DNA from: a candidate division WS6 bacterium OLB20
GTDB lineage: Bacteria > Patescibacteriota > Dojkabacteria > B142 > OLB20
Assembly: GCA_001567355.1 (NCBI GenBank)
Contig: JYNZ01000003.1
Span: 274,124-338,123 of the forward strand
DNA: 64,000 nucleotides
Reading direction: 5' to 3'
In this document: piece by piece, positions 1 through 64,000 of the stretch
Layout: every line of letters begins with the position of its first letter
How positions within the stretch are numbered: the stretch's first letter is position 1
Position numbers and translations under genes: made by a program
The notes under the pieces: generated by a model
Told to the model about the DNA's origin: nothing
The model's input: only the letters and a program-made list of their open reading frames with translations
The model's database searches: none

Positions 1-1
1 A

Positions 2-274
2 AACAAAAAAAAGGCATTGTCTGTCCTCAAAAGCAGACTGTACGACCTCGAGCTGCAGAAACAGCAGCAGCAGGAGCGTGACAGCAGACAGTCGGCAATA
101 GCTGGCGGCGACCGCTCTGCCAAGATCCGCACATATAACTTTCCGCAGAGTCGCGTCACCGATCACCGAATCAAACAGAGCTGGTACAATCTTCACGAGA
201 TACTCGATGGCGCACTGCAGGAGGTCCTCGATGCTCTTAAACAGGCAGAATATGAACACCAGACAGGCGATTGA
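2..274 (+). CDS. prfA: peptide chain release factor 1, C-terminal fragment (gene starts upstream of window)
   Basis: Translation contains the RF1/RF2 C-terminal motif RTYNFPQSRVTDHRI; open frame runs to window edge. Confidence 0.8.
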   Translation, partial: NKKKALSVLKSRLYDLELQKQQQQERDSRQSAIAGGDRSAKIRTYNFPQSRVTDHRIKQSWYNLHEILDGALQEVLDALKQAEYEHQTGD

Positions 275-1118
275 ATGGGCAGGGACCGAGCTGTCAGGAC
301 TTGAAGATCCACGCCTGGAGGCAGAACTGCTGCTTGCATACGTACTTGACTGCGACAGAAGCCGCATTAACGCATACCCGGAGCAGCAACTCAACCACCA
401 TGAGGAGCAGCGCTACCGGGTTCTGATCCGCAGAGCATCACGCCTTGAGCCGCTTGCATATCTAACAGGAAAGAAAGAGTTTTTCGGGCATTCGTTTCTG
501 GTCAACCGCCAGGTTCTGATACCGCGTCCCGAAACGGAAGAGCTGGTAGAGCTTGCACTGCAAAAGATCGAAAAGCACGGGTTCAGGAGGATACTTGATG
601 TCGGAACCGGAAGCGGTGCCATTGCTCTGTCTCTGGCTGCAGAATCCCCTGCCCCGCTCACCATTGATGCTATCGATAAGAGCGTCATGGCAATCAAAGT
701 GGCTGGTATGAACAGAATCCGCATCAGACCGGCTCACGAGGACACCAGCGTCAATCTGATAGCCTCAACACTTGATGCCTTTCAGGGCAATGACTATGAT
801 ATGGTTGTATCCAATCCCCCGTACATTCCCAGCGCAGAGATAACTGCTCTTGCAGAAGGTGTGCGTGAATATGAGCCGCATCTGGCGCTTGACGGCGGCA
901 CAGACGGTCTGGATATATACCGGCTGCTTGCCAAGCGGCTGCCCACAATCCTTGCTGACGGGGGAATATGTCTGTGTGAAGTTCACAGCCCGCTTGCTTC
1001 TGAAACGGCCGAACTCTTTAAAGACAGCTGCCCCGGAAGCTCTGTGACAGTTCACAAAGACCTCCAGGGCAGACTGCGCATAATCGAAATCAGCGGCGTT
1101 CGTCGACTGTTATTGTAG
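252..1118 (+). CDS. prmC: release factor glutamine N5-methyltransferase PrmC/HemK
   Basis: NPPY motif (VVSNPPYIP) and SAM-binding GTGSG; directly follows prfA as in the conserved prfA-prmC pair; start chosen at internal ATG 252 (ORF opens at 207). Confidence 0.85.
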   Translation: MNTRQAIEWAGTELSGLEDPRLEAELLLAYVLDCDRSRINAYPEQQLNHHEEQRYRVLIRRASRLEPLAYLTGKKEFFGHSFLVNRQVLIPRPETEELVELALQKIEKHGFRRILDVGTGSGAIALSLAAESPAPLTIDAIDKSVMAIKVAGMNRIRIRPAHEDTSVNLIASTLDAFQGNDYDMVVSNPPYIPSAEITALAEGVREYEPHLALDGGTDGLDIYRLLAKRLPTILADGGICLCEVHSPLASETAELFKDSCPGSSVTVHKDLQGRLRIIEISGVRRLLL

Positions 1119-2322
1119 TTTCAAACGTTTCTCCGTCTCTGAGAATACCAACACGCACCTGCGAACCAATCTCGCTTGCCTGGATCAGATTGAAGAGACT
1201 CTGCTCCTCCAGGTCATTGCCGTCAAACTCCAGAATGATATCTCCCGGCAGAATTCCAGCCTTGTCTGCGGCTGCTCCGTCAACTACACGCAATATTTCG
1301 GCGCCGACCGTTGACCTGCCGTTAACAAATACGATTCTGAGCCGGTATTCGATGCCAAGGAATGGAATCCGGAACCTTCCAAACTCATTCAGTTCTTCAA
1401 TTCTGTTTTTTACACGATTGATCGGGATGGCAAAGGAAAGGTTGTCAGCTCCGCTCACTGTGGCAAAATTCATTCCGATGACTTCACCGGACGAGTTTAA
1501 CAGCGGTCCGCCGGAATTACCCGGATTGATAGCTGCATCAGTCTGAATCACATCCTCATATGTCTCAACACCGCTGGCAAAAAATCCTTCGCTGATCTGC
1601 ACCTCACGGTTTAGACCACTGATGATGCCGGATGTGACCGTGCCGGAAAACCTGCCAAGAGGATTACCTATTGCCACCACAGTCTGCCCCTGCTGCAGCC
1701 CTTCAGAGTCACCAAGTGGCAACGCCGGAAGGTCTGAACGCTCGATGGTTATCAGCGCAATGTCGTTAACCGGATCACGGTGAATATCGACGACATCAAT
1801 CAGTTCCTCACTGTCTTTCAGTGTGACAAAGTAATCGGTGTCATCCTGTTCGACAACATGACGGTTGGTAACAATCAGTCCATTTGCAGTGACAATAAAG
1901 CCGGTACCGATCACCTGATCTTCACGCTGGTTGTTGCCGCGGATACCGATTGCAACTACAGACGGAGCTGACCGTTCGAATACATTTGTAATAACCTCTT
2001 CGTGACCGGTAATTGTCTGGTTTCCGTCGCCAACGATCTGTGTATAACGGTATTCTCCAGTGCCGGCTTCTTCGGTGTAGTTCTGGCATTCAAGTGAACG
2101 GTAGATCTGTGAGCCACTGACTACAGTCCTGCAGACACTTTGCTGGACAAATCCCCCGAGCCAGAGTACCGCAAAGGCACCGCAACAGATAAGGAGCAAT
2201 CCAATGATAAATATGAGGCAGGAGAACTTTGCCTTAAGGCCTCTGCCCTTTTTCTTGGGTGGCTGTGCGGAAGGTTGTGTCTGCGTATTGTCCGTCACAG
2301 CAATTTTTTCTGCTTCTTTCAT
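1090..2322 (-). CDS. HtrA/DegP-family trypsin-like serine protease with PDZ domain, N-terminal membrane anchor
   Basis: GNSGGPLLNSSGEVIGMNFA catalytic-Ser motif, HV..DDTD, C-terminal PDZ (ILPGDIILEFDG); TM helix near N-terminus. Confidence 0.85.
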   Translation of the reverse strand: MKEAEKIAVTDNTQTQPSAQPPKKKGRGLKAKFSCLIFIIGLLLICCGAFAVLWLGGFVQQSVCRTVVSGSQIYRSLECQNYTEEAGTGEYRYTQIVGDGNQTITGHEEVITNVFERSAPSVVAIGIRGNNQREDQVIGTGFIVTANGLIVTNRHVVEQDDTDYFVTLKDSEELIDVVDIHRDPVNDIALITIERSDLPALPLGDSEGLQQGQTVVAIGNPLGRFSGTVTSGIISGLNREVQISEGFFASGVETYEDVIQTDAAINPGNSGGPLLNSSGEVIGMNFATVSGADNLSFAIPINRVKNRIEELNEFGRFRIPFLGIEYRLRIVFVNGRSTVGAEILRVVDGAAADKAGILPGDIILEFDGNDLEEQSLFNLIQASEIGSQVRVGILRDGETFETTITVDERR

Positions 2323-2343
2323 GCACGTGCTGTAACAAATAAA

Positions 2344-3561
2344 CTATTGTTTACCCAGTTCAGCGAGTGCCCGGCTGTCCTGTTCCTCGTATTCTTCGAC
2401 CTCAATATCAGGAACAATCGGGTCTTCTGCAGTAATATTCTTGCCTGACGGTGTCAGCCACTTCTGAAACACAAGCTGCAGGGTTGACCCGTCGCTCAGC
2501 GTGATCAGTCGCTGTTCAACACCTTTACCAACGGTTTTTGTACCGATAATCGTGGCGCGATCGTGATCCTGCAATGCTCCTGCAAAGATCTCGGAAGCAG
2601 ATGCACTGCCTTCATTGGTAATAACTGTTACCGGGACATCAAGCAGACGGCCCTGTCTGCGCACCGTATGTTCCACTTTGTTTCCGTTTCTGTCCTCTTC
2701 GCTGAAGATAAGTTTGCCCTGTTCAAGAAAATCGCCTAGGACGTATTCTACAGAGCTGACGTAACCTCCAGGATTATTGCGCACATCGACAACAACACCT
2801 TTGGGGTTTTTGCCTTTGAGCTCGGTTACAATTGCATCCCACTGGCTGTTAAAGGCCTCAACGGATTCTTCGGTAAACTTGTAGATCTTTATCTTGTAGT
2901 ATCCGTCACCGAGATCCTCGAGCATAATGTTGTCTAGGTCAATCTTCTCGCGTGTGATAGTTACCTCATAGCGCTCGGAGTTTTCGGGTCGGAACAAAGC
3001 CAGGACAACATCAGAACCTGCTTCACCCCGGATGCTGGCCGCAACTTCGTATACTGTTTTTCCCTGAACATCAGTACCATCGACTTCGAGAATAAGATCG
3101 CCAGGCTGCAAACCTGCTTTTTGCGCAGGAGAGCCGTCTATCGGACTTTCAACCACTGTAAATTCGCCCTCCTGGCGGAGTGTTGTGCCAATGCCTTCAA
3201 ATTCGCCCTTGTTGGAGCTTAGATATTGAGAGGTCTCTTCGGGGCTAAGAAAGGCCGTATAGCGATCATCAAGACCGCTTACGAGACCGCGTGCGGCTCC
3301 GTAAAGCAGCTGCTGCCCGTCAACATCCTTATCAATGTATTCAGAATCAATCATGTCCCATACCTCCCAGAGGAGTCCGACATCAACATTCTGGTGCTGA
3401 TCCTTGATGTCACCGCTCAGGTTATAACCTCCAGTGTTTCTTGGCTGCGAGCTGCTCTGCTGCAGATCTATGCGCCCCAGAAAAAAACCTCCCAGGAAGA
3501 ATATAACGATCAGGAAGAATCCGATCATAACTTTTGTTGCTGCTTTTGTCTGGCTGTCCAT
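2344..3561 (-). CDS. ctpA: carboxy-terminal processing protease (S41 family) with PDZ domain
   Basis: PDZ (GLQPGDLILEVDG), S41 core VVDVRNNPGGY and NEGSASASEIFAGALQDHDRATIIGTKTVGKG. Confidence 0.85.
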   Translation of the reverse strand: MDSQTKAATKVMIGFFLIVIFFLGGFFLGRIDLQQSSSQPRNTGGYNLSGDIKDQHQNVDVGLLWEVWDMIDSEYIDKDVDGQQLLYGAARGLVSGLDDRYTAFLSPEETSQYLSSNKGEFEGIGTTLRQEGEFTVVESPIDGSPAQKAGLQPGDLILEVDGTDVQGKTVYEVAASIRGEAGSDVVLALFRPENSERYEVTITREKIDLDNIMLEDLGDGYYKIKIYKFTEESVEAFNSQWDAIVTELKGKNPKGVVVDVRNNPGGYVSSVEYVLGDFLEQGKLIFSEEDRNGNKVEHTVRRQGRLLDVPVTVITNEGSASASEIFAGALQDHDRATIIGTKTVGKGVEQRLITLSDGSTLQLVFQKWLTPSGKNITAEDPIVPDIEVEEYEEQDSRALAELGKQ

Positions 3562-3566
3562 CGAAA

Positions 3567-5000
3567 TTATTTGGGCAATGTATTAGATATGGATACCGTT
3601 ATGAAGCCATCATCAGTGGCTGCGAGTAATTCGCTTACATCGGTAGTAGCACGTTCTATTCTAGCATACCCTTCTTCGGGATAGTAACTGAAAATACTGA
3701 CATGCTGTCCCTTATGCGGCTGATACTGCCGGATATCAATGGTATCCGAAACCTGATTGCGACCATTCATGGCCGGAAGCATCTCAGCACATAGCGTCTT
3801 CTGACCTGCGACGACATAGCGGCCGGTAAGCCTGTAGAGAAGATCAGTTATCTCGCTGTCTGCCTTTGTATCAGGTGCGGATACAAGGGCAAAACTGCAC
3901 CAGCGCCAGCGGGGATCGGTCGCCAGTGAATGTAACAACTGCGTATAGTCAGCCTCAAGCAGCAGGACACCGCTGATACTGTTTTCTACGATATCCTCAA
4001 GCGGGACGTCAAAACTGTTGAGATCAGAAGCGATCAGAATCCTGGGTCCGACAGTTTTTGTATACATATCTGCAACAACAGTTCCTTCAAACTGTTCTCC
4101 TGTGGATGTATGGACCGGTATCATCAGAAGATTTTCAGTCATCAGCCTGAATCCTTTTTTACCCGACGTACCGGTTATTTTACCGCCGAATGGTGCATAG
4201 AATTGCTGTGTGTGCTCGTTTTCGATCAGCAGAATACCCCTGTCTGCAAGACTCAGATCCACCCTGCCCTCACCTCCCGCTTTAACGGGTTTTGCCCACA
4301 GACCTCTGGCAACCGGCTCAAGTGCAAGTTCCTGCCCGGTTGTTACGTACTCTCCGTCACTGACCCGCAGGTACGGAATCAGGCTGTGCTCGGATACATA
4401 CATGCGCAGGTCAGTCGCGCTGAGAGATCCAATCTTTTCACCGGTTTTAACTGTTGAGCCCTTTGAGAGGTTGTGTGACAAAGCATATCTGCTGCCCGGA
4501 TAAATACCCGCCTCGGCAGTGACACCGGTAAGACATGACGGCACTGTCAGCACCCCCCGATCACCCTGCAGCATAAGGTTAAGCCCTGCTTCACGCCACC
4601 AGCGCTCATATCCTTCGGCACTGAGGCGCTCCAGATCCGGGAACGGATGGACAGCGCAATACACATGCCTGCGGACCGGCAGACTGTCCAGCGTATACCC
4701 TGAACCACCCAGATCAAACAACCCGCTTCTGTGCTCTTCAAGCAGCAGTGTTCTCTCAGTGCCTTCAGAATCGACTGCGGTTACTGCAGGAATACCTGAC
4801 CGTTTTCTGGCAGCAACTGAGCCCAGCCAGGTAAGCTGGGGTTGCAGCTCATCAGCGTGTACAAAAAAGAGCGGATTATCTTTTTCAGCTGCACTTCTGG
4901 CAAGCAGATACCACAGTCCGCGAGTGTCAATCAGGACATCACGGATGCTGTCTCCGGACACCTCGGCAATGACAGCAAGCACCAGTGCGGCATCAAGCAT
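3567..5000 (-). CDS. hypothetical protein with barrel-sandwich-hybrid (biotinyl/lipoyl-like) segment
   Basis: 477-aa ORF; segment VKTGEKIGSLS..YVTTGQELALEP resembles a hybrid-barrel motif; no confident family assignment. Confidence 0.5.
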   Translation of the reverse strand: MLDAALVLAVIAEVSGDSIRDVLIDTRGLWYLLARSAAEKDNPLFFVHADELQPQLTWLGSVAARKRSGIPAVTAVDSEGTERTLLLEEHRSGLFDLGGSGYTLDSLPVRRHVYCAVHPFPDLERLSAEGYERWWREAGLNLMLQGDRGVLTVPSCLTGVTAEAGIYPGSRYALSHNLSKGSTVKTGEKIGSLSATDLRMYVSEHSLIPYLRVSDGEYVTTGQELALEPVARGLWAKPVKAGGEGRVDLSLADRGILLIENEHTQQFYAPFGGKITGTSGKKGFRLMTENLLMIPVHTSTGEQFEGTVVADMYTKTVGPRILIASDLNSFDVPLEDIVENSISGVLLLEADYTQLLHSLATDPRWRWCSFALVSAPDTKADSEITDLLYRLTGRYVVAGQKTLCAEMLPAMNGRNQVSDTIDIRQYQPHKGQHVSIFSYYPEEGYARIERATTDVSELLAATDDGFITVSISNTLPK

Positions 5001-5593
5001 CCTGACCAGACCATTTCACCAGACAGAATCAGTGTGTCGCTGCCGCCGGCCAGACGTGCAAGTTGCGGCTGCAGCATAGTGCGCAGCAGGGCAAGATGCA
5101 GTCTGCGGGAGTGCTGATCCTGAGTTGTAACTGGAGCATCGAGTAATGTGCTTCGCACTTTAGAATACACCACCCCATCCCGCTTAAATACAGCAGCCGG
5201 CAGTTGCTCTGCAAGCGAGGCCAGATCTGCCGTATAAAAGTCCTCGCTCTCGGCTGTGATCACGCGGCACCCTGTAAAATCGAGCTCAAGATAGACCGCG
5301 TTTGTCTCGAGAGCGGCGAGCGCCTTGCGAACGCGTTCGGGGACAGGAGTTGATTTGCGCAGGGTATGCGACGCTGATGGCAGCAGGTCCTGTGCTGTCT
5401 TGCGTGTAAGCAGCTGACGGTCAGCATGCTCGTAATCAGTATGCTCTGCAAGACGGGAAGCCTGCCAGGGAATACGGAAACGCAAAAACCGGCTCACTGT
5501 GTAGCCGGTCGTTATGTCTCCTGTGAGAGAAATTTTTGTTCCAAAGAACTGTCCAAACGTTCTGAAAACATAGTCATGTGCAGACATGTTCAT
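4931..5593 (-). CDS. hypothetical protein (overlaps start of downstream ORF by 70 nt; possibly same gene split by a frameshift)
   Basis: 220-aa ORF, same strand, 70-nt overlap with 3567..5000. Confidence 0.4.
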   Translation of the reverse strand: MNMSAHDYVFRTFGQFFGTKISLTGDITTGYTVSRFLRFRIPWQASRLAEHTDYEHADRQLLTRKTAQDLLPSASHTLRKSTPVPERVRKALAALETNAVYLELDFTGCRVITAESEDFYTADLASLAEQLPAAVFKRDGVVYSKVRSTLLDAPVTTQDQHSRRLHLALLRTMLQPQLARLAGGSDTLILSGEMVWSGCLMPHWCLLSLPRCPETASVMS

Positions 5594-5620
5594 GGCGGGA
5601 CAGTTGTGACAGAACCAAGG

Positions 5621-5866
5621 TTAGATCAGCTCGTTGTAAGGCAGCAGTGCCATGTAACGGGCCTTTTTGATCTCTACAGCCAGTTTGCGCTGGCAGCGGG
5701 GGCTCACACCGGTTCGTTCCGGAGCAAGGATCCTGCCGCGGGTTGTCACAAACTTTTTCAGTCTGTAGACATCCTTGTAGTCAATCAGTTCTGTACGGCC
5801 GCGGAACGGGCACGATGGCTTGCGGAACCGTTTGTACTGCTTGCGTTTTTTGAGAGTCTTTGGCAT
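5621..5866 (-). CDS. rpsR: 30S ribosomal protein S18
   Basis: 81 aa; CPFRG..IDYKDV..L..F.T.RG.I..R..TG....Q.....IK.AR.MALLPY signature. Confidence 0.95.
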
Positions 5867-5876
5867 TGTTCTTCAG

Positions 5877-6368
5877 TTAAAATAGATCATCAGGGTCTGT
5901 ATCTTCATTCTGTGCAGCGGGGGCAACTGCAACCGGGGCTGCATCCTCCATGACACCTGCACCAGCCGACTGCTCGTCGTCCTCATCAGATTCGGAGCGT
6001 GCCGCATCGATTCCAACACCCTTTTTACCTTTGTCATCGAGCAGCTTCATATCATTGATCTTGATCTCGGTCTTGTACCGTCTGCCTCCGGCAGAGTCTT
6101 CCCAGGTGCGCGTCCTCAGTTCTCCCTCTATCCAGACCAGCATTCCTGTCGAAAGGATCTGTGCGCAGATTTCTGCAAGTTTGTTCCAGGCAACAACATT
6201 ATGAAACTCTGTACGTTCCTGCAGATTGCCGTTACTGTCCTTCCAGGAGTCGTTTGTGGCGACACCGAAGGTGCACACTGTTGCACCGTTGACGGTTGAG
6301 CGCAGTACAGGATTCCTGGTCAGGTTTCCAATAATCAGGACCTTGTTCAAAGATCGTGAAGTAGCCAT
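5877..6368 (-). CDS. ssb: single-stranded DNA-binding protein
   Basis: OB-fold SSB motifs (LNKVLIIGNLTRNP, FHNVVAW), acidic C-terminal tail ending DDLF; rpsF-ssb-rpsR context. Confidence 0.95.
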   Translation of the reverse strand: MATSRSLNKVLIIGNLTRNPVLRSTVNGATVCTFGVATNDSWKDSNGNLQERTEFHNVVAWNKLAEICAQILSTGMLVWIEGELRTRTWEDSAGGRRYKTEIKINDMKLLDDKGKKGVGIDAARSESDEDDEQSAGAGVMEDAAPVAVAPAAQNEDTDPDDLF

Positions 6369-6395
6369 TCAAGTCTTCTAATATGTAATAGAAAA

Positions 6396-6680
6396 TTATG
6401 AATCCTTCTTGGACAGCAGTGAACGCAGCACATCGCTGATCAGATTCAGCTCTTTCTGAAATTCTTCCACTTTGGAAGGATCGAGCTCCAGATCATAGAC
6501 GATGTAGTATCCCTCTTCGTGTTTTTCAATGGGATACGCAAGATGGCGTTTGCCCCATGCATCAACGTTGACTACAGAACCTTTCGCCTTTTTGACGAGG
6601 GTTTCAAGTTTCTTCTGAACCCCTGCTCTGATGTCTTCGGGAAGTAAGGGCTTTAGGATGACCATCAATTCGTACTTCAT
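6396..6680 (-). CDS. rpsF: 30S ribosomal protein S6
   Basis: MKYELMVILKP...GKRHLAYPI; ORF opens at 6803 but conserved S6 start is Met at 6680. Confidence 0.9.
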   Translation of the reverse strand: MKYELMVILKPLLPEDIRAGVQKKLETLVKKAKGSVVNVDAWGKRHLAYPIEKHEEGYYIVYDLELDPSKVEEFQKELNLISDVLRSLLSKKDS

Positions 6681-6803
6681 CGTAACCAAACCAATAACTA
6701 AATAAATATCTCGGGCAATAGAAATCTGCAGAGAATAATACCATACTTTATACAAAATGAGAACCGGAATACTCAAAGAATACGCCGGTTCTCTGCTCTG
6801 CAA

Positions 6804-7517
6804 CTAGTTTTTTACGATTGAGGTGTTGTATTCACCCTGCTCGATGATTGTAACCTGTCCGTTTGCTGACCTGACAAGAAGGATAACCTCGTTGTTAGGA
6901 AAGATGGCAATCACATCGCCGGACTGTGCGTTTTTGTAGAACTCGGCATCCTGGCTCTGCAGCTGTTTAGGATCAGTTACAACTGAAAGCTGCGGGTTGG
7001 CGTTTTCTGCGCTACCGATGACACCTGAGCTGACAGCTGCTTTTACAACGGAATCACGTAAAGCCTGCTGATTTCTGTTCAGGATTGTTCCGGGGCTGTC
7101 ACCTTCGTAGACGATTTCTCCAGTCGAGCGGCGGTAGATGACCATTTTATCGGAGTACCCGAGAACATAGTCACCGTCCTGTGCGTTTGCGTATACCTGT
7201 GCCTGGATTGAGTTTGAGCTGCGCAGGTTTTCAGCATCAGCAACAACACTCACTACAGGTGTCTCAAAGGGATTCACCTCGACCTGCTCGGCGACCTCCT
7301 CCATTACCTGCTGCGTCAGATTGCGCTGCTGGATATACGGAGGGCTGATGGTAAGAAAGATATTGATTACAAGTAGCACCGTGATCACTACCAGCATCGG
7401 TGGAACGATGTTGCTTGATAGCATTCCTTTCATCTTCTTAGGTGCCTGGGCTGAATGCTGGTTACCGAGAAATGTCGGGTTCTGATTGCCGCCAGCGGGC
7501 AGGTTCTGCTGTTGCAT
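6804..7517 (-). CDS. hypothetical membrane-anchored (signal-anchor) secreted protein
   Basis: 237-aa ORF with one N-terminal TM helix (IVPPMLVVITVLLVINIFL), no recognisable domain. Confidence 0.5.
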   Translation of the reverse strand: MQQQNLPAGGNQNPTFLGNQHSAQAPKKMKGMLSSNIVPPMLVVITVLLVINIFLTISPPYIQQRNLTQQVMEEVAEQVEVNPFETPVVSVVADAENLRSSNSIQAQVYANAQDGDYVLGYSDKMVIYRRSTGEIVYEGDSPGTILNRNQQALRDSVVKAAVSSGVIGSAENANPQLSVVTDPKQLQSQDAEFYKNAQSGDVIAIFPNNEVILLVRSANGQVTIIEQGEYNTSIVKN

Positions 7518-7608
7518 GAATCCTTGGAATAAAACGTTATGGATTTACTATAACGATAGAACATGAGTGAGTCAATTACGAACACCGGCCGACACCTAAT
7601 TAACTCAC

Positions 7609-7640
7609 AAAAAAAATCACGCACCGTGCGAGTGCGTGAT
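7609..7640 (-). terminator. rho-independent terminator (9-bp stem atcacgcac/gtgcgtgat followed by T8 on minus strand)
   Basis: Perfect inverted repeat 7616..7640 preceded on + strand by A8 (= T8 after hairpin on - strand). Confidence 0.6.
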
Positions 7641-8102
7641 TTAAAAGCAGTTGACAGCTTAGTCAGGGCTGTCAGCAAAAGACAGAACAAATAGTTACAA
7701 GTGCAAAGAAGTTAACCTATTATGTGATTCCTGTACTTCTGTGTCAAGAATTAGAACAGTAAATTTGTCAGGTTTTCGCTTTTTGTATTAATCTCTACAC
7801 CCCACAGCGCTATCCGTGAATTAAACCTGACAACACCTGTCCGTCTGCTAGAACAGGTCGATGTACAACTTTTATACTCAACAGGGAAAATCAGGGGGTT
7901 GCTGTCGGCCTGATATCATCACCACGCTGAACAGGTACAACATTGATAATGATATCCTCCTCCTCCCGGTAGATAACTGCCCGGTCTGAATAGACCAGCA
8001 GTTTGTCGCCATTCTGGGCAAACAGGTAAAAAGCGGGGTTGGCGATTCGTAACTGATCAATATCGGAGATTGTGGCTATCGTCGGCTGCTCGTCATCGGG
8101 GA

Positions 8103-8357
8103 TCAGAAGTTTGGCTGAGACTTCTCCTGAAGCGTGCGCTCAGGTTTTTGCTCCTCAGCACCCTTCACCTCTGCAGCCGGCGCGGGTGAGGTGATCAGAC
8201 CGTTTTCGATCGCTATATGATATGACAGGCCCCCTCCAAGAAAGACAATGACAAACAGAAGCAGTTTAAGAATGGTATCGACAGCACTTGCGGAACTGCT
8301 GTTTCTGGCTGTCTGGTATGATTGCCTTGGGACTTCTGCACCGTACATATCACGCAT
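8103..8357 (-). CDS. small membrane-anchored hypothetical protein (frame appears to continue after a -1/+1 shift down to 7891)
   Basis: 84-aa ORF with TM helix; adjacent alternative frame stays open to a TGA at 7891..7893. Confidence 0.45.
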   Translation of the reverse strand: MRDMYGAEVPRQSYQTARNSSSASAVDTILKLLLFVIVFLGGGLSYHIAIENGLITSPAPAAEVKGAEEQKPERTLQEKSQPNF

Positions 8358-8408
8358 GCTTAAGAGTTAGTGCTTCTACACTACACAGTGGAAGCAGGAC
8401 TGTCAAAG

Positions 8409-8735
8409 CTAATTGATGATGAAGTAGTTGAAGGTTGTATCAGTCTCGATCGCCTCCTCCGTCTCAATGGTAAAGCCCTGCCCGGGGACCAGATCAGTCA
8501 CACGTGAGCGTACAAACTGATCAGACGTGAGATGTACTGAAGATCCTGATGTTATCTGGATGTTATTTACACGGATGGTGCGTGTACCTGCCGGCAGCGT
8601 TACTTTTCCGGCTGCCTGGTTCTGTCCCTGTTCGATTGAGCTTGCGCTGAATGGTGAGGGAGTTGACCACCGCCTCATTGCCATAGAATACCCCGAGAAC
8701 ATCAAGATCACCTTCCACAACGAGCGCTCCGGCAA
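8409..8735 (-). CDS. probable frameshifted C-terminal continuation of ORF 8563..9645
   Basis: Same strand, 173-nt overlap in a different frame, beta-rich sequence. Confidence 0.35.
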   Translation of the reverse strand: MPERSLWKVILMFSGYSMAMRRWSTPSPFSASSIEQGQNQAAGKVTLPAGTRTIRVNNIQITSGSSVHLTSDQFVRSRVTDLVPGQGFTIETEEAIETDTTFNYFIIN

Positions 8736-9645
8736 TTACGAGCTGGTCAACATTAATACGCATTGTCGTGCTGCCCGGGTTGTCGTTAATTTCAAACAGG
8801 TTGTCTCCATTTGCCAGGCTGAATGACTCGATCTGAAGCGCTCCTGCCGCGTCACTGCGCATTCCGAACACATCGTTGCCGACATAGTAGCTGTCTACGT
8901 ACATCATGATCCGGCCAGTTACAAAGTCGGGAACAGCAACATCCTCATCATTATCAGGGTCTTCATCAGCGAGTGCCTGAGCCCGATAGAACCCTGTGAT
9001 GCGTTCTTTTTCAGCCTCTTCGTCAAAGGCAGCAAACACCTCGGATTCTATTCTCTCAACATACAGTTCTGCCTGATCCTCAGAAAGGTTGCCCTGATTG
9101 ACAGATGTCTCGATCAGCTCATAGGCGACTGATTTCTGCTGCGCAAAGAATGCGTTTACCGCCTCACTGTCACCGCCGGCAAAGAATGCCGGATCAAAAT
9201 CCTCCATGGCGCGTCCGAGAATCATTCCCTCTCCGTCAGCTTTCATTGCATAACCGGGTACATTTGCCGCTGTGAGGAAGTCACCGCGTCGTACAGGGCC
9301 GTTTTCATTACTGATACGGATCGCTGCATTACCCCTGCGGACAAGCGGCATTGCTGCCTCACCCTTCATCCATGCATCAATATGGTAGGCAGGGCTTGTA
9401 GCAATTACACCTGCCGTCAGGTTCCGGTTTGCCTCAGATGCCGGCACTATTGAAGCTTCAATATCGTTGAGCGCTGCAGCATCACTGGTATAAAGAACCT
9501 CGTCTGCAGCAACAATCTCGTTACTGATTTCCTCGGTAACAGTTGTTGTATTGGTAATGATGACTTCCGATGGCTGCTCTGCAATATACTCATCCGGGGC
9601 TGCTGTAGGCTGTGGAGTTGCTGCCGGCTGCTCGTCACCAAGCAC
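8563..9645 (-). CDS. hypothetical protein carrying a ~150-aa domain paralogous to the C-terminal domain of the upstream giant protein; GTG start, no signal peptide
   Basis: FLTAANVPGYAMKADGEGMILGRAMEDFDP aligns with ALSVSDVPGRAQKATGRGMVIGTALESWEP of ORF 9711..16142; ORF 8409..8735 looks like its frameshifted C-terminal continuation. Confidence 0.55.
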   Translation of the reverse strand: MLGDEQPAATPQPTAAPDEYIAEQPSEVIITNTTTVTEEISNEIVAADEVLYTSDAAALNDIEASIVPASEANRNLTAGVIATSPAYHIDAWMKGEAAMPLVRRGNAAIRISNENGPVRRGDFLTAANVPGYAMKADGEGMILGRAMEDFDPAFFAGGDSEAVNAFFAQQKSVAYELIETSVNQGNLSEDQAELYVERIESEVFAAFDEEAEKERITGFYRAQALADEDPDNDEDVAVPDFVTGRIMMYVDSYYVGNDVFGMRSDAAGALQIESFSLANGDNLFEINDNPGSTTMRINVDQLVIAGALVVEGDLDVLGVFYGNEAVVNSLTIQRKLNRTGTEPGSRKSNAAGRYTHHPCK

Positions 9646-9710
9646 TATCTCGGCCTGACCGTCACCGTCTGCGTCAAACTCAAACTTGCCGGATGCCTGA
9701 TTAAAGCGGA

Positions 9711-12700
9711 TTACGCCCTTGCCGTTAGATCCGACAGCCAGAGCATCGGTCCGGCATCAGGCTCGTACCATGTGTTATTAATCATCAGCAGTACCGTTGC
9801 CTGACCTGATGACGGTTCCCAGCTCTCGAGGGCTGTACCGATAACCATGCCTCTGCCGGTTGCCTTTTGAGCACGACCCGGCACGTCTGAAACGCTCAGT
9901 GCATCGCCTTTTGCAATTGGTTGTGACGTTGAGGCGATCTTGACCGGCACACGCCCTGCAAGAGCAAGGGGTTTGAAGTACCTGTAATCCAGTTCATTAT
10001 CAGGTGTGGAGGGGTTCAGCGTCAGGCCTGGATTTGTGGAGATAACACCGAGTACACGATCCCGCGATGAACTGTCGGACTTCTCGACAAGGAATCTGTT
10101 ATACAGATTTTCGTCAGAGTGTTCCACTGTTGATACGCTAACGATGTCACCTGCACTGATTGAAGTATCTGCTGTCTTTACGTATTCAGCGATGTCAGGT
10201 GTACCTGAGCCATTTGTCATATCACGCCATTCGTATGTACCACCGGAATTCTGTCTGCAGAGATAGATGGTGCCGTCCTCAGCCGCATCACGATTATAGA
10301 TCGTTGTACCGACTGTCGACGAATCACAGGTCGGCGCACTTCCTGTTGCAACATTTGCGTATACGATCCCTGCAGATGCACCCGTTATCACTACATTACC
10401 GCTGACAGTGATGTCGTCTGACAGCGCGAACCCGTCATTCGTGGAGTCCCAGCGGAAAGTCTCGGTATTAGTTCCGCCAAAGCTGAGTGTGATATCTCCT
10501 GCAGCTGTTGTGTCCTGTCCCGAATTAAGCATTACACCACCTGTAGCATCAAGACTGATATTGCCGGTCGAATCAATAAAGACATCTGTCTGGTCTGAGT
10601 AGATTTCAAACTCGCCACCCGTACCACCCCATACAGATGAATCAAGATCGATTGTAGCCCCGCCAGCGAGTCCAAGACCGGCAAAGAATTGTCCACTCCC
10701 TGCAGAAGATATCACCCAGGTCTGAATACCGGAAGAGTAACCGGTAACACCCCCTTGAGTTATATGAGTATAACTATCGCTTGGTGTATCACCTCCAAAA
10801 TAGCCCTGCCCCGTGTTATCAACCCTGAAACGTGTATTTCCGGCAACCTCTATATCAATCAGATTTGGATTACCCGCATTTGTCTCATTAATGGCAATAA
10901 TAGTATTTGCACCTGATGCAGTCTGTGCACTCCCCGGCTGCAACGTTACCGATGTATTGGCAGCAAGCAGATCAATACTTGTACTTCCATTGTAGAAGTA
11001 GAGATTTGTGCCGTTGTACCACAGATCCCCGTTTACAGGAGCAGACGGATCAACGCTGGCAGAAGGTGTTAGATTAATCTGTGCACTGCCAGCTGTTGGG
11101 GCCTTGATATCAAGCCAGGCATCAGGAGTTGCTACACCGATTCCAATCCGGTCTGCACTTCCGTCAGCGTAAAACAGGCTTGCATCTGTATCCCCTTCTA
11201 TGACAAAGTCAACCGAATCTCCGCTCTGATTGAACACAAAGCCGGAATTGTTTAGCTCCAGAATGTCAGCAGTTGTAAACTCAAGGCGGCCTGTGTTGCC
11301 GTTTGATGCATACAGGTCGATCTTGCCGTTGGCAGTTGCACCGGTACCGACACGCACCAGGTTGTCGCTGACATCGACACTGAATGAGCCTCCAAGACCG
11401 GTACCGCCAACTGCAAAGTCATCGGTGACACTTGTCAGGTAGGTTGCGCTTCCTGCATCAGTCAGGAATGAACTGAATCCGCAGTTTGTTTCGCTGGCAT
11501 CGCAGACCAGCTTGTCGCCCCAGTAAAGATCAGTAGTGGCAGGATTTGCCTGAGCTGATGTTGAAAGGTAGTTGTTCGCAGAACCGTTACCCAGATGGAT
11601 CAGATCTGCAACCTCAAGCCTGTCGTCTACTACTACGTAACCGGCATTGTTTGCGCTCAGTACAAGGTCCTCGTCACTGGCAAGGTCACCGGCCGTAATA
11701 TAGAACGGTGAATCGGACGTGATGCTGCTGGCTGTTGAATTAGTAAACACAAGGTCATTGGCAATCTGAACGTCACCGACACTGGCAAAGGTGGCGGGTA
11801 CATCAGCTCTGATACCGGTTGCAGAAATGCTGAAAATATCAGCTCCATTAATGTCGATATCAAGCAATGTACCGGTATATCCGCTGGCGGGGTTGATATA
11901 CAGAGCTGTTTCATTTGCTGCCAGCGCTGTACCAAGTGTTGTAGTACCGCTGAAGAGGAAGTCACCGTATGTCATTGCAGCTACATCATTGATATAGCCA
12001 AACTGGTTAGCTCCAAATCCAAACTCCAGACGGTCATCGGTCGTCTCATCATAACGGAAGAATGCATCGGCGTTAGTACCAAAGAACATGCTCTGGTCGT
12101 CCGCCAGAAGGACATTGCCACCTGAAAACTCCCAGCGGTCATCGGTTGTAAAGGTAATTGCACCTGTGTCACCGTCGCTTGCAAACATATTCAAGACACC
12201 GTTTGCAGTTGCACCGGTACCGATGCGGACAGTATTGGTGTCAACATCAACACTGAACGAAGATGCAAGGGTGCTGCCTCCGACTGCAAAATCATCTGCT
12301 GCCTGGGAAAGATACGTGATCGAACCCGAGTCTGTAAACAGCGAACCTCCTCCGAATGAAATACCGCAGTTTGCCTCACTTACATCGCAAAGCAGATCAT
12401 CACCCCAGTAAAGATCCCCGTTGGCACCTGCACCAACCGTACCGACACTGAGAACATCCGCAGTGTCAGTGCCAAGGTTGAGGTCACCGTCAATCTGCAG
12501 ATTACCGCTTTCATCAATACTGCCAACCTCTGTTGTCTCGCCATCATTATAGAAACTGATCCGGTAATCAGTATCACTGACGATATCAAGCAGAACGCTC
12601 ATATCTATCTCGGTATTGGATACATTGAAGTAATTGCCCCGCAGCACAAGCGCTCCGGAGTCTGCTGTAGCGCCTGTTGTCGAGTTATCAATAATGATGT

Positions 12701-15700
12701 CAAACGGTGCTGTACCCTGCACTACCACATTGCCGCCGGTAAACGTACCTGCTCCGCCAGTCACATTGAGCGCTCCACCAACAGTGAATGTATCATCAGT
12801 CTGCAACACATTCGTACCATTGTCGTACAAATTAGTGTCATTACCAATCACAATCCCGCCCGAGACACCGGTTGCCGAGGCTGTAAGCTGTCCCTGCACT
12901 GTGAGTGCATCAGGAGTGATAAGCAGGTTTGTTCCGCCATCGTATAGAAGCGTGTCGTTTCCGATTTCGATACCTGCTGAAGCACCGGTGGTGTTAAGCC
13001 TCAGCCTGCCTGCACTGACATCAAAGAAGAACGGCCCGGTAGTCAGATTAGATCCAAGCACAAAATCATCGGTAGTCTCAGTCAGATAGGTGAATGTTCC
13101 ACCATCAGTCAGAAGACTCGCAGCTCCAGCAAGCAGATCAACCGTAGAAGAACCGTCGTAGAAGTTAAGGTTGGTGCCGTTAAACCAGATATCACCCGAG
13201 TTCGGTGTTGTCGGATTTGTCCCCGGAGTAAAGTTGATATGGGCATTGCTGGCAGTTGATGCAGCGATGTCGAGGATGGCGGTGGGGGCAGTCACACCAC
13301 CAATCCCGACAAGGCCGCCGCTGTTTTGCAATACCAGATCACCATCACTTTCGATGGTAAGATCGTTTGTTGTTGTGTTATAGCTGATTGTGCCCTCGTC
13401 ACTGGTCGATGTACCGATATGCAGTGTTGCAGGACCAAGGTACAGGTCTCTCCAACGGCGGGCATTTGCGCCCAGGTCATATGTATCGTCGACACTAGGC
13501 TGAAGATCATCAGTGATTTCAAAGCTGTCCAGAGATGCTCTCCAGGCAAGTACCTCAGTGTTTGTACCACCGAAGTTAATTGCAATATCACCGGCACCGG
13601 TCGTATCAACATCCGTCTGGATATCGATATCGCCATCCGAGTAGATGTTACCTTCAACGCCAAGGTCACCATTGATAAAGGCGTCATCACCGCTCAAGGT
13701 AAATCCGCCACCGGCAATAGTTTCAGCAGTTGCTCCCAGCAGAAAATCGCCGCCACTTATATATACATCACCACCTGCAAATTCGAATGTGTCTGTATCC
13801 AGGAACTGGATTGATCCGTCATTTGTTGCATCACTCGCATAGAAAGCGAGCATGGGAGTATTGGCATCATTTTCGCCGTCTCCGATACGTACGACATTGG
13901 CTGACACATCAACACTGAATGGTGCCACGAGGGTATTACTTGCACCGATAGCCAGGTCATCCGAGGTCTGAGTCAGGTACGAAATCGTTCCGCCATCCGT
14001 AAACAGTGATGATCCCCCAAATGCAATGCCGCAGTTAGATTCGCTTACGTCGCAGATCAGGTCCTCACCCCAGTAAAGATCGCCGTTTGCAGCTGATGCA
14101 GGTCCAACACCCAGCACGTCAGCTGTATCGGTGCCGATATTGATGTTACCGTCCACCTGCAGGTTTCCGGACTGGTCAATGCTCGCTACTTCAGCTCCCG
14201 ACCCGTCATTAAGAAAACTCAGACGATAGTCAGTATCAGAGATGATATCCAGCAGAACCCGCATATCGATCTCTGTATTCGATACATTAAAATAGTTACC
14301 TCTTAAAATCATGGCACCGGAATCCGCTGTAGCGCCCGTGGTGGAGTTATCAATAATCAAGTCCTGTGCAGTGGAGTTCTGAATCAGGATGCCTCCGCCG
14401 GTAACATTAATACTGCCACCAGTAACATCAAGCGTATCGCTTACCACAACTGTTCCGCCGGATGACGACAGCGTCAGACTTGAGTTGCTGTCACTGATAC
14501 CGCTGTCTGCAATTGTGAGTCCGCTGCCAGCCACAATGTTGTTTTCGACATACAATGAATCGCCAACACCGAGCAGGTCGAGAATGTACATGTCATCTGC
14601 AGTTGCAGAGTCAAGTACAAATGATGTGTTCGTAAGCGGTGTGTTGTCACCAGAGTATGTTCCGATAATGACATCAAAGTCATTCTCAAATGTTCCTGTA
14701 TTGCTGCCGCTGTTAAACGTAAGCGACTCCCAGAGACCATAATCGCTGTTACAGCCGCTGCCGTTTGCAAGACATACCGTTTGATTGCCCCAGTAAAGCG
14801 GATTTGTTGCAGCGCCGCCTGCTGCAGAAGTTGCAAGCCGGTCATTTGAACCGGCCCCCAGAGACAGGATCGAGCCACCTACATTCATCGTGCCGCTTAC
14901 AGTCAGATTGCCGGTTGTACCCACATCAGTAAGTGCAAGAAGAACATTGGTACCATCACTCAACTCAAGGCGGTCATCAGTTGTTTCATCGTAGTAGATC
15001 TGAATGTCATCGTTTGTGCCGAAATTAAGCGAGATGTTGTCAACAATCCTCTGACTGCCACCGCTCCACTGCAGCAGATCCCCGATATATTCAAATCGAC
15101 CAGTGTCACCCGATGAAGAGTAGAAATCAAGCTTGGCATTACCTGATGATCCGTCTCCGATACGTGCAAGGTTTTCGCTCTCGTCAACGCTGAATGCGGA
15201 TACCAGCGTCGAAGAAAGCGACAGGTCAGATCCCGAAGAGGTCAGATACGTCACATTGGCATTAATTGTCCAGAGTCCGCCTCCACCTCCGGATGCAGCG
15301 TTGAGGGCATGGAGAATGGAGTTTGTGCCGGCAGGCAATGAAGTGTTTGAGCCGTCACTGAATGCGATGTCGCCGGTAAGTGAATCGTTAAACGTCAAAA
15401 CGGCTGAACTTGAAATACCGCCACCGTTTACGTTCAGGTCTCCGATCGTTGTGATATCACCTGTATTTGATACCGTGAACACATCACTGCTTGCCACCTG
15501 CATCTGGATCAGATTGGGAGTATTGGCACCGTCTTCGTTGAGATAAATAAGCGGAGTGGTTACGTTTCCGGTTGCCTGGATGGATGCCGGGGATAACTGG
15601 ACAAAACCGGATGAAGCAATACCGCCCAGCCGTTCCGCCTCATAGGCAAACGGTACAGTAGTAAGCTGCTTGCGTGAAAAAGTCTCAGCAGAAGAGAAAT

Positions 15701-16142
15701 CTCCGTTTCCGTCATCATCGAACTCGATTTCGACATACACACTTGAGTCATCCCCCCACGACAGACCTGACCCGCTACAGCTTCCCCCTGGTGATTCCCA
15801 GTTTCCACAGACAGAGTTGAGACTCAGACTGAATACACCCTCATAGTCACCAAGTTCGATATTTTCGTGTGGTTCGCGCCATAGCAGTGTCCCACCGACA
15901 GGGTCTGAGTAGATGCTGACTCGGAGGTCGCAGGTATCAGCACCGGCAGCTACACATGATGGTGTCCCCGTAATCAGGTTTGTACCATCAGGCCGGTTAA
16001 CGATCTTACCCTGGAAATTCAATGTGCTTGCTACAGCAGCACGGATATCAACGGGAGAGACAAGCACCACGAAACACAGCGCGAGCAGTGCAAAAATAGT
16101 TAAAAGTACCCTGTTTTTTCTAGTATGCGAGTTCAACTCCAT
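9711..16142 (-). CDS. giant (2143 aa) secreted/surface repeat protein with N-terminal signal anchor
   Basis: Signal/TM (LLTIFALLALCFVVLV); four copies of a module containing LYWG-x-D-L/V-C-D-x-S-E-x-N-CG, two of them extended (about 170 aa at about 75 to 80 percent identity); motif DLGANARRWRDLYLG reminiscent of phage tail-fibre proteins; sequence is Gly/Thr/Ser/Asn-rich. Confidence 0.85.
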   Translation of the reverse strand: MELNSHTRKNRVLLTIFALLALCFVVLVSPVDIRAAVASTLNFQGKIVNRPDGTNLITGTPSCVAAGADTCDLRVSIYSDPVGGTLLWREPHENIELGDYEGVFSLSLNSVCGNWESPGGSCSGSGLSWGDDSSVYVEIEFDDDGNGDFSSAETFSRKQLTTVPFAYEAERLGGIASSGFVQLSPASIQATGNVTTPLIYLNEDGANTPNLIQMQVASSDVFTVSNTGDITTIGDLNVNGGGISSSAVLTFNDSLTGDIAFSDGSNTSLPAGTNSILHALNAASGGGGGLWTINANVTYLTSSGSDLSLSSTLVSAFSVDESENLARIGDGSSGNAKLDFYSSSGDTGRFEYIGDLLQWSGGSQRIVDNISLNFGTNDDIQIYYDETTDDRLELSDGTNVLLALTDVGTTGNLTVSGTMNVGGSILSLGAGSNDRLATSAAGGAATNPLYWGNQTVCLANGSGCNSDYGLWESLTFNSGSNTGTFENDFDVIIGTYSGDNTPLTNTSFVLDSATADDMYILDLLGVGDSLYVENNIVAGSGLTIADSGISDSNSSLTLSSSGGTVVVSDTLDVTGGSINVTGGGILIQNSTAQDLIIDNSTTGATADSGAMILRGNYFNVSNTEIDMRVLLDIISDTDYRLSFLNDGSGAEVASIDQSGNLQVDGNINIGTDTADVLGVGPASAANGDLYWGEDLICDVSESNCGIAFGGSSLFTDGGTISYLTQTSDDLAIGASNTLVAPFSVDVSANVVRIGDGENDANTPMLAFYASDATNDGSIQFLDTDTFEFAGGDVYISGGDFLLGATAETIAGGGFTLSGDDAFINGDLGVEGNIYSDGDIDIQTDVDTTGAGDIAINFGGTNTEVLAWRASLDSFEITDDLQPSVDDTYDLGANARRWRDLYLGPATLHIGTSTSDEGTISYNTTTNDLTIESDGDLVLQNSGGLVGIGGVTAPTAILDIAASTASNAHINFTPGTNPTTPNSGDIWFNGTNLNFYDGSSTVDLLAGAASLLTDGGTFTYLTETTDDFVLGSNLTTGPFFFDVSAGRLRLNTTGASAGIEIGNDTLLYDGGTNLLITPDALTVQGQLTASATGVSGGIVIGNDTNLYDNGTNVLQTDDTFTVGGALNVTGGAGTFTGGNVVVQGTAPFDIIIDNSTTGATADSGALVLRGNYFNVSNTEIDMSVLLDIVSDTDYRISFYNDGETTEVGSIDESGNLQIDGDLNLGTDTADVLSVGTVGAGANGDLYWGDDLLCDVSEANCGISFGGGSLFTDSGSITYLSQAADDFAVGGSTLASSFSVDVDTNTVRIGTGATANGVLNMFASDGDTGAITFTTDDRWEFSGGNVLLADDQSMFFGTNADAFFRYDETTDDRLEFGFGANQFGYINDVAAMTYGDFLFSGTTTLGTALAANETALYINPASGYTGTLLDIDINGADIFSISATGIRADVPATFASVGDVQIANDLVFTNSTASSITSDSPFYITAGDLASDEDLVLSANNAGYVVVDDRLEVADLIHLGNGSANNYLSTSAQANPATTDLYWGDKLVCDASETNCGFSSFLTDAGSATYLTSVTDDFAVGGTGLGGSFSVDVSDNLVRVGTGATANGKIDLYASNGNTGRLEFTTADILELNNSGFVFNQSGDSVDFVIEGDTDASLFYADGSADRIGIGVATPDAWLDIKAPTAGSAQINLTPSASVDPSAPVNGDLWYNGTNLYFYNGSTSIDLLAANTSVTLQPGSAQTASGANTIIAINETNAGNPNLIDIEVAGNTRFRVDNTGQGYFGGDTPSDSYTHITQGGVTGYSSGIQTWVISSAGSGQFFAGLGLAGGATIDLDSSVWGGTGGEFEIYSDQTDVFIDSTGNISLDATGGVMLNSGQDTTAAGDITLSFGGTNTETFRWDSTNDGFALSDDITVSGNVVITGASAGIVYANVATGSAPTCDSSTVGTTIYNRDAAEDGTIYLCRQNSGGTYEWRDMTNGSGTPDIAEYVKTADTSISAGDIVSVSTVEHSDENLYNRFLVEKSDSSSRDRVLGVISTNPGLTLNPSTPDNELDYRYFKPLALAGRVPVKIASTSQPIAKGDALSVSDVPGRAQKATGRGMVIGTALESWEPSSGQATVLLMINNTWYEPDAGPMLWLSDLTARA

Positions 16143-16648
16143 ACAGATTTAGGCATTGCAAAAGGCTTTCAGACAAAGCAATTAAATACAGCAAAAATTT
16201 AATCGCTGAATATAGTGTAGGATAAATAAACTCTTAGTACAACAAGGAAAACGCTAAATTATTGTTGATAACTCCTTACTTTCCCGGAAACCATCGTGCC
16301 CACGTAACAGAGTGCCCGAAATTACTGAATCACCTTGCATAACATGAAGATCAACTAAAGCACGCCCGAATCGCACCACAGCTGTGGATGTCAGGGGGAT
16401 AGACGTATCCAGAACCTTTCCACAACCAATATCAGAATCAAAAGTAGACTGATAGAAATTATTCAGAATGCCTGAAATACAGCAATATACTGTTAACGGA
16501 AAAATCTGCGGAGAACGCCGCACAAAATGTGCACATAATTAGCCTGTCCATTACTAAGTATGCTGATGTGTGGGCGCTTCAGATATTATCCAGGCAATAA
16601 AAAAGGAGCGGGGAAACCGCTCCTTTAAAGAATCAAGACCTGAATTAA

Positions 16649-17747
16649 TCAGGCCCCGTGCCTGATGTTGAGTATGTCACCTTCTTTTACGACATAGTCC
16701 TTACCCTCGACACGCAACTTGCCTGCAGTCTTTGCACCCAGCCAGCCACCGGTTGCTACAAAGTCTTCGTACGATACGACTTCGGCCCTGATAAACTTGT
16801 CCTCGAAGTCTGTGTGGATCGCACCTGCTGCTTGCGGAGCCGTGCTGCCGGAACGTACACTCCACGCCCGGACTTCTTTTTTTCCGGCTGTAAAAAAACG
16901 TCATCAGACCCAGAACCGTATATGCCTCTCTTGTTAATTGCTCAAGGCCCGTATACTCGATACCAAGCTCCTGCATAAACTCACTGAGCTCATCAGGAGC
17001 CAGCCTTGAGAGTTCATACTCCTGTTTAATGTCAAGTGGAAGTACCCGCGCGGCATCAGGAAGACCAAGTCTTTGTCGCAACATCTTTTCGACCTCCGGA
17101 CCCGTCCTGGACCATCTTCCGTTAATCACATAGATTACCGGCTTATCTGTGAGCAGACGCAACTGTTTTCTGAAGGCAGACAGATCTCTGTCGTCAGCAT
17201 CTGCAGACACAGTAATCGCAAGTTGTCCTTTTTCGAGTGTTTCACGGATGTCGTGTATGAGCGCTAGATACTTCTCTCCACTGGAGTCCTTTCTGGCCTC
17301 ACGCGCTATCCTTGTCTGTTGCTTTTCGACAGTGTCGAGATCTTTCAGGATCAGTTCGGTCTCTATTGTCTCTCTGTCGCGGACAGCATCCACCGTACCG
17401 TCGACATGGACAACGTCATCATCAATAAAATCCCGGATGACGTGTACAATCGCATTAGTCATGCCAATATGGCCCAGAAAGTCGTTGCCAAGCCCTTCAC
17501 CCTCATGCGCACCCTTAACAAGCCCGGCAATATCATTAAACTCGACAACGGCGGGAACAATACTGTCCGTCTGAACGATATCTGCCAGCACCTGCAGCCT
17601 TGTATCAGCCACCGGAACCACTCCGACGTTTGGATCGATTGTACAGAACGGGTAATTCTCAGCCGCTATAGTCTGATTCGTTAGTGCGTTAAACAATGTG
17701 GATTTTCCAACATTCGGTAACCCGACAATTCCAAGTGAGAGAGACAT
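16649..17747 (-). CDS. ychF: ribosome-binding ATPase YchF (Obg-family GTPase), interrupted by a 1-nt frameshift in an A7/T7 run at 16891..16897
   Basis: G1 motif [18 protein letters not shown]; correct TGS C-terminus ([23 protein letters not shown]...[19 protein letters not shown]) is in another frame ending at 16649. Confidence 0.85.
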
Positions 17748-17757
17748 TTTAAAGGAT

Positions 17758-19164
17758 TTAAAGTGTAATGGATTGTTTCCAGTCCGGTATGTGAGCAGGA
17801 ACACCGTCATTTGTAAGAATACTGGCCAACGCTTCGCTACGCTCAGGCTCTGCGTGCACCAGGAACGCCTGCTTAAGTCGCTTCAGATCGTACAGTGACA
17901 GCCATTGCTGCAGCGTTGGCGAATCCGCATGGGCTGAAAACCCGCGAAGATAATGCACCCCCGCCCTAACCTGAACATCTTTTTTGTTTATGGAAATCTG
18001 ACTAGCGCCGTCAACCAGTGATCGTCCTGTAGTCTGCTCAGCCTGGAATCCGACGAAGACTAATGAACTGTTAGTATCCGGAGCGTGTGAGGCTATATGA
18101 TGCATGATCCTACCGCCCTCGGCCATACCGCTGCCAGCGATTATGATGCTTTTTGTTGCCGATGCCAGCCTTAGCGATTTCTTGTGGGTTCTGATATATC
18201 GAAGCTGATCGAAATCGAACCGTCTATTGCTCTGTCGCTTTGCAGTTCTAGGTTTCCTGCTGTTTTCCGCAGAATACTCGGTTATAACACCAAAATGGTC
18301 AGTACGGTCATTAAAGTATCCGGAGAACTGTGTGTAGATTTTAGTCGCCCGTATCGCCATCGGACTATCAATATAAACTTGAACATCTCCGTTAATGCGA
18401 CCTTGATCGAAGGCGATCGACAGAATTTCAAGTAGTTCTTGCGTACGATGTATAGCAAAGCATGGGATTATAACATTTCCATCACGTTCGGTCGTTTTGG
18501 TTATTACACTGATCAATTCATTCAACGTCTCGTTGCGATCCGGATGTTCAATGCCACCATAGAGTGACTCCATAGTTATGTACTCTGGAGAGAAGCTTGT
18601 ACCATTACTGAAGGTGTTAATGATTGTCTGATCAGCCCGACCGATATCACCCGAAAATAACAGCTGTCTTCCGCTGATTGTAATCTGCACGCTTGCTGCT
18701 CCAAGAATATGTCCTGCGGGGACAAAGCGAACCGTGATGCCCTCTGCCGGTTGAAAGTCCTTACCGAAGATCTCTGTACGGAACATTGTCAGAGACTTCA
18801 TTGCGTCACGCGTATCATAGAGGATACCCGGCAGCGTGTATGGCATTGCTTCTGAATACTCGAACGTGCCTTGTTTTTTTGCCTCCAGCTCCTGGATCTT
18901 GGCCGAGTCCAGCAGTACAAGCTCACTCAGTGCTGCTGTTGGTGGTGTCATATAGATAGGTCCTGCAAACCCCTCCCTGACCAGCCTTGGGATAAGTCCG
19001 CAATGATCCATGTGCGCGTGAGTAAGTATCACAAAATCTATTTCGGACGGGACAAAACCGAACGGCTCCTTGTTTCGATCCTCCACATCGGGTCCCTGAA
19101 ACATACCGCAGTCGATTAGTATTTTTCTGCTGTCATCCTCTAGTAAGTAACAGGAGCCGGTCAC
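17758..19164 (-). CDS. MBL-fold beta-CASP ribonuclease (CPSF73/RNase J-like)
   Basis: HAHMDHCG motif (ILTHAHMDHCG), beta-CASP and RNA-specificity region; 468 aa. Confidence 0.75.
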   Translation of the reverse strand: MTGSCYLLEDDSRKILIDCGMFQGPDVEDRNKEPFGFVPSEIDFVILTHAHMDHCGLIPRLVREGFAGPIYMTPPTAALSELVLLDSAKIQELEAKKQGTFEYSEAMPYTLPGILYDTRDAMKSLTMFRTEIFGKDFQPAEGITVRFVPAGHILGAASVQITISGRQLLFSGDIGRADQTIINTFSNGTSFSPEYITMESLYGGIEHPDRNETLNELISVITKTTERDGNVIIPCFAIHRTQELLEILSIAFDQGRINGDVQVYIDSPMAIRATKIYTQFSGYFNDRTDHFGVITEYSAENSRKPRTAKRQSNRRFDFDQLRYIRTHKKSLRLASATKSIIIAGSGMAEGGRIMHHIASHAPDTNSSLVFVGFQAEQTTGRSLVDGASQISINKKDVQVRAGVHYLRGFSAHADSPTLQQWLSLYDLKRLKQAFLVHAEPERSEALASILTNDGVPAHIPDWKQSITL

Positions 19165-19364
19165 GGTCCCTGCTGCGCCTAAAAAACGTTACCTGCATCC
19201 TGAATTGATATGAAATATGTAATATATCTTTACTGTGGATGTGCTGCCTTGCAGCTACTGCATCCGCAATTATAACACTGCTCCTGTTACGATACTACCG
19301 CGGACCTCTCAACCAACTGAACAAGTATCGACTATCCTGTACACATCATTCATGTGTAAGCTTT

Positions 19365-20817
19365 TTACTCAGTTTTCATATCCCTCGACATTTCTGATGC
19401 TATTTTTAGCAGAGTATCGCGCTCGTTTAGTATTGGTTCTTCTATGACCATATCGAGGATTCTGTTCAAAATATTTCCCATTACAGGTCCGGGACTTATC
19501 CCCATTTGCTTCAAATCTTCACCGCTGATAGACAGATCAGATATTTTCAACACCAGCTCCTGGGACCTGACCTGAGAGATACGTTTCTCCAGTTCCCTGA
19601 TCTCTGAGGGATCAAAACTCGACTTCGGGTTTGCTGTAGCATCCGCTATACGCAGCTTAAACAGGTCCTCGAGCAGGTCCTCGCCCACCCGCTGAATAAA
19701 TCGCCTTACTGCACTGTCTGTCCACCCGCCATCACTATCCTGTAGTTTCTCCATTCCATGCTCTTTTCTCCAGTCAGCCGACGGGTAATAAAACATATGC
19801 CAGCGAATAAGTTCTGAAACTCGGGTTATCTCACGGCTGGAATACCGTAACCTGGTCATAATCTCCTTAGCTATTGCTGCGCCTGCAACATCATGACTGT
19901 AAAAATGAATACCGGTCTCGTCCTCACTGCGTGTGGAGGGCTTTCCGATATCATGTAACAGGGCTGCAAGCCTGACTGAGTCCGGAGCAAGATCCAGCGT
20001 TTTAAGGCTATGTGTGTAGACATCGTCTTCGTGCCACTCGGGCTGTGTCACACCAATCGTCTCCAGCAGCTCAGGCATGAACAACCCCAGAAGGCCTGAT
20101 CTTCGCATAAGATCGATACCTGTCGATGGTTTCGGCGAATGCAGCAGCAACTTGTTGAGCTCATCCCTGATACGTTCGCGCGAGATCTGATCAGCAACAT
20201 GCAGTGTTTCTGTAATAGCTTCAAATGTACGCGGTTCGATCTCAAATCCAAGCTCAGCTGCAAGTCTGCACGCCTTATACGAGCGTAGACCGTCTTCACT
20301 TAGGCGCTCAAGCGGATCGCGCACAGAACGGATGATCCTGGCTGCAAGGTCTGCATTACCTCCAAAAGGGTCAACTATCACCTCATCAGTCGTGGCTGAA
20401 GCGTCGAACAGATCGGCAAAATCTATTGCCATTGCATTGACCGTAAAATCCCTTCTGGCAAGATCTTCCTCCAGTGCGGTGGAAAACTCGACCTTTCCGG
20501 GCCAGCGACCGCCATAATAATCCTCTTCTTTTCTGTAGGTTGTCACCTCAACTTCAAACCGTTCCCCCTGTTTATCTTCCATCAACACCAGCACAGTGCC
20601 GAATGCCGCATTTGTGGTCACTGACTTTGAAAAAAAGACCTGCAATCTGGTCAGGGAGGGCATTTGTAGCAAGATCATAATCCTTGGGGTTTCGTCCCAG
20701 CAGGATATCACGCACAGCACCACCGACAAGATGAGCCTCAAAGCCATTACTGATCAGTACATCTGCCACCCTGCTGACATATTCGGGGATTTTTGACTGT
20801 ATCTGTTCTACCGTCAT
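19365..20817 (-). CDS. cca: CCA-adding tRNA nucleotidyltransferase with HD domain, split by a frameshift in an A7 run at 20630..20636
   Basis: N-terminal Pol-beta NTase head (LVGGAVRDILLGRNPKDYDLATNALP) in ORF 20572..20817; remainder (RRDFTVNAMA..., HD domain LLHDIGK) in ORF 19365..20747. Confidence 0.85.
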
Positions 20818-22262
20818 TGTCCGGACTCTCCCGCGTAACGCCAGGCATGACCTGCTGCGCCATCCTCGGCAATTACTCCAAATGTATTCAGTAACTCCGC
20901 GCGGATAGCATCCGCCTCTTCATACTGCTTATTATTGCGTGCAAGCTCTCTGTTTCGGAGTTTCTCCTCTATCGTCTCAATCTCTTCAGGTGTAAATTTA
21001 CGCAGACTTTCCCAGCCTACAATGCCGAGGACTGTATCAAAATCCTCCATGGCGGCAAGCTTGGCAGCAGGATCAAGATCAGCATCGAGAAGGTCACTGA
21101 CTACAGCGAGCGCCTTTGGCATATTCAGATCATCCTCAAGTGCCGAAGTGAAATCTGTCTTGAATGACTCCGGCGCCTTTTCTGCCCGCTTTGCATGTGC
21201 CAGCCAGGTTACAACAGCATCCCGGATAGTCTTCCTTCTGGCATCAGCAGCCAGCAGTGCCTCCCAGGTGAAGTTCAGAATCTGCCTGTAATGGGCCGCG
21301 AGGAAAAAATACCGCAGCGATAAGGGGTCTATGCCCTTCTCAGCAAGATCATCAAGTGTGTAGGCATTGCCAAGGCTTTTACCCATTCTTTTTCCATCAA
21401 CCCGCAGAAATGCGCCATGCATCCAGAAGCGAACAAACTGCTCTCCGGTTGCCGCCTCTGCCTGTGCGATCTCGTTGGTATGATGCACAGGAATATGGTC
21501 AGTGCCTCCGGTATGGATATCGATCGGTTGCTCCAGATACGCAAGCGACATGGCAGAACACTCGATGTGCCACCCTGGATAACCTCTCCCCCAAGGGCTG
21601 TCCCACTGCATCGAGTGGTCGGGCTGATTCAGCTGCCACAGACGGAAGTCAAAGGGGTTTCGTTTTGTCTCATCCTTTTCTACATCTGTGCGAACAGCTA
21701 CCATCTTTTCATCAAGCTCCTGACCAGCAAGTTCCCCGTAGCCCTTGAACTTTGACGTATCGAAATAGACCGCACTTTCCGTCACATATGCGTATCCCTT
21801 GTCGATTAATGTCGAAATCATGTCTATCTGCTCCCGAATATGTCCAGTGGCCCGCGGAAGAACGTGCGGCATTTTAATGCCAAGCGCTTCGATATCTTCG
21901 ATAAAGCGTTCTGTATAATATTCAGCAACTTCCCAGACAGTCTTATTCTCCTTAGCCGCAGCCTTTTCCATTCTGTCGAGACCATCATCTGTATCTGTGA
22001 TCTCAATATCCCCCTGCTTCTTTTTATCCTCGTCTGTCATCGTAAGATGCCCGACATCAGTGATATTCATAACCTGGCGCACTTCATAGCCAAGGTATTC
22101 GAGTGTCCTGCGAAGAATATCAGCAAACACGTATGTCCGGTGGTTGCCTATTGTCAGCCTGGAATATACAGTCGGTCCGCAGTTGTACATCCCGACCTTT
22201 CCCGGCGTCTGAGTCGTGAAACTTTCTTTTCTTTTAGTTGCGGTATTGTAAAGATGGAGCAT
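20814..22262 (-). CDS. cysS: cysteine--tRNA ligase
   Basis: MYNCGPTVY...HIGN class-I HIGH region, KMSKS as KRMGKSLGN; ATGA-type overlap with cca start. Confidence 0.9.
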   Translation of the reverse strand: MLHLYNTATKRKESFTTQTPGKVGMYNCGPTVYSRLTIGNHRTYVFADILRRTLEYLGYEVRQVMNITDVGHLTMTDEDKKKQGDIEITDTDDGLDRMEKAAAKENKTVWEVAEYYTERFIEDIEALGIKMPHVLPRATGHIREQIDMISTLIDKGYAYVTESAVYFDTSKFKGYGELAGQELDEKMVAVRTDVEKDETKRNPFDFRLWQLNQPDHSMQWDSPWGRGYPGWHIECSAMSLAYLEQPIDIHTGGTDHIPVHHTNEIAQAEAATGEQFVRFWMHGAFLRVDGKRMGKSLGNAYTLDDLAEKGIDPLSLRYFFLAAHYRQILNFTWEALLAADARRKTIRDAVVTWLAHAKRAEKAPESFKTDFTSALEDDLNMPKALAVVSDLLDADLDPAAKLAAMEDFDTVLGIVGWESLRKFTPEEIETIEEKLRNRELARNNKQYEEADAIRAELLNTFGVIAEDGAAGHAWRYAGESGQ

Positions 22263-22510
22263 ACACAAATACTACATGTCTGATCCCAAAATTTACAGTC
22301 TGTTTGATGCGAAAATACGGTTTTTACCGTCACCACCGTGTCTGTATTCCTCTGAATCAGGACAGAAACATATCGCTGTATTACGGCAGATACAGAAAAA
22401 TATTACTCAGTGCGGTCGGGAATAATCAGACAGAGATGCAATTATCTCAGCGGTGTACGGACGGTTTGCGTAATAGTACGTGGATAAGTATTCGCGAATG
22501 TGGGGAATTA

Positions 22511-23128
22511 TCAGAAACCTGAACGGCCGCTCAACGCACGCTCAAGTGTAGTACTGTCTGCATAATCAAGATCAGCACCGGATGGCAGTCCGCGGGCCAG
22601 ACGGGTTATACTGACGCCGGCAATACCCTCAAGCTCTTCTTTTAAATACATTCCTGTGGCCTCGCCTTCGAGGTTAGGATTGGTTGCAATCACAAGCTCC
22701 ACAGTTGAATCACTAACAAGCCTTTTGACTCTGGCCACAAGTGTACCGATATTCAACTGTTCGGGACCGATTCCTTCTACAGGCGAGATCAGCCCGCCCA
22801 GCACGTGGTAAATCCCCTTATAGCTGCCGGTACGCTCAAACGCGAACAGATCCAGAATGTCCTCAACCACGAGGATTTCAGAGTGATCACGCGAAGGATT
22901 GGAACATACCGCACAGGTATCGGTACCCTGGTCAGTAATGTTGTGACACTCACGACAGAATGCGATATCCCGCTTAATTGACACAAGCGAATCGGCAAAG
23001 TCCGAAACGTATTCAGCTGGTGCATGCACCAGCTGAAAAACTATTCTAGCTGCGGATTTTGGACCTATGCCGGGTAATTTTGCAAAGTGGTCGATAAGTC
23101 TCTCGACCGGTCCGGGAAGTGACTTCAT
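22511..23128 (-). CDS. recR: recombination protein RecR
   Basis: HhH (LPGIGPKSAARI), C4 zinc finger (CRECHN...CAVCSN), Toprim domain. Confidence 0.9.
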   Translation of the reverse strand: MKSLPGPVERLIDHFAKLPGIGPKSAARIVFQLVHAPAEYVSDFADSLVSIKRDIAFCRECHNITDQGTDTCAVCSNPSRDHSEILVVEDILDLFAFERTGSYKGIYHVLGGLISPVEGIGPEQLNIGTLVARVKRLVSDSTVELVIATNPNLEGEATGMYLKEELEGIAGVSITRLARGLPSGADLDYADSTTLERALSGRSGF

Positions 23129-23433
23129 CAGCTGCCAAGCATACCTTTGAGCTGATTAATATCCATATCCTTCATCATTTCCTTCTGCAGGCGCTTTTGC
23201 GCATCCTTCATTGCCTGCTTGAGACCCTTTACAAGTGCTTTTTTCTCTTCGGCACTGAGCAGACGCTCCTCGATCTCGATCTCTTCGATCTCCTGCGTGC
23301 CGTTAATGGTTATCTCAACCAGCTCATCCTCACTTTTGCCGGTGACGTGGATGGCCTTCATTTTCTTCTGCATGGCACGTGCCTCTTTTTGCAGTTTGTA
23401 GAGCTCTTTTATCTGTCCAAATGCTCCTCCCAT
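23128..23433 (-). CDS. ybaB: nucleoid-associated protein YbaB/EbfC
   Basis: 101-aa YbaB-like sequence; dnaX-ybaB-recR order. Confidence 0.85.
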   Translation of the reverse strand: MGGAFGQIKELYKLQKEARAMQKKMKAIHVTGKSEDELVEITINGTQEIEEIEIEERLLSAEEKKALVKGLKQAMKDAQKRLQKEMMKDMDINQLKGMLGS

Positions 23434-23471
23434 GATTATGAATCAGTAATAAGTATAAGTCGGGTAAACGA

Positions 23472-25053
23472 CTATATCATATCAGAAAAGACTTCTTCGA
23501 CGATATCACTGTTTGAGGATGCTGCTGTAGACTCGGGCGCGCGCGTGGTCTGGATTGCCTCATCAAGCGTACAGCGCATCAGAATCTTAACGCCAAACAA
23601 CTCGTGCGTAACCGATGCGAAAATATCCTGGCTGCGCTTCTGTTCAAGCCTCGATTTATGAAACTTATACGGAACACTGAGCAGAAGGTTGCCCTCTTCA
23701 AGACCGTCCAGACGGGCTTTTGTCAGCATTGCCACCATGTGGGGATTAATTTTTTTGCATCCATGCAGTATCTGATCCCAGCCTGACCTGAGACTTTCCA
23801 TGGACAGCGCTGCCGGATCCTCAGACACCGGAGCTTTAGAAGCAGTGTCTGCTGAATCTGAGAGTTCCTCTGTGTGCTCCTCCTCCTCGTCCTCCTCTTC
23901 GACCTCATGAGACACAGGTTTCTTCGCTGCCGATTTTTTAGCAGCAGGACTGACCTTCTGATAAGAATTCGTACTCGCTTTGCCAGCAGGGATATTAACC
24001 GCAAGACCTGCATCATCAGTTGTGATCATCACTGCTGCGACTTCAAGCGGCAGGACAGGGATCAGTGCTGAGCGCATATCACCGGCCGCCTGCATAAGAT
24101 GCCGGATGATTGCCGTTACTGCCCCAAGTGAATCAGCGTCCGCTTCGCCTGATACAATAGACGCCATGTGAGAACGTGCCGACTCCAGGAGCTGGGTTAT
24201 CAGCTGCTGCATATTTACCCCGCTCTCCTCAGCCTTTGCAATTGCGGCAACTGCAGCAGAACGTTCACGTGCGAGTAGTGCCCGGTAAAGCTCACCGACA
24301 ATTTCCGAACTTGCATAACCCAGGACATTCTCGACATCTTCACGATTAATGATTCTGTCTTTAACATAACCGTATGATGACAGGACTTTTTCAAGAATGG
24401 TCTCGGCATCGCGGAAGCTTCCGCGACCGGCTTCAACCACTAGTTCAAGAGCATCCTGCTCAAATGAGATACCTTCACTCTCAAGTATGCGTTCAAGTTT
24501 GGAACGCAGCTCCTCGCGGCTGGCCAGTTTGAAATCATAGCGCTGTGTCCGCGAAATTATCGTAAGTGGAAGTTTATGCGCTTCAGTAGTCGCGAGAATG
24601 AATACAACGCGTGCAGGGGGCTCCTCAAGCGTTTTTTAGGAGGGCGTTGAATGCCTCGGTGGTCAACATGTGCACCTCGTCGATAATATAGACCTTAAAT
24701 GCTCCCTCTGCAGGCAGAAAACCTACCCGTTCCTTTAGTTCACGGATTTCGTCTATGCCGCGGTTTGAAGCTGCGTCAATCTCGATAAGATCAAGAAAAC
24801 TGCCGTCGTTGATCGCACGGCATGCCGCGCAATCGTTACATGGCTCTCCTTCTTTGGGGTTGAGGCAGTTGAGGGCTTTGGCAAGGATACGGGCAGTACT
24901 TGTCTTGCCCGTACCCCGCGGTCCTGTAAAAAGGTACGCGTGAGCTACGCTTTTATCGAGAACCGCTTGCCTGAGAACTTTTTTTATTGCCTGCTGACCG
25001 AATAACTCTTTAAAGTTTTTCGATCTGTACTTTCTGTACAGTACCTGTGGCAT
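23472..25053 (-). CDS. dnaX: DNA polymerase III subunit gamma/tau, interrupted by a 1-nt frameshift in a T6 run at 24632..24637
   Basis: Walker [10 protein letters not shown], zinc module [16 protein letters not shown]; correcting one base continues as [35 protein letters not shown] into ORF 23472..24440. Confidence 0.85.
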
Positions 25054-25079
25054 GGCGGGTGGGCATTTACGTCAAATAA

Positions 25080-25289
25080 TTAGCCTTTACGTGCGACTTT
25101 GCGAGCCGCGGAGCGTCTGCGACGTTTGATTTTCGACCAGTATTTTCTGAACTCGTGCCGATATTCCGTAGGCTTAGTACGGTATCGGTTTTTGAGCAAT
25201 TCGGCCGGTATGTTCTCCCGGTTAGCCTCACGCCAAAGCATTTTTAATGCCTGGTCGATCGGCATATCATCATGGACAATAACTGCCAT
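25080..25289 (-). CDS. rpsU: 30S ribosomal protein S21
   Basis: 69 aa, basic C-terminus, S21-like N-terminal region. Confidence 0.8.
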   Translation of the reverse strand: MAVIVHDDMPIDQALKMLWREANRENIPAELLKNRYRTKPTEYRHEFRKYWSKIKRRRRSAARKVARKG

Positions 25290-25379
25290 TTAGAAACACC
25301 TCCTTGGTATTTTGGGGTTGCCCCCTTGCTAAGTCAGGCCGGGAAGCCTGAGAAAAATGTGAACCAATTATACCAGACT

Positions 25380-27002
25380 TCAGCCTCCACAGATACCCCT
25401 AATGAGACTGCTTGTAAAGTCCGGGAACAGGTCCTTGAATACAATCAGCAGCATGAAGATGATAACCAGAACAAAGGTTACTGTTCCGATTATTTCCTGT
25501 TTTTTCTCGGAGATCGGTCGTTTTCTGATTGCCTCAATTATCAGAAACAGCAGATTGCCTCCGTCAAACAGCGGGACAGGAAGAATGTTTGCAAACGCAA
25601 GCGCCACACTGATAAGACCGGCAAGATTGATGATACTGATAAAGTCACGCAGCCGAACCAGCTCATTAATAATACCTGCCACACCAACGACAGAACTTAC
25701 ACCCTGTGACACAGGCTCGATGCAGCCCTCGGCAATAGAACTTGAGATCAGAGTTCCAAGACCTGTGACTGTGTACGCTGTCATATTGAATGTATGCAGG
25801 ACACCGCTGAGAAGTCTGTTGTCATTGTAGTTAACACGGACAATACCATCAAGGTAGCCGGTATTCTCGCCAAGTCCGGCTCCGAGAATGGGCTGCCCTT
25901 CTTCGACTTCGGGAAGCACCAGCATTGTCTCTTCGGTATCACCCTCCGCATTGACATAGCGGATGTCTGCTGTACCGCCCTGATTCTCGCGCAGCAGTTC
26001 GAGCATGCGGCTTACAGTAGTAACATCCTCACCGGCAAAGCTGAGGATCACATAATTGGGTTCAAGCCCTGCTTCAGCAGCAGGCATACCTTCTGTTGTC
26101 GAGACAATGCGGACCTTCCCGGCCACATCCTCATCAAAATTTGTCAGTACCCCATCGCCGTTCAGAGCAAGTGTTACGTCCCTGTAACCGTCAGGTGTGA
26201 ATATCTGAAGCTGCATCGGTTCATTATAGTTTTCCTGCAGCAATGTCTCAAACTCATCCCTTGTGACAAAACGCCTCCCCTCGGCATCGACAATCAGGCT
26301 GCCGGCAAGTTCACTGCTGTCCTCATCGTAGACATCAAACAGGAACGGCACATCACTTGTTTCTGCACCTGCAAATACCGGGTTTCCAAGGCGGACGAGG
26401 TCAACGCTGAAATTGGTAAACAGAAACATGAAGTAGAAAATCGCGATCGCCAGTACAAAGTTCATAAATACGCCGGCAACGATGACAAGAGCACGGTCCA
26501 GAATCGGCTGGTTATCGTAATTACCGGGGTGATTGGGGATATAGTCTTTTGCATACCACGTCTGCAGTTTAGCATAGTCATCCTTTTTCATTGCTGAACG
26601 CTGCTCCTCCATGAACTGCTCAACTTTATGGAACGCATCTGTTTCGGGATTGATACCCTTTTTCTTCAGCTCGGCAATTGCAAAGGTTTTGTCTGCAGGG
26701 TCATACTTACCGGCAGTAAATCGCGAAAAGCTGCTTGCATCCTGATCACCAAGCATCTTTACATATCCGCCGAGCGGAATAAGTTTCAGGCTGAAGGTTG
26801 TATCACCTCTGCGTCTGGACCAGAGTGTCCTGCCAAACCCGATAGCGAATTCCTGGACGACAATTCCTGCGCGTCGTGCGGCAAGAAAGTGACCCAGCTC
26901 GTGGATGAGAATAAGAAGACCGATCAGCAGTACGAAGATAATCGCCGTCAGCAGGAACGAAACAGTTTGATCCATGGTAAAAACATGTAGGATTAACGAC
27001 AA
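25380..27002 (-). CDS. rseP: RIP zinc metalloprotease RseP/site-2 protease (M50) with PDZ domain and a long insertion
   Basis: HELGHFLAAR active site, C-terminal TM segments, PDZ; 540 aa. Confidence 0.8.
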   Translation of the reverse strand: MSLILHVFTMDQTVSFLLTAIIFVLLIGLLILIHELGHFLAARRAGIVVQEFAIGFGRTLWSRRRGDTTFSLKLIPLGGYVKMLGDQDASSFSRFTAGKYDPADKTFAIAELKKKGINPETDAFHKVEQFMEEQRSAMKKDDYAKLQTWYAKDYIPNHPGNYDNQPILDRALVIVAGVFMNFVLAIAIFYFMFLFTNFSVDLVRLGNPVFAGAETSDVPFLFDVYDEDSSELAGSLIVDAEGRRFVTRDEFETLLQENYNEPMQLQIFTPDGYRDVTLALNGDGVLTNFDEDVAGKVRIVSTTEGMPAAEAGLEPNYVILSFAGEDVTTVSRMLELLRENQGGTADIRYVNAEGDTEETMLVLPEVEEGQPILGAGLGENTGYLDGIVRVNYNDNRLLSGVLHTFNMTAYTVTGLGTLISSSIAEGCIEPVSQGVSSVVGVAGIINELVRLRDFISIINLAGLISVALAFANILPVPLFDGGNLLFLIIEAIRKRPISEKKQEIIGTVTFVLVIIFMLLIVFKDLFPDFTSSLIRGICGG

Positions 27003-27037
27003 CTATAGTAGCATGCAGCAGGGAACGTGGGAAACCG

Positions 27038-27592
27038 TTAAACGGTCATCAGCTCTTTTTCTTTATCGCCGGCAATGGTTGCTATTCGCTCGTTTGCATC
27101 ATCTACCAGTTTCTGAAGCTCTTTTTCCATCCGTTCAAGATCGTCCTCGGTGATGAGGTTTTTGCTCTTCTGCTCATCCAGATAATCCTTAACGTCTTTG
27201 CGGACCTGACGGACTGCAATGTGAGCCTCCTCCGCCTTGGCCTTCATGAGTTTGACATACTCTTTACGGCGTTCTTCTGTCAGCGAAGGGATCGGCAGCT
27301 TGATGGTGTCACCGTCGAGAATCGGCTGGATACCCATGTCGGATTCTTTGAGGGCCTTCATCAGGGGTTCAATGGCGTTTTTATCCCATGGTTTGACTGT
27401 CATCAGGGTGGCATCAACGACTGTGATGTTACCTATCTGATTTACCGGCATCTGCTGTCCGTAGACATCAACTCGTACCGAGTCAAGAAGCTGTGGCTGC
27501 GCGCGGCCTGCACGCATCGAGGCAAGGTCCTTCTCAAGGAAGGACGCTACCTCGTCAAATTTTTTTGGAGCCTGATCAAGTGTTACTGACAT
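27038..27592 (-). CDS. frr: ribosome recycling factor
   Basis: 184 aa, full-length RRF similarity. Confidence 0.9.
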   Translation of the reverse strand: MSVTLDQAPKKFDEVASFLEKDLASMRAGRAQPQLLDSVRVDVYGQQMPVNQIGNITVVDATLMTVKPWDKNAIEPLMKALKESDMGIQPILDGDTIKLPIPSLTEERRKEYVKLMKAKAEEAHIAVRQVRKDVKDYLDEQKSKNLITEDDLERMEKELQKLVDDANERIATIAGDKEKELMTV

Positions 27593-27598
27593 AGCAGA

Positions 27599-28206
27599 TT
27601 ATAAACCACATGCCACTGAACTGCCAGCGATCTCAAATCTGGCGAATCTTCCGATCTCGATTTTTTCACCGATTGCTGCGACAGCCTCACTGATAAGGTC
27701 GCCTATAGTTTTGCTGTCATCTTTTACGTACTTCTGATCCAGCAGCACAATCTCTTCGTAGACTTATCCAGGCGTCCGGCAACGATCTTCTCTACTACGT
27801 TTTCAGGCTTACCTTCTGTACCCTGCTTTGCAAGTGCCGATTCCTTCTCGACCAGTTCTGCAGGGACCTCTTCCCGGCTGATGTATTCCGGCTTGCTCGC
27901 TGCAATGTGCAGAGCGATATTGTGAGCAAGCTCACGGAATGACTCGTTTCGGGCTGTAAAGTCTGTCTCCGAGTTCAGCTCGACCAGAACAGCAATCGTT
28001 CCCTCACCGTGAATGTAATGAGCAATGAAGCCGTTGTCAGCCTGCTTGTCCGCACGTTTCGCAGCCTTGGCAATACCCTTCTCACGCAGGTATTCAATTG
28101 CCTTGTCCATATCACCTTTACTGTGCTCCAGAGCCTCTTTAACGTTTGTCACGCCGGCGCCTGTTGCCTTGCGGAGTGATTTGATCTGATCCAGTGTAAT
28201 ATCCAT
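27599..28206 (-). CDS. tsf: elongation factor Ts, with an apparent 1-nt deletion near 27764
   Basis: N-terminal UBA-like LRKATGAGVTNVKEAL; corrected frame gives KIVAGRLDK-(F)YEEIVLLDQKYVKDDSKTIGDL... to a stop at 27599. Confidence 0.85.
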
Positions 28207-28230
28207 TACAGTAATTCTAAAAAGTAGAGC

Positions 28231-29253
28231 TTATTTTTTGCGGGCACTTGATGCCTGCTTACGCTTAGCTGTCTCGCGTGTCTTCTGAATATCCTCAAGC
28301 ATTCCTTTTGACCCTGCGGTCCTCGACTTTGAAGGAATCTCAGCCTTGGCATCGCGCTGTTTGACCTCAGGAGTTGCTGCGACTTCAACACGCTCTGAAT
28401 CCTCCTGTGCAGATTTTACAATTTTCACCTCATAGGTGGAATAATCAACAAGGTCGTGTTTAATGCCTTTTCCTTCATTTCCTTTTTTAACAGCCTGTCC
28501 CAGCAATCCGACAAGCAGGGAAATCGATCCGATTGCATCGTCGTTTGCAGGGATTGCGAAGTCTACATCTTCAGGATCGCAGTTTGTATCTACGAGTCCG
28601 ACGATCGGAATACCCATCGCGCGAGCCTCGGATACAGCATTTTTTTCAAACTTTGTATCAACGATCACGATTGCCTTGGGGTATTTGGTCATTGTCTTCA
28701 TACCCTCGTATAGCCTGTTCATTTTTTCCCAGTCTTTTTTCATCTGAGAGATTTCAAACTTTGTACGACCCTCAACTCCGGTCGAGAACTCCTGCTCAAG
28801 TCCGTTAAACCGCTTAAGACTCTGGCGGATCATGTCAAAATTTGTCAGCAGACCACCTGGCCAGCGGTGAGTAATAAAGTATGCTCCGGCATCAATTGCC
28901 ACGTCACGCACAATATCAGAGGCCTGACGTTTTGTACCGACAAACATTACCTCGCCGTCAGAAGCAGCCTGGGCAAGAAACTGCATAGCAGCCTCAAGAG
29001 CAGGAAGTGACTTTGAGATATCGATAATATGGATCTGCTCACGCTTGCCGAAGATGAACTTCTGCATTTTCGGATTCCATTTCTTTGACTGGTGACCGAA
29101 TTGAACTCCTGCTTTGAGGAATTCCTTGACATCGGGCAGGTCAAAGGTATAGGTTTTGGCAACTTTTTTGGTTGCCTTTGGTGCGCTGCCCTTTTTGGCA
29201 GCAGGTGTTGCTGTAGTAGCCATAGTAAGTTTTCTCCTTTTTGTGTCCTCCAC
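28231..29253 (-). CDS. rpsB: 30S ribosomal protein S2 with C-terminal extension
   Basis: uS2 core (AGVQFGHQSKKWNPKM, RWPGGLLTNF); true start may be Met at 29223. Confidence 0.9.
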   Translation of the reverse strand: MEDTKRRKLTMATTATPAAKKGSAPKATKKVAKTYTFDLPDVKEFLKAGVQFGHQSKKWNPKMQKFIFGKREQIHIIDISKSLPALEAAMQFLAQAASDGEVMFVGTKRQASDIVRDVAIDAGAYFITHRWPGGLLTNFDMIRQSLKRFNGLEQEFSTGVEGRTKFEISQMKKDWEKMNRLYEGMKTMTKYPKAIVIVDTKFEKNAVSEARAMGIPIVGLVDTNCDPEDVDFAIPANDDAIGSISLLVGLLGQAVKKGNEGKGIKHDLVDYSTYEVKIVKSAQEDSERVEVAATPEVKQRDAKAEIPSKSRTAGSKGMLEDIQKTRETAKRKQASSARKK

Positions 29254-29339
29254 CCGCTAATCCCTCATGAGAGGGACAAAAGGATTCTTGCAGGTGTGTG
29301 AATTAAAATGACAGGGGAATTATAGCACATTAATCCTGC

Positions 29340-31571
29340 TTACGCAGTGATCCCCAGCTCTTTCTTCTTCTGTGCAACTTCTTTCTTGTTGATTCTGATG
29401 ACTTCTTTTTTGTCTGGATAATCCGGATGAGCCCAGAATTCTCCGAACCTTCCGTTACGCAGTACCATTTTCTTTCCATCTTTTGTTTTTGGCGCAGTTC
29501 CGTAAATTTTACGGAACACTGCTGTCGTAAACTCCAGAGGTTTTGCGTCTTTGACCTTGGGGTAATCCGGGTGCGCCCAGAATCTGCCGAATCTGCCGTT
29601 TTTTAGAAGGTAATCACGTCCATCATCAGTTTTTGGAGCAGGTTTGTACGTCTTGAGAAAGTCCTCATCGTATGCCTCCTGTGCCAGCTCTGCTTCTGTT
29701 CTGCCATCGATATTGCGCATACCCTTACAGTCAGGAAATCTGGAGCAGCTGTGGAACCTGCCGTAGCGTCCCAGTTTGATCACCATGGCGCTGTCACAGA
29801 CAGGACACTTGAATTCACTGTCACCAAGCACGGTAAAATCGTCGCGCTTGATCTCCTCCTCTTTGACAAGAAGATTTTTTTCAAACGGAGTCCAGAACTC
29901 GCGCATCATCTTTACCCAGTCAAGCTTACCCTCCGCGACCTCATCGAGCTGTTCCTCCATATCAGCTGTAAATCCGGTGTCTACAACGTCGGGAAAATGC
30001 TTTTCGAGAAGCCTTGTGACAACTATTCCTGTATCAGTCGGAAACAGGTACCGTCCTTCTTTTTCAACATACTTGCGCGCCATAATTGTTGAGATTGTGG
30101 GCGCATAGGTTGATGGACGACCGATACCGTTTGCCTCCAGCTCTTTGATCAGCGACGCCTCCGAGAACCGTGCCGGAGGTTTGGTAAAGTGCTGCAATCC
30201 TGCAATCTGGGAGGGATAGAGCTGCTGTCCTGTTTTAAGCCTGGGAATGATCTGTTCAGATACGGCATCCTGATACACGGCCAGATAGCCTGGAAACAGC
30301 ACACGCTGACCATTCAGTTTAAACTGGGCTTTACCTGCATCGACCACAACCTGCGTTGCTTCTATCCGTGCATCCTGCATTTGTGAAGCTAGCGCCCGGT
30401 TTCTGATGATGGTGTATATCTTTGAGGCTGCAGCATCAAGCTTAAGTCCCGCAGCTGTCTTGCTCATCTGCGTAGGCCTGATTGCCTCATGCGCCTCCTG
30501 GGCAGACTGCGATTTGGTCTTGTACATTCTGGGGTTATCAGGAACGTAATCCTCTCCCCACTCTTTGGCAATGAAATTCCGGGCCTGCTTGAGTGCATCA
30601 GCAGAAAGGTTTACGGAATCTGTACGCATATATGTGATGTATCCAGCCTCGTAGAGCTTCTGAGCGATGCTCATAGTCTGCTTGGCTGACATACCGTATT
30701 TGTTTGCAGCCGCCTGTTGCAATGTACTCGTGGTAAACGGCGGCCTGGGAGAGCGCTTCTGCTCCTTTGCAGTTATATCAGATACAATCCAGTCCGCCTT
30801 GAGTACGTCGCTGATTATCCCCTCAGACTGTTTCTGGTTTGTCAGATCTGTCTTATCCCCGTTATAACGAAACAGCTCAAACAGCATCCCCTCCTTGAAC
30901 TCGTGGGTCTCATCATCACTGAGGTTAATGACCACTTCGGGCTGCCCATTTCGCTTCTTTTCGTGCAGAAGCGCCTTAAGGGACCAGTACTCTTCAGGAT
31001 TAAACGCATCTCGCTCACGCTCGCGGTCTACAATCAGCTTTAATGCAACAGACTGTACGCGTCCAGCTGAAAGACCGAAGCGGATTTTTTTCCAGAGCAA
31101 TGGTGAAAGCTTGTAGCCTACTATGCGGTCAAGTACACGACGTGCCTGCTGTGCATCTACAAGGTTAAGATCAATCTCTCGCGGATGCTTTACCGCATCT
31201 GTAATTGCCGTTTTTGTGATCTCGCTGAATACAATGCGTTTTACGGGCTTGCCTCTACTGATAGTGTCTCCCTTCTCGTTTATCGCTTCCAGCTGAATAG
31301 CGACATGCCATCCGATAGCTTCGCCTTCGCGGTCAGGGTCGACAGCAAGGATAAGTTCATCCGCCTTGGCAAACGCCTGTTGAAGCTTCTCCAGAGAAGC
31401 TTCTTTTGTAACCACGTACGTCGGTGCGAAATCGTTATCAATATCAACACCCAGGTCCGATTTGGGCAGATCTGCAATATGTCCCTTTGAGGCCAGAACC
31501 TTGTAGTCCTTACCCAGGTATTTTTCGATAGTCTTGGCTTTTGACGGTGATTCTACTATTACAAGCTTCAT
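29340..31571 (-). CDS. topA: DNA topoisomerase I
   Basis: Toprim N-terminus (MKLVIVESPSKAKTI), catalytic-Tyr region, C-terminal zinc ribbons and repeated NGRFG.FWAHPDYP motifs. Confidence 0.9.
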   Translation of the reverse strand: MKLVIVESPSKAKTIEKYLGKDYKVLASKGHIADLPKSDLGVDIDNDFAPTYVVTKEASLEKLQQAFAKADELILAVDPDREGEAIGWHVAIQLEAINEKGDTISRGKPVKRIVFSEITKTAITDAVKHPREIDLNLVDAQQARRVLDRIVGYKLSPLLWKKIRFGLSAGRVQSVALKLIVDRERERDAFNPEEYWSLKALLHEKKRNGQPEVVINLSDDETHEFKEGMLFELFRYNGDKTDLTNQKQSEGIISDVLKADWIVSDITAKEQKRSPRPPFTTSTLQQAAANKYGMSAKQTMSIAQKLYEAGYITYMRTDSVNLSADALKQARNFIAKEWGEDYVPDNPRMYKTKSQSAQEAHEAIRPTQMSKTAAGLKLDAAASKIYTIIRNRALASQMQDARIEATQVVVDAGKAQFKLNGQRVLFPGYLAVYQDAVSEQIIPRLKTGQQLYPSQIAGLQHFTKPPARFSEASLIKELEANGIGRPSTYAPTISTIMARKYVEKEGRYLFPTDTGIVVTRLLEKHFPDVVDTGFTADMEEQLDEVAEGKLDWVKMMREFWTPFEKNLLVKEEEIKRDDFTVLGDSEFKCPVCDSAMVIKLGRYGRFHSCSRFPDCKGMRNIDGRTEAELAQEAYDEDFLKTYKPAPKTDDGRDYLLKNGRFGRFWAHPDYPKVKDAKPLEFTTAVFRKIYGTAPKTKDGKKMVLRNGRFGEFWAHPDYPDKKEVIRINKKEVAQKKKELGITA

Positions 31572-31582
31572 ATAAATAAGTA

Positions 31583-32598
31583 TTACATTGCTGAATAAAG
31601 TCCGGTGGCAGATGTACGTATGTATCCCTGCAACTCAAGAGAAAGCAGTAACTTTCTCAGATCCGACTTTGCCATATTAACAGATTCCGTCAAATGCTCA
31701 AATGAACGTACACCCGTTTTAACCAGCGCAAGGACCTGCAGAGCCTCTACAGCAAGATTTTCTGCTACGGGCAGACCACCCTCATAGCCGAGTGATTCGA
31801 GTACGTCCACAGCACTGCACACAAGTCTTGCTACGCTGTCTCTGATCAGAATGTTACAACCGCGACCGGACAGTGATGCGGGAGAATATGGAAAAGCAAA
31901 TACATCACGTCCGTAATCAAAGGCAAGCCTGGCCGTAATAAGAGCGCCGCTTTTTTCCGGTGCCTGTGTGACCACGGTTGCATTACTGAGCCCGGCGACA
32001 ATCCGGTTACGACGGGGGAAGACAAAACGGTCATACCCGTCCGTCCGATAAAACTCGGACAAAACCAGCCCTGTCTCAATTATCTGATTGTACAAATCTG
32101 TATTACGTTTGGGAAACGGCTGAGTAATTCCTGTTCCAAGGACTGCGATTGTTGGAGCACCGGCATTGAGGGCCGTCTGGTGAGCAACGGCATCAACTCC
32201 CTGGGCAAGACCGCTGACTGTGATGATCCCTGCCTGCGCAAGAGAACATACAAGGTCCGTTGTCAGACTGCGCCCGGCGGCCGACATCTGTCTTGTACCG
32301 ACGACAGCAACCATCGTACCGCGCAGCAGTGAGGTGTCACCTGCGTAAAACAGTACCGTTGGAGCATCTGGTACGGACGCGAGCTGAACCGGGTATTCAG
32401 GTTCTCCAAGAACGAGATAGTCTTTAGTACCAATTTCGTCACACAGTTGTTTTGAGAGTACTATCTGTTCAGCAAATTTTTTTGTACACATGTGAGGAAC
32501 TGTCTGACAGAAAGCTGGATGCAGAGCCGAAACGCTCAATAATGGTTGTGTATGCTGCCCTGCCTATACCTGCAGTGTTGGCAAGTATAAGCCTGGCG
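31583..32598 (-). CDS. dprA: DNA processing protein DprA (Smf), N-terminus in a different frame (frameshift near 32530..32545)
   Basis: Rossmann core VVGTRQMSAAG...SGLAQGVD; N-terminal MTQSERHARLILANTAGIGRAAYTTIIERFGSASSF from an ATG near 32598 is out of frame with the main ORF. Confidence 0.8.
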
Positions 32599-32617
32599 TG
32601 ACGTTCTGATTGTGTCA

Positions 32618-34509
32618 TTAGTTTTCGCAGGCAGGTGCGAAATCATTGTAGACACAATTTATAAATTTGTTCATAATCGGAACCGTTTTATATCCACGGC
32701 CGCCCCACTGCTGCATTACTGTAAAGCAATAATTCTCATTGTCGTGATCAAAACAGCCGGTAATCCATGAGTGTGCTCCCCTGTAATACACCCCCTGGAT
32801 GTATTCACCGGCATCTGCAGAACCGGTTTTTGCGATAATACTGCTGTCCAGCTGACCCAGTCCCTGTGCTGTTCCGGTAACTGCAGCGGCACGCATCCCC
32901 TCTCTGACAGTGTCGATCGTACTTCTTGAAACGTCAAGCGTGCGCACGACCTCCGGCTCGAAAACCCTGACTGTCTGACCGGTGGGTGTCTCAATTCTGC
33001 TGACGAGATGCGGCTTAACGATCTTTCCTCCATTGGCAATTGCCGATGTCATGACAGTCATCTGCAAGGGGGTTACAGTGACAAGACCCTGTCCGATTAT
33101 CGTATTACACTCGTCACCGGTATACCAGGGTTCGCCCAGCAGCTTCTGTTTCAGTTCGGGTGAAGCATGGTACCCGACTGCTCTGCAGGCAGATCAATCC
33201 CTGTCTTCTGTCCAAGTCCGAATCTATCCGCATAATCCATCAATGTCCGGATTCCATTTCGCTTCTGATTAATCTCCAGCGCAACATTGCAGAAGTAGAT
33301 GTTACTCGACTTTTCAATTGCTTCAATTACATTGACGTTGCCGAGGTAACCGCTGTCAGCCTCACAGAATTTGATATCGCCAGGCAGTTCCATACATCTG
33401 TTTGACAGGAATTCGGTGTTTCGAGATACCACCTGCTCCTCAAGTCCCGCAGTTGCTCCGATAATCTTCCAGATCGACCCCGGTGGCAATTGAAGACCAA
33501 TCGTGCGGTCCAGCAGCGGGGTTTTAGGATCGTTCAGCAGCGCGCCGAAGTCATTTGCGCTGATCCCTTCTGCAAACAGATTATTGTCGTATGAAGGGAT
33601 GCTTACCATTGCTTTGACCTCGCCTGTCCTGCTGTTCATGATTACGCCAGCGCTGGCAAAGGCCTCAACTTCTTCCAGCTGACGTTGCATAATGTCGGTC
33701 AGATAGCGCTGCCAGTTTGCGTCCGCAGTCAGATGGAGGTTATCACCAAACCGTGCCTCCTGGGGCGTATATGTCCGCTCGCGCTCATCCAGCACCCCGC
33801 GCTCCCTAACCTCAATACCCTCGACTCCTCGAAGCTGACTGTCATAACTTCTCTCGAGGCCGACTTTTCCTACCTGGGACTCCGAGTAGATGCCGTTTTC
33901 AACATCTGCTTCGGTCGGATCACCGACATATCCGATGAGATGAGAGAAATAATGCCGTTCGGGGTATTCACGTTCGGGCTCTACATTTATATATGCACCT
34001 TTCTGCTGCGGAACAACAGTGGATAGTGCCAGATACTGGTCAAAATCGAGATTACTCTTGAGTGTGACGCGGTCCTGCTGTTTCTTTTTTCCATCTTCGG
34101 AGTATGCCTTGCTTCTGTAAGTAGCAAGCAGTTCGTCCGCAGGTTCATTCATTCCTGCGGCAAGTATCTGCAGCAGCTCCTCTTCGCGGTCCTGCTCAAG
34201 CTCTCCGGGTTTGATAAACAGAGAATATGATGGAAGATTGTAGGCAAGCCGGTTGCCCTGCGCATCAAAAATAAGTCCGCGCGGAGGGACAATACGTGAG
34301 GTGGACTGATTGATCTTTGTAGCAACCAGAAGGTTTTCTCCTCCCTCGATGATCTGCAGACTGAAGAGGTTGAGAAACAGAAAGGAAAATATGCCCAGGA
34401 TCAGCAGGTAAACACCGACGTATCTCCAGGAGAAATCGATCCTTCCCTGTGCCGACGCAGAGCCGACAAAATCAATCCGGTTTCGTTTTGGATTAGTTCT
34501 TAAATGCAT
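32618..34509 (-). CDS. mrdA: penicillin-binding protein 2 (class B transpeptidase), split by a frameshift near 33170..33180
   Basis: SXXK as SIWK in ORF 33151..34509, KTGS(A) in ORF 32618..33067; corrected frame joins them; sits upstream of mreD-mreC-mreB. Confidence 0.85.
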
Positions 34510-34972
34510 TCTCAGGCTTTTTCAGCCGACCGTGAATAAACAGTGCAAGTATCAGTATAGCACCATTTGTCACAAGGCTGACCGGCTCGAGCTGATAGCT
34601 CTGCTGGCCTGAGGTAATAAGGAATACATGCCGCATAATCAGACTGAGCGAAAAAATCAGTGCAGCCTGGAGATACGTATTCTCGCGAGGCAGAAACGAT
34701 GAAAACCTGAACAGCACAGCGGTTATACCCGCTGCAATAAAAAAAGCCACAGCATCCAGTCCCGCAACAGGCCGGAATGCGGCAAGCTCGACAAACAGTG
34801 TACCGGCAATAACCAGCAGCATGCCGCTGCGCGGATGTTTTACCAGGATCAGCATAAGTCCGATCAGATAGATCAGTCTGATCTCACTGAGCGAGGCAAT
34901 ACGTGCACCGGCAAAAAACAGCTCCACAAAAGGCACAAGCAGCACAAGAATGATTGTCAGTATCGTCGTCAT
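34493..34972 (-). CDS. mreD: rod shape-determining protein MreD (polytopic membrane protein)
   Basis: 159 aa, about 5 TM helices, located between mreC and mrdA. Confidence 0.65.
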   Translation of the reverse strand: MTTILTIILVLLVPFVELFFAGARIASLSEIRLIYLIGLMLILVKHPRSGMLLVIAGTLFVELAAFRPVAGLDAVAFFIAAGITAVLFRFSSFLPRENTYLQAALIFSLSLIMRHVFLITSGQQSYQLEPVSLVTNGAILILALFIHGRLKKPENAFKN

Positions 34973-35763
34973 TGTTTCAGTACAAACAGTCGCTGCAGAT
35001 TATTAAACTCAACCGGAGAAATTACGCGCGCCCGTTTTGTTAGCTCACTCTCTAAAGAGATAACATCTCCCGCAGTCCCGGCATTTAATCCGAACGGAAA
35101 ACTGGTGTTAATCCCGGTCGTAATGAGCTGCTCACCCTTCTCAAGGGTGCGCTCATTCAGCACTTCTGTCAAAATCAGACCTGTGCCAAATTCGCCCCGG
35201 AGCAACCCCTTCGTTTCCGTCCCGATAACCTTTACCGGAACAGCACTCTCAGGTGACGTCAGCAGCCTGACCCTGGCGCTGCGGGGCTCAACACTGATTA
35301 CCTCCCCGACGGCAAAATTGTCCACGATAACAACGTCACTGACAGCAATATTTGAATCCGAACCCTTATTGATGATTACCTCGCCCATTCTGGCCTGATC
35401 ATAAAAGCGGACGCGGACGGGAATGAGTTCAAACGGAAGATCAAACTGTAACTCTTTCGTAACACTGCGCAGATCATCCAGCTGTGTTTTAAGTGTTGCA
35501 TTTTCAGACTCCAGTGCAAGATTTTCCTCAATCAGCTGATCTCTCTCATCCCGCAAGCTACTGAGACTGGAAAGAAAATCGAGCTCGTCTGCAAAGCCTC
35601 CAAAAAATGCGGTACTGTCCGACTGTACACCTGCGAGAACTGCACCGATAAGAACACGGAAACCGTCAAAGGTGCCGGCGAAGGAAAACAGAATAAGCAA
35701 AAACGAGATCACAACTCCGCTGGCAATCTGTACTGGTGTGAGAAGAAAACTCTGACCGCGCAT
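34969..35763 (-). CDS. mreC: rod shape-determining protein MreC
   Basis: N-terminal TM, coiled-coil region then beta-barrel domains; mreB-mreC-mreD order. Confidence 0.8.
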   Translation of the reverse strand: MRGQSFLLTPVQIASGVVISFLLILFSFAGTFDGFRVLIGAVLAGVQSDSTAFFGGFADELDFLSSLSSLRDERDQLIEENLALESENATLKTQLDDLRSVTKELQFDLPFELIPVRVRFYDQARMGEVIINKGSDSNIAVSDVVIVDNFAVGEVISVEPRSARVRLLTSPESAVPVKVIGTETKGLLRGEFGTGLILTEVLNERTLEKGEQLITTGINTSFPFGLNAGTAGDVISLESELTKRARVISPVEFNNLQRLFVLKQ

Positions 35764-35765
35764 AG

Positions 35766-36821
35766 TTAAATGATATCATCACCACGCACCTGAATCCTCT
35801 CGAGCAGTTCTATCTCATCAAGCAGGATCTCGGTCCCGCGAACTACAGCGGTCAGGGGATCCTCTGCAATGATGACGGGTGTATTCAGGCGTTCCTCCAG
35901 GAACTTGTCAATGCCGTAAATAAGCGCTCCTCCACCGGCCATGGTAATACCACGATCCAGAAGATCTGAAAGTATTTCGGGCGGTGACTTTTCGATAGCT
36001 TCCTTAATTGCCTCGGCCAGCCGTTCAAGGACTTTAGTCATTGCTTCGCGGACCTCAACGCTGCTCATCGTGACAATGCGCGGAAGTCCCGTAACAAGGT
36101 CGCGACCTTTTACTTCAATTTCGGTCTCCTTTTTGAGGGGTATAGCTGAACCGATCGCAATTTTGATGTCTTCTGCCATCTTCTGACCGATCAGGATGTT
36201 GTATTTGTGCCTCGCATAGTTGAGTATTTCATCATCAAACTCATTGCCTGCGATCCTGATTGTGTTATCAACTACAATTCCTCCAAGCGAGATAACAGCA
36301 ATATCCGTCGTGCCCGCACCGATGTCAACGATCATACTTCCCGAGGCATCATCAATCGGAAGACGGGCACCGACTGCAGCAGCCATCGGCTCCTCTATGA
36401 TATAGACTTTTCTGGCACCGGCAGAGAGTGCGGCATCAATAACCGCACGACCTTCAACTTCAGTAATACTAGACGGGATGCCTATTATCACGCGTGGTCG
36501 CGGCAACCTTGGGAACCTTGGATACTCCTCGTACACCTTGTGTATGAAGTACCTGATCATCGCCTCGGTCGAGTCGAAATCCGAAATAACTCCATCCTCC
36601 AGGGGTTGAATGGCAACGATGTTTGCCGGGGTTCTGCCGATCATTCGCTTTGCTTCGGCACCGACTGCAAGAACCTGTTTTGTATTCTGATTGATCGCGA
36701 CGACAGACGGCTCATTGATAACAAGTCCGTGTCCTTTAACGCTGACAAGTGTACTTGATGTACCGAGGTCTATTCCTATGTCATGCGTAACCAGCGACCA
36801 GAAGCGCTCCAGAACTGACAT
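35766..36821 (-). CDS. mreB: rod shape-determining actin homolog MreB
   Basis: IGIDLGTSST phosphate-1 motif, actin-like ATPase fold across 351 aa. Confidence 0.9.
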   Translation of the reverse strand: MSVLERFWSLVTHDIGIDLGTSSTLVSVKGHGLVINEPSVVAINQNTKQVLAVGAEAKRMIGRTPANIVAIQPLEDGVISDFDSTEAMIRYFIHKVYEEYPRFPRLPRPRVIIGIPSSITEVEGRAVIDAALSAGARKVYIIEEPMAAAVGARLPIDDASGSMIVDIGAGTTDIAVISLGGIVVDNTIRIAGNEFDDEILNYARHKYNILIGQKMAEDIKIAIGSAIPLKKETEIEVKGRDLVTGLPRIVTMSSVEVREAMTKVLERLAEAIKEAIEKSPPEILSDLLDRGITMAGGGALIYGIDKFLEERLNTPVIIAEDPLTAVVRGTEILLDEIELLERIQVRGDDII

Positions 36822-37119
36822 GCGGGTACGGTGTGAAAATTTGAACTATTGTAGCACCATGCTACCACATATACTATCCAGTCATCACGCAGCTGCTGCT
36901 CAAGTTGAGCAAAATCAGTGTACCTGCTATACTTAATCAACCCTACTTGAGGTGCTCTGATGAGAGGTAATTGAACCTACGCTATACCTTTAGGGAATCC
37001 AAAATCTCTCTGTCTCTTGGGACAGAGCTGAGGAACACCACGTGTGTTACTAAGGATTCAATTTTGCTCATCAGCATTCAGTAGGGCTTTTTATCGCGAC
37101 AGTTTCCCCCGTCGCACCT

Positions 37120-37195
37120 GCTGGAATAGCTCAGATGGTAGAGCGCACCCATGGTAAGGGTGAGGTCTCGGGTTCGATCCCCGATTCCAGCTCCA
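37120..37195 (+). tRNA. tRNA-Thr (anticodon GGU), CCA encoded
   Basis: Cloverleaf: acceptor gctggaa/ttccagc, D arm gctc/gagc, anticodon stem caccc/gggtg with loop atGGTaa, T arm tcggg-ttcgatc-cccga. Confidence 0.75.
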
Positions 37196-37388
37196 GAGTT
37201 TTTGAGCTGTCTCCAACAGCGAAAAATTACTCTGGAGACGTCCCCTGGAGCATGTGATATACAAATCACATGCGGACGGCCAGCGACTTCCGGTCAGAAG
37301 TGCACAAGGATACCTGGATGTGCCGTATGCAAGTAATAATAACCTTACATCACTACCCTGCCCGACTGCTCTCAGCTATACTTGACTC

Positions 37389-38153
37389 ATGATCGCAGGC
37401 CATATTGAACACAACCACGGACGCCTATACTACGAAACAGACGGCACGGGAGAGCCGCTTGTATTTATTCATGGCTTTTCCCTCGATCACCGGATGTGGC
37501 GAGAACAGCTTTCCGCATTCCGTGACTACCAGGTACTGACCTATGATCTGCGAGGCCATGGCAGATCAGATGTTCCCTCGGGGTCATACTCGCACCACGA
37601 CGATCTTGCGGCCCTGCTTGAGGAACTCGAGATACAGCCCGTACATCTTGTTGGTCTCTCACTTGGTGGAGAGGTTGCACTTGACTTTGCAGTCGAATAT
37701 GCAGGCCATGCGCGATCACTGACACTGCTGAGCACGTCCCTCAGCGGCTTCAGCGGAAACGTTGACTGGAATGTTCATCCCGAAGCCGGTCTGCCGTATG
37801 CAAAACTTAACTGGCTTAACCATGAAGTCTTTGCGTCGGCAAGAAAAGTCCCGGCTGTCAGGTCAGTACTCGAACAGATGATATATGACTATTCAGGCTG
37901 GCACTGGCTTAACGATGATCCACGCGAACGTCCCGAGCCACCTGCAGCTGATAGAGTCCGGGAGCTTACCATTCCGATACTTACAGCGGTCGGCGAAGAT
38001 GACCTGCCGTACTACCACGATATCGCTAACGCAATTGCCGGTGCGACTTCATCGGCAGAGAAAACGGTTATTCAAGGAGCCGGTCATCTGCTCAACCTCG
38101 AAAAACCCGAGCTGATAAATGCGCTTATCCGGCAGCAGACTGTAGCCCGTTAA
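37389..38153 (+). CDS. alpha/beta-fold hydrolase
   Basis: HGFSLDHRMW oxyanion region and nucleophile elbow GLSLGG; 254 aa. Confidence 0.75.
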   Translation: MIAGHIEHNHGRLYYETDGTGEPLVFIHGFSLDHRMWREQLSAFRDYQVLTYDLRGHGRSDVPSGSYSHHDDLAALLEELEIQPVHLVGLSLGGEVALDFAVEYAGHARSLTLLSTSLSGFSGNVDWNVHPEAGLPYAKLNWLNHEVFASARKVPAVRSVLEQMIYDYSGWHWLNDDPRERPEPPAADRVRELTIPILTAVGEDDLPYYHDIANAIAGATSSAEKTVIQGAGHLLNLEKPELINALIRQQTVAR

Positions 38154-38416
38154 AATATCCCATTTTCGTAACAGGCAATCTCCGGGCAACCTACATCACC
38201 ACGAAGCCCTGTTTTAAATATTACATCACAGACCCCCTGCGCCCTACTCTCCAGGCAACAACAGCGCAGCCACTCAGCAGATAATCAATAGCTGACCACC
38301 ACCGATCAAAACACCACGGTGGACAAACAAGACCCGGTCTGTGCCGCACTCGCGTCTGCATGACGTTGTCATCAGAAAACAAAATCATGTATACTCCAGT
38401 TCGTCCCGTATTGCTG

Positions 38417-38422
38417 TATAAT
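38417..38422 (+). promoter_or_regulatory. candidate -10 element (TGtataat) upstream of the tRNA-Tyr/tRNA-Thr pair
   Basis: tataat preceded by TG, 15 nt upstream of tRNA-Tyr 5' end. Confidence 0.3.
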
Positions 38423-38437
38423 CTAATACGCAATTGC

Positions 38438-38520
38438 GCAGGGATGGCAGAGCGGTCAAATGCACCAGACTGTAAATCTGGCGTCGCGAGACTACGGGGG
38501 TTCAAATCCCTCTCCCTGCA
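38438..38520 (+). tRNA. tRNA-Tyr (anticodon GUA), long variable arm
   Basis: Acceptor gcaggga/tccctgc, anticodon loop ctGTAaa, type-II variable arm, T arm ggggg-ttcaaat-ccctc. Confidence 0.85.
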
Positions 38521-38526
38521 TAGTGA

Positions 38527-38602
38527 GCCGCCTTAGCTCAGTTGGTAGAGCATCGGTTTTGTAAACCGCTGGTCGTCAGTTCGAGTCTGACAGGCGGCTC
38601 CA
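38527..38602 (+). tRNA. tRNA-Thr (anticodon UGU), CCA encoded, followed by T-run
   Basis: Acceptor gccgcct/aggcggc, anticodon stem tcggt/accgc with loop ttTGTaa, T arm gtcag-ttcgagt-ctgac. Confidence 0.8.
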
Positions 38603-38739
38603 TCTTTTTTCGGGGTTACCACCCCCTCCCATGATTTAAGCGTATCCAGGCCGCGGTAAAACAGTCCTTAACTGCCGGCATGGATTATGCATTCGCTCAC
38701 TGATAGCGTATAATCACACAATCAAGACTCCTTTTCGCA

Positions 38740-39201
38740 ATGAAATACGACGTTTCAGAAGTCGGTGAGATCGAAATCAATACAATTGTGTTTGACCTGA
38801 ACGGGACACTGCAGGTGCAGGGATCCATTCCCGAAGGTGTCAGGGAACGCCTTGCAAAGCTCCGCGAACTTGGTTTCAGCCTGGTATTCTTTACCGGCGA
38901 TGCCCGTGGTAATGCACACGAAATAGCAGAAGAACTGGGGATCGAGTTTCGCAAATGCGTTAACGGTGCAGAAAAAGAAGCCGCCATGTCGGATTTTGAT
39001 AAAGAAACCACCGCAGCAATCGGAAACGCACGGATAGATATCGGCACATTCCGTAACGCAAAACTTGCGATCGGAACTCTACAGGCAGAAGGTATCCATA
39101 CCGGTATACTTAAACACATCGACGTACTTGTCCCCTCGATAAATGACGCCCTGGACTTTTTCCTGGACGAAGCTGCCTTCAAGGCAACCATGCGCACATA
39201 A
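38740..39201 (+). CDS. small HAD-superfamily-like protein with non-canonical motif I (DLNGT instead of DxDGT)
   Basis: FDLNGTL (motif I), VFFTGD, GNARID (motif IV-like with Asn); 153 aa. Confidence 0.5.
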   Translation: MKYDVSEVGEIEINTIVFDLNGTLQVQGSIPEGVRERLAKLRELGFSLVFFTGDARGNAHEIAEELGIEFRKCVNGAEKEAAMSDFDKETTAAIGNARIDIGTFRNAKLAIGTLQAEGIHTGILKHIDVLVPSINDALDFFLDEAAFKATMRT

Positions 39202-39738
39202 ATGAAACACAGCAGCAGAATCAAAAATTATTTCGACAGCGCGGAGGCCAGCATCATTCCTCTTGACGATGCCTTTGTACCGAGCACAGAGCAGCTGAAG
39301 CAGATCGTGACAATATGCAACAGCGAACCGAACTACAGCATGCTGTTTAAAGAGAAGAAAGGGGCAAAACCTTATACTGCCGAAGATGCTGCCGGCTTTA
39401 TCTCGTGGGCTCAAAGGGGCTGGAGCGGATCAGAGTATTTTGTTTTTCTGATCCTGGAAGACGGGCGTATTGCCGGGGCGGTAGACATCAAATCGGCTTC
39501 AAAGGATGCTTCCGAAATCGGATACTGGAGCAATCCCGACCGCAAAGGCTTTATGACCGCAGCTGTTACTGATCTGTGTTCGATTGCCCGCAGTATGGGC
39601 TATCAAAAACTTTACGCCCTTGTCCGCACTCACAACAGCAAATCAGCAAATGTGCTTGAACGCGCAGGCTTTGTCCGTGATAATGAATCAGTTGTCAAAG
39701 ACGGCAGTGATTACTTCAGATACTCAAAACAAATCTAA
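39202..39738 (+). CDS. GNAT-family N-acetyltransferase (RimJ/RimL-like)
   Basis: GYWSNPDRKGFMT...ANVLERAGF acetyl-CoA binding region typical of GNAT. Confidence 0.7.
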   Translation: MKHSSRIKNYFDSAEASIIPLDDAFVPSTEQLKQIVTICNSEPNYSMLFKEKKGAKPYTAEDAAGFISWAQRGWSGSEYFVFLILEDGRIAGAVDIKSASKDASEIGYWSNPDRKGFMTAAVTDLCSIARSMGYQKLYALVRTHNSKSANVLERAGFVRDNESVVKDGSDYFRYSKQI

Positions 39739-39740
39739 CA

Positions 39741-40472
39741 ATGCAGATCGAAGGCAGAAACCCGGTAATTGAAGCTCTTAAGGCGCGCAGTGATCTGAAA
39801 TACATCATTCTTGATGAGGCACTCGAGCCGGATCCGAAAATCAACAAAATCAGAAAACTGGCTGCACAACGGGAGGTACCTGTCCGCATGAAGCCGCGAA
39901 AATATCTGAAAAAAATCTCGCAGACCGGAACACACCAGGGCGTAATCGCCGTAAAGAACGAGGGAAAAGCTCCGTCGTTCCGGCAGCTGGTTGAAGCAGT
40001 ACCGCTTGAGAGCTCACCCTTTTTCATCTATATCAGAGAAGCCCTGTACGAACACAACATCGGAGCAATAATCCGTACAGCCGAGGCTGCCGGGGCACAC
40101 GGAGTGATTATTCCGCCCAAGGCAAAGATCACACCTCAGGTAATCAGGATCTCCATGGGCGGTACCGAGCATGTCCCCGTAATCCAGGAGGGGCTGTTTC
40201 CGGTGATCAAACAGGCCCGCGAAAAACTGGGTCTTAAGGTGATCGGTATCGAAGTCAGCGGCGAAAACTACTACTATCAGGAGGATCTGTCCGGGCCTGT
40301 CCTGTTTATCATCGGTGGCGAAGACAGACCGCTGAGTGATGAAATCACAAGCAAATGCGATGCAGTTGTTAAGATTCCCCTGCGGGGTTACCTTAACTCA
40401 CTCAATATGAGTGTCGCAGCCGGCATCGTTCTCTACGATAAAGTCCGACAGGAAATGTCAGAAAACGTGTGA
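39741..40472 (+). CDS. SpoU/TrmH-family RNA 2'-O-methyltransferase (RlmB-like)
   Basis: N-terminal L30e-like substrate-binding domain, SPOUT core GAIIRTAEAAGAHGVIIP, IPLRGYLNSLNMSVAAGIVLY. Confidence 0.8.
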   Translation: MQIEGRNPVIEALKARSDLKYIILDEALEPDPKINKIRKLAAQREVPVRMKPRKYLKKISQTGTHQGVIAVKNEGKAPSFRQLVEAVPLESSPFFIYIREALYEHNIGAIIRTAEAAGAHGVIIPPKAKITPQVIRISMGGTEHVPVIQEGLFPVIKQAREKLGLKVIGIEVSGENYYYQEDLSGPVLFIIGGEDRPLSDEITSKCDAVVKIPLRGYLNSLNMSVAAGIVLYDKVRQEMSENV

Positions 40473-40496
40473 GCCGCTCTGGACGCGAGGGTATTT

Positions 40497-40507
40497 TGTG
40501 GTACAAT
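40497..40507 (+). promoter_or_regulatory. candidate extended -10 promoter (TGgTACAAT) for rpmG-tRNA-Trp-secE-nusG
   Basis: tggtacaat 49 nt upstream of rpmG start; weak -35. Confidence 0.35.
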
Positions 40508-40555
40508 ATCACCTGAATTCCCGCACTAGGGTTAATAATTTTTTACGCATCTGGA

Positions 40556-40723
40556 ATGGCGAAGAAAGGCAACCGGATACTGATAAAACTCGTAAACAAG
40601 AAGACTGGCACGTTTTATGTGACGAGTAAGAACCGGATCAACACCAACGATAAAATCGCAATGACCAAGTTTGACCCCAAGACGGGCAAACACGAGAAGT
40701 TTGAAGAGACCAAGATCAAATAG
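40556..40723 (+). CDS. rpmG: 50S ribosomal protein L33 (55 aa; below ORF-track size cut-off)
   Basis: Manual translation MAKKGNRILIKLVNKKTGTFYVTSKNRINTNDKIAMTKFDPKTGKHEKFEETKIK; conserved rpmG-tRNA-Trp-secE-nusG order. Confidence 0.85.
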   Translation: MAKKGNRILIKLVNKKTGTFYVTSKNRINTNDKIAMTKFDPKTGKHEKFEETKIK

Positions 40724-40728
40724 ACTGT

Positions 40729-40803
40729 AGAGCCATGGTGTCAATGGTAGCATGACGGTCTCCAAAACCGTTGGTAGTGGTTCGAATCCACTTGGCTCTG
40801 CCA
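40729..40803 (+). tRNA. tRNA-Trp (anticodon CCA), CCA encoded
   Basis: Acceptor agagcca/tggctct, anticodon stem acggt/accgt with loop ctCCAaa, T arm agtgg-ttcgaat-ccact. Confidence 0.85.
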
Positions 40804-40833
40804 AGTGAGAAGATTAATTCAGACGATAACAGA

Positions 40834-41046
40834 ATGAGGCGGTTAATCGGTATTCCCGAGGCAATCGTAGGATTTATCAGGGAGATCATCCAGGAAATGA
40901 AACTGGTTGAATTTCCAAGTCGCGCCGAAACGTTCCGTAAGACCGGCATCGTTTTTGGCGCTTCTCTATTGCTGGGACTATTACTGTTCGGACTTGACTC
41001 ACTGTTCTTTGCAATCAGGAATTTAATAACAAATATAACTATCTAG
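40834..41046 (+). CDS. secE: preprotein translocase subunit SecE
   Basis: 70-aa protein with KLVEFPSRAETF and a single C-terminal TM helix; ORF opens at 40771 but Met at 40834 fits SecE. Confidence 0.8.
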   Translation: MRRLIGIPEAIVGFIREIIQEMKLVEFPSRAETFRKTGIVFGASLLLGLLLFGLDSLFFAIRNLITNITI

Positions 41047-41048
41047 TC

Positions 41049-41648
41049 ATGGCAGACACCAAACAGAAAAAAACTGCGAAGAAGGATAAGGCTGAACAGC
41101 CTGCAGACGAAAAGCAGACAAATGACAATCACAAATGGTATGTGATCAACTCATATGCCGGACATGAAAAAAAGGTCTGCACGCAGATAATGCAGCGTGT
41201 CAAAGCAAATAATCTTGAAGATCAGATCTCCGAAGTGGTTGTTCCTACCCAGGAGAAAATCGAAGTGCGCGACGGCAAGAAGCGCACAGTCCAGGAAAAG
41301 TTCCTGCCGGGATATGTCCTCGTAAAGATGGACATGAATGAAAACACATGGCAGGTTATCAGAAATACAGAAGGTGTCACCGGATTTGTTGGTACAGGCA
41401 AAAAACCAACGCCTCTAAGCCCGGATGAAGCCAAACGCATTCTCACATATATGGACGTGGAGCAGCCGGAGTATCAGACTAGCTTTGCAGTTGGTGATGC
41501 AGTCAAGGTTGTTGACGGTCCCTTTACTGATTTTGTCGGAAGCATATCAGAGATCAATACCGACAAAGGTCAGGTACGCGTACTTCTCTCTGTGTTTGGT
41601 CGTGAGACACCTGTTGTACTCGACTTTTTACAGGTCACCCGACTCTAA
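41049..41648 (+). CDS. nusG: transcription termination/antitermination factor NusG (with basic N-terminal extension)
   Basis: NGN domain (KWYVINSYAGHEKKV) and C-terminal KOW motif (GDAVKVVDGPFTDFVG). Confidence 0.9.
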   Translation: MADTKQKKTAKKDKAEQPADEKQTNDNHKWYVINSYAGHEKKVCTQIMQRVKANNLEDQISEVVVPTQEKIEVRDGKKRTVQEKFLPGYVLVKMDMNENTWQVIRNTEGVTGFVGTGKKPTPLSPDEAKRILTYMDVEQPEYQTSFAVGDAVKVVDGPFTDFVGSISEINTDKGQVRVLLSVFGRETPVVLDFLQVTRL

Positions 41649-41666
41649 TATTCAACTAACGAAATC

Positions 41667-50792: not shown

Positions 50793-51719
50793 AGGATTGT
50801 CCACCACGTGAGCAGGAACGCCCGTCGCCTTGGTGAACAGCTCATCAATGTTGCGGATCAAAGCAGTACCTCCGCTCAATACCATACCTCTGTCAATAAT
50901 GTCGGATGACAGCTCGGGAGGTGTTTTTTCAAGAACGTTTTTTATGGATCCGATGATCTGGTTGAGAACCGTTTTAATGGAATCCACGACATCGTTGCTG
51001 TTGACCATGACCGATGAAGGCATGCCGGTTGTTGCATCCCGTCCGCGGACTTCCATCTCCAGAGGCTGATCAAGAAGCGTGGCGCTCCCGATCTCGATTT
51101 TGATCCGCTCTGCCATCTGCTCACCGATCAGAATATTGTGTCTGCGGCGCATGTGGTTAATGACTGAATCATTAACTGCGTCTCCGGCAACACGTTTGGA
51201 TTCGTAGGTCACGATACCGTTCATCGAGATAACTGCGATCTCTGATGTTCCGCCTCCCATATTCACGATCATGTTTCCTGCTGATGTGCTGATCGGGAGT
51301 TTGGCTCCGATTGCAGCTGCTATCGGTTCGGGAATAAGATAGATTTTTCCGGCTCCGGCTGAGGCTGCCGCTTCGATCACCGCGCGCTCCTCGACTGAAG
51401 TTACTCCGGCAGGGACACTGATCATCAGCTCGGGTTTAAAAAATCTCGTCCTGCCCAGTGCTTTATTAAGCAGATTAGTGATCATTGCCTCGGTAAGTTT
51501 GTAGCTGGCAATAACTCCCTGGCGGATCGGTCTGCGCGCGACAATGTTTCCCGGAACCTTACCAAGCATTTCTTTCGCTTCTGCACCGATTGCAAGGACC
51601 TGTTTATCATCCAGAGAGATCGCAACCACTGTCGGCTCTGTAACTACAATACCCTTTCCTTGAACTGCAACAAGCGAATTGGCCGTTCCCAGGTCAATCG
51701 CCACCTTCTTACCTGCCAT
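50715..51719 (-). CDS. second MreB-like actin-family protein (paralog of 35766..36821)
   Basis: VAIDLGTANSLV phosphate-1 motif, 334 aa; 3' end overlaps the convergent ATP-grasp gene by about 78 nt. Confidence 0.8.
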   Translation of the reverse strand: MAGKKVAIDLGTANSLVAVQGKGIVVTEPTVVAISLDDKQVLAIGAEAKEMLGKVPGNIVARRPIRQGVIASYKLTEAMITNLLNKALGRTRFFKPELMISVPAGVTSVEERAVIEAAASAGAGKIYLIPEPIAAAIGAKLPISTSAGNMIVNMGGGTSEIAVISMNGIVTYESKRVAGDAVNDSVINHMRRRHNILIGEQMAERIKIEIGSATLLDQPLEMEVRGRDATTGMPSSVMVNSNDVVDSIKTVLNQIIGSIKNVLEKTPPELSSDIIDRGMVLSGGTALIRNIDELFTKATGVPAHVVDNPLQTVINGISESLEHLDVIKRSLRGS

Positions 51720-51783
51720 ACGTGTTTATCTTGGAAGATATGGGATATATTGATATACTCTGTGACAGAATCATATTACACGG

Positions 51784-53271
51784 ATGAGCAAAAGTAAAAT
51801 CGTAACAGTACTGGTAGTCATCGGAGTCTTTCTGCTCTTCTCGGGTATCGCTGCCATCGCGATTATTATATCACGCGGCGGAACGTTTACTGATGATGGA
51901 CTCGTTCTTGATTCAGGAGTGATGCGTATTTTTACCGAACCCGACAATATTCAGGCTACCTACTACCTAAACGATGAGCGCGTTGATCCTCAGGACAGAA
52001 GGGTGTTTGGTATCGTGGAGGGCGACTACAAACTGCGTATCGAGGCAGAAGGTTTTGCCACATGGGAAAAAATCGTCCGTGTAGATTCGGGGCTCGTACT
52101 TGATGTATTTGCCAAACTCTATCCCGAGAGCTTTTCTGCCCAGCAGTTTACTAACACCAATGTCGACAGGGCCTTCTTTTCACCTAATGGCGAGTACGTG
52201 TATTACTTCGTGAAAGAATCTCCGTTTGGAGCCAACAAGGGACTCTGGAAGATCCGGCTGACACAGGGAGGGTTTATTTTCAACTCCTTCGATTCAGAAC
52301 CGGAGAAGCTTTCAAACCTATCCACTCCCCTGCTTAACACAGTAAACGGCGGTGACTACGAGATTGTTCCCAGCATCGACAACAACAGACTGCTGCTGAT
52401 CGATCATGCGCGCGATATGCGGTTTATCCTCAATACCGGCAGTTTTACAGAGGCCGGGATTGTCAATCTTGACTCTCTGCTAGGGTTTAAGCCGGACAAT
52501 GTTTCGTGGTTTAATGGTTCCTCATCAGTCATTGTGCAGCACGAACAGGTACTTTTTGAGTACAACATTTCCAGCGGGGTCTCCACACTGATCACCTACA
52601 GTCCCGAAAAGCCTATTGTCTACGCTGCAGGAAACGGTGCTGTATATATTTACGACCACCTGACACAGCAGCTCGAAATCTATCAGAACCAGTCAGTCAC
52701 CCCCGTGGAGCTTGAAAACGTAACTCTGCCACAAGTGATCACCGAACTGCACACACCGCTCAACAACGAACGCTTTGTCATGCTGAAATCTGGAGCCGGA
52801 TCGTACTACTATCTTGATACAGAAAGCAGTCTCATCAGACAGATTCAGGATACCGCAATCAGCTTCCACCAGTTTGCACAGGACGGGCGCTCTGCTCTGT
52901 TTACCAAGGACAAGCGTGTCTTCACCTATACAGTGAGAGAAATCATTGCCCGCAACACAATTGAGACCAAGCTGACGGATACCGGTTTTGTTCTTGATTC
53001 GGAGGATGATACAGCAGGGTTTGTGCCTCAGTCGACACATATTCTGCATTATGCGAACGGTGAGGATCATACGATCAGCATTGCAGACAAGGATGGCGCC
53101 AACCATGTCGTGCTCCTGCAGAATGCCGGCATCAAAAATTCGGACTTCAGTGTGGACTCGGATGGAAGCACGTTCGTGGTATTATTGACAGATGAGATTG
53201 GCGATCAGGAATCTGCCAACGCAAATCTCTATACCATTGATCTGCAGACACCAAATCCCGCAGGTCAGTAA
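51784..53271 (+). CDS. membrane-anchored hypothetical protein with PEGA-like domain
   Basis: N-terminal TM (IVTVLVVIGVFLLFSGIAAIAIII), PEGA-like YKLRIEAEGFATWEKIVRV. Confidence 0.55.
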   Translation: MSKSKIVTVLVVIGVFLLFSGIAAIAIIISRGGTFTDDGLVLDSGVMRIFTEPDNIQATYYLNDERVDPQDRRVFGIVEGDYKLRIEAEGFATWEKIVRVDSGLVLDVFAKLYPESFSAQQFTNTNVDRAFFSPNGEYVYYFVKESPFGANKGLWKIRLTQGGFIFNSFDSEPEKLSNLSTPLLNTVNGGDYEIVPSIDNNRLLLIDHARDMRFILNTGSFTEAGIVNLDSLLGFKPDNVSWFNGSSSVIVQHEQVLFEYNISSGVSTLITYSPEKPIVYAAGNGAVYIYDHLTQQLEIYQNQSVTPVELENVTLPQVITELHTPLNNERFVMLKSGAGSYYYLDTESSLIRQIQDTAISFHQFAQDGRSALFTKDKRVFTYTVREIIARNTIETKLTDTGFVLDSEDDTAGFVPQSTHILHYANGEDHTISIADKDGANHVVLLQNAGIKNSDFSVDSDGSTFVVLLTDEIGDQESANANLYTIDLQTPNPAGQ

Positions 53272-53296
53272 TCAGCACGTTTTGCAGATTTACAAT

Positions 53297-53373
53297 GCAC
53301 CAGTAGCTCAGACGGATAGAGCAAGGCACTCCTAACGCCTAGGCCGCAGGTTCGACTCCTGCCTGGTGCACCA
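53297..53373 (+). tRNA. tRNA-Arg (anticodon CCU), CCA encoded
   Basis: Acceptor gcaccag/ctggtgc, D arm agctcagacggatagagc typical of tRNA-Arg, anticodon loop ctCCTaa (31-39 A/C mismatch), T arm gcagg-ttcgact-cctgc. Confidence 0.8.
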
Positions 53374-53382
53374 CTGCAACCT
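53354..53382 (+). repeat. 29-nt direct repeat, copy 1 (tRNA-Arg T-arm/acceptor 3' end + CCA + 9 nt)
   Basis: gactcctgcctggtgcaccactgcaacct; identical copy at 53549..53577. Confidence 0.85.
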
Positions 53383-53548
53383 GTGAACGAAGTGAACAGT
53401 TGTTGGAGTGAGTGGGACGTAGCTTTAGCGAAGTCCTCCACCAGTATGATTAACTATTTCCAGATGCAGCTCAGGTTCTCCACCTTCGCTTCACTCCGGC
53501 GGACTAAGCGGAGAGTATGCTCGCTTTCGCATCGCACTCCCGCTTGAG

Positions 53549-53577
53549 GACTCCTGCCTGGTGCACCACTGCAACCT
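53549..53577 (+). repeat. 29-nt direct repeat, copy 2 (att-like partial tRNA-Arg 3' end duplication)
   Basis: Exact 29/29 match to 53354..53382, 195 bp downstream. Confidence 0.85.
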
Positions 53578-53692
53578 TTAGCCGAAGTTTGCAGGTGCTG
53601 CGGTAAGATCCCGCTATCAGCAATGACAATCCGCATACACCGCGAGGTTCTTTCAACAGTTGCTGACTTTGATTCTCTGAAAGCTGTGAAGG

Positions 53693-54697
53693 CTATCTTC
53701 GTCTGTTCAGCATGCGTTCACGACGCAGATTCGCTCGTTCTATCGCTTCAGACATGTCTGCCTCAGGTTTTTTGACCAGCCTCACCATGAACACGCCCTC
53801 AGAGCTGGTATCATCTGCAGTGACAAGTCCGACTGACTCCTGACTGGTCTGAATGATCTTATGCTGTGATTCGACTGCAAAGTTATTCATGGTCGCAAAA
53901 TGAAGGAAGTCGGCAAGATTACGGAATGTCACAAGCCCCGGCTGTCTTGTGTAGTTCATCGCATAGACATGATCAGCATATGCGATGCCAAGTGACCGTG
54001 CCTCAGAACGTTCTGCGGACGCGATATTTGCCCAGTCAAACGGGAGATCCTCCTTCACAGGTCGCTTCCAGAGCTCTGCCTTGGCACGCATTCCATCATG
54101 GGTCCGGACTGCTTCTTCATCACTGACAGCGACAAATTTGACTACAAATGCTCCATCATCTTTCAGGGCCTGATGTGCCGTATTCATGATGGAACGGGCT
54201 GTCTGGTGCTCCATTCCTTCAAACAGAAATTCGCTTACAATCAGATCGGCTGTCTGATCCTGACCCTCAAGAGGACACGCCAGATTGTGCAGCAAAGCTT
54301 CTGAATCAGAGATACCTCTCTGCCCGATATAGTGCTGTGACCGTGCAATGCTGAGCGGATTAATATCATATGCGGAGTAAGATCCCTGCCTGTTGCCAAA
54401 CGCCTCATTGTCCATGTAAAACGCAAATTCGCTCGGCAGGCCGAAGCGCAATATACGTGATCCGGGATTTACTGCTACCTGTTCAAATCCTGCGCCGGGA
54501 TAATGCGGTGAGCGGACCGGACTAAGCCAGCCCCACTGGTAACCGTAGCCTACCGTGTACAGCGCTGTCTCGTATGAGACATCAAACCTGGTCGCAAGAT
54601 CATTAATTGAATTAGAAGGGTCATCAGGGTTTATTGAGAGTTTCCTGGACTCAAACCCTTCCCGTAAACCTGTCTGTGAAAGTATTTCGTTTCCCAT
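53693..54697 (-). CDS. hypothetical protein (possible class-I methyltransferase-like fold, weak)
   Basis: 334-aa ORF; ADLIVSEFLFEGMEH resembles MTase motif II but motif I is not evident. Confidence 0.45.
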   Translation of the reverse strand: MGNEILSQTGLREGFESRKLSINPDDPSNSINDLATRFDVSYETALYTVGYGYQWGWLSPVRSPHYPGAGFEQVAVNPGSRILRFGLPSEFAFYMDNEAFGNRQGSYSAYDINPLSIARSQHYIGQRGISDSEALLHNLACPLEGQDQTADLIVSEFLFEGMEHQTARSIMNTAHQALKDDGAFVVKFVAVSDEEAVRTHDGMRAKAELWKRPVKEDLPFDWANIASAERSEARSLGIAYADHVYAMNYTRQPGLVTFRNLADFLHFATMNNFAVESQHKIIQTSQESVGLVTADDTSSEGVFMVRLVKKPEADMSEAIERANLRRERMLNRRR

Positions 54698-54786
54698 TGT
54701 ATATATTCAATATATATTAATTATACCACACTGCAGGTATAATCGCCTAAACTTGACAGAGGTTTCACTGCTGTTAGACTGTTTTT

Positions 54787-55359
54787 ATGGACGGAGAGAC
54801 AAAGGCTTTACTGGTACAGCAGATACGATATTACGGTGAGAGCAAGATCTTTGACCTCAACCGTCGTGATGAGCTGATTGCCGAGCAGTCCTTTAAACTG
54901 TGCGAGCTGATTATCAACGCGTCCAGCGGGCTTCTCGGAGCCATAGGATTGTCAATCCTCATTTCGGAAAGCATCACACAGACAGTTGCGCTTATCCTGG
55001 CTGGCAACCTTCTCTTCATTATCTTTGTGATCTACCGGTCATTCAGTCTGCGCAAACAGATTCTGTCCCTGCGCAGGAGCGTAATCGAAAAGAAAGCACA
55101 TACCGATAGTGAAATCTTAACGCGCCTGACCGCAGAGTCCTATGAGCTCTTCCAGAAAGACTACGAGGCATTTGCCAATGCAATTGCTGCGATAAAAAAT
55201 GAGGAGAAAGAGGATCAGAAACCATCTGCTGAGGAAATTAACGCGGAGACCACCCGGATTATCCAGGCCATCTGGATCCTGCGCGCCTTCTTTATCCTGA
55301 CGCTTGTTCTGACCGCGTTTGCTGTTATTATCCAGCTGGGTCAGACTGTTTTTGCATAA
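54787..55359 (+). CDS. hypothetical integral membrane protein
   Basis: 190 aa, at least 3 hydrophobic helices. Confidence 0.45.
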   Translation: MDGETKALLVQQIRYYGESKIFDLNRRDELIAEQSFKLCELIINASSGLLGAIGLSILISESITQTVALILAGNLLFIIFVIYRSFSLRKQILSLRRSVIEKKAHTDSEILTRLTAESYELFQKDYEAFANAIAAIKNEEKEDQKPSAEEINAETTRIIQAIWILRAFFILTLVLTAFAVIIQLGQTVFA

Positions 55360-55404
55360 AAAAAGGGCCCCTGAAGGACCCTTTCTCTCAGTATTTCGTG
55401 ATCA

Positions 55405-56013
55405 TTACTTCCTGGTCAGTTTACCCTGCATACCCATCAGTGGAGCTGCATAGGTCGAATAGTCGATAACCTCAACATGCTCAAACCAGAGCGCTATTTC
55501 ATCTTCTGCCTCGGCAACTTCACCGGATGCATGCACAAGGTTGTAAAACGGGCGCTTATGCTGATTGGCCAGTTCGGCGTTGTCAGATGAAAAGTCGCCC
55601 CTGATCGTACCCGGGGCTGCATTGATCGGGTTTGTCTCACCAACAAGCTTACGTCCGATCTTTACGGCATTCGGGCCTTCCCAGACCATTGCAAGAACCG
55701 GTCCGTAGGTCAGGTAGTCAACATTCCACTGTTTGACAAGCTTTCCGATCTCGATCGCATCATCGGTGCCCAGCTCTTTTACCGCATCAATCCCCTTCTC
55801 TTTGTACTCACTGAGGGTGCGTTCGCCTACTTTTCTGTACCAGCTCTCTGCATCGGGATAATGCGCTTTACCCATGTCTTCTGTACTCTGCAGAAATTCG
55901 AGCGCGACGAGTTTAAGACCAACTCGTTCAAAGCGCTTGATGATCTGTCCCATGAGACCGCGGGCGACACCGTCGTGCTTGACGATGATGACTGTTTTTT
56001 CTGTATTGCTCAT
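55405..56013 (-). CDS. ndk: nucleoside diphosphate kinase-like protein with about 50-aa internal insertion (paralog 1)
   Basis: NDK fold: IIVKHDGVARGL, catalytic-His region NLVHASGEVAEAEDEIALWF; 202 aa versus about 140 typical. Confidence 0.7.
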   Translation of the reverse strand: MSNTEKTVIIVKHDGVARGLMGQIIKRFERVGLKLVALEFLQSTEDMGKAHYPDAESWYRKVGERTLSEYKEKGIDAVKELGTDDAIEIGKLVKQWNVDYLTYGPVLAMVWEGPNAVKIGRKLVGETNPINAAPGTIRGDFSSDNAELANQHKRPFYNLVHASGEVAEAEDEIALWFEHVEVIDYSTYAAPLMGMQGKLTRK

Positions 56014-56033
56014 ATTAGTGTTGTAACAGATAA

Positions 56034-56648
56034 TCAGATAAATGCCTCGTACGAACCCGTATAGTCCGCCCGGTCATAATCACCGAGGTAGGTATATTTG
56101 TCGCCAAACCAGTGCTCGATCTCGCGTTCGGCCTCATCTGCTGCATCAGACCGGTGTACAAGGGTTCTAAAGACGATACGTCCGGACTTAACTGCAAACT
56201 GCGGAGTATCAAAGCCGAAATCACCGCGGATTGTCCCCACATCAGCCACAGTTGGATCGGTCTTACCCATCAGACGCTCCACAACCTTCACTGCGTGGTT
56301 TCCCTCCCATACTGCAATCAGTACAGGTCCGTCGACAAGGTAGTTTACCAGTGCGTCATAGATCTTTTTGCCGATCTCAAGCGGATCATCGGTTCCGAGG
56401 TCGGCTTTTACAGCTTTAAGATCGTGGTTGTAATTGTTCAGCGTTTTTTCACCCATAGCTGTCATCCATTCATCAGTACCGGGGTAATTGCCGCGTGCCT
56501 GTTCCTCTGTCGCCTGAATTAATCGCGCTGCGACAAGTTTCAGCCCGATCCGCTCCAGTCTGCTGAAGATCTCGCCGACAAGCCCCCGCTTTATCCCGTC
56601 CGGCTTGATCATGAAGAACGTCTTCTCAATGTTTGGCAGGTTGCTCAT
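56034..56648 (-). CDS. ndk: nucleoside diphosphate kinase-like protein with internal insertion (paralog 2)
   Basis: FFMIKPDGIKRGLVGEIFSRLE, NLVHRSDAADEAEREIEHWF; 204 aa. Confidence 0.75.
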   Translation of the reverse strand: MSNLPNIEKTFFMIKPDGIKRGLVGEIFSRLERIGLKLVAARLIQATEEQARGNYPGTDEWMTAMGEKTLNNYNHDLKAVKADLGTDDPLEIGKKIYDALVNYLVDGPVLIAVWEGNHAVKVVERLMGKTDPTVADVGTIRGDFGFDTPQFAVKSGRIVFRTLVHRSDAADEAEREIEHWFGDKYTYLGDYDRADYTGSYEAFI

Positions 56649-56658
56649 ATTGAGTATA

Positions 56659-57288
56659 TTAATAAGTAATTCCGTGCTCTTTCAGCACAGCAAGAATCGA
56701 TGAAAACACCTGGTCGACAGGTCCGTTACCGTCGATAACCGCCCAGGTACCAAATGTATTGTTGTCTGCAAGCTTCAGAAAAGCAGACCGGATCTTTCTC
56801 TGCTTCTCGATATCAGCTTCAAACATATCAAACCCCTCTTCATGGCCTTCTTCGTCAAGTTTGCGCTTTACCGCCTTGTCGGGATCAACGTCCAGAAATA
56901 CAACCAGTTCGGGCCTGGGAAGTTTAAAGGTTTCAGCGAAATCGAGCGCAGTATCAAGCGCGATGCTGCCCAGCAGCATACTCTGGTAAGCAATATTTGT
57001 CGTATAGTAGCCGTCGGCAATAAAGTGGGTATCGGTTTTGCCTGTATGCATCTCTATCCTAGGCTTCCAGAGCAGCTGATCAAGTGCAAAGCTTAAAAAC
57101 ATCGCCTCGGATGGAACGTCAATCTCGCTATGCAGTGCAGGATGAATCAACTCGCGATAAAGAGCACCTTCGTGGTCAGGAAAATCTGTCGTATCGTAGG
57201 TTACATCATGTTCGTCAAAATGCGCCAGAAGCTCATGGCGCTGTCTGCCTTTGCCGGCACCATCAATGCCTTCGAGAACAATGAACAT
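56659..57288 (-). CDS. tmk: thymidylate kinase
   Basis: P-loop LEGIDGAGKG, DRY-like region, LID; 209 aa. Confidence 0.8.
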   Translation of the reverse strand: MFIVLEGIDGAGKGRQRHELLAHFDEHDVTYDTTDFPDHEGALYRELIHPALHSEIDVPSEAMFLSFALDQLLWKPRIEMHTGKTDTHFIADGYYTTNIAYQSMLLGSIALDTALDFAETFKLPRPELVVFLDVDPDKAVKRKLDEEGHEEGFDMFEADIEKQRKIRSAFLKLADNNTFGTWAVIDGNGPVDQVFSSILAVLKEHGITY

Positions 57289-57334
57289 AGGAGAATTGCT
57301 AAGTTACGCCATTGTAGCAGATTGTTTCTGACGG

Positions 57335-58165
57335 TCAATCCCTGCTGATTGAGTAACCGTGGCCATCCGATTTCAGGTGGATTCTGCCCTGCAGGTCTGT
57401 TCTAAATACTTGAACACCCGCTATGTCCAGATTATTCAATACCTCCTGATGCGGATGTCCGAATCTGTTATCTCTGCCTGACTGAATTATTGCGACCTCT
57501 GGTGCGGTATCTGCAAGAAAATCCGGCATGGTACTTGTTCGACTGCCGTGATGCGACACCTTGAGCACATCAATGTCCGGCAGATCTGACCTCACAAGAG
57601 CACGTTCTGCGTCCTTTTCGATATCACCGCCGGTGAACAGTGAAAATGACCCGTATCTGACAATGCCGCTGATCGAGGCGTTGTTTGAGCTATAGCGGGA
57701 GTACGTTGTACGATCAGGCCAGTGGACAGCAAAACTCACACAGCACCCGAAATACAACACGTCACCTTCCCAGAGCGTCTGCCTGCTGCCTAGTGTCTCG
57801 GTCTGAAACAGCTTAAACAGAGCCGAGTCATGGTCACTGCTGTTCCAGATAAATGTTTTTACGGTATACCTGTCCGCAACGTCAAGCATACCACCCAGAT
57901 GATCAAGATCAGGGTGCGACAGCATAACGTAGTCGATCTCTCTGTCCCAGACAGGCATAACAGCCCCGAGCTCCTGCAGAACAGTAGCATCAGGACCTGC
58001 GTCAATAAGAACATCAACTCCGTCAGGCGTTCGCAGATAGATAGCATCGCCCTGTCCGATATCAAGAAAATAAATCTCAAGATAACTGCTGAGGCTGACA
58101 CGTAAAGGCAGCGCGAGAAGTGCCAGACACACTATAATAAAGATCAGGCGTTTAAGCATCGGCAT
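57335..58165 (-). CDS. ComEC-associated MBL-fold (metallo-beta-lactamase) domain protein with its own N-terminal signal anchor
   Basis: FLDIGQGDAI, HPDLDHLGG, KVSHHGS motifs typical of the ComEC C-terminal nuclease domain; separate ORF downstream of the ComEC channel gene. Confidence 0.75.
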   Translation of the reverse strand: MPMLKRLIFIIVCLALLALPLRVSLSSYLEIYFLDIGQGDAIYLRTPDGVDVLIDAGPDATVLQELGAVMPVWDREIDYVMLSHPDLDHLGGMLDVADRYTVKTFIWNSSDHDSALFKLFQTETLGSRQTLWEGDVLYFGCCVSFAVHWPDRTTYSRYSSNNASISGIVRYGSFSLFTGGDIEKDAERALVRSDLPDIDVLKVSHHGSRTSTMPDFLADTAPEVAIIQSGRDNRFGHPHQEVLNNLDIAGVQVFRTDLQGRIHLKSDGHGYSISRD

Positions 58166-58230
58166 CGGGCTTTACCAGCACGGTCGTGATAAAAAGAAGT
58201 ATCAGTACGGCGACGCCTGCTGCTTCTCTG

Positions 58231-59607
58231 TTAGTCCCGATCACGAGCATAGTACCTTCTATTGATGAGAAAAAACGTAATAATCCGGACAAACAGTTCT
58301 GTCACAATCCACGCCGGGACAGCCGCCAGATCATTAATGACCGGTAGCAGAGACAGGGGCAGGATAAGAAAGCCAAACAGCATAATAATAGGCACCAGCG
58401 GTCCGACAGCAAGATTGGCGATCGGACTGATAAGCGGCACCGTCCCGAAAGATGACACAGTAACCGGCAGAGTTGCTACGTTGGCTGCCAGCGTAAGTGA
58501 AAGCTCTTCGCGGATCAGTGTCCCGAACAGACGCGGGACAATGCGCCTGAGGCGCGGTTCAATCACAATCAGCCCCAGGGTAGCTGCAAAGGACAGTTGC
58601 AGACTGAGTGAAAACAGACTCAGGGGATTAATCAGCAGCATGCAAAACAGGGCCAGCCCCAGACTGTTAGCAACTGCCCCCCTTCTGCCGCTGACCTTAC
58701 CCGCAAGCATCGCCAGTCCCATAATGGTGGCGCGCAGAGCCGGCTGATTATCAGCACCGACAATACCCAGAAACAGCAGTATGCCAACGGCTGCAATCCA
58801 CATGAGTTTCTTGCGGTGGATACGACCCGCAAGTGACAGAATCAGAGTAATCAGAAGGGTCACATTAAAACCGGAGACAGCAATCATATGTGTCGTCCCG
58901 GTCAGAGACAGCCTCCCGTCAAAATCCTGATAAAACTCTTCGCGTGTTCCGATCAGCATGCCGATCACCAATGCTGCATGCGGCTCCGGCAATGACATTT
59001 GAAGCTTTTCCCTGATTCCGTTTCTTGCAGATACAAGCAGAGAATCAGGGAAACCTGCGTCGGCTGTTACTTCGATTGTATGTGCATCAGCCACTGCATA
59101 TACATCCAGTGTGCGAAGATAGCCGGGATAATCAAAACCATCGAATGATTCCGGCTGCTCGATCTGCGCTGTAAACGTTACTCTCTGCCCCTGCTCCACT
59201 CTGACATAACGTCCGGTTGTAACCAGGATCAGTCCGCCTCTGACACTGAGAGAGCCGGCATCATCTGACAGTGCCAGGGGTAAGAGCCTGAAGCGCTTGC
59301 GGTGCAGATCTGTGTAGGGTTGTGATACAACAATGCCCGTGACTTCATAGTATCCGTTCAGGTACCTGGTCACATGAGCATCAATATGCTCGGGCACTGC
59401 TGTCGAGAAATATCTGAGTACCAGCAGTGCGAGGAGTGGCACAAGCAGAAGGAACCTGCGGTTGATCATGACTGCCGCACCGGATGAAGCAGACATAAAC
59501 AGCAGCCCATGGGCAAACGCAGACTTCTCTGCTCCGATAAGAAAGCCAGTCGCTGGAATCAGGATGAGCAGGAGCGGATATCCCGCGAGTACCCGTAGCC
59601 GCTTCAC
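58231..59607 (-). CDS. comEC: ComEC/Rec2 DNA-uptake channel protein (DUF4131 + Competence domain), lacking the MBL domain
   Basis: Multi-TM, conserved HMIAVSGFNVTLL segment of the ComEC competence domain. Confidence 0.8.
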   Translation of the reverse strand: MKRLRVLAGYPLLLILIPATGFLIGAEKSAFAHGLLFMSASSGAAVMINRRFLLLVPLLALLVLRYFSTAVPEHIDAHVTRYLNGYYEVTGIVVSQPYTDLHRKRFRLLPLALSDDAGSLSVRGGLILVTTGRYVRVEQGQRVTFTAQIEQPESFDGFDYPGYLRTLDVYAVADAHTIEVTADAGFPDSLLVSARNGIREKLQMSLPEPHAALVIGMLIGTREEFYQDFDGRLSLTGTTHMIAVSGFNVTLLITLILSLAGRIHRKKLMWIAAVGILLFLGIVGADNQPALRATIMGLAMLAGKVSGRRGAVANSLGLALFCMLLINPLSLFSLSLQLSFAATLGLIVIEPRLRRIVPRLFGTLIREELSLTLAANVATLPVTVSSFGTVPLISPIANLAVGPLVPIIMLFGFLILPLSLLPVINDLAAVPAWIVTELFVRIITFFLINRRYYARDRD

Positions 59608-60188
59608 AGGCTCACAAGCGGCTCAAGTTTTGAAAAGGTCTGTTCGCCTATGCCGGGGACGTTATCAAGATCCTCAACTGACTTATACGGTCTGGCATCG
59701 ATGATCTTCAGGGCTGTTGACTCCCCCACACCGGGCAGCGTCATCAGCTGCTCGAGCGTTGCAGAGTTAAGCGAAATACGCCCGCCGGCAGCCGATGGTG
59801 ATGCAGTCTTCTCAGCAGCCGGGATAAAGAGTTTGTACCCTTCTGCAGCAACTTCGGAAAGAGCCACATCCCGGTTAAGAAACAGCAGATCAGCCTCGGG
59901 AGTCAGACCTCCGGCAAGATCAATAAGTTCTATCACACGTCTCGGCTCTGCAAGTTCATACACACCAGGATTTGCAACCTGGCCGGTTATCTCAACAAAA
60001 TAGCTGCCACCACTGTCGGGGGAATCCGGGGGGATTGAAGAAGTACGATCCTGCGATATCTCATCCTGATGTCCCGCTGCTGCATACAGCAGCAGAGCTG
60101 TGAGCAGTATCACACAGATCAAAAGTCCTGCGAGAAGCTTCTGGATCCTGACGGGCAATGATTGTATCTCCCTGATTACATCGTTCAT
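59604..60188 (-). CDS. comEA: ComEA DNA receptor (helix-hairpin-helix)
   Basis: N-terminal TM; C-terminal tandem HhH (INSATLEQLMTLPGVGESTALKII...VPGIGEQTFSKL). Confidence 0.85.
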   Translation of the reverse strand: MNDVIREIQSLPVRIQKLLAGLLICVILLTALLLYAAAGHQDEISQDRTSSIPPDSPDSGGSYFVEITGQVANPGVYELAEPRRVIELIDLAGGLTPEADLLFLNRDVALSEVAAEGYKLFIPAAEKTASPSAAGGRISLNSATLEQLMTLPGVGESTALKIIDARPYKSVEDLDNVPGIGEQTFSKLEPLVSL

Positions 60189-60223
60189 ACCAGGGAGTAT
60201 AGAACTGCAGGATTAAAACATCC

Positions 60224-60994
60224 TTAATCCTTGTAGCGGATCTCGATATCGTTGATGGTAAGGACTTCAAGAGGTCGAGGGCTTTGTGAAAGCGGGTTAT
60301 CTACAGCTACGCTGCCAAGTTCATCTATCAGTTGCGTATTCTGTGTTACTTCTGCAAAAACCGTATGTCTGCCCGTTAATGCTGCTAGCTGCTCATTTTC
60401 ACGGTCACCAAGCACGATAAAAAACTGACTTCCGGAAGTGTTCGGTCCGACAGATGCCATTGCCAGTCTGTATTTAGCAATGCGTTTTGATGGTACCCGC
60501 GGTGTACTCGTGTATCCTTCCTGTTCCAGTTTTGAACGCAACTCCTGATCAAAGTCGAGCGCATCCCAGTTTATTTCATCACCGATCACATACCCCGGAC
60601 CGCCGAGTGAATCATTTGACGGATCCGCATCCTTTGATGTATCACTTCCTCCCTGCAGCAGAACTCCGGGGACAAGCCGGTGAAAGGACGTTCCGTCATA
60701 GTAATCCTGTGCAGCAAGATAGACAAAACTGTTAACCGTGTTAGGCGCGGCAGTCTCAAACAGATCGACTGTAAAGTCGCCCCTGTTTGTCCTGATTACA
60801 GCCTCGTAATCCCTGCCGGGTTCAAGTCCCGGACTGGAAGGCCGTGGTGTGAGTGTCGCAGACGTACCGGGTACAAATCTGAAGTCATCAAACGTGACTC
60901 TGCCTACCTGGCTCTGCAGCCCGAACATGACCAGGATCATCAGCAGGATCGATCCTATTATATAGAGCCAGAATTGCTTGTTCTCCTTAAACAT
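60224..60994 (-). CDS. cyclophilin-type peptidyl-prolyl cis-trans isomerase, membrane anchored
   Basis: FHRLVPGVLLQGG, GSQFFIVLGD; N-terminal TM helix. Confidence 0.85.
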   Translation of the reverse strand: MFKENKQFWLYIIGSILLMILVMFGLQSQVGRVTFDDFRFVPGTSATLTPRPSSPGLEPGRDYEAVIRTNRGDFTVDLFETAAPNTVNSFVYLAAQDYYDGTSFHRLVPGVLLQGGSDTSKDADPSNDSLGGPGYVIGDEINWDALDFDQELRSKLEQEGYTSTPRVPSKRIAKYRLAMASVGPNTSGSQFFIVLGDRENEQLAALTGRHTVFAEVTQNTQLIDELGSVAVDNPLSQSPRPLEVLTINDIEIRYKD

Positions 60995-61468
60995 AACATT
61001 CGTGTATCACTCCTCCAGTATACACTATCCGGCATTCTAGAACGAACCGGATGCCCGAATGCTGCCAGCGCGAAAACACCTGAACGTCAAGACAAAACAA
61101 ATTGAACAATAGTAAAGCGACAGATACTGTCGCAACGAAGCCCGATGCAAAACAGGCCATGTCGCTTGAGAAAGATATAGCATCTCCGGATACAGGAAAA
61201 AATGACGACGCGATCTGATGTCATTCAGCATGCTTCAACTCCGCAGATGACCGGCAGCATTCTGACTGGCACATTTCAGATTCTGAGACCAATTAAGCAC
61301 GATTTCGCAAGTTATCCCCCCTGGTCCCCCGACTGTTACGAAACATAAGTTTCACGGATCTTGCGTATCTTTATGCCGCATTGCGTGGAAAACTATCCGG
61401 AAACGAGTAGTGTAGACATTTTATCCTATAGCGAATCCGCTACCGAACAAATACCGACAATACGACGA

Positions 61469-62209
61469 TTAATCATAATAGTCGTCCAGTGATCTTCCGG
61501 TCATATACTCCATATCCTCGAGTTCCTCGTTTGCAAGCATCCTGTATATCACCTGATTCACCCAGTACTGATCTGTGCTGCCATAACCTGCATACAGCAC
61601 CTCGATCACATCGTGCCCGCTTTCCGGTACTCTGAAGCCGATTGACGACAGTCCGATGCCAAGCCTGCCATACCAGCTGCCTGCAAGCGACTCGGCAATG
61701 ACATATTCCGATCCACATGACTGCCTCGCCGGAAATACCTTCCGGATACCAAGCTCTCTGGCTGTAAACAGAAGACGCCTGAGATCAGTTTCGTAGCCTG
61801 TGCTGATCACTCCGAGGGTCGGCTGGATCATTTCGGGATCATTCCTTACAAAGCTGGATTCCGCCAGCAGCTCCTGATCCCTTCTTACCAGCACTGTCTG
61901 CAAAGGGATGTTACCGACAACCGGCAAATGATCCTCAAGACATGAGCGCAGCGTCAGCAGCACCTCACCCGACTGAGATTTAGTGACAGCAGCCCGCAGC
62001 ATCTCTTCGGGCTCACCGTACTCATCTGCAAGCTCCTCGGCAGAAACCGAAACCATTGCATATATGTCCGGTTTCCAGGGAAACGGATACATCGACTGAT
62101 AATGCGATCGCAGCATCGCAGTTTCTGCCGCAGCTGTCTGTTGCTCCCGCGGCGAAAGATCTCTATAATGCATTTCTATACTCGATATATCTAGATATGA
62201 TTGTACCAC
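61469..62209 (-). CDS. hypothetical protein
   Basis: 246-aa ORF, no recognisable motifs. Confidence 0.45.
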   Translation of the reverse strand: MVQSYLDISSIEMHYRDLSPREQQTAAAETAMLRSHYQSMYPFPWKPDIYAMVSVSAEELADEYGEPEEMLRAAVTKSQSGEVLLTLRSCLEDHLPVVGNIPLQTVLVRRDQELLAESSFVRNDPEMIQPTLGVISTGYETDLRRLLFTARELGIRKVFPARQSCGSEYVIAESLAGSWYGRLGIGLSSIGFRVPESGHDVIEVLYAGYGSTDQYWVNQVIYRMLANEELEDMEYMTGRSLDDYYD

Positions 62210-62260
62210 AGGATGATCCGGAGATTGTGCTATACTGAACTGCGAACGAACACGTTAACA

Positions 62261-63931
62261 ATGCTCAAGACAGTTGCAGGAGTCGTTGTAGGTTGTCTGG
62301 TACTCGCTGGCAGCACTCAGGTGTCTGCCCAGACTGTTACACCCAGCTCAACTCCTACACCCTCTCCGACAATCGCACTGTCACCTGCCCCTGACGTAAG
62401 TGCTCCTGTGATTACAATTACATCGCCTGTTCAGTACTCGACCCTCTCAGGTTCAGTGCAGATACAGGCAACTATTTCTGATCCCAATCTCAGTCATTAC
62501 TATCTGAGTATCAGGAACGCTGCAGGAACCGTTGTGGGAGGTAGGGGGACTATTACAGCAGCCGGGCCGGAAATTCAAGTTAATTACACATTCAACACCG
62601 CATCTGTTACTGACAGCAACTACCGGATCGTCCTGTCCGCCGCAGACACGCGTGGCAACACATCAACAAGAAACCGCTGGATCACCGTGATCAATTCAGC
62701 TGGCGTGACAGACCTTGCACCCGATATCGCATTCAGTATGTCTCCTGCACAGACACTCATAAAAGGCAGCGTCACGTTCAAGGCAACGGTACTTGATACC
62801 AATCTGAGCCATTACTATCTCGTTATCAAAAATGCAGCCAGTGAGATTGTTGGTGGATCCGGTATCATTTATGACAGCATTCCATTTGTCCAGAAAGATC
62901 TGCTTGTATGGGACTCAAAGACTGTTCAGGATGGAACGTATACCATAAGCTTTGCTGCGAGAGATATACCAGGCAACCAGGACGACGGATCCCGTGCCGA
63001 GCTGACCATTAAAGTTGATAATCAGAAACCGCTGGCATCGATCACAAACATTGCCCCTAGGGCAACCGTCAGTGGAGTCTTACCGGTACGTGCAACCATC
63101 AATGATGAGAACCTCAGTCACTATTATCTCGCAATCAGGGACGTCAGCGGCGCAAAGATTGCCGGTCCGGGTACGGTGACTGTCTCCCAGCCGGTCACCG
63201 ATACAGAGCTGATGAGCTGGAATACAACGAGTGTTGCTGATGGCACTTACAGCATCCAGCTCTCAGTTGCCGATCTTGATGGCGACGTCACCCTGTTTAC
63301 CCGGCTGGTGAATGTCAATAATTCCGGTCCGGTTGATGACAATCCGCCAATAATTTTCCTCAAACAGCCCTCCGCTTTTGCAGCAAAAAACGTGGCATTC
63401 ACCGGGGGTGTCCTTGATACTGATCTGACAAACTACACATTCTCGATAACCGATTCCACGGGCACGGTCATGGCAGGGACGGGAACGGTCGCCTCTACTG
63501 CCGGGTTCACCAGCAGGGAGATCTTCACCTGGGACAGCAGAACAGCACCTGACGGTCACTACACTGCAGTATTGCGAGCAACAGATGCTGCCGGCAGAGA
63601 ATCTGTGGCCAGCCATACATTCACCGTTGACAATACGTCACCTGTTGCAGATGTATATGTGCCTTCGCTTACCATCGGTTTTATCAATATATTCGGCACT
63701 GTTGATGATGCCAATATCAGTCACTACTACATGTCCATCCGCAACAGCTCAGGACAGGTTGTCGGCGGACCGGGAACGGTTCAGGTTGATACCGGGCTTC
63801 TGGGTATTCAGCTCTACACATGGGTGTACCTGGGACTGCCGCGAGGTTACTACACGATAGAATTGCATGTTGCTGATAAGGCAGGCAACACGACCAGCGA
63901 CACCCTTGATGTATACATCTTCGGCCTCTAG
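62261..63931 (+). CDS. secreted protein with five tandem ~105-aa Ig-like repeats (N[LI]SHYY[LM]xI[RK]...G..G[TS][VI])
   Basis: Signal peptide MLKTVAGVVVGCLVLAGSTQVSAQ; repeats begin near 62480, 62795, 63105, 63415, 63715 (period about 310 nt). Confidence 0.75.
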   Translation: MLKTVAGVVVGCLVLAGSTQVSAQTVTPSSTPTPSPTIALSPAPDVSAPVITITSPVQYSTLSGSVQIQATISDPNLSHYYLSIRNAAGTVVGGRGTITAAGPEIQVNYTFNTASVTDSNYRIVLSAADTRGNTSTRNRWITVINSAGVTDLAPDIAFSMSPAQTLIKGSVTFKATVLDTNLSHYYLVIKNAASEIVGGSGIIYDSIPFVQKDLLVWDSKTVQDGTYTISFAARDIPGNQDDGSRAELTIKVDNQKPLASITNIAPRATVSGVLPVRATINDENLSHYYLAIRDVSGAKIAGPGTVTVSQPVTDTELMSWNTTSVADGTYSIQLSVADLDGDVTLFTRLVNVNNSGPVDDNPPIIFLKQPSAFAAKNVAFTGGVLDTDLTNYTFSITDSTGTVMAGTGTVASTAGFTSREIFTWDSRTAPDGHYTAVLRATDAAGRESVASHTFTVDNTSPVADVYVPSLTIGFINIFGTVDDANISHYYMSIRNSSGQVVGGPGTVQVDTGLLGIQLYTWVYLGLPRGYYTIELHVADKAGNTTSDTLDVYIFGL

Positions 63932-64000
63932 GAGCTTAACCTGCCGGCGATGTATAATCCGTTCATTATTAGCTTGTATACGTGAGCACGACCCCTGGCG

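Follow-up and report, generated by a model that had tools for sequence, protein, structure and literature searches.

In the candidate division WS6 bacterium OLB20, a member of the Dojkabacteria, a giant open reading frame (ORF) is followed by two shorter ones, the first of which repeats part of the giant protein's C-terminal sequence. This raises the question of whether the locus encodes two to three paralogous secreted proteins or a single protein of about 2600 aa that indels have interrupted, the two options left by an original prediction made from the DNA letters. We followed up this locus in a window of 64,000 nucleotides, the whole stretch of contig JYNZ01000003.1 that was analysed and in which all positions are counted. 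We assign a probability of about 0.88 to the reading that the giant ORF, ORF2 and ORF3 are one gene of ~2,577 codons, split by two single-base indels that are most probably uncorrected Ion Torrent errors.

Three reading frames and two junctions

The three ORFs were found at the coordinates originally predicted, with every feature of the locus on the minus strand (Table 1). As had also been predicted, ORF2 starts with a GTG, at 9645, and has no signal peptide, and its frame, which is -1 relative to the giant ORF, is already open before the giant's stop at 9711: it is open from 9756, just past a TGA at 9759..9757. A further frame change, likewise anticipated, divides ORF2 from ORF3, which is back in the giant's frame. 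The clear homology proposed between the giant's C-terminus and ORF2 was borne out by a BLASTP comparison of the giant's last 262 aa with extended ORF2, in which 88 aa aligned at 32% identity (single-comparison E = 1e-13). The shared segment takes in the stretch quoted in the prediction, GDALSVSDVPGRAQKATGRGMVIGTALE in the giant and GDFLTAANVPGYAMKADGEGMILGRAME in ORF2.

The coding frame across the locus was followed with a codon-usage log-odds scan trained on the other genes of the window. The best frame was 0 down to ~9750, -1 to ~8637 and 0 again to 8411, with change points at 9748..9753 for junction 1 and 8634..8641 for junction 2. Beyond ~9750 the frame-0 coding score was negative, and the middle segment (8629..9747) scored positive throughout in the -1 frame. 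The supposedly intergenic stretch 9710..9646 fell within the highest-scoring -1-frame window, at +25 bits. The final 12 codons of the giant ORF (PMLWLSDLTARA) are out-of-frame read-through. The final 18 codons of ORF2 are also out of frame and non-conserved, with the conserved continuation in the other frame, and 73 conserved C-terminal residues are found in the third open frame, ORF3. GenBank leaves these last 73 codons of the fibre gene without any annotation.

Each junction can be mended by a single base. Adding one base at 9751/9750 (GCCGG^ACC) turns junction 1 into ...WYEPDAGTDALAVGSNGKGVIRFN..., which agrees with ...WFDPSDENSIAIGSNGYGVIRFN... in cMAG.21 (complete genome, CP129475.1) and with ...GTLYLGESGKGLISFN... 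in P0034, a protein of 3183 aa from GCA_046753765.1. Dropping one G from the GGG of junction 2 gives RKLNRTGQNQAAGKVTLPAG, in agreement with RKLSLGTGQNQAAGKAVISAG in cMAG.21 and RKINVGTEDHQAAGEVTLKGG in P0034. The two one-base repairs join giant, ORF2 and ORF3 into a single ORF of 2577 aa with no internal stop. Long homopolymers are absent from both junctions: the runs there are GG or A at one and GGG at the other.

Table 1. Features of the fibre locus and other one-base frameshifts in the window
Feature	Coordinates	Strand	Description
Giant ORF	16142..9711	minus	KXK26642.1, 2143 aa, ATG start
ORF2	9645..8563	minus	KXK26641.1, 360 aa, GTG start
ORF3	8735..8409	minus	same frame as the giant ORF
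Reconstructed whole gene	8409..16142	minus	2577 aa after two one-base repairs
N-terminal signal peptide or membrane anchor	16035..16142	minus	MELNSHTRKNRVLLTIFALLALCFVVLVSPVDIRA; read from sequence
Module 1, putative phi29 gp12-type (Peptidase_G2-like) auto-chaperone domain	9750..10235	minus	giant aa 1970-2131
D1983 and E1986 of the TP|DIAEY motif, module 1	10196..10185	minus	invariant in alignments
Junction 1	9748..9755	minus	frame 0 to -1 within GCCGGACC; lacks one base, the simplest place being after GCCGG
Middle segment, -1 frame	8629..9747	minus	linker, module 2, acidic helical insert, beta-rich stretch; part annotated as KXK26641.1
Module 2, second copy of the domain	9130..9570	minus	jackhmmer: ORF2 residues 26-172, E 1.3e-29
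Junction 2	8626..8628	minus	GGG with one G too many; frame -1 to 0
C-terminal end domain	8412..8625	minus	ends ...FNYFIIN; remotely K1-lyase_C-like (PF24146)
Other one-base frameshifts in the window			ychF (T7), CCA-adding enzyme (T7), dnaX (A6, inside KTLEEPP), tsf/EF-Ts, p161, p690

Examination of the orthologous locus in relatives, proposed as a check in the original prediction, showed that in two related Dojkabacteria the syntenic position is occupied by one unbroken ORF. In cMAG.21 the giant is one ORF of 2501 aa, and the gene order is the same as in OLB20 (RNase J-like, ychF, giant, p161, p240, rpsF, ssb, rpsR, p632, S41, HtrA). The joined OLB20 protein aligned with this ORF end to end in one HSP (query 11-2574, subject 8-2501) at 62.9% identity. 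P0034, which is also syntenic, likewise aligned end to end with the repaired protein and is continuous through both junctions, the middle segment is collinear with the orthologues, and homologue P0001 (31% identity over 377 columns) aligned across junction 2 to its own C-terminus. No close relatives of ORF2 were found among the JGI metagenome contigs scanned. The three ORFs are continuous as one gene: single-ORF orthologues span both junctions, and coding in the ORF2 frame extends ahead of its GTG, which upholds the option of one broken protein of about 2600 aa.

Origin of the frame changes

The OLB20 genome was sequenced solely on the Ion Torrent PGM, and its authors described persistent frameshifts as common in data of this kind, the only corrections being by a script and manual curation (PMC4821891). 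The first 28 kb of the window contain at least eight one-base frameshifts, at least six of which are outside the fibre gene and several in essential genes. One-base repair restored full-length, single-stretch Pfam matches for DnaX, EF-Ts and the CCA-adding enzyme, and recovered the missing C-terminal domain of YchF. The two breaks in the fibre gene are most probably artefacts rather than mutations.

It is unlikely that both frameshifts are genuine in the OLB20 population, which would mean that the fibre is cut 12 codons past its first auto-chaperone domain and that ORF2 and ORF3 are a recently inactivated pseudogene tail. The truncated giant does retain the complete first domain, through ...NNTWYEP, and identity to the orthologues is 61% past junction 2 vs 63% ahead of junction 1, which would fit a very recent event but is predicted by sequencing errors too. 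The identical frameshifted sequence also appears in the Logan assemblies of two SRA runs with accessions in the 2024 range and in a third contig. The assemblies of SRR29904084 and SRR29904083 matched at 100% over window positions 1711..63271, contained both frameshifts and gave the same 2143-aa and 360-aa products. However, these contigs carry the broken dnaX (in its KTLEEPP motif), tsf, ychF and CCA-adding enzyme genes as well, each tested frameshift is mended by a one-base repair, and the source data are from Ion Torrent only, with acknowledged frameshifts. Since no cell can carry all these broken genes, the shared indels point to shared error-prone data rather than to biology, and the frameshifts in essential genes common to them suggest that the Logan contigs are probably not independent of the OLB20 data. 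The identical Logan contig therefore does not count as independent read support for the stops; such agreement is no independent proof when the reads may be shared or share a platform. Were the two runs independent and not Ion Torrent, the indels would be real. Exact look-up of the repaired giant, ORF2+3, YchF and CCA-adding enzyme in a collection of 15 billion proteins returned no match, so that no data set shows the intact sequence of the OLB20 strain; the absence of the strain's intact fibre protein counts on the side of real mutations. The literature searched on OLB20, the SRR accessions and Peptidase_G2 in CPR bacteria yielded nothing useful beyond the source paper and a paper on tail-spike auto-chaperones.

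Separate translation of two or three paralogues, namely the giant, a 360-aa protein from the GTG at 9645 and a small one beginning at 8735 or 8702, is very improbable. Candidate starts are present (the in-frame GTG, and TTG and ATG codons at 8735..8678), GenBank holds the 360-aa product as a protein, and the 32% identity of the two domain copies is what would be expected of old paralogues. Against this, the ORF2 frame codes for 37 codons ahead of the GTG (ALAVGSNGKGVIRFNQASGKFEFDADGDG) without a start codon, ATG, GTG and TTG all being absent between the stop at 9757 and 9645, and this stretch is conserved as internal sequence in the orthologues. Its own matches were weak, short and inside the giant itself, so its support is taken from the orthologues. 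True starts in the OLB20 genome are ATG codons with AT-rich leaders, and the GTG of ORF2 lies in GC-rich, coding-like sequence; a Shine-Dalgarno test is uninformative here because OLB20 genes are without such motifs. The non-conserved end of ORF2 with its continuation in the other frame, the missing signal peptide and the single ORFs of both orthologues all argue against separate proteins. So does the fact that the domain is often repeated within a chain: of 163 domain-bearing homologues retrieved, 83 have two or three copies in tandem. These observations reject the option of two to three paralogous secreted proteins.

Programmed recoding, with the ribosome shifting -1 near 9750 and +1 near 8630 to make the full-length protein from the sequence as written, is the least credible explanation: the shifts do compensate and the full-length frame is otherwise intact, but neither 9756..9714 nor the surroundings of 8650..8615 contain an X_XXY_YYZ heptamer or other known shift site, in the orthologues these residues are read in one frame and the shift sites are not conserved, and similar one-base breaks occur in unrelated genes at unrelated sequences.

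Given the probable sequencing errors, the split of the fibre gene is most probably an ordinary one. KXK26642.1 and KXK26641.1 are fragments of a single gene, and the record needs correction. Many uncorrected one-base indels remain in the OLB20 record, those in dnaX, tsf, ychF and the CCA-adding enzyme gene included, and gene counts, pseudogene calls and protein families derived from this genome therefore need care.

Architecture of the joined protein and its shared domain

Read as one gene, the locus in all likelihood encodes a fibre composed of a signal peptide or anchor, ~1,950 aa of repetitive modules, two tandem gp12-type domains and a K1-lyase_C-like end domain. A conserved N-terminal fibre region (NFQGK...) follows the signal or anchor. 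The family that shares this architecture is uncharacterised and comprises 23,858 cluster representatives at E <= 1e-3.

When the three ORFs were scanned against Pfam and NCBIfam, only K1-lyase_C and Bdello_MAT_N were matched, both weakly, and the window's domains fell under every Pfam threshold. With the giant's C-terminus as query, phmmer had no match among PDB sequences, and gp12 of phage phi29 was reached only by a family profile. This profile (A3), built from 47 copies of the domain and run against PDB sequences with hmmsearch, matched 3gqh_A (E 7.1e-5), 6qz9_A (E 1.1e-4) and 3suc_A (E 4.3e-3), in each case from DFAEYFE onward. The match starts exactly where the released fragment of the phi29 pre-neck appendage protein starts, DFAEYFE being residue 1 of 3gqh_A. 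The corresponding Pfam family, PF11962, was matched at E <= 0.01 by 13 of the 47 homologous copies (best 1.1e-8), and P0017 narrowly exceeded its gathering score (25.3 vs 25 bits); the window's own sequences fell below this score and gave no match to PF11962 at E <= 1. An AF2 model of the domain (pLDDT 88.1, pTM 0.84) retrieved 3suc (E 8.5e-5) and 3gqh_A (E 1.6e-4) as Foldseek ranks 1 and 2 in the PDB, with probability 1.00 and TM 0.54-0.56. The likeness in fold is moderate, with an rmsd of ~5 Å.

Family profile and predicted fold identify the shared domain as a divergent phi29 gp12-type (Peptidase_G2) auto-chaperone domain, which agrees with the earlier guess of a tail-spike or intramolecular-chaperone-like domain. 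It is homologous to the gp12 domain (MEROPS G2; PDB 3GQH, 3SUC, 6QZ9), with DIAEYVK in the fibre family in place of DFAEYFE, and both proteins are long fibres or spikes that bear it at the C-terminal end. The D-x-A-E motif of gp12 includes D692 and E695, and 3SUC is the 'pre-mature' structure of the E-to-Q variant, which is not cleaved. The equivalent Asp and Glu (D14 and E17, which are D1983 and E1986 of module 1) are conserved without exception in alignments A3 and A4 (46 to 47 copies). In contrast to gp12, the OLB20 sequence is only ~15% identical and under the Pfam threshold, and its host is a cellular CPR chromosome with a conserved locus between ychF and rpsF and no phage. The OLB20 domain also occurs in tandem, with ~450 aa beyond the first copy and a second copy that lacks the scissile-site Asp and Glu.

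In this second copy, module 2, which also carries the acidic helical insert, the cleavage motif is degenerate: EISNE is found where DxAE(Y/F) is expected (MPLVRRGNAAIRI instead of RPVALAGRVPVKV). cMAG.21 has VESTNE at this place and P0034 keeps DVAEE. Pseudogene decay was considered as the cause and rejected, because the intact cMAG.21 orthologue is equally degenerate.

The end domain encoded by ORF3 is the canonical C-terminus of the fibre family and aligns with the extreme C-termini of homologues P0001, P0006, P0003, P0009 and P0019. Against PF24146 (K1-lyase_C), ORF3 scored 21.7-22.6 bits (E 1.5e-4), under the gathering score of 27. PF24146 was the sole family match for 9 of 10 C-termini of the family, at 17.3-26.0 bits vs 27 and over nearly the whole model. 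The last 70 aa of the OLB20 fibre are remotely like the C-terminal domain of the K1 capsule-specific polysaccharide lyase, a Klebsiella phage tail-spike depolymerase, and match no other model; unlike in that lyase, the sequence ahead of them showed neither a lyase nor a beta-helix catalytic domain.

A candidate surface fibre of Dojkabacteria

At the other end of the protein, aa 29-108 matched NF053851 (Bdello_MAT_N) with 25.9 bits (E 7e-6), well short of the cutoff of 60 for membership. The mosaic adhesive trimer (MAT) fibres of Bdellovibrio are likewise long, repetitive and phage-fibre-like, but taxon and C-terminal modules differ. Both CPR bacteria and Bdellovibrio live on other cells.

In phi29, trimers fold only with the help of the C-terminal domain, which is then removed by cleavage (PMC3357383). 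If the OLB20 protein behaves as gp12 does, trimer folding of the fibre would start from its C-terminal block; the first domain would next cleave the chain immediately ahead of D1983 (TP|DIAEY) and so free this block of ~595 aa. Trimerisation, cleavage and a role as a surface fibre are inferred. Removal of a C-terminal trimerisation chaperone by autoproteolysis is also described for the Peptidase S74 chaperones of the endosialidase / T5 pb1 type (PMC3357383; PMC4690869). The OLB20 fibre may follow the same functional logic; unlike those chaperones it has no S74 Pfam match, and in fold it comes closest to gp12 and phage cement proteins rather than to S74 domains.

The biological point is a modest one: Dojkabacteria keep a giant, apparently surface-exposed fibre with a tandem phi29 gp12-like auto-chaperone end at a conserved chromosomal position. 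We tentatively suggest that this fibre, encoded always between ychF and rpsF, may carry a domesticated tail-spike auto-chaperone block made up of a competent G2-type domain, a degenerate copy with a coiled-coil insert and a K1-lyase_C-like cap. Once trimers have formed, the ~595 aa of this block would be released, leaving a mature fibre that might attach the presumably episymbiotic CPR cell to its host.

One fibre gene in three reading frames

The giant ORF, ORF2 and ORF3 at the fibre locus of OLB20 are one gene. Four lines of evidence concur on this, namely coding potential, start codons, homologues and orthologues, and the orthologues are decisive. The coordinates in the original prediction were correct for all three frames, which all lie on the minus strand. 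By exact-sequence look-up, the giant is deposited in GenBank as KXK26642.1 and the 360-aa ORF2 as KXK26641.1, both, like their neighbours, under candidate division WS6 bacterium OLB20 (Dojkabacteria, CPR), and the context of the locus is chromosomal, with tRNAs, rpsF-ssb-rpsR, ychF, cysS and topA. The frame of ORF2 is -1 relative to that of the giant and is open from 9756, immediately past a TGA at 9759..9757. The domain that the giant C-terminus had been said to share with the next ORF is significant in a single comparison (32% identity over 88 aa, E 1e-13).

Reading frames of the fibre locus and other frame-broken genes in the window
Feature	Position	Strand	Description
Giant ORF	16142..9711	minus	2143 aa, ATG start, hydrophobic N-terminus
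ORF2	9645..8563	minus	360 aa, GTG start
ORF3	8735..8409	minus	In the giant's frame again
ychF	16888..16901	minus	T7 for T6; C-terminal 80 aa in another frame, 69% identical to cMAG.21
CCA-adding enzyme	20625..20640	minus	T7 run (A7 on plus strand, 20630..20636)
dnaX	24630..24639	minus	A6 for A5, within KTLEEPP motif
tsf (EF-Ts)	27758..27765	minus	T for TT; AAG TCT AC, expected AAG TTC TAC; cut to 160 aa
84-aa ORF KXK26640.1, 3' of fibre gene	8103..8357	minus	N-terminal half of ~162-aa protein
218-aa and 471-aa hypothetical ORFs, KXK26635.1 and KXK26634.1	3567..5593	minus	Frame change ~4998..5008, at GEMVWS/RMLDA

Codon-usage log-odds, with ~40 genes from elsewhere in the window as the training set, were positive in frame 0 to ~9750, then in frame -1 to ~8637 and once more in frame 0 as far as 8411, with change-point optima at 9748..9753 and 8634..8641. 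The last codons of the giant scored negatively. The best -1-frame score of the region, +25.2, was obtained at 9715..9626, a stretch that spans the annotated intergenic gap and 37 codons 5' of the ORF2 GTG. Real starts in OLB20 are ATG codons that follow AT-rich leaders free of Shine-Dalgarno motifs. The GTG of ORF2 is surrounded by GC-rich, coding-like sequence, and in the ORF2 frame no ATG, GTG or TTG separates the stop at 9757 from 9645.

The distant homologue P0001 aligned to ORF2 plus ORF3 at 31% identity over 377 columns, running across junction 2 (the ORF2/ORF3 frame break) to the common C-terminal ...IIN, and the alignment of a second homologue, P0006, likewise crossed junction 2 to the C-terminus. 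Two copies of the domain occur per chain in P0002 and P0005, and two or three tandem copies in 83 of the 163 retrieved relatives that carry it. A whole-library profile search recovered the Dojkabacteria relative P0034 (3183 aa), which is 65% identical to the giant over the first 1,900 aa and in which the equivalents of both junctions are uninterrupted. Synteny extends across its locus in GCA_046753765.1 (giant, small ORF, 234-aa ORF, rpsF, ssb, rpsR, 690-aa ORF, S41 protease). In the complete genome of Dojkabacteria cMAG.21 (CP129475.1), gene order matches OLB20 from an RNase J-like gene and ychF to HtrA, and a single 2,501-aa ORF stands where OLB20 has three; the joined OLB20 protein aligned with it in one HSP (residues 11-2574 against 8-2501, 62.9% identity).

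At junction 1, between the giant and ORF2, the orthologues have ...WFDPSDENSIAIGSNGYGVIRFNPETGKFEFDADGDG... and ...GTLYLGESGKGLISFNEETGTFEFDSNGDG..., against ALAVGSNGKGVIRFNQASGKFEFDADGDG in the -1 frame of OLB20. At junction 2 the orthologue sequences are RKLSLGTGQNQAAGK... and RKINVGTEDHQAAGE..., and the two frames of OLB20 give RKLNRTG and QNQAAGK. Adding one base after GCCGG (9751/9750) and removing one G from GGG (8628..8626) gives one 2,577-aa ORF without stops. The original prediction had left the choice between two to three paralogous secreted proteins and one protein of about 2600 aa broken by indels, and had proposed the orthologous locus as a check. That locus holds a syntenic single ORF through both junctions in both genomes, which rules out the paralogues and, together with coding potential, starts and homologues, supports the single protein.

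Origin of the frame breaks

The split of the fibre gene is, with a probability of about 0.9, a sequencing artefact. Comparison with cMAG.21 and Pfam models revealed further one-base frameshifts in the window. Read with T6, ychF encodes a 365-aa YchF in which YchF-GTPase_C, missing in the annotated ORF, is recovered at 1-82 of 84. The CCA-adding enzyme, deposited as 81-aa and 405-aa products (KXK26646.1 and KXK26645.1), becomes 483 aa with T6, and PolyA_pol is matched at 2-126 of 126 in one stretch. Repair likewise yielded a 526-aa DnaX (DNA_pol3_delta2 2-158 of 161 unbroken) and a 202-aa EF-Ts (EF_TS 52-202 of 204 unbroken). The C-terminal half of the ~162-aa protein 3' of the fibre gene lies in another frame at 8121..7894 and is 67% identical to a 161-aa protein of cMAG.21, and the counterpart of KXK26635.1 and KXK26634.1 is a single 632-690-aa ORF in both relatives. 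In the gene tables, a PBP2-like transpeptidase (~32629..34509, minus strand) appears as pieces of 452 and 144 (+49) aa, and ComEC (57335..59607, minus strand) as 458 aa with DUF4131/Competence and 276 aa with Lactamase_B. More frameshifts of this kind are the probable cause of both splits.

That the indels are genuine mutations in OLB20 is very unlikely. In favour of mutation, an 89-kb Logan contig, assembled from SRA run SRR29904084, is 100% identical, and the same 360-aa product occurs in SRR29904083. However, at least eight frameshifts in 28 kb, several of them in essential genes, are incompatible with a living genome. Contig SRR29904084_51680 (L001, L006, L007) corresponds to 1711..63271 of the window (61.5 kb) with zero mismatches or gaps, all frameshift sites included. 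Since it also holds the same broken essential genes, it almost certainly goes back to the reads behind the OLB20 record, or to reads of like chemistry, and is unfit as independent confirmation of the frameshifts. On the read-support check proposed earlier, the Logan contigs repeat both stops but are probably not independent. According to the OLB20 source paper, all sequencing was performed by Ion Torrent PGM, and persistent frameshifts, common in such data, were corrected by script and manual curation (PMC4821891). Split products are still in GenBank, including those of the CCA-adding enzyme and the 218-aa/471-aa pair, and exact look-up in the protein collection found no intact version of this strain's giant, ORF2 plus ORF3, YchF or CCA-adding enzyme.

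Elsewhere in the window, ATP-grasp, RimK-like and Mur-ligase genes cluster behind a 7TM_transglut membrane protein (44004..50792, plus strand) in what looks like a peptide-ligase operon. Tandem nucleoside-diphosphate-kinase-family genes (55405..56648, minus strand) encode 202 and 204 aa, both exceeding typical NDK length. A further large surface protein, whose Ig-like matches are faint (Big_3_3, Bact_surface_Ig-like), begins at 62201..63931 on the plus strand and extends past the window end.

The C-terminal domain and phage phi29 gp12

The shared domain occupies aa 1970-2131 of the giant and recurs in ORF2. Its family is very large, since at E <= 1e-3 the module profile matched 23,858 cluster representatives. 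In an alignment of 47 copies, D14 and E17 (D-x-A-E) are invariant and the conserved core is PVALxGRVPVKV...ENGxIxxGDxLTxSxxPGxAMKAT. PF11962 Peptidase_G2 was matched by 13 of these copies, and other copies match phage cement or head-fibre models. The 47-copy profile matched the phi29 pre-neck appendage protein gp12 (E 7e-5 to 4e-3): in 3gqh_A from residue 1 of the released C-terminal fragment (DFAEYFE...), in full-length 6qz9_A at residues 687-743, and in the variant 3suc_A at DFAQYFE. The AlphaFold2 model of module 1, the copy in the giant, is confident (pLDDT 88.1, pTM 0.84). In the PDB it most resembles 3suc ('pre-mature' gp12; E 8.5e-5) and 3gqh_A (E 1.6e-4), at TM 0.54-0.56, and next come cement and decoration proteins of phages. 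The homology search therefore bears out the earlier guess of a tail-spike or intramolecular-chaperone-like domain in both profile and predicted fold.

Module 1 retains the motif TP/DIAEY, with the putative cut before D1983, and both D1983 and E1986 are present. In module 2, the copy in ORF2, the motif is EISNE in OLB20 and VESTNE in the intact cMAG.21 orthologue; P0034 keeps DVAEE. Decay after the frameshift was ruled out as the cause, since the intact cMAG.21 orthologue is equally degenerate, and the loss reflects lineage divergence. Module 2 also carries an acidic helical insert of ~95 aa ahead of its last strand (GRIMMYVD, which corresponds to TVLLMINN). An intein (PF14890 Intein_splicing) immediately precedes the G2-like domain in some distant relatives, P0004 (aa 195-593) and P0015 (aa 38-81).

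The last 70 aa of ORF3 form the canonical C-terminus of the family; the sole match of ORF3 and of nine of ten relatives was PF24146 K1-lyase_C, in each case just under threshold. Fibre modules that repeat internally make up the protein body, and the N-terminal region weakly matches a model of the Bdellovibrio MAT fibre N-terminus. In phi29, the C-terminal domain is needed for trimer folding and is then cleaved off (PMC3357383). By analogy with gp12, the C-terminal block may nucleate fibre trimerisation after export; module 1 would then cut the chain before D1983, releasing a block of ~595 aa that comprises the module 1 body, module 2, the coiled-coil insert and the end domain. The gene is unremarkable; its product joins a large and uncharacterised family of fibre proteins, from CPR and other bacteria, whose ends are phage-type auto-chaperones.

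What the first reader, a model, noticed from the sequence alone, without database searches (positions are those of the whole stretch)
9711..16142. 2143-aa secreted giant protein built from four diverged LYWG...C...CG repeat modules and a tail-fibre-like motif
The protein has an N-terminal signal anchor. Its body is Gly/Thr/Ser/Asn-rich and carries NxT/S sequons. The module LYWG[DENQ].[LVT][ILV]CD.SE.NCG occurs four times, with DNA copies near 11.52, 12.41, 14.08 and 14.79 kb. Two of these sit inside ~170-aa modules at ~75-80% identity (around 12.0-12.7 kb and 13.6-14.4 kb). DLGANARRWRDLYLG resembles motifs seen in phage tail-fibre and collar proteins. Giant repeat-rich surface proteins like this are characteristic of episymbiotic or small-genome bacteria and are candidates for host attachment. 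The near-repeats are also assembly hazards.
Basis: partly seen in the sequence, partly recalled or inferred. Interest (0 to 1): 0.7.

Follow-up and report, generated by a model that had tools for sequence, protein, structure and literature searches.

The report
Phage-tail-fibre-like surface fibre of CPR bacterium
The giant gene most likely encodes a secreted fibre built like a phage tail fibre in a tiny symbiotic (CPR) bacterium, related at its base to the prey-recognition fibres of the predator Bdellovibrio; the 2143-aa reading frame is a truncated reading of a ~2577-aa gene.

Summary
The ORF (9711..16142, minus strand, 2143 aa) and its four LYWG..C-x6-C motifs are real. It is identical to hypothetical protein TR69_WS6001000649 of the MAG "candidate division WS6 (Dojkabacteria) bacterium OLB20". 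It is not the whole gene. Intact orthologues (2501 and 3183 aa) align colinearly through two single-base frameshifts (window ~9750 and 8626) to a stop at 8409, giving ~2577 aa.

Predicted order of parts:
- Signal peptide.
- A 140-aa beta-sandwich matching the N-terminal domain of Bdellovibrio "mosaic adhesive trimer" (MAT) fibres, below the curated cut-off.
- A ~1800-aa repetitive body whose fold could not be determined.
- A phi29-gp12-type (Peptidase G2) intramolecular-chaperone domain, supported by sequence profile and predicted fold. Its invariant DxAE motif sits on the gp12 cleavage site.
- A degenerate second copy of that domain.
- An acidic segment.
- A small C-terminal domain resembling a phage tailspike C-terminus (sub-threshold match).

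The neighbours are housekeeping genes, not a prophage. Related N-domains occur in several CPR lineages. Host attachment is inferred, not shown.

The repeats are only ~72% identical at DNA level, so they are not an assembly hazard. The sequon count is not significantly enriched.

I rate this a new variant of a known kind, of moderate interest.

The parts
8409..16142 (-). Restored fibre gene, 2577 aa plus TAG stop, after correcting two 1-nt indels.
   Evidence: Colinear tblastn of intact orthologues P0003 and P0002 across three frames. Frame reading and restoration.
9711..16142 (-). It equals TR69_WS6001000649 of WS6 bacterium OLB20.
16038..16142 (-). Signal peptide, aa 1-35: RKNR, then a 17-aa hydrophobic core, then IRA|A.
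   Evidence: Hydropathy maximum at aa 10-32. In relatives the same domain starts at aa ~30-50. No SignalP run.
15618..16037 (-). N-terminal beta-sandwich domain, aa 36-175, with two Cys pairs. Related to the Bdellovibrio MAT N-domain.
   Evidence: NCBIfam NF053851 Bdello_MAT_N: E 1.9e-7 and 31 bits, below the 60-bit cut-off; 20 of 22 orthologues hit, best 7e-11. AF2 pLDDT 77. No PDB homologue.
10197..15617 (-). Fibre body, aa 176-1982. Gly/Thr/Ser/Asn/Asp-rich mosaic of diverged repeat modules. Fold not determined.
   Evidence: Self-BLAST. No Pfam, PHROG or PDB hit.
14748..14798 (-). LYWG..C-x6-C motif 1 (aa 449-465, divergent: LYWGNQTVCLANGSGCN).
14028..14078 (-). LYWG..C-x6-C motif 2 (aa 689-705).
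12363..12413 (-). LYWG..C-x6-C motif 3 (aa 1244-1260).
11478..11528 (-). LYWG..C-x6-C motif 4 (aa 1539-1555).
13755..14507 (-). Large repeat copy A (aa 546-796).
   Evidence: 59% identity to copy B overall, 78% over 121 aa. DNA ~72%.
12102..12839 (-). Large repeat copy B (aa 1102-1347).
13434..13478 (-). DLGANARRWRDLYLG motif (aa 889-903).
   Evidence: The surrounding 80 aa hit phage DNA by tblastn: marine virus AG-345-D19 at E 5e-8, and Xanthomonas phage LucasX (1554-aa hypothetical protein) at E 7e-4.
13266..13310 (-). VGIGGVTAPTAILDI (aa 945-959). It fits the MAT/S74 'capping loop' consensus V-G-G/N-pi-x-x-P-x-x-x-L. A second, looser copy IGIGVATPDAWLDI lies at 11106-11147.
   Evidence: Read directly from the sequence. 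Consensus taken from PMC10769870.
10251..10337 (-). Cys-pair segment APTC..(22)..C just before the cleavage motif (aa 1936-1964). Candidate distal tip of the mature fibre.
   Evidence: Cys positions. Its position relative to DIAE is inference.
9750..10196 (-). Domain X1 (aa 1983-2131): phi29-gp12-type (Peptidase G2) intramolecular chaperone. Begins with the predicted cleavage motif P|DIAEYV (10179-10196).
   Evidence: Profile vs PDB hits gp12 6qz9_A at E 1e-3 and 3gqh_A at 2e-3, with DxAE aligned on residue 1 of the released fragment. AF2 pLDDT 88. Foldseek 3suc/3gqh at 3-5e-4. BFVD 'Preneck appendage protein' at 2e-9. PF11962 is above threshold in homologues P0030 and P0032.
9750..9751 (-). 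Frameshift 1: one base missing in GCCGGACC relative to orthologues. It creates the stop of the 2143-aa ORF 13 codons later.
9184..9471 (-). Domain X2 (aa 2225-2320): degenerate second copy of domain X without the DxAE motif. Lies in ORF 8563..9645.
   Evidence: phmmer X1 vs P0025 at E 3e-13. Alignment.
8824..9183 (-). Acidic segment (aa 2321-2440); helical or coiled-coil character is a guess from the sequence.
   Evidence: Sequence. Conserved in P0002, P0003 and P0028. No coiled-coil predictor run.
8626..8626 (-). Frameshift 2: one extra G in ACAGGGACAG relative to orthologues.
8412..8823 (-). Conserved C-terminal module (aa 2441-2577): LANGDNLFEI... segment plus a terminal ~72-aa domain ending FNYFIIN.
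   Evidence: Pfam K1-lyase_C at E 9e-5 and 23.3 bits, below the 27-bit cut-off; 21 of 43 family members hit, best 5e-7. H_lectin hits 9 of 43. Found at the extreme C-terminus of at least 64 family proteins, S74-bearing ones included.
7614..7642 (-). Terminator-like hairpin plus T-run ending the transcription unit (fibre gene plus the small g157-like gene).
   Evidence: No terminator-like site on the minus strand between the three ORF pieces.

Best explanation
The locus most likely encodes one long exported fibre protein of a Dojkabacteria (CPR) cell. It is built on the plan of a phage receptor-binding fibre and of the Bdellovibrio MAT fibres.

Proposed mechanism, with the status of each step:
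1. A Sec signal peptide exports the chain. The N-terminal hydrophobic signal is shown; cleavage is inferred.
2. The MAT-N-like beta-sandwich stays next to the cell surface as the anchoring end. The homology is shown at sub-threshold level; the role is inferred from MAT.
3. The ~1800-aa repeat body forms a long, probably trimeric beta-structured shaft carrying C-x6-C loops. The repeats and paired Cys are shown; the fold and the trimer are inferred.
4. The phi29-gp12-type domain (X1) nucleates trimer folding from the C-terminal end. It then cuts the chain in front of its invariant Asp (..GSGTP|DIAEYV), exposing the distal tip. The domain identity and motif register are shown; trimer nucleation and cleavage are inferred.
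5. The exposed tip binds a surface structure of the host cell on which the bacterium lives (inferred).

Orthologues, and the window after removing two 1-nt indels, carry three further elements after X1: a degenerate second X copy, an acidic segment, and a small C-terminal domain with a sub-threshold match to a phage tailspike C-terminus. Their role is open. They may be part of the released pro-region, or a carbohydrate-binding end that stays attached.

The 2143-aa stop is most probably an indel artefact of the read data. Even if it is real, the truncated product still ends just after a complete X1 domain. That is the layout of gp12 and of many family members.
For: - Identity and taxon: 100% match to WS6 bacterium OLB20. 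All full-length homologues are giant proteins (1475-3688 aa); the named ones are Dojkabacteria.
- Full gene: the gene continues through two frame changes. Synteny with intact orthologues is conserved.
- N-domain: Bdello_MAT_N matches 20 of 22 orthologues, best E 7e-11. An exhaustive profile search finds 1473 cluster representatives, with the domain almost always at aa ~30-190 of 500-4000-aa proteins. Relatives occur in Dojkabacteria, Saccharibacteria, Moraniibacteriota and Levybacteria genomes.
- Chaperone domain X1:
  - PF11962 Peptidase_G2 is above threshold in homologues and overlaps domain X.
  - The 33-sequence profile hits phi29 gp12. The D-x-A-E motif (E invariant; D and A at least 90% conserved) aligns on residue 1 of the released C-terminal fragment 3gqh.
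  - The AF2 model has pLDDT 88. Its top PDB fold matches are 3suc and 3gqh. There are 59 viral matches at E<=1e-3, led by 'Preneck appendage protein' and including tail-fibre proteins.
  - tblastn hits the C-terminus of PA5oct virion protein gp359, which lies next to the long-tail-fibre gene.
- S74 in relatives: close homologue P0010 carries Peptidase_S74 (E 2.5e-13) at the equivalent position. Of 164 N-domain proteins, 61 have domain X and 11 have SDxRxK. This mirrors the tip and chaperone swapping described for MATs.
- C-terminal domain: K1-lyase_C and H_lectin matches.
- Export: single N-terminal hydrophobic segment; 14 of 15 Cys lie in seven close pairs and the remaining one is in the signal peptide.
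- Cellular, not viral, context: ychF, RNase J, the CCA enzyme, CysRS, S6-SSB-S18, an S41 protease and HtrA surround the gene.
Against: - The protein itself gets no Pfam or PHROG hit.
- The MAT_N match covers only profile positions 12-72 of 162. It is below the curated cut-off (31 bits against 60).
- The gp12 sequence match is marginal (E ~1e-3) and the TM-score to the solved structure is only ~0.5.
- The fold and oligomeric state of the 1800-aa body could not be determined.
- gp12 releases its chaperone with ATP inside the cell, according to the abstract of Xiang et al. 2009 as I recall it. An exported protein cannot do that.
- If X1 cleaves, the conserved C-terminal domain would be lost from the fibre, which is hard to reconcile with a binding role for that domain.
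- The host of Dojkabacteria is unknown, and no binding, localisation or expression data exist.
- A Logan assembly of SRR29904084 reproduces the frameshifts exactly. They may therefore be real and the gene may be decaying.
Confidence: 0.68

Rival explanations
1. The gene is a decaying pseudogene. The frameshifts are real, so the cell makes at most a C-terminally truncated 2143-aa product, and the locus is no longer under selection.
For: - The same 2143-aa and 360-aa ORFs lie on a Logan contig assembled from another SRA run (SRR29904084). That contig is 100% identical over 12,432 bp.
- Three contigs carry the exact protein.
Against: - At least five frame changes relative to intact orthologues fall within ~17 kb. 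They hit the CCA-adding enzyme and ychF as well, which points to systematic indel errors in the reads rather than selective decay of this gene.
- Both indels in the fibre gene are single bases in short G/C runs.
- Apart from the two indels, all three pieces remain open and alignable to the orthologues: 66%, 45% and 59% identity to P0003, with no other stops.
- No terminator-like site separates the pieces.
- The truncation falls just after a complete X1 domain, so even a truncated product would keep the gp12-like layout.
Confidence: 0.15
2. The protein is a structural envelope or S-layer-type fibre of the CPR cell. It contributes to the cell surface or biofilm matrix and has no specific host-recognition role.
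For: - The protein is acidic (pI ~4.05) and rich in Thr/Ser/Gly/Asn, like many surface-layer proteins.
- Its position among housekeeping genes is conserved.
- No recognisable ligand-binding domain was found in the body.
Against: - Every recognisable domain has its closest relatives in host- or prey-recognition fibres: MAT N-domain, gp12 chaperone, S74 in paralogues, tailspike C-terminal domain.
- The family shows the chaperone swapping and repeat-number variation typical of receptor-binding proteins.
Confidence: 0.12
3. The protein is a tailspike-like enzyme. Part of the body would be a beta-helix depolymerase that degrades host capsule or wall polymers, as phi29 gp12 and the Klebsiella K1 lyase do. 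Binding would be secondary.
For: Its two best-characterised relatives at the C-terminal end, phi29 gp12 and the K1 capsule lyase, are enzymes.
Against: - No lyase or hydrolase family or catalytic motif was detected anywhere in 2577 aa.
- The body is made of short diverged repeats rather than one long beta-helix domain.
- The similarity is confined to chaperone and terminal modules, which are shared by enzymatic and non-enzymatic fibres alike.
Confidence: 0.06
4. The gene is a phage or prophage tail-fibre gene that happens to lie in this genome.
For: The phage-type chaperone and C-terminal domains, and the phage hits.
Against: - The protein has an N-terminal secretion signal and a MAT-type N-domain.
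- Both flanks are housekeeping genes in the same order in other Dojkabacteria.
- No phage structural family was found in neighbouring ORFs.
- No paralogue or phage module lies elsewhere in the window.
Confidence: 0.02

Closest known systems
Bdellovibrio bacteriovorus MAT (mosaic adhesive trimer) chimeric fibre proteins (Bd2133, Bd3182 and others; Caulton et al. 2024, PMC10769870)
   Same: - Signal peptide followed directly by a conserved beta-rich N-terminal domain of ~130-140 aa. The HMM match is significant and recurs in 20 of 22 orthologues.
- A long repetitive fibre body.
- One capping-loop-like motif, IGGVTAPTAIL.
- The family swaps its C-terminal module: S74 in some members, other domains in others.
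- The N-domain has no PDB homologue in either case.
- The organism's lifestyle depends on contact with other cells.
   Different: - The N-domain scores below NCBIfam's cut-off, matches only the first half of the model, and carries CPR-specific Cys-pair insertions.
- The protein is ~2.5 times longer than typical MATs (~1000 aa).
- The chaperone here is G2 (gp12) type, which that paper does not describe.
- A further conserved C-terminal module follows the chaperone.
- The organism is a CPR bacterium, a group absent from that paper's list of MAT-bearing taxa.
- Trimer state and surface location are untested.
Bacteriophage phi29 pre-neck appendage (tailspike) gp12 and its D4 autochaperone (MEROPS G2 / Pfam PF11962; PDB 3GQH, 3SUC, 6QZ9)
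   Same: - Domain X1 has the same predicted fold; gp12 is the top PDB hit.
- The same D-x-A-E start, in register with the first residue of the released gp12 fragment.
- The same position at the end of a fibrous body.
- Conserved GVIS..PG motif.
   Different: - Sequence identity is ~15%.
- PF11962 does not reach threshold on this protein.
- gp12's body is an enzymatic beta-helix of ~600 aa attached to a virion.
- gp12 ends with D4, whereas the restored CPR protein continues for ~445 aa.
- gp12 matures in the cytoplasm with ATP-dependent release (from memory of Xiang et al. 2009).
Phage tail fibres and tailspikes with a Peptidase_S74 intramolecular chaperone (T5 pb1, K1F endosialidase)
   Same: - The same logic: fibre plus self-cleaving C-terminal chaperone.
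- Close homologues of this protein (P0010, P0014, P0018, P0020, P0022) carry S74 where this one carries domain X.
- VGIG..P...L motif before the chaperone.
   Different: This protein has no S74 domain and no SDxxxK motif. It is a cellular secreted protein rather than a virion component.
Klebsiella phage K1 capsule lyase C-terminal domain (PF24146) and H-type lectin domain (PF09458)
   Same: The last ~70 aa match K1-lyase_C in 21 of 43 family members and H_lectin in 9 of 43. As in tailspikes, the domain is at the extreme C-terminus.
   Different: The match is below Pfam threshold for this protein (23.3 bits against 27). No lyase domain precedes it. Here it follows a chaperone domain.
Giant fibrous capture proteins of other contact-dependent predators (for example Aureispira grappling hook GhpA, PDB 9FLP)
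   Same: A very large secreted fibre in a bacterium that must catch another cell.
   Different: Only a chance-level hit (E 0.079). No shown homology.

Membership tests
MAT (mosaic adhesive trimer) fibre family | N-terminal signal peptide. | tested here: inconclusive
   There is one strong hydrophobic segment at aa 10-32, preceded by RKNR and followed by IRA|A. The conserved domain starts at aa ~30-50 in relatives. No dedicated predictor was available.
MAT (mosaic adhesive trimer) fibre family | Conserved beta-rich N-terminal domain of ~130 aa directly after the signal peptide (NCBIfam NF053851 Bdello_MAT_N, cut-off 60 bits). | tested here: inconclusive
   The match is significant but sub-threshold: 31 bits, E 1.9e-7, profile positions 12-72 of 162. 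It hits 20 of 22 orthologues, best 7.2e-11. The AF2 model is a beta-sandwich with no PDB match, as reported for MAT. No structural comparison with Bdellovibrio models was possible because afdb50 was unavailable.
MAT (mosaic adhesive trimer) fibre family | Intertwined trimeric beta-helix or beta-prism shaft. | not testable with these tools
   No multimer prediction is available, and sequence profiles of shaft modules found no solved relative.
MAT (mosaic adhesive trimer) fibre family | Capping-loop motif V-G-G/N-pi-x-x-P-x-x-x-L. | tested here: met
   IGGVTAPTAIL at aa 947-957 fits, if I is accepted for V and V for pi. A looser copy IGVATPDAWL is at aa 1668-1677. This is a short-motif match only.
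MAT (mosaic adhesive trimer) fibre family | Exchangeable C-terminal module (S74 or another domain). | tested here: met
   Homologue P0010 has S74 at E 2.5e-13. Of 164 N-domain proteins, 61 carry domain X and 11 carry SDxRxK.
MAT (mosaic adhesive trimer) fibre family | Located on the cell surface and binds prey or host epitopes. | not testable with these tools
   This needs an experiment.
Peptidase G2 / phi29 gp12-type intramolecular chaperone (PF11962) | Pfam PF11962 at or above the gathering score. | tested here: not met
   There is no hit on this protein at E<=1. The threshold is met in homologues P0030 (29.7 bits) and P0032 (25.3), and nearly met in P0038 (23.2), over the start of the same domain.
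Peptidase G2 / phi29 gp12-type intramolecular chaperone (PF11962) | Fold of the gp12 D4 autochaperone (tandem beta-tulip). | tested here: met
   AF2 pLDDT 88 and pTM 0.83. Top Foldseek PDB hits are 3suc and 3gqh_A (E 3-5e-4, TM ~0.5), followed by beta-tulip capsid decoration proteins. BFVD 'Preneck appendage protein' hits at E 2e-9 with TM 0.67.
Peptidase G2 / phi29 gp12-type intramolecular chaperone (PF11962) | Conserved acidic cleavage motif at the domain start (the released gp12 fragment begins DFAEYF). | tested here: met
   DIAEYV at aa 1983-1988. The E is invariant, and D and A are at least 90% conserved across 33 family sequences. The motif aligns to residue 1 of 3gqh_A and to residues 692-695 of 6qz9_A. 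The second copy X2 lacks it.
Peptidase G2 / phi29 gp12-type intramolecular chaperone (PF11962) | Position at the C-terminal end of a fibrous or beta-helical trimer. | tested here: inconclusive
   The domain follows the repeat body. It is the last domain of the 2143-aa ORF and of many family members. In the restored gene ~445 aa follow it.
Peptidase G2 / phi29 gp12-type intramolecular chaperone (PF11962) | Autoproteolysis after trimerisation. | not testable with these tools
   This needs expression of the fragment with D1983 and E1986 mutants.
Peptidase_S74 tail-fibre chaperone (PF13884) | S74 domain with an SDxxxK motif. | tested here: not met
   No Pfam hit and no such motif in this protein. 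It is present in paralogous family members only.

The most novel reading that the evidence does not exclude
CPR bacteria (Dojkabacteria, and by N-domain relatives also Saccharibacteria, Moraniibacteriota and Levybacteria) would possess a large, so far undescribed family of exported phage-receptor-binding-protein-like fibres. These would be homologous at their cell-proximal domain to the Bdellovibrio MAT prey-recognition fibres. Their chaperones would be interchangeable (S74 or gp12/G2 type), and a conserved post-chaperone C-terminal module would follow that has no counterpart in MATs or phages. On this reading, one ancestral fibre design is the common host- or prey-recognition device of unrelated bacteria that live on other cells, and these genes are the specificity determinants of CPR episymbiosis.
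Probability: 0.35. Interest if true: 0.75.

Novelty: new variant of a known kind. Interest (0 to 1): 0.5.

Why it matters
How CPR/Patescibacteria find and hold their hosts is largely unknown beyond type IV pili in Saccharibacteria. For Dojkabacteria even the host is unknown.

This protein, annotated as hypothetical, now has a domain-by-domain reading that gives a concrete candidate. The reading ties it to two experimentally understood systems: Bdellovibrio MAT fibres and the phi29 gp12 autochaperone. The hypotheses are testable with a recombinant fragment: self-cleavage at P1982|D1983, trimer formation and glycan or host binding of the tip.

The work also shows that this N-domain family is large (1473 cluster representatives) and spread over several CPR lineages. 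That extends the 'predator fibre' idea to episymbionts.

There is a practical point as well. The public annotation splits the gene into two 'hypothetical proteins' because of single-base indels. The same contig carries further frame breaks in housekeeping genes. Anyone using this MAG should know this.

Tried and rejected
- Pfam, PHROGs and PDB sequence searches with the whole ORF and the downstream ORF found nothing. One call exceeded the size limit.
- blastp of the protein against itself returned only the identity hit, so I had to fragment the query.
- The profile search of the N-domain in the word-indexed protein database returned only 5 extra proteins. The exhaustive search was needed.
- The search for related loci with alignments A2 and A3 failed for lack of a conserved stretch, so no viral-contig distribution of domain X was obtained.
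- afdb50 was not available, so no direct structural comparison with Bdellovibrio MAT models could be made.
- The listing of cluster members gave names for only one family branch, WS6: 'T4-like proximal tail fiber' and 'hemagglutinin-like'.
- A profile of the GDLWWNGTNLYFYDG shaft module against PDB and Pfam gave only chance hits, to antibody V-domains and a weak gp12-short_mid match. The shaft fold remains unassigned.
- Foldseek of the N-domain against PDB gave only generic Ig-like hits at E>0.1.
- Rejected ideas:
  - Prophage origin: the context is housekeeping genes.
  - Glycosylation-sequon enrichment: shuffle test.
  - Repeat-collapse hazard.
  - Alternative genetic code as the cause of the stop: the stop is TAA and relatives read through by frame, not by codon.
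- Literature searches found no paper linking CPR with S74, G2 or MAT-type fibres. This is absence of evidence within the library only.

Full report
**What is there**

The ORF 9711..16142 (minus strand, 2143 aa) exists as described. It is rich in Gly, Thr, Ser, Asp and Asn. It has 15 Cys. DLGANARRWRDLYLG sits at aa 889.

Fragment-wise self-comparison shows a mosaic of diverged internal repeats:
- The best pair, aa 546-796 and 1102-1347, is 59% identical overall.
- That pair reaches 71% over the best 170 aa and 78% over the best 121 aa.
- Several other module types recur at 25-48%.

At DNA level the copies are 72-81% identical. The longest exact internal repeat is 19 nt, and there is no tandem array. 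The repeats are therefore real but are not an assembly hazard.

NxS/T sequons number 38 against 30.6 +/- 4.6 in shuffles (p ~0.07), which follows from composition. One Cys lies in the N-terminal hydrophobic segment. The other 14 form seven close pairs: two in the N-domain, four C-x6-C, and one C-x22-C before the C-terminal domain.

**Origin**

The protein is 100% identical to MAG protein TR69_WS6001000649 of 'candidate division WS6 bacterium OLB20', which belongs to Dojkabacteria, a CPR/Patescibacteria lineage. All 23 other hits are giant proteins of 1475-3688 aa; those that carry a name are Dojkabacteria. Several carry Pfam Peptidase_S74 or Laminin_G_3.

**The ORF is a truncated reading of a longer gene**

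Orthologues P0003 (2501 aa) and P0002 (3183 aa) contain, in one chain, the counterpart of the 2143-aa ORF. The same chain also covers the next ORF (8563..9645, 360 aa, 'hypothetical protein ...648') and a further 76 aa.

tblastn places P0003 colinearly on three window segments:
- 16112->9759 in frame -3
- 9747->8587 in frame -2
- 8639->8412 in frame -3

Reading the three frames shows two single-base indels in short G/C runs. One base is missing at ~9750 (..WYEPDAG|..DALAVGSNGKGVIRFN..). One extra G is present at 8626 (..IQRKLNRTG|QNQAAGKVTL..). Correcting them gives one 2577-aa frame ending ...TFNYFIIN, with TAG at 8409-8411.

The same stretch of the window has further frame breaks relative to intact, syntenic orthologues. 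They affect the CCA-adding enzyme, ychF and a 632-aa protein that is split into ORFs 4931..5593 and 3567..5000. At least five breaks in ~17 kb, including housekeeping genes, point to systematic indel errors in the data.

Against that, a Logan assembly of SRA run SRR29904084 is 100% identical over 12,432 bp, all breaks included. I could not establish whether that run is independent of the original data or what platform it used, so I leave this open. Either way, the stop of the 2143-aa ORF falls 13 codons after the end of a complete domain.

There is a terminator-like hairpin after ychF (16626-16602). There is none on the minus strand between the ORF pieces. A strong one follows the small downstream gene (7642-7614).

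**N-terminal end**

After a signal-peptide-like segment (aa 1-35) comes a ~140-aa domain.

NCBIfam recognises it as Bdello_MAT_N, the N-terminal domain of the 'mosaic adhesive trimer' chimeric fibres of Bdellovibrio:
- On the whole protein the match is E 7e-6; on the isolated domain it is 1.9e-7 and 31 bits.
- 20 of 22 orthologues match, best 7.2e-11.
- All scores are below the curated 60-bit cut-off.
- Only profile positions 12-72 of 162 are covered.

According to Caulton et al. 2024 (PMC10769870), MATs are surface fibres of about 1000 aa with this layout:
- a signal peptide;
- an invariant ~130-aa beta-rich N-domain thought to sit at the predator surface;
- an intertwined trimeric beta-helix shaft with capping loops (V-G-G/N-pi-x-x-P-x-x-x-L);
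- exchangeable tips, either an S74 chaperone-protease or other adhesive folds.

The window protein has IGGVTAPTAIL at aa 947-957, which fits that loop consensus.

The AF2 model of the N-domain (pLDDT 77) is a beta-sandwich with no PDB neighbour better than E 0.1. The paper says the same of the MAT N-domain.

An exhaustive profile search finds 1473 cluster representatives at E<=1e-3 and 300 at E<=1e-10. The domain almost always lies at aa ~30-190 of proteins 500-4000 aa long. Named members are WS6 proteins auto-annotated as 'T4-like proximal tail fiber' or 'hemagglutinin-like'.

A scan of one genome per species finds relatives in Dojkabacteria, Saccharibacteria/Saccharimonadales, Moraniibacteriota and Levybacteria. 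It also finds some in MAGs labelled Gammaproteobacteria. The paper's own table of MATs outside Bdellovibrio lists predators and Omnitrophica but no CPR.

**C-terminal end: domain X1**

The last ~150 aa of the 2143-aa ORF (aa 1983-2131, 'X1') belong to a widespread family. In that family the domain often forms the very C-terminus of fibrous proteins that carry collagen or YadA-head repeats.

Four lines of evidence connect X1 to the phi29 gp12 autochaperone:
- **Pfam.** PF11962 (Peptidase_G2, the autoproteolytic intramolecular chaperone of phi29 pre-neck appendage gp12) is above threshold in two family members. It overlaps the start of the domain.
- **Sequence profile.** A 33-sequence profile hits gp12 in the PDB (6qz9_A at E 1e-3; 3gqh_A at 2e-3). 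The family's most conserved motif is D-x-A-E, with the E invariant. It aligns on residue 1 of the released C-terminal fragment, DFAEYF. Chain lengths 854 and 163 place that residue at 692, which is the cleavage point.
- **Predicted fold.** The AF2 model (pLDDT 88, pTM 0.83) has 3suc and 3gqh as best PDB folds (E 3-5e-4). Beta-tulip capsid decoration proteins follow. There are 59 viral models at E<=1e-3, led by 'Preneck appendage protein' (E 2e-9, TM 0.67) and including tail-fibre proteins. The beta-tulip nature of gp12 D4 and its similarity to 'bacterial adhesion proteins' are noted in bioRxiv 10.1101/216911, citing Xiang et al. 2009.
- **Phage genomes.** tblastn hits the C-terminus of a virion protein next to the long-tail-fibre gene of jumbo phage PA5oct.

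I therefore read ..GSGTP|DIAEYV.. (P1982|D1983) as a candidate self-cleavage site.

**C-terminal end: what follows X1 in the restored gene**

- **A second copy of domain X (X2).** It is degenerate and lacks DxAE.
- **An acidic segment.**
- **A conserved terminal module.** Its last ~70 aa match Pfam K1-lyase_C, the C-terminal domain of a Klebsiella phage capsule lyase, in 21 of 43 family members (best 5e-7). The window's own copy scores 9e-5 and 23.3 bits, below the 27-bit cut-off. H_lectin matches in 9 of 43. This module closes at least 64 of the ~200 family proteins I held, S74-bearing ones included.

Among 164 proteins with the N-domain, 61 have domain X and 11 have an SDxRxK (S74) motif. 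The LYWG..C-x6-C motif is confined to 19 close relatives.

**The shaft**

I could not assign a fold to the shaft. There are no family or PDB hits for the whole protein or for a module profile.

The DLGANARRWRDLYLG segment does find phage DNA: a marine virus at E 5e-8, and a 1554-aa hypothetical protein of Xanthomonas phage LucasX at E 7e-4.

**Context**

Upstream lie CysRS, the CCA enzyme, RNase J and YchF. Downstream lie two small unknown genes, S6-SSB-S18, a 632-aa unknown protein, an S41 protease and HtrA. The order is the same in another Dojkabacteria contig. No phage structural family is found in neighbouring ORFs, and the window holds no paralogue. This is a chromosomal cellular gene.

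**Interpretation**

Shown:
- the composition of the gene;
- its continuation through two indels;
- the homology of the two ends to MAT-N (weak but recurrent) and to the gp12 chaperone (sequence plus predicted fold);
- the family's size and its spread across CPR lineages;
- the cellular context.

Inferred:
- cleavage of the signal peptide;
- the trimeric fibre;
- chaperone-driven folding and self-cleavage;
- surface display with the N-domain proximal;
- binding of a host cell.

Open problems:
- the fate and role of the ~445 aa after X1;
- how a gp12-type chaperone would be released outside the cell without ATP;
- whether the frameshifts are real.

**Verdict**

Its interpretation ('tail-fibre-like giant surface protein, candidate for host attachment') is supported and can be made much more specific. 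The stated length, the sequon point and the assembly-hazard point do not hold.

Relative to what is known, this is a new variant of a known kind. It is a MAT-like, phage-RBP-like fibre in a CPR bacterium. It uses a G2-type instead of an S74 chaperone, it has an extra conserved C-terminal module, and it is unusually long. Interest is moderate.

Noticed in passing
window 3567-5593, 16655-17810, 19368-20805: Several genes near the fibre gene are also frame-broken relative to intact syntenic orthologues: ychF (break ~16875-16897), the CCA-adding enzyme (~20626-20645), and a 632-aa unknown protein split into ORFs 4931..5593 and 3567..5000 (junction ~4995). With the two breaks in the fibre gene, that makes at least five in ~17 kb. 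A Logan assembly of SRR29904084 is nevertheless 100% identical over 12.4 kb.
   Followed up: partly
window 7894-8121 and 6804-7517: The two small unknown genes downstream of the fibre gene are conserved in that position in other Dojkabacteria. They correspond to a 157-aa and a 240-aa protein in L004. They share a ~65-aa domain with each other (cross hits). In the window, only the C-terminal half of the 157-aa one is matched.
   Followed up: no
L006 1-7679: In the genome carrying orthologue P0002, two other giant genes lie immediately upstream of the fibre gene. They are 2676 and 2139 aa and carry DUF2341 plus several Laminin_G_3 domains. Together they form a cluster of giant surface-protein genes.
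   Followed up: no
window 8412-8823; family proteins P0010, P0014, P0018, P0020, P0022: The conserved C-terminal module (ending F-N/D-Y/W-x-I-I-N) lies after the intramolecular chaperone in both the S74 and the G2 branches of the family. A self-cleaving chaperone would detach it from the fibre, so this position is unexpected. Its role is unexplained.
   Followed up: partly
L015, L016, L017, L020, L022: N-domain relatives (27-35% identity) also occur on contigs of MAGs labelled 'uncultured Gammaproteobacteria', twice on one contig. I did not check whether the label or the binning is right.
   Followed up: no
PDB 9flp_A residues 3724-3757; PDB 8h2i_cU residues 1118-1191: The domain-X profile gives a chance-level hit to the Aureispira grappling-hook protein GhpA (E 0.079). 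It gives a better one (E 0.0017, with a GADYAE motif) to a 1343-aa chain named 'P22' in entry 8h2i.
   Followed up: no
window 37120-53373: Five tRNA genes were found: Thr-GGT, Tyr-GTA, Thr-TGT, Trp-CCA and Arg-CCT. GC skew changes sign around 40-44 kb. They are unrelated to the finding.
   Followed up: no

Follow-up and report, generated by a model that had tools for sequence, protein, structure and literature searches.

In decaying genomes such as those of Mycobacterium leprae and Sodalis, disrupted genes carry nonsense mutations and larger deletions, the sequence downstream of them is degraded, and essential genes are spared. A second described system is dnaX, the classic recoding gene, in which the recoding sites of E. 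coli (tau/gamma) and Thermus follow domain III and yield the shorter gamma subunit. In insect endosymbionts, whose genomes are very AT-rich and whose tracts are long (about 9 bases or more), frameshifts are reportedly rescued by polymerase slippage at poly(A) tracts, as Tamas et al. are said to have described in 2008. On the technical side, Bragg et al. 2013 (PMC3623719) found that Ion Torrent PGM sequencing produces high-frequency indels about once per 1–2 kb per run, which cause frame-shifts in assemblies, are "most commonly insertions of A/T or deletions of C/G" and are mostly run-specific; the dominant flow error in long homopolymers was under-calling, not over-calling. For the genome considered here, the MAG of the candidate division WS6 (Dojkabacteria, CPR) bacterium OLB20, the source paper reports the use of Ion Torrent PGM 400-bp reads only and describes the drafts as showing "persistent frameshifts, common in IonTorrent data". 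According to that paper, the 64-kb stretch analysed here (the window) thus derives from flow-based reads without polishing by accurate reads. All 19 window proteins found by exact look-up were NCBI OLB20 proteins.

A sequence-only reading of the window had claimed that ychF, cca, dnaX, tsf, dprA and mrdA each need a one-nucleotide correction. To locate frame switches, we aligned the window by blastx with intact homologues taken from related CPR loci, and we determined the exact sites by three-frame reading. Each of the six genes showed a single frame switch, and in 6/6 cases a one-base repair led to a full-length ORF. The comparison with related genomes, which had been proposed as a check, returned intact homologues there and a frame switch in the window for every named gene. 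Both direct reading of the frames and homologue comparison place the split genes in the deposited OLB20 sequence itself, while for every site we infer the true number of bases.

All six genes are encoded on the minus strand. In ychF (16649..17747) blastx against homologues showed a switch from frame -3 to -1 caused by one extra base in an A7 run of the window; the coding strand reads T7 where T6 would be in frame. The A7 run had been recognized before at 16891..16897, one base off the position 16892..16898 obtained by three-frame reading. Repair gives a continuous 16-residue junction peptide, and YchF-GTPase_C emerges at 122 bits. The CCA-adding enzyme gene cca (19365..20817) switches from frame -2 to -3, again in comparison to homologues; its A7 run at 20630..20636, whose position had been given correctly, is one base too long (coding T7, with T6 in frame). 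Unrepaired, its PolyA_pol match is divided into 2-41 and 36-126 over ORFs of 81 and 460 aa with 66 and 44 bits; the repaired 483-aa protein has a single match of 2-126 at 116 bits, and the orthologue in OLB21, a sister MAG from the same dataset, is intact with 482 aa. For dnaX (23472..25053) three-frame reading likewise retained the T6 run 24632..24637 as the site of one extra base, the coding strand showing A6 where A5 is in frame. The frame switches from -2 to -3, and both halves are spanned by more than 30 intact homologues. Repair yields FNALLKTLEEPP and lifts the DNA_pol3_delta2 score to 156, compared to 109 when split. The relative L082 reads CTC CTA AAA ACG CTT GAG GAG at this site, which is the window less one A (A5), and there is an intact relative of 526 aa.

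In tsf (EF-Ts, 27599..28206) one base is missing at 27762, in agreement with the earlier placement near 27764. The frame switches from -2 to -1 against homologues: a single T is found at 27762 where TT is needed, so that the coding strand reads AAGTCTAC and would be in frame as AAGTTCTAC. Repair gives GRLDKFYEEIVLLDQ within a 202-aa protein, the length of the closest relatives, and raises the EF_TS score to 139 vs 94. In dprA (31583..32618) the N-terminal 45 aa lie in frame -3 and the remainder in frame -1, with one extra base in the T7 run 32477..32483 (coding A7, A6 in frame), and repair leads to a 344-aa ORF. The mrdA gene (PBP2, 32618..34509) lacks one base at 33166, where the coding strand has a single G and GG is needed; it reads CCATGCTT, with CCATGGCTT in frame, and blastx against homologues shows a switch from -2 to -1. 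Its Transpeptidase match, split into 3-143 and 165-297 (94 + 67 bits), becomes 3-297 after repair (181), and at the junction OLB21 and the locus L002 read GTMA(S/T)P, which is the repaired peptide. For the latter two genes the one-nucleotide lesion stood but its position did not: the range 32530..32545 given for dprA was about 55 nt off, and that near 33170..33180 for mrdA 5–10 nt off.

Further genes of the window show the same pattern. An ATP-grasp gene on the plus strand (48775..49761) runs through frames +1, +2 and +1, with the N-x-S-x-GG motif on the middle segment; its A6 run at 49399..49404 is one base too long, and the GG at 49517..49518 is one base too short. These two sites, obtained by reading, agree with lesions suspected at 49414 and 49525; repairing both results in an ORF of 328 aa and increases the RimK match from 28 to 43 bits. 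comEC (57335..59607, minus strand), which the sequence-only reading had missed, probably carries two further frameshifts, as judged from reading the frames only: the window's A6 run at 58270..58275 and the G/C run at 58166..58168 would each be one base too long. A 458-aa ORF encodes DUF4131 and Competence (1-233 of 270), the following ORF of 276 aa encodes Lactamase_B, and the double repair joins them in a single 756-aa ORF. Two hypothetical genes on the minus strand, suspected before as the ORF pairs 7891/8103 and 8409/8563, probably contain frameshifts as well, since in both the coding potential, on which this assignment is based, switches frame without a gene boundary. In the first gene (7893..8357), for which no homologue was available, it changes from -3 to -2 at about 8110, the probable frameshift being near 8103..8139, and the frame downstream lacks a start codon; in the second (8409..9645) it changes from -2 to -3 within a 170-nt ORF overlap, near 8600..8660. 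The pair 3567/4931 can be read either way, as its switch falls on an ATG at 5000.

In total the window contains about 11–13 frameshift sites, eight of which, in seven genes (the six named genes and two sites in the ATP-grasp gene), were repaired to full-length ORFs. Every lesion is a change of ±1 nt in homopolymer length, and neither nonsense mutations nor larger indels were observed. All five definite insertions add an A or T to a run read as 6–7, the three deletions affect runs of 1–2 bases (G, probably G, and T), and six sites fall into A/T runs of 6–7. Many other A7/T7 runs within the same genes are in frame. ORFs 3' of the lesions are wholly open and conserved, Pfam domains continue unbroken over the repaired junctions of ychF, cca, dnaX, tsf and mrdA, and the junction sequence agrees with relatives at dnaX, mrdA and tsf. 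In a control scan the aligned part of the window (17.1 kb) gave 4 frame switches vs 16 in 956 kb of 78 other loci, an excess with a Poisson P of ~2.5e-4 by our own estimate from the scan counts. Seven of the 16 control switches are located in MAGs named "MFD ... contig_N", which we take to be nanopore assemblies.

The syntenic locus of the sister MAG OLB21 contains at least 9 frameshifts in 20 kb. There mreC and mrdA are broken, the latter at a different site, and dprA, topA and tsf are each broken twice, tsf at A7 runs; dnaX and cca are intact. Positions differ between OLB21 and OLB20 save for one dprA run in common, where OLB21 shows the same kind of out-of-frame A7 at the homologous Lys-Lys site. 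Among the best 120 EF-Ts matches only the proteins of OLB20 and OLB21 are clearly truncated (157–160 aa); of the more than 100 others, from Dojkabacteria, almost all measure 193–215 aa at 94–100% query coverage and two about 310 aa. TopA scans of genome and metagenome contig collections for the same species gave nearest identities of 57% and 55%, and a chimeric query of repaired junction peptides returned no match of ~100% to in-frame same-species ORFs in a list dominated by DnaX homologues.

We also compared the window to other sequencing runs. Three contigs of SRR1797700, which appears to be a PGM run of the OLB20 project, differ from the window over 3,802 bp by 4 one-base homopolymer indels and by 0 substitutions, so that the indel state changes between runs of the same template without accompanying substitutions. 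One of them has the GG that restores mrdA. Counting against an artefact, the run also shows the cca and dprA 7-mer states of the window. Contigs of this run covering the tsf and dnaX sites were sought via neighboring genes, but frr was not found in the run and the S21 contig ended short of the dnaX site. Also counting against an artefact, the split genes recur in Logan assemblies of SRR29904084 (89-kb contig), SRR29904086 (160-kb contig) and SRR29904083; positions 10572..41571 of the window are matched by the SRR29904084 contig at 100% identity. In the short contigs of SRR29904083 (1.8 and 10.4 kb) no further genes are broken, unlike in SRR1797700, and one of four contig ends in that run lies at a homopolymer. 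A simulated mix of public Dojkabacteria genomes was rejected as the source of these later runs, from which two other NCBI Dojkabacteria EF-Ts proteins are absent. A literature search on the run accessions and on recent Olburgen metagenomes found nothing. We infer that the later runs and the OLB20 assembly have a common error source.

Taken together, the OLB20 frameshifts are with a probability of about 0.93 a sequencing artefact, that is, a data-quality problem without biological meaning. One-base miscalls of homopolymer length would have become fixed in the consensus when the metagenome was assembled from Ion Torrent reads only, and would have slipped past the frameshift-correction step of the authors; in the true organism ychF, cca, dnaX, tsf, dprA, mrdA, the ATP-grasp gene and comEC are most likely intact. 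Homopolymer-prone sequencing or assembly error had been the favored cause from the start and is supported by the PGM-only source, the ±1 homopolymer spectrum, the sister MAG and the changed indel states in SRR1797700.

It is unlikely that one or a few of the indels, among mostly artefacts, genuinely inactivate dispensable genes or make them phase-variable. dprA, comEC, the ATP-grasp gene and the hypothetical genes are non-essential, the dprA A7 recurs both in SRR1797700 and in OLB21, and homopolymer indels are the commonest genuine frameshift mutation. Yet the sites in these genes resemble those in essential genes, their downstream frames are fully open, and competence genes are normally kept in CPR bacteria.

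Recent widespread pseudogenisation of a CPR bacterium by real mutations, essential genes included, is very improbable. It retains some probability because the three later, 2024-numbered runs carry split genes identical to those of the NCBI assembly, and no collection searched held an intact same-species copy. However, about 1 frameshift per 5 kb, striking tsf, dnaX and cca (and topA in OLB21), is incompatible with a viable cell, and in place of mixed lesions with decay downstream we found ±1 indels only. The breaks in the two species sampled together lie mostly at different sites whereas relatives from other studies are intact, and the in-frame mrdA GG in SRR1797700 has by our own estimate a chance of ~2–3% as a random error. 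Pseudogenisation would further require an Ion Torrent-only assembly without a single indel error in 25.8 kb of coding sequence. If SRR29904083, SRR29904084 and SRR29904086 represent independent high-accuracy reads, the indels are real. We consider it no less improbable that such reads reproduce them and that two co-occurring Dojkabacteria with out-of-frame essential genes (about 1 per 2–5 kb) rely on pervasive recoding or error-tolerant expression of a new kind; new biology would follow only from accurate reads that confirm the indels.

Least probable of all is that real indels are bypassed by transcriptional slippage or ribosomal +1 slippage on A/T runs. The six sites in runs of 6–7, the shared out-of-frame A7 at the dprA Lys-Lys position and the history of dnaX as a recoding gene speak for it, but slippage at runs of 6–7 is inefficient, many other A7/T7 runs of the same genes are in frame, and a slippery run is absent at tsf (AAG TCT ACG), mrdA (ATG CTT) and the second ATP-grasp site. 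Nor is the out-of-frame arrangement conserved: in related loci ychF, cca, dnaX, tsf and mrdA each align as one intact ORF, as do the EF-Ts relatives, the close relative L082 has A5 at the dnaX site, and only the dprA A7 recurs, solely in the other PGM-derived MAG. A programmed tau/gamma frameshift in dnaX was rejected because the shift falls within the ATPase domain, in its conserved NALLKTLEEPP stretch, instead of after domain III; slippage there could not give a useful short product. An alternative genetic code was dismissed since the lesions switch the frame rather than introduce in-frame stops, and since the standard code had been verified in the source paper.

Truncated proteins of OLB20 and OLB21 have entered NCBI nr and UniRef under names such as "EF-Ts", "DNA polymerase III tau" and "Poly(A) polymerase", where they may distort completeness estimates, pseudogene counts, inferences of CPR gene loss and protein-family alignments. 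Extrapolating the rate of the window, we expect ~200–300 such errors in the whole 1.4-Mb genome.

Compared to the known systems, OLB20 resembles the decaying genomes of M. leprae and Sodalis in having many disrupted genes per unit length, but lacks their nonsense mutations, larger deletions and downstream degradation, and essential genes are struck. It shares with E. coli and Thermus dnaX a shift in the same gene at an A-run; the shift is located at residue ~140 of 526 instead of after domain III, and a relative has an in-frame A5. As in the endosymbionts, frameshifts of conserved genes occur at A/T homopolymers in a small-genome bacterium, although with runs of 6–7, a genome of 49% GC and three sites without any run. 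The resemblance to PGM errors (PMC3623719) lies in one-base indels only, A/T insertions, mostly G/C deletions and a frequency of about one per few kb. Unlike the run-specific indels of Bragg et al. the OLB20 sites persist in the co-assembly and several runs, and unlike typical PGM flow errors, which are under-calls, the errors in long runs are over-calls; the A/T insertions fit the high-frequency-indel class of that study rather than a simple flow-call model.

The sequence-only reading had proposed that ychF, cca, dnaX, tsf, dprA and mrdA each need a one-nucleotide correction, and this is borne out by Pfam searches, blastx, three-frame reading and repair. In the raw ORFs the Pfam domain PolyA_pol of cca is broken into positions 2–41 and 36–126 on two ORFs, DNA_pol3_delta2 of dnaX ends at position 123 of 161 with domain III on another ORF, EF_TS of tsf ends at position 169 of 204, the Transpeptidase domain of mrdA is broken into 3–143 and 165–297, and YchF is without its C-terminal domain. 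When ORFs of related loci were compared by blastx, intact homologues of ychF, cca, dnaX, tsf and mrdA spanned two window frames with abutting junctions; dprA aligned likewise once further loci were added. Three-frame reading placed the lesions at 16892..16898 in ychF and 20630..20636 in cca (both coding T7, in frame T6), at 24632..24637 in dnaX (coding A6, in frame A5), at 32477..32483 in dprA (coding A7, in frame A6), at 27762 in tsf (a single T, in frame TT) and at 33166 in mrdA (a single G, in frame GG). The positions proposed earlier were exact or a few bases away, except for dprA, which was about 55 nt off. Correction of one homopolymer base yields a single full-length ORF in all six genes. 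In repaired ychF, cca, dnaX, tsf and mrdA the Pfam domain runs unbroken over the junction with an increased score, and the junction peptides, GTMASP among them, correspond to the family consensus.

Further sites were located in the window. The ATP-grasp gene, also suspected beforehand, needs two corrections according to reading and repair, at A6 49399..49404 and at GG 49517..49518. A probable pair of frameshifts in comEC (57335..59607, minus strand) adds to the original list: a 458-aa ORF with DUF4131 and an incomplete Competence domain is followed by a 49-codon bridging frame and a 276-aa ORF carrying Lactamase_B, and one-base repairs at 58270..58275 and 58166..58168 produce a canonical 756-aa ComEC. 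For the suspected ORF pairs 7891/8103 and 8409/8563 a codon-usage frame tracker, validated at the dnaX junction, showed frame switches without a gene boundary at ~8110 and ~8620–8640; for the pair 3567/4931 it was ambiguous at 4931/5000. The total amounts to about 11–13 sites per 64 kb, and most of the frameshifted genes lie on the minus strand.

The window has a GC content of about 49%. By exact look-up the NCBI entries of OLB20 (KXK266xx, from a 744,746-bp contig) match 19 of 20 window proteins, gene fragments included; an ATP-grasp fragment whose start codon we chose ourselves had no exact match. A search of two large contig collections gave Patescibacteria/CPR MAGs as the nearest relatives at species level, and their TopA identity does not exceed 57%. 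Two MreB paralogues are present, one in the mreBCD-mrdA block (35766..36821, minus strand) and one standing alone next to the ATP-grasp region (50715..51719, minus strand). The ORF at 9711..16142 (minus strand, 2,143 aa) is intact though long and has no Pfam match on record; its downstream neighbor at 8409..9645 has a weakly K1-lyase_C-like C-terminus, and both products may be surface or tail-spike-like proteins. Tandem genes at 55405..56013 and 56034..56648 (minus strand) encode proteins of ~200 aa each, exceeding the 135-position NDK profile, which aligns to each of them in two separate segments. A duplicated nucleoside diphosphate kinase that has gained an insertion or N-terminal extension may account for the pair.

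In a uniform frame-switch scan the window showed 4 events in 17.1 kb aligned, compared to 16 events in 956 kb for 78 other loci (Poisson P ~2.5e-4, our own estimate from the scan counts). Seven of the 16 control events fall in MAGs named 'MFD ... contig_N', which we take to be nanopore assemblies; such an origin would suggest a like class of artefact there. L035, L043, L050 and L063, loci from MFD-named MAGs, hold frame switches of this kind.

All lesions are homopolymer length changes of plus or minus one; there are no nonsense codons or larger indels among them, and the reading frames past the lesions are fully open. Each of the five definite insertions adds an A or T; of the three deletions, one removes a G, one probably a G and one a T. 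The source study (Speth et al. 2016, PMC4821891) used an Ion Torrent PGM and the 400-bp kit for every library, and its authors describe the drafts as having 'persistent frameshifts, common in IonTorrent data'. PGM 'high-frequency indels' occur about once per 1–2 kb per run, are mostly A/T insertions or C/G deletions, and shift frames in assemblies (Bragg et al. 2013). The lesion spectrum fits this PGM-only history.

Internal controls came from relatives and from run SRR1797700. Among the best 120 EF-Ts matches nearly all are 193–215 aa long and cover 94–100% of the repaired 202-aa query (two are ~310 aa), and the only clearly shortened ones belong to OLB20, at 160 aa, and to OLB21, at 157 aa; OLB21 is the second WS6 MAG from the source study. 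In dnaX a relative of 77% DNA identity reads CTA AAA ACG versus CTA AAA AAC G in the window, and the mrdA junction reads GTMA(S/T)P in OLB21 and in the compared locus L002. The syntenic block of OLB21 (JYPD01000014.1, 1660..9820) carries at least nine frameshifts, mostly at A5–A7 runs and at higher density than in OLB20: in mreC, mrdA (at a different site), dprA (two), topA (two) and tsf (two, both A7 runs). With these genes broken there but dnaX and cca undamaged, the lesions track the dataset and not gene or lineage. In dprA an out-of-frame A7 lies at homologous Lys-Lys codons in OLB20 and OLB21 (4960..4972), which points to a miscall of AAA AAA that depends on context and is shared by both MAGs or, with lower probability, to conservation of the run. 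Three Logan contigs of SRR1797700, 3,802 bp in total, show no substitution against the window but four homopolymer indels of one base, including a GG restoring mrdA and an A4 to A5 change breaking rseP in that run.

Sequencing history, lesion spectrum and internal controls thus support the homopolymer-prone sequencing or assembly error favored by the sequence-only reading, and we put the probability that the frameshifts are a sequencing artefact and no biological feature at roughly 0.93. Its sole practical weight is as a caution to users of the proteins that public databases list for OLB20 and OLB21.

One observation is not fully explained by a sequencing artefact. The split genes recur in the Logan assemblies of three runs with accession numbers in the 2024 range, SRR29904084 (89 kb), SRR29904086 (160 kb) and SRR29904083; a contig of SRR29904084 is 100% identical to window 10572..41571, and the assembled sequence (SRR29904084_51680, SRR29904086_5790, SRR29904083) is identical to the 2016 MAG, every split gene that could be checked included. 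Were the reads behind them both independent and accurate, the indels would be genuine. SRR29904083 also holds the shortened OLB21 tsf, and its short contigs show no extra broken genes, in contrast to SRR1797700. Simulation of the three runs from public Dojkabacteria genomes was checked and rejected. We nevertheless judge real indels unlikely. In two co-occurring species tsf, dnaX, cca or topA would need to be out of frame with no decay downstream, and three sites are without a slippery run for recoding. The GG by which SRR1797700 restores the frame would be a coincidence of ~2–3% by our estimate, and 25.8 kb of coding sequence would need to have been assembled from Ion Torrent reads alone with no indel error. 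The shift in dnaX is not the site of tau/gamma recoding; it lies at residue ~140 of 526 at the conserved NALLKTLEEPP in the ATPase domain.

Among known systems, genome decay should leave lesions of several kinds, and the OLB20 window shows no such mixture. Rescue by poly(A) slippage as in endosymbionts requires longer tracts and leaves the runless OLB20 sites unexplained.

Follow-up and report, generated by a model that had tools for sequence, protein, structure and literature searches.

The question raised by this locus is why the 3′ end of an intact tRNA-Arg(CCU) gene recurs, as an exact direct repeat, a short distance downstream of the gene itself. The window, i.e., the whole stretch of DNA that was analysed (64 kb), originates from candidate division WS6 (Dojkabacteria) bacterium OLB20, and both proteins encoded next to the locus were 100% identical to proteins of this organism (TR69_WS6001000695 and TR69_WS6001000697). 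In the original prediction, the duplication was described as an att-like signature of integration into a tRNA gene, and three origins were proposed for it: the footprint of an excised element, a decayed element, or a very small non-autonomous element.

The tRNA gene and the two copies of the repeat were located as follows:

53297..53373, + strand: tRNA-Arg(CCU), intact, with encoded CCA (ARAGORN; Rfam tRNA model, 64.5 bits, full model matched)
53354..53382, + strand: repeat copy 1 (attL-like), the 3′ end of the working tRNA; exact match, position taken from the Rfam model alignment
53549..53577, + strand: repeat copy 2 (attR-like), in the best reading the displaced original 3′ end of the tRNA; exact match, left side without significant similarity to the tRNA body

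The anticodon was called by both ARAGORN and Rfam as that of tRNA-Arg(CCT) on the + strand, with the T-loop TTCGACT at 53351-53357. The tRNA-Arg(CCU) sequence of the window was identical to that of tRNA-Arg(CCU) of the distantly related Dojkabacteria cMAG.21. In the Rfam alignment, the innermost pair of the anticodon stem was found to be non-canonical (A opposite C, window 53327/53335).

Within the 64 kb, the 29-nt direct repeat (GACTCCTGCCTGGTGCACCACTGCAACCT) was found at these two positions only, their starts being 195 bp apart, in agreement with the original prediction, which had also placed the second copy at 53549..53577. A chance control was performed on 100 dinucleotide-preserving shuffles, with matches allowed up to 3 mismatches. 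Not even one match to the 29-mer was obtained in any of them (0/100), corresponding to a chance expectation of none.

According to the Rfam model alignment, the repeat opens with the fourth base of the T-loop (TTC/GACT), G57. Its tRNA part amounts to 20 nt: the last 4 nt of the T-loop, 5 nt from the T-stem (3′ half), 7 nt from the acceptor (3′ strand), the discriminator and CCA. Beyond CCA the repeat extends 9 nt into the trailer (CTGCAACCT), and not 6 nt as had been supposed. The complete tRNA stands at the left, and the partial 3′ copy follows downstream in direct orientation.

Two further features are located immediately to the right of the copies:

53383..53412, + strand: tail after copy 1, with 18/30 positions shared in register with the tail after copy 2
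53569..53594, + strand: native tRNA trailer hairpin CTGCAACCTT-tagccg-AAGTTTGCAG, an inverted repeat with 10 nt arms, 90% complementary, and a 6-nt loop

In-register identity between the two copies and their flanks amounted to 29/29 in the repeat and 18/30 in the next 30 nt, after which it dropped to background. The binomial probability of the tail similarity was 5e-5, and its score was reached by 3/500 shuffles. To the left of the copies, the tRNA body was no more similar to the sequence preceding copy 2 than expected by chance, and this boundary was sharp. For a single 59-nt duplication decaying neutrally, 29/29 followed by 18/30 has a probability of about 1e-4 by our own arithmetic, which argues for a crossover between related, diverged partners. 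The same pattern, identity followed by diverged flanks, fits a single crossover, the flank of one partner standing after copy 1 and that of the other partner after copy 2.

The tail after copy 1 reads as a diverged native tRNA trailer with a degraded hairpin. The trailer hairpin was intact only after copy 2, the corresponding arm after copy 1 being degraded. Since the intact hairpin follows copy 2 only, and since the genes to the right of it are resident at this locus in other lineages, copy 2 and the right flank are assigned to the original site. On these comparisons, copy 2 is followed by native DNA, which carries the following two genes (loci from other genomes are designated by L and a number):

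53693..54697, − strand: 334-aa divergent class I methyltransferase-like gene, native flank; weak Methyltransf_12 match, homologues at the same locus
54787..55359, + strand: 190-aa predicted membrane protein, native flank; homologues at the locus in L009 and L141

The 334-aa ORF probably encodes a divergent class I SAM-dependent methyltransferase of a fast-evolving family. This family is very rare: 4 proteins were matched among 1.84 billion representatives, and the best non-self match was 36% identical. The ORF also gave a weak match to a PHROG tRNA-methyltransferase family, and the gene is convergent to the tRNA gene. A homologue of the protein was found at the same locus in each of L140 and L141, adjacent to the NDK genes, the one in L141 carrying Methyltransf_11/25. 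The 190-aa protein was 53% identical to the product of the gene directly after tRNA-Arg in L009 and 56% identical to that of an L141 gene, which is paired divergently with the methyltransferase homologue, as in the window. Judged by these homologues, the 334-aa and 190-aa genes are old residents of the locus, not cargo. A third, decayed copy of the repeat, which would make the methyltransferase gene cargo, was considered and rejected, as no further match was found at up to 3 mismatches and the gene is resident in L140 and L141.

The wider neighbourhood includes the following genes:

51784..53271, + strand: 495-aa PEGA-domain protein, conserved across Dojkabacteria as the gene to the left of tRNA-Arg(CCU) (domain match and synteny)
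55405-56013 and 56034-56648, − strand: tandem nucleoside-diphosphate-kinase genes of about 200 aa each (Pfam NDK)
44701-50792, + strand: run of ATP-grasp/RimK-like ligase genes with a Mur-ligase-like gene, upstream of MreB, conserved in L007 and L011
9711-16142, − strand: 2143-aa ORF

The order PEGA - tRNA-Arg(CCU) - ... - NDK - NDK - Tmk - metallo-beta-lactamase - ComEC - ComEA was kept in about ten Dojkabacteria-like lineages, the PEGA proteins of which were 42-67% identical to one another. The gap between the tRNA and NDK was empty in cMAG.21/L011, L021 and L023, contained one to three different genes in L007, L009, L015, L020 and L022, and is occupied by the 334-aa and 190-aa genes in the window. 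The neighbours of the spacer are housekeeping genes (PEGA-domain protein, MreB, two NDK genes, Tmk, ComEC and ComEA), and the other scanned ORFs were either housekeeping or unannotated. No match to an integrase family or to another mobile-element family was obtained among the 38 window ORFs scanned.

In each of the tandem NDK genes, the Pfam NDK match was split into two stretches, which suggests an insertion within each gene; the pair was kept in all Dojkabacteria loci examined. The run of ATP-grasp/RimK-like genes with the Mur-ligase-like gene may represent a peptide or polymer ligation pathway.

Between the two copies, the following features were recorded:

53383..53548, no strand assigned: 166-bp spacer, presumed residue of inserted DNA, non-coding; no family match, unique in the window
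53494..53548, + strand: imperfect stem-loop, the last base of which stands directly before copy 2; −17.5 kcal/mol, only 1.9% of control positions in the locus being as good

The length of the spacer (53383-53548) agreed with the roughly 165 bp expected, and both short inverted repeats named in the original prediction (AGCGAAG/CTTCGCT and CTCCG/CGGAG) were present. The spacer had been described as free of ORFs; a 54-codon GTG-started frame (53383-53547, + strand) does exist and fills it, opening on the base next to copy 1 and ending two bases before copy 2, and the description holds to the extent that Pfam and PHROG searches of the spacer ORFs gave no match. By eye, no Shine-Dalgarno motif was seen upstream of this frame. 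Its exact fit to the spacer is probably a coincidence.

A search of the spacer against 4227 Rfam families gave no match, even at E-values up to 10. Its fold z-score was about −0.6 on either strand compared with shuffled sequence, i.e., there was no significant fold. These two results speak against the possibility, raised in the original prediction, that the second copy is part of a structured RNA gene. A second copy of the spacer was found neither in the 64-kb window nor in about 20 related loci, and the GC content across the locus showed no anomaly.

The region 53374-53700 was compared by blastn with phages, giving one 24-nt chance match outside the spacer, and with plasmids, giving nothing. 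Scans of viral contigs with two words from the spacer (17- and 18-mers) returned 0 and 2 matches, respectively; the latter two were attributed to chance, their flanks having no shared similarity. Copy 2 was also considered as part of a decayed whole tRNA pseudogene. This was rejected, as the tRNA body could be aligned with the spacer only at CACCAGTA (tRNA positions 2-9 in the local alignment), which is at chance level, and no second Rfam tRNA match was obtained.

For comparison with other lineages, the 600 nt downstream of every tRNA in the fetched loci were scanned for exact copies of the 3′ part of that tRNA. Three further loci with tRNA 3′-end repeats were found in three Dojkabacteria-like lineages, with repeats of 12-17 nt and copies 76-177 nt apart:

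L015/L016/L017/L019 (L015 4142-4153): tRNA-Arg(CCU), repeat TCTCCTGGTGCA, 12 nt, copies 76 nt apart
L020 (reverse complement 10917-10933): tRNA-Arg(CCU), repeat ATTCCTGTCTGGTGCAA, 17 nt, copies 119 nt apart
L023 (reverse complement 2218-2234): tRNA-Ala(GGC), repeat GATTCCCCTCAGCTCCA, 17 nt, 1 mismatch, 4 nt matching, copies 177 nt apart

In the control searches, where the 3′ part was sought upstream and the 5′ part downstream, matches never exceeded 10 nt. Each repeat matched the tRNA of its own lineage, and its start always fell in the T-loop or in the 3′ half of the T-stem. The spacers of the four loci (window, L015, L020 and L023) were unrelated in sequence, with spacer lengths of 64-166 bp and repeat spacings of 76-195 bp.

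The tRNA of L018 was identical to that of L015, yet the 128 nt available for L018 contained no repeat. Hence the feature occurs sporadically, and the conserved ancestral duplication that had been named in the original prediction as the contrary case was not what the distribution showed. In the relatives L004/L011, L021 and L023, tRNA-Arg was observed without a second copy; the neighbouring protein was only about 50% identical, and the flanks were not alignable.

In 4/4 loci, the best local hairpin ended at the base directly before copy 2 (Fisher-combined p ~0.009 against other positions in the same loci), the hairpins taken singly being significant only in the window and in L023. The hairpin may be the terminator of the last gene of a lost element, part of an attachment-site arm, or something more. 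Matches of 4-5 nt to the tRNA just left of copy 2 were also noted in the four loci and were set aside as too likely to be due to chance.

Sequences resembling tRNA 5′ ends were observed as well in several of the loci. In L022 (reverse complement), such a sequence (GCGCCTGTAGCTCAGTTGGATA), with a CCCGC/GCGGG hairpin after it, lies about 61 nt upstream of tRNA-Arg 2927-3002, and in L020 (reverse complement) another one (TGCACCAGT) lies about 85 nt upstream of the tRNA. A 5′-end-like fragment (GCACCAGaAGCTC) was present near the tRNA-Arg locus at L007 7508-7520. At L140 2680-2725, a sequence of this kind (GCGCTTGTAGCTCAGATGGATA) ends after the D-loop, at a palindromic contig end.

Exact scans were also performed with the repeats themselves. 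With the 20-nt tRNA part of the repeat, nothing was found in viral contigs or in JGI metagenome contigs, and the same scan of GTDB genomes returned only tRNA-Arg genes (L003-L005) and one chance match inside a coding region (L006). The 17-mer of L020 matched one viral contig, again inside a coding region and by chance. With the tRNA-Ala 17-mer of L023, 115 viral contigs were matched, their hosts being many and unrelated; this 17-mer represents a common tRNA-Ala end and is uninformative on Dojkabacteria. In cMAG.21 (CP129475.1), tRNA-Arg(GCG) (L003 285-361) and tRNA-Arg(CCU) (L004 1489-1565) were found to share the 5′ acceptor strand and an identical 3′ 20-mer, so that an integrase recognising that end would have two potential target genes. 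A search of the literature on Dojkabacteria prophages and on rtT yielded nothing directly relevant.

The two 29-nt copies are best read as the junctions of a Campbell-type insertion into the 3′ end of tRNA-Arg(CCU), the inserted element having since decayed; we put the probability of this reading at roughly 0.6. The incoming circular DNA would have carried, besides a diverged trailer, a tRNA segment of its own that began in the T-loop and included the 3′ end. A single crossover inside the identical block would have produced a working tRNA with an element-derived 3′ end (copy 1), while the original 3′ end and its trailer hairpin would have been displaced downstream (copy 2). Later deletion of almost all of the inserted DNA would have left 166 non-coding bases without a recombinase, and the remnant would now be immobile and probably functionless. 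For the spacer, we infer a foreign origin, and for the element, a formerly larger size.

The enzyme responsible would most likely have been a tyrosine integrase of the T-loop-targeting kind, presumably rather than RecA. The same product would be expected of RecA working on 29 nt of identity, in which case the T-loop boundary common to four independent loci would be left unexplained.

The anatomy of the locus, the T-loop boundary, the native right flank and the recurrence in other lineages all agree with the att-like integration signature originally proposed, whereas its other expected companions, namely an integrase, an intact element or a polymorphism of occupied and empty sites, were not encountered. 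The variable gene content of the tRNA-to-NDK gap among Dojkabacteria was also counted in favour of a decayed insertion. Counted against it were the lack of an integrase in or near the spacer or among the 38 window ORFs scanned, the lack of an intact element bounded by such repeats in about 10 related lineages, and the lack in databases of a close OLB20 relative showing an empty site. In a symmetric recombinase core site, the 5′ half of the T-stem would be mimicked on the left of copy 2, and no such resemblance is present there. Likewise counted against this reading were the very small size of all four inserts (spacers of 64-166 bp), the lack of informative matches in viral-contig scans with the repeat and with words from the window spacer, and the lack of a GC anomaly across the window locus. 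The hairpin abutting copy 2 in 4/4 loci is not predicted by a random history of deletions and also counts against it.

Among the three origins initially proposed, the decayed element gives the best fit. Precise excision by a tyrosine recombinase restores a single copy, and the footprint of an excised element is thus mechanistically wrong. As for the very small non-autonomous element, the small size of all four inserts is in its favour, and the failure to find a second copy of the spacer is against it.

This last idea can be formulated as a miniature non-autonomous integrative element, i.e., a 195-bp unit of repeat and hairpin-ending spacer, comparable in size to an attP and moved by an integrase encoded elsewhere in the genome or in a phage. 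Four independent loci with small, non-coding inserts (spacings 76-195 bp) starting in the T-loop or T-stem would suit it, as would the hairpin ending at the base before copy 2 in all four (combined p ~0.009) and the lack of a larger element in any lineage. It is nevertheless improbable, given that the four spacers share no sequence, that the spacer of the window is single in 64 kb and unmatched in viral, phage and plasmid collections, that no integrase was found in the window, and that two of the four hairpins are not significant singly. Equally in need of weighing is a local duplication without foreign DNA, arising by slippage, unequal crossing-over or template switching, with copy 2 kept identical by gene conversion. 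A tandem copy of this origin predicts a whole 195-bp unit; the similarity observed ends after 59 nt, and the other 136 nt match nothing upstream or downstream. Although the tails are homologous (18/30), the GC content is native throughout and E. coli tyrT provides a precedent, identity of 29/29 next to 18/30 is not neutral decay, and a T-loop boundary common to four loci is unexpected from slippage; such a duplication is considered unlikely.

A functional RNA or regulatory module under selection could act as a pairing partner for the 5′ half of the tRNA, as a signal for processing or terminating the convergent transcripts of the tRNA and methyltransferase genes, or as a trailer-derived small RNA. 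The recurrence in several lineages, the exact match of copy 2 to its own tRNA in every case and the hairpin abutting copy 2 each time would be in line with such a role, and CACCAGTA in the spacer could, by reading of the sequence, pair with copy 2. This explanation is quite doubtful in view of the missing Rfam match up to an E-value of 10, a fold no better than that of shuffled sequence, the chance level of the CACCAGTA match, spacers that differ completely in sequence and length, and the lack of the feature in most lineages, including one with an identical tRNA. An assembly artefact, in which two strain variants were joined through a common tRNA end, is conceivable in a metagenome-assembled genome, where repeats below read length can be mis-joined. 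We regard it as highly improbable, as an independent assembly of OLB20 (a contig from a different run, SRR29904084) was 100% identical over 561 bp spanning the whole locus, and the 166-bp path was continuous in both assemblies. The repeat on the minus strand was considered, too, as the primer-binding site of a retroelement and rejected: the inclusion of 9 nt of genomic trailer in the repeat and the missing CCA in the repeats of L015 and L020 indicate a copy of DNA, not of mature tRNA. Finally, a more far-reaching proposal, to which only a low probability is given, is that Dojkabacteria might carry an undescribed class of miniature, non-coding, hairpin-ended inserts (spacings 76-195 bp) that target tRNA T-loops and are either mobile in trans or retained for trailer processing or termination.

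Taken alone, a tRNA integration scar is an ordinary, routine feature. For bacteria of the candidate phyla radiation, there is little documentation of mobile elements or of their attachment sites, and scars at one tRNA-Arg(CCU) locus and at least one tRNA-Ala locus in several deeply diverged lineages would point to repeated tRNA-targeted integration followed by rapid reduction in small genomes. The scars would also provide exact candidate attB sequences for seeking the still-unknown elements or phages of Dojkabacteria. In OLB20, the empty-site form would read ...GGTTC-GACTCC...CTGCAACCT joined to TTAGCCGAAG, and the circular junction would read CGCTTGAG-repeat-GTGAACGAAG. For annotation, copy 2 is to be treated as a tRNA fragment and not to be called a gene.

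When compared with known systems, the locus recalls the class II tRNA-targeting integrases, for which strand exchange takes place in the T-loop and the attP cores span the tRNA from the T-arm to its 3′ end, the core of Ms6 having 26 nt (PMC1762012). As in Ms6, which uses tRNA-Ala (PMC1762012), one end carries a complete tRNA and the opposite end a partial 3′ copy in direct orientation, and the repeated block runs from the T-arm region to or past the 3′ end. The block is 29 nt long here, compared to 26 nt in the Ms6 core, and in both cases the tRNA would remain functional because the incoming DNA restores its 3′ end. Unlike in att sites of the Ms6 type, only 166 bp lie between the repeats, without an integrase, an excisionase or another element gene; identity starts in the middle of the loop, without the 5′ half of the T-stem, reaches 9 nt into the trailer and gives way to diverged homology over the next 30 nt.

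Element integration is a recognised source of partial tRNA copies next to a complete one (PMC9897764). The locus resembles the partial tRNA genes of that prokaryotic catalogue in the direct orientation of the fragment relative to the full-length tRNA; the catalogued cases, however, enclose about 9-23 kb of element DNA (PMC9897764), compared to 166 bp in OLB20.

In E. coli tyrT/tyrV (the rttR/tpr region), the 3′ end of the tRNA likewise recurs, at intervals of about 180 bp, downstream of the tRNA gene. Upon examination of the tyrT locus, 178-bp tandem units were found, each overlapping the 3′ end of tRNA-Tyr, with whole units about 95% identical. In contrast to this tandem duplication, only 29 nt are identical and 30 nt weakly similar in OLB20, and no rtT-type Rfam match was obtained in the spacer, either at the gathering score or at E-values up to 10.

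The locus also shares with decayed islands, prophage remnants and cis-mobilisable elements the att-like flanks, the lack of recombination genes of its own and a presumed internal deletion. Described att-flanked elements without an integrase, such as the CIMEs of Streptococcus thermophilus, are kilobases long and bear genes, whereas the OLB20 locus appears shrunk to about the length of one attP site. The closest category is therefore that of a heavily decayed tRNA-integrated element or, alternatively, of an extreme, gene-free form of the att-flanked elements that lack an integrase.

Follow-up and report, generated by a model that had tools for sequence, protein, structure and literature searches.

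Why would a minimal cell carry two NDK genes side by side? The question is raised by a locus of the Dojkabacteria (WS6, CPR) bacterium OLB20, within the 64,000-nucleotide stretch of DNA that was analysed (the window). Both NDK proteins of this locus are 100% identical to database entries of candidate division WS6 bacterium OLB20. As a rule, cells have just one NDK, a housekeeping enzyme that is highly uniform. CPR bacteria reportedly lack de novo nucleotide synthesis and would therefore have to rely on the final phosphorylations of the salvage route. Literature searches on NDK in CPR, Dojkabacteria, Roizmanbacteria and Patescibacteria returned nothing on paired NDKs in these groups, and those on OLB20 nothing beyond unrelated 'WS6' papers.

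The tmk-ndkB-ndkA locus

The original prediction of two NDK paralogs adjoining tmk was borne out. The three co-directional minus-strand open reading frames were confirmed (Table 1), and their products match Pfam PF00334 (EC 2.7.4.6; 119.2 bits for ndkA and 122.2 bits for ndkB, gathering cut-off 27) and Thymidylate_kin (PF02223; 68 bits, cut-off 27). The NCBIfam dTMP kinase models matched tmk below their cut-offs, TIGR00041 falling just under its equivalog cut-off (77.7 versus 83.25). There is nothing unusual in these gene identities, and public records already carry the annotations. We considered whether the two NDK frames might be an assembly artefact or one gene split by a frameshift, and rejected this, as fewer than half of their positions are identical and a separate, large ortholog family exists for each.

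Table 1. Features of the tmk-ndkB-ndkA locus (positions in the window)
Feature	Position	Strand	Description
Sigma-70-like promoter candidate, 5' of tmk	57311..57338	minus	TTGACC-16-TACAAT with TG; 10/12 consensus positions
tmk (dTMP kinase, 209 aa)	56659..57288	minus	First gene of the putative operon; Pfam Thymidylate_kin E 1.2e-18; P-loop GIDGAGKG in translation
ndkB (long-form NDK, 204 aa)	56034..56648	minus	Upstream, tmk-proximal copy; Pfam NDK E 1.8e-35, two stretches
ndkB insertion 1, residues 59-92	56373..56474	minus	DEWMTAMGEKTLNNYNHDLKAVKADLGTDDPLEI; by alignment; model helices 59-72, 77-84, 89-105
ndkB insertion 2, residues 148-158 (TPQFAVKSGRI)	56175..56207	minus	Kpn loop; one residue longer than that of ndkA
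ndkA (long-form NDK, 202 aa)	55405..56013	minus	Downstream copy; Pfam NDK E 1.5e-34
ndkA insertion 1, residues 56-89 (ESWYRK...AIEI)	55747..55848	minus	ESWYRKVGERTLSEYKEKGIDAVKELGTDDAIEI; helical sub-domain at the alphaA-alpha2 hairpin tip; by alignment with human NME1 and 1XQI
ndkA insertion 2, residues 145-154 (NAELANQHKR)	55552..55581	minus	Kpn loop; holds conserved R154; model helix 146-151
Intrinsic terminator hairpin, directly 3' of ndkA	55358..55388	minus	A-tract, GC stem, U-tract

The spacing of the genes (intergenic gaps of 10 and 20 nt), the promoter-like site and the terminator suggest that tmk, ndkB and ndkA form a three-gene nucleotide-kinase operon, although tight gene spacing is common in compact CPR genomes in general. 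The tmk promoter is a candidate only, because promoter-like sites are no commoner in the region than in shuffled sequence. The terminator hairpin has an RNA folding energy of -18.7 kcal/mol (z = -3.1 versus shuffles). A convergent gene ends at this hairpin, at position 55359, and since the element combines an A-tract, a GC stem and a U-tract, it could probably terminate that gene as well. Directly upstream of the putative operon lie ComEA, ComEC and an MBL gene, and Rfam and tRNA scans found no RNA element within or beside it.

Architecture of the long-form NDKs

The two NDKs share 47% identity over 179 aa, and in each copy the Pfam NDK match is split into two stretches by an insertion. Scores against NCBIfam PRK00668 (127.6 for ndkA, 132.1 for ndkB) are under the equivalog cut-off of 155, and those against PRK14543 (125.8 and 113) under the cut-off of 287; the long-form NDK is covered by no curated NCBIfam equivalog model. 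The AF2 models have a pLDDT of 91.2 for each copy and, among the Foldseek matches to the PDB that were listed, all 50 are NDK entries, with the NDK alpha/beta fold.

Each copy had originally been credited with an insertion of about 50 aa placed after the first helix hairpin. The MAFFT alignment and the models show that the quoted stretches are indeed internal and not terminal, but that the extra length is made up of about 34 aa, a second insertion of 10–11 aa in the Kpn loop, and about 5–7 residues that form a short tail at the C terminus. The larger insertion does not follow the hairpin but lies within it, between helix alphaA and helix alpha2; the ndkA model has helices at residues 56-72, 77-81 and 86-102. 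The Kpn-loop insertion was absent from the original prediction. In canonical NDKs the nucleotide cleft is walled by the alphaA-alpha2 hairpin on one side and the Kpn loop on the other, and it is to these two flanking elements that the insertions align.

Both insertions are already known from a crystal structure, that of the Pyrobaculum aerophilum NDP kinase (PDB 1XQI). The two OLB20 proteins align with this enzyme over their full length in a single stretch that includes both insertions, at 45–47% identity (1xqi_A matches ndkA 4-183 with E 4.4e-51 and ndkB 6-184 with E 3.3e-49). It is also the best structural match of each model by Foldseek, with a TMt of 0.94 and an rmsd of 1.4 A for ndkA, and a TMt of 0.89 and an rmsd of 1.8 A for ndkB (181 alignment columns each). 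The Borrelia burgdorferi NDK (PDB 4DI6; PRK14543 type), the second-best fold match of ndkB, resembles the two copies in an unbroken match through the Kpn-loop insertion region; as 4DI6 matches in two stretches, it differs from them in having no long hairpin insertion.

The original prediction proposed that the insertion may alter oligomerisation or add a function. The strong conservation of the insertions and their alignment to the elements flanking the nucleotide cleft agree with a functional module: W58, G63, G82-T83-x-D85-P86 and G90 of insertion 1 (ndkA numbering) are conserved across the family and R154 of insertion 2 is kept in 52/62, both observations resting on 62 full-length long-form representative clusters. 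However, the long-form architecture was found in at least 62 of the best 150 clusters at 50% identity, from archaea and CPR bacteria, among them Altiarchaeota, an archaeal contig with L7Ae-S28e-L24e, and Liptonbacteria, and the P. aerophilum enzyme, whose crystal structure is known, has it as well. The extra sub-domains of that enzyme have, moreover, been read as stabilising (review PMC7554756, citing Pedelacq et al. 2005, Protein Sci 14:2562). An insertion evolved as a new module, with changed oligomerisation or an added organism-specific activity, is thus very improbable, and the notion of a locus-specific novelty is largely contradicted; a family-wide part of the insertions in nucleotide binding is conceivable. 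P. aerophilum is a hyperthermophilic crenarchaeon, whereas the host of ndkA and ndkB is a mesophile-type CPR bacterium. The 'long' NDK is therefore not a thermophile oddity but a form found widely among CPR bacteria and in several lineages of archaea, and with this distribution beyond hyperthermophiles the function of the insertions is again a question. Some representative clusters combine a short insertion 1 (13–17 aa in the aligned segment) with a full insertion 2.

Age, distribution and conservation of the pair

Two adjacent, co-directional genes of the same architecture might have arisen by a recent, lineage-specific tandem duplication that left two redundant NDKs, which is how the original prediction is most simply read. 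The sequences do not bear this out. Besides the 47% identity of the OLB20 copies, ndkA and ndkB each belong to a separate ortholog group (120 A and 120 B sequences, all with 63% identity or more to the respective query), with a mean A-to-B identity of 42% across the sets and 11 positions fixed differently between them. In a neighbour-joining tree built on about 188 columns, A and B were sisters in 0/200 bootstraps. B instead groups with copies that stand upstream in the pairs of other lineages: it formed a small clade (no more than 30 taxa) with Roizmanbacteria copy 1 in 136/200 bootstraps, the smallest common clade of these two groups excluded A in 146/200, and the B-type super-clade was recovered as an exact clade in 79/200, a moderate support.

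The same ordered pair occurs well beyond OLB20. The order tmk-ndkB-ndkA is found in 6/7 Dojkabacteria genome loci and also in L008; as to exceptions, L003 begins too near a contig end to include tmk, while in L007 the place directly upstream is taken by MBL. Five Roizmanbacteria loci have the tmk-B-A arrangement (L018, L021, L027, L044 and L094), and overall tmk is kept 5' of the NDK pair in L001, L002, L004, L005, L006, L008, L018, L021, L027, L044, L088 and L094. Three further B-like representatives from other lineages are each followed at once by a KHD-type NDK, with tmk upstream in one of the three. The association of tmk is with the pair: it is adjacent in 10/12 tandem-NDK loci versus 0/75 single-NDK loci (42 of the 75 with adequate flanks). 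MreB and PEGA-domain genes lie near the pair in both Dojkabacteria and Roizmanbacteria. A recent duplication is hardly credible in the face of these data. The two NDK genes are old paralogs that several CPR lineages have inherited as a pair in fixed order.

Each member of the pair is under strong purifying selection. The dN/dS ratio is 0.018 for A and 0.014 for B in the closest ortholog pair, the only one for which it is informative, as all others show saturation at synonymous sites. Conservation is higher in both NDKs than in the adjoining tmk and MBL genes, and the B orthologs are conserved as well as the A orthologs, or better.

Residue pattern and a possible division of labour

As predicted, both copies have the catalytic histidine (H161 in ndkA, H165 in ndkB). 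The motif NLVH[AR]S, which had been ascribed to both, holds for ndkA, whereas ndkB reads RTLVHRS, the conserved Asn (human N115) being a Thr. In ndkA the canonical set is complete (K12, Y52, R121, T127, R138, N158, H161, S163 and E172), with KHD replacing KPD. ndkB keeps K15, Y55, T130, R141, H165, S167 and E176, and has E124 at the position of human R88, T162 at that of N115 and R166 right after the histidine. The P. aerophilum enzyme differs from both copies, in that it keeps KPD, R88, R105 and N115, whereas ndkA has KHD and ndkB is without R88 and N115. In NDKs, K12 and N115 contact the ribose OH groups, T94 contacts the beta-phosphate, and R88 and H118 face the diphosphate (PMC10853775). 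The altered nucleotide-contact residues of ndkB were absent from the original prediction, and we judge them the more interesting part of this locus.

The same pattern runs through the ortholog sets (human numbering). All of K12, Y52, R88, T94, R105, N115, H118, S120 and E129 are kept in 120/120 A orthologs. Among the B orthologs, N115T is found in 99/120, R88 is kept in 68/120 (57%) and the catalytic histidine is present in 119/120. Roizmanbacteria copy 1 has N115T in 120/120, R105H in 112/120 and the catalytic histidine in 119/120, and in the upstream copies of other lineages R105 is replaced by H or L. K12, Y52, T94, S120 and E129 are invariant in the B orthologs and in Roizmanbacteria copy 1. 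Over the long-form representatives as a whole, N115 is found in 60/62 and R105 in 59/62. At least one NDK that is apparently single-copy (P0285) likewise carries N115T, so an enzyme with this substitution alone may still serve as the sole NDK of a cell.

On balance, we favour the view that tmk-ndkB-ndkA contains an old long-form NDK pair made up of a general NDK and a sub-functionalised partner, a reading that is probable. ndkA would be the general NDP-to-NTP kinase, because every canonical catalytic and substrate-binding residue is present. ndkB retains the residues of the phospho-histidine machinery (K, Y, T, H, S, E) and has swapped at least one nucleotide-contact residue; it is taken to be the sub-functionalised member because its contact residues are changed and yet it is conserved as strongly as ndkA. 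Its substrate range may have been re-tuned, for instance to the flux of deoxynucleotides that tmk and imported DNA supply, or it may co-assemble with ndkA into mixed hexamers.

The loss of R88 and N115 from ndkB, and of R105 from related upstream copies, could also be the mark of a decaying or non-catalytic pseudo-enzyme that persists beside a functional ndkA. Such an enzyme would hardly keep its histidine in all but one of the 120 sequences of each of the two upstream groups, together with five invariant catalytic positions, nor would it be expected to show the dN/dS of 0.014, a conservation equal to or above that of A, and a confident AF2 model (pLDDT 91). We therefore regard decay as improbable.

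A different possibility is a single mixed hexamer (for example A3B3) in which A and B would both be obligate subunits, much as the eukaryotic NME isoforms occur mostly in hetero-hexamers; B would then be mainly structural or regulatory. The fixed gene order and the tight or overlapping spacing across lineages are consistent with it, and eukaryotic isoforms do make hetero-hexamers, which are dominant in vivo (review PMC7554756). The same review describes the active sites of NDK hexamers as self-contained (PMC7554756), so a weakened subunit would be tolerable in a hexamer. At a beta2 dimer-interface position (human K39), furthermore, A has E in 120/120 and B has R in 119/120. However, this E/R contrast is confined to Dojkabacteria and is missing from the Roizmanbacteria, L088 and L089 pairs, and is for that reason a weak lead for A/B hetero-dimers; a purely structural B, moreover, would not need an invariant histidine and catalytic helpers. 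Human NME1/NME2 (group I) resemble the bacterial pair as two co-expressed NDK paralogs with a conserved catalytic histidine, but both human isoforms retain every nucleotide-contact residue and lack the insertions, and for ndkA and ndkB a mixed assembly is hypothetical. Obligate mixed hexamers of this kind are, in our estimate, rather unlikely.

A bolder proposal, which we hold to be less likely than not, can be made tentatively: the B-type may be a dedicated, re-tuned CPR NDK, either deoxynucleotide-oriented or an obligate partner of A in a mixed hexamer, acting in a tmk-ndkB-ndkA module that would complete the conversion of nucleotides salvaged from imported DNA (ComEA and ComEC lie upstream) into triphosphates. 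If true, bacteria would have a conserved NDK system with two subunits or two specificities, of which no example was found in the literature searched. An ordered pair in which one member combines changed ribose- and phosphate-contact residues with an intact phospho-histidine core suggests a division of labour in minimal cells, which could be by substrate or by assembly, and the residue changes of ndkB provide a modest new lead on nucleotide salvage.

A comparable case is Waddlia chondrophila, a host-dependent bacterium, in which two ndk genes with kinase motifs have been proposed to diverge in role. There, the proposed difference is one of localisation, one copy being suggested to act on the host (bioRxiv 10.1101/2025.10.15.682642). 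In the Dojkabacteria, by contrast, the copies differ in substrate-contact residues, and they are of the long, archaeal-like form and lie in tandem, probably co-transcribed.

Two NDP kinase genes adjoining tmk

A and B, the products of the downstream gene ndkA and of the upstream, tmk-proximal gene ndkB, are two long-form NDP kinases (NDKs) of a known structural class, encoded in an apparent operon with tmk as an old, conserved and ordered pair. Two ndk paralogs beside tmk had been called from the DNA alone, and the Pfam matches confirm both ORFs and their neighbour (see table). A and B share 47% identity across 179 residues, match the NCBIfam NDK equivalogs with scores under the cut-off, and are 100% identical to NCBI entries of candidate division WS6 bacterium OLB20 annotated as nucleoside diphosphate kinase, which places the source organism in the Dojkabacteria, a CPR lineage. 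The intergenic gaps are 10 and 20 nt; these short distances, a promoter-like site upstream of tmk and a strong hairpin 3' of ndkA make tmk-ndkB-ndkA look like a single operon. Promoter-like sites were not more numerous than in shuffles, and the site is thus only a candidate. The hairpin consists of a GC stem flanked by an A-tract and a U-tract. Its position coincides exactly with the end of a convergent ORF on the plus strand (54787-55359), and it probably serves as terminator for both this ORF and ndkA.

Features of the tmk-ndkB-ndkA region
Feature	Position	Strand	Description
ComEA	59604-60188	minus	SLBB + HHH domains
ComEC-like ORF	58231-59607	minus	DUF4131 + Competence domains only
Metallo-beta-lactamase (MBL) ORF	57335-58165	minus	separate ORF
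Candidate promoter	57338-57311	minus	promoter-like match TTGACC-16-TACAAT
tmk	56659-57288	minus	209 aa; Pfam Thymidylate_kin, E 1.2e-18
ndkB (B)	56034-56648	minus	204 aa; Pfam NDK PF00334, E 1.8e-35, match in two stretches
ndkA (A)	55405-56013	minus	202 aa; Pfam NDK PF00334, E 1.5e-34, match in two stretches
Terminator hairpin with U-tract	55388-55358	minus	-18.7 kcal/mol, z = -3.1

A known long form with two insertions

The extra length was placed by aligning A and B to human NME1 and the top PDB match. The original prediction gave each protein one ~50-aa insertion following the first helix hairpin. The extra length is indeed mainly internal; however, it is not a single 50-aa block, as it divides into ~34 residues between helices alphaA and alpha2 (A 56-89, B 59-92), i.e. 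inside the hairpin rather than after it, an overlooked second insertion of ~10-11 Kpn-loop residues (A 145-154, B 148-158), located after the GDF motif and before the catalytic His, and a few added C-terminal residues. In the confident AF2 models (pLDDT 91.2 for A and for B), insertion 1 forms two added helices and lengthens alpha2 at its N-terminus, and insertion 2 forms a short helix.

The best solved relative of both proteins is the Pyrobaculum aerophilum NDP kinase, 1xqi_A (E 4.4e-51 for A, 3.3e-49 for B), which matches each in one unbroken stretch running through both insertions, unlike the other PDB NDKs, all of which match in two stretches. It is also the top Foldseek match (A, TMt 0.94, rmsd 1.4 Å; B, TMt 0.89, rmsd 1.8 Å). 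The review PMC7554756, citing Pedelacq 2005, ascribes the stability of this enzyme to additional sub-domains.

When 1.84 billion cluster representatives were searched exhaustively with HMMER, 6050 relatives had an E value of 0.001 or less. Both insertions are present in most of the best 150, and 62 of these 150 are full-length with insertion lengths as in A and B, conserving W58, G63, G82-T83-x-D85-P86, G90, W96 and R154 (A numbering). Members with a name or a placement include an Altiarchaeota archaeon, Liptonbacteria and an archaeal contig. Archaea and CPR bacteria therefore have the long form in common as a large subfamily, and the insertion is no peculiarity of this locus. The closest non-CPR relative of A (P0242; 49% identity, likewise with KHD for KPD) is encoded on that archaeal contig (L091, 2346-4573), preceded by the genes for ribosomal proteins L7Ae, S28e and L24e and by a minus-strand ORF without annotation, which suggests that the long form has passed between archaea and CPR bacteria.

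Age and order of the pair

At least 120 orthologs each of A and B were listed at 63% identity or more, with mean identities of 65-68% within either group and 42% between them. In all seven genome loci from GTDB species representatives, labelled Dojkabacteria or, by automated pipeline, Saccharibacteria, B is followed by A. The order MBL-tmk-B-A, and with it the MBL-tmk adjacency, is kept in five (L001, L002, L004, L005, L006); the upstream part of L003 is too short to show it, and in L007 the gene immediately before ndkB is MBL. Among 80 NDK loci on metagenome contigs, five hold an adjacent NDK pair, all with tmk just upstream; tmk was found near none of the 75 single-NDK loci, 42 of which have at least 800 bp on each side. 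Four of the five tandem loci come from another lineage, and their upstream copy retrieves proteins named Candidatus Roizmanbacteria. The gene order at one such protein is MreB, PEGA-domain gene, sortase, tmk, NDK, NDK; in the window, too, tmk-ndkB-ndkA has MreB and a PEGA-domain gene within a few kb. Three more B-like cluster representatives from other lineages are each directly followed by an A-type second NDK.

In neighbour-joining trees (200 bootstraps; a simple method, with moderate support), A and B were never sisters (0/200); A was monophyletic in 168/200 and B in 196/200. The upstream copy of Roizmanbacteria joined B in a small clade of 30 or fewer taxa in 136/200, and the smallest clade uniting them excluded A in 146/200. 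Together with the shared gene order, these trees indicate a duplication older than the divergence of Dojkabacteria, Roizmanbacteria and the other paired lineages, and argue against a lineage-specific event, the alternative for which phylogeny had been proposed as the check.

A contig carrying another relative (P0299; ENA ERZ1426817) encodes a tandem long-form pair of 194 then 177 aa with a 4-nt overlap, adjoining Ham1-like NTP pyrophosphatase and IF-2-type GTPase genes; in this pair it is the downstream copy that has Thr in place of N115 (human numbering). At a Roizmanbacteria locus (L018, 2000-3292), tmk has an unusual length of 287 aa, is extended at the N-terminus and contains a low-complexity insert; a 222-aa ORF overlaps it on the other strand.

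Altered residues in B and its possible role

Both genes are under strong purifying selection: dN/dS, for the closest ortholog pair only, comes to 0.014 in B and 0.018 in A, and both are conserved across genomes far above the adjoining tmk and MBL genes. By these values B is not a decaying gene.

In human NDK, the ribose hydroxyls are held by hydrogen bonds from K12 and N115 and the base by stacking on F60; T94 contacts the beta-phosphate, and the diphosphate is faced by R88 and by H118, the catalytic residue (PMC10853775). Roles in A and B were transferred from this enzyme, with its numbering. All 120 listed A orthologs retain K12, Y52, R88, T94, R105, N115, H118, S120 and E129, and have KHD in place of KPD. 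The listed B orthologs retain K12, Y52, T94, R105, S120 and E129, and the catalytic His in 119/120; its presence in both copies, as predicted, is thus upheld. By this transfer, nucleotide-contact residues are altered in B: Thr, preceded by one added residue, occupies the N115 position in 99/120, R88 is retained in 68/120 (Glu in the window's B), and R, I or C follows the His. B also lacks the Trp at W96 (A numbering), one helical turn past the F60 position, present in 45 of the 62 long-form clusters. Among 120 listed sequences of the upstream copy in Roizmanbacteria, 112 have His at R105 and all 120 have Thr at N115, and the upstream copies of two further loci (L089, L090) have Leu at R105. 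As N115 and R105 are retained in 60 and 59 of the 62 long-form representatives, these changes are derived ones, specific to the upstream paralog. N115T also occurs in one apparently single NDK, which cautions against over-reading the change in B.

We infer that A would be a general NDP kinase and B a sub-functionalised partner still using phospho-histidine. The substrate range of B may be altered, since the altered residues are those predicted to contact sugar and phosphates. The setting of ndkB, next to tmk and with DNA-uptake genes directly upstream of the operon (57335-60188, minus strand), would suit the salvage of deoxynucleotides from DNA that the cell takes up; among these genes the ComEC-like and MBL ORFs look like a split ComEC. 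Alternatively, mixed hexamers may form from A and B, by analogy with eukaryotic NDK isoforms, for which the review PMC7554756 reports such hexamers. Neither the gene identities nor the insertion is new; a conserved tmk-ndkB-ndkA module whose upstream paralog is remodelled was not found in the literature searched, where the nearest report, a Waddlia ndk paralog pair, describes divergence of another kind.

Elsewhere in the window, two ORFs lie between the operon and tRNA-Arg(CCT) (53693-55359), one of 334 aa with weak, sub-threshold methyltransferase matches, the other of 190 aa, an apparent membrane protein by translation with no Pfam match. A plus-strand run (44004-50792) encoding 7TM_transglut, ATPgrasp_ST fused to Zn_protease, ATP-grasp_4 with LAL_C2, a Mur-ligase-like protein and two RimK-like ORFs may form a cluster for peptide ligation or modification. 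For a 2143-aa minus-strand ORF (9711-16142), Pfam gave no match with E of 0.001 or less. GC skew is negative across most of the window and positive or near zero at ~40-52 kb, the shift (within 36000-52000) coinciding with a plus-strand gene block and with tRNA genes (37120-40803).
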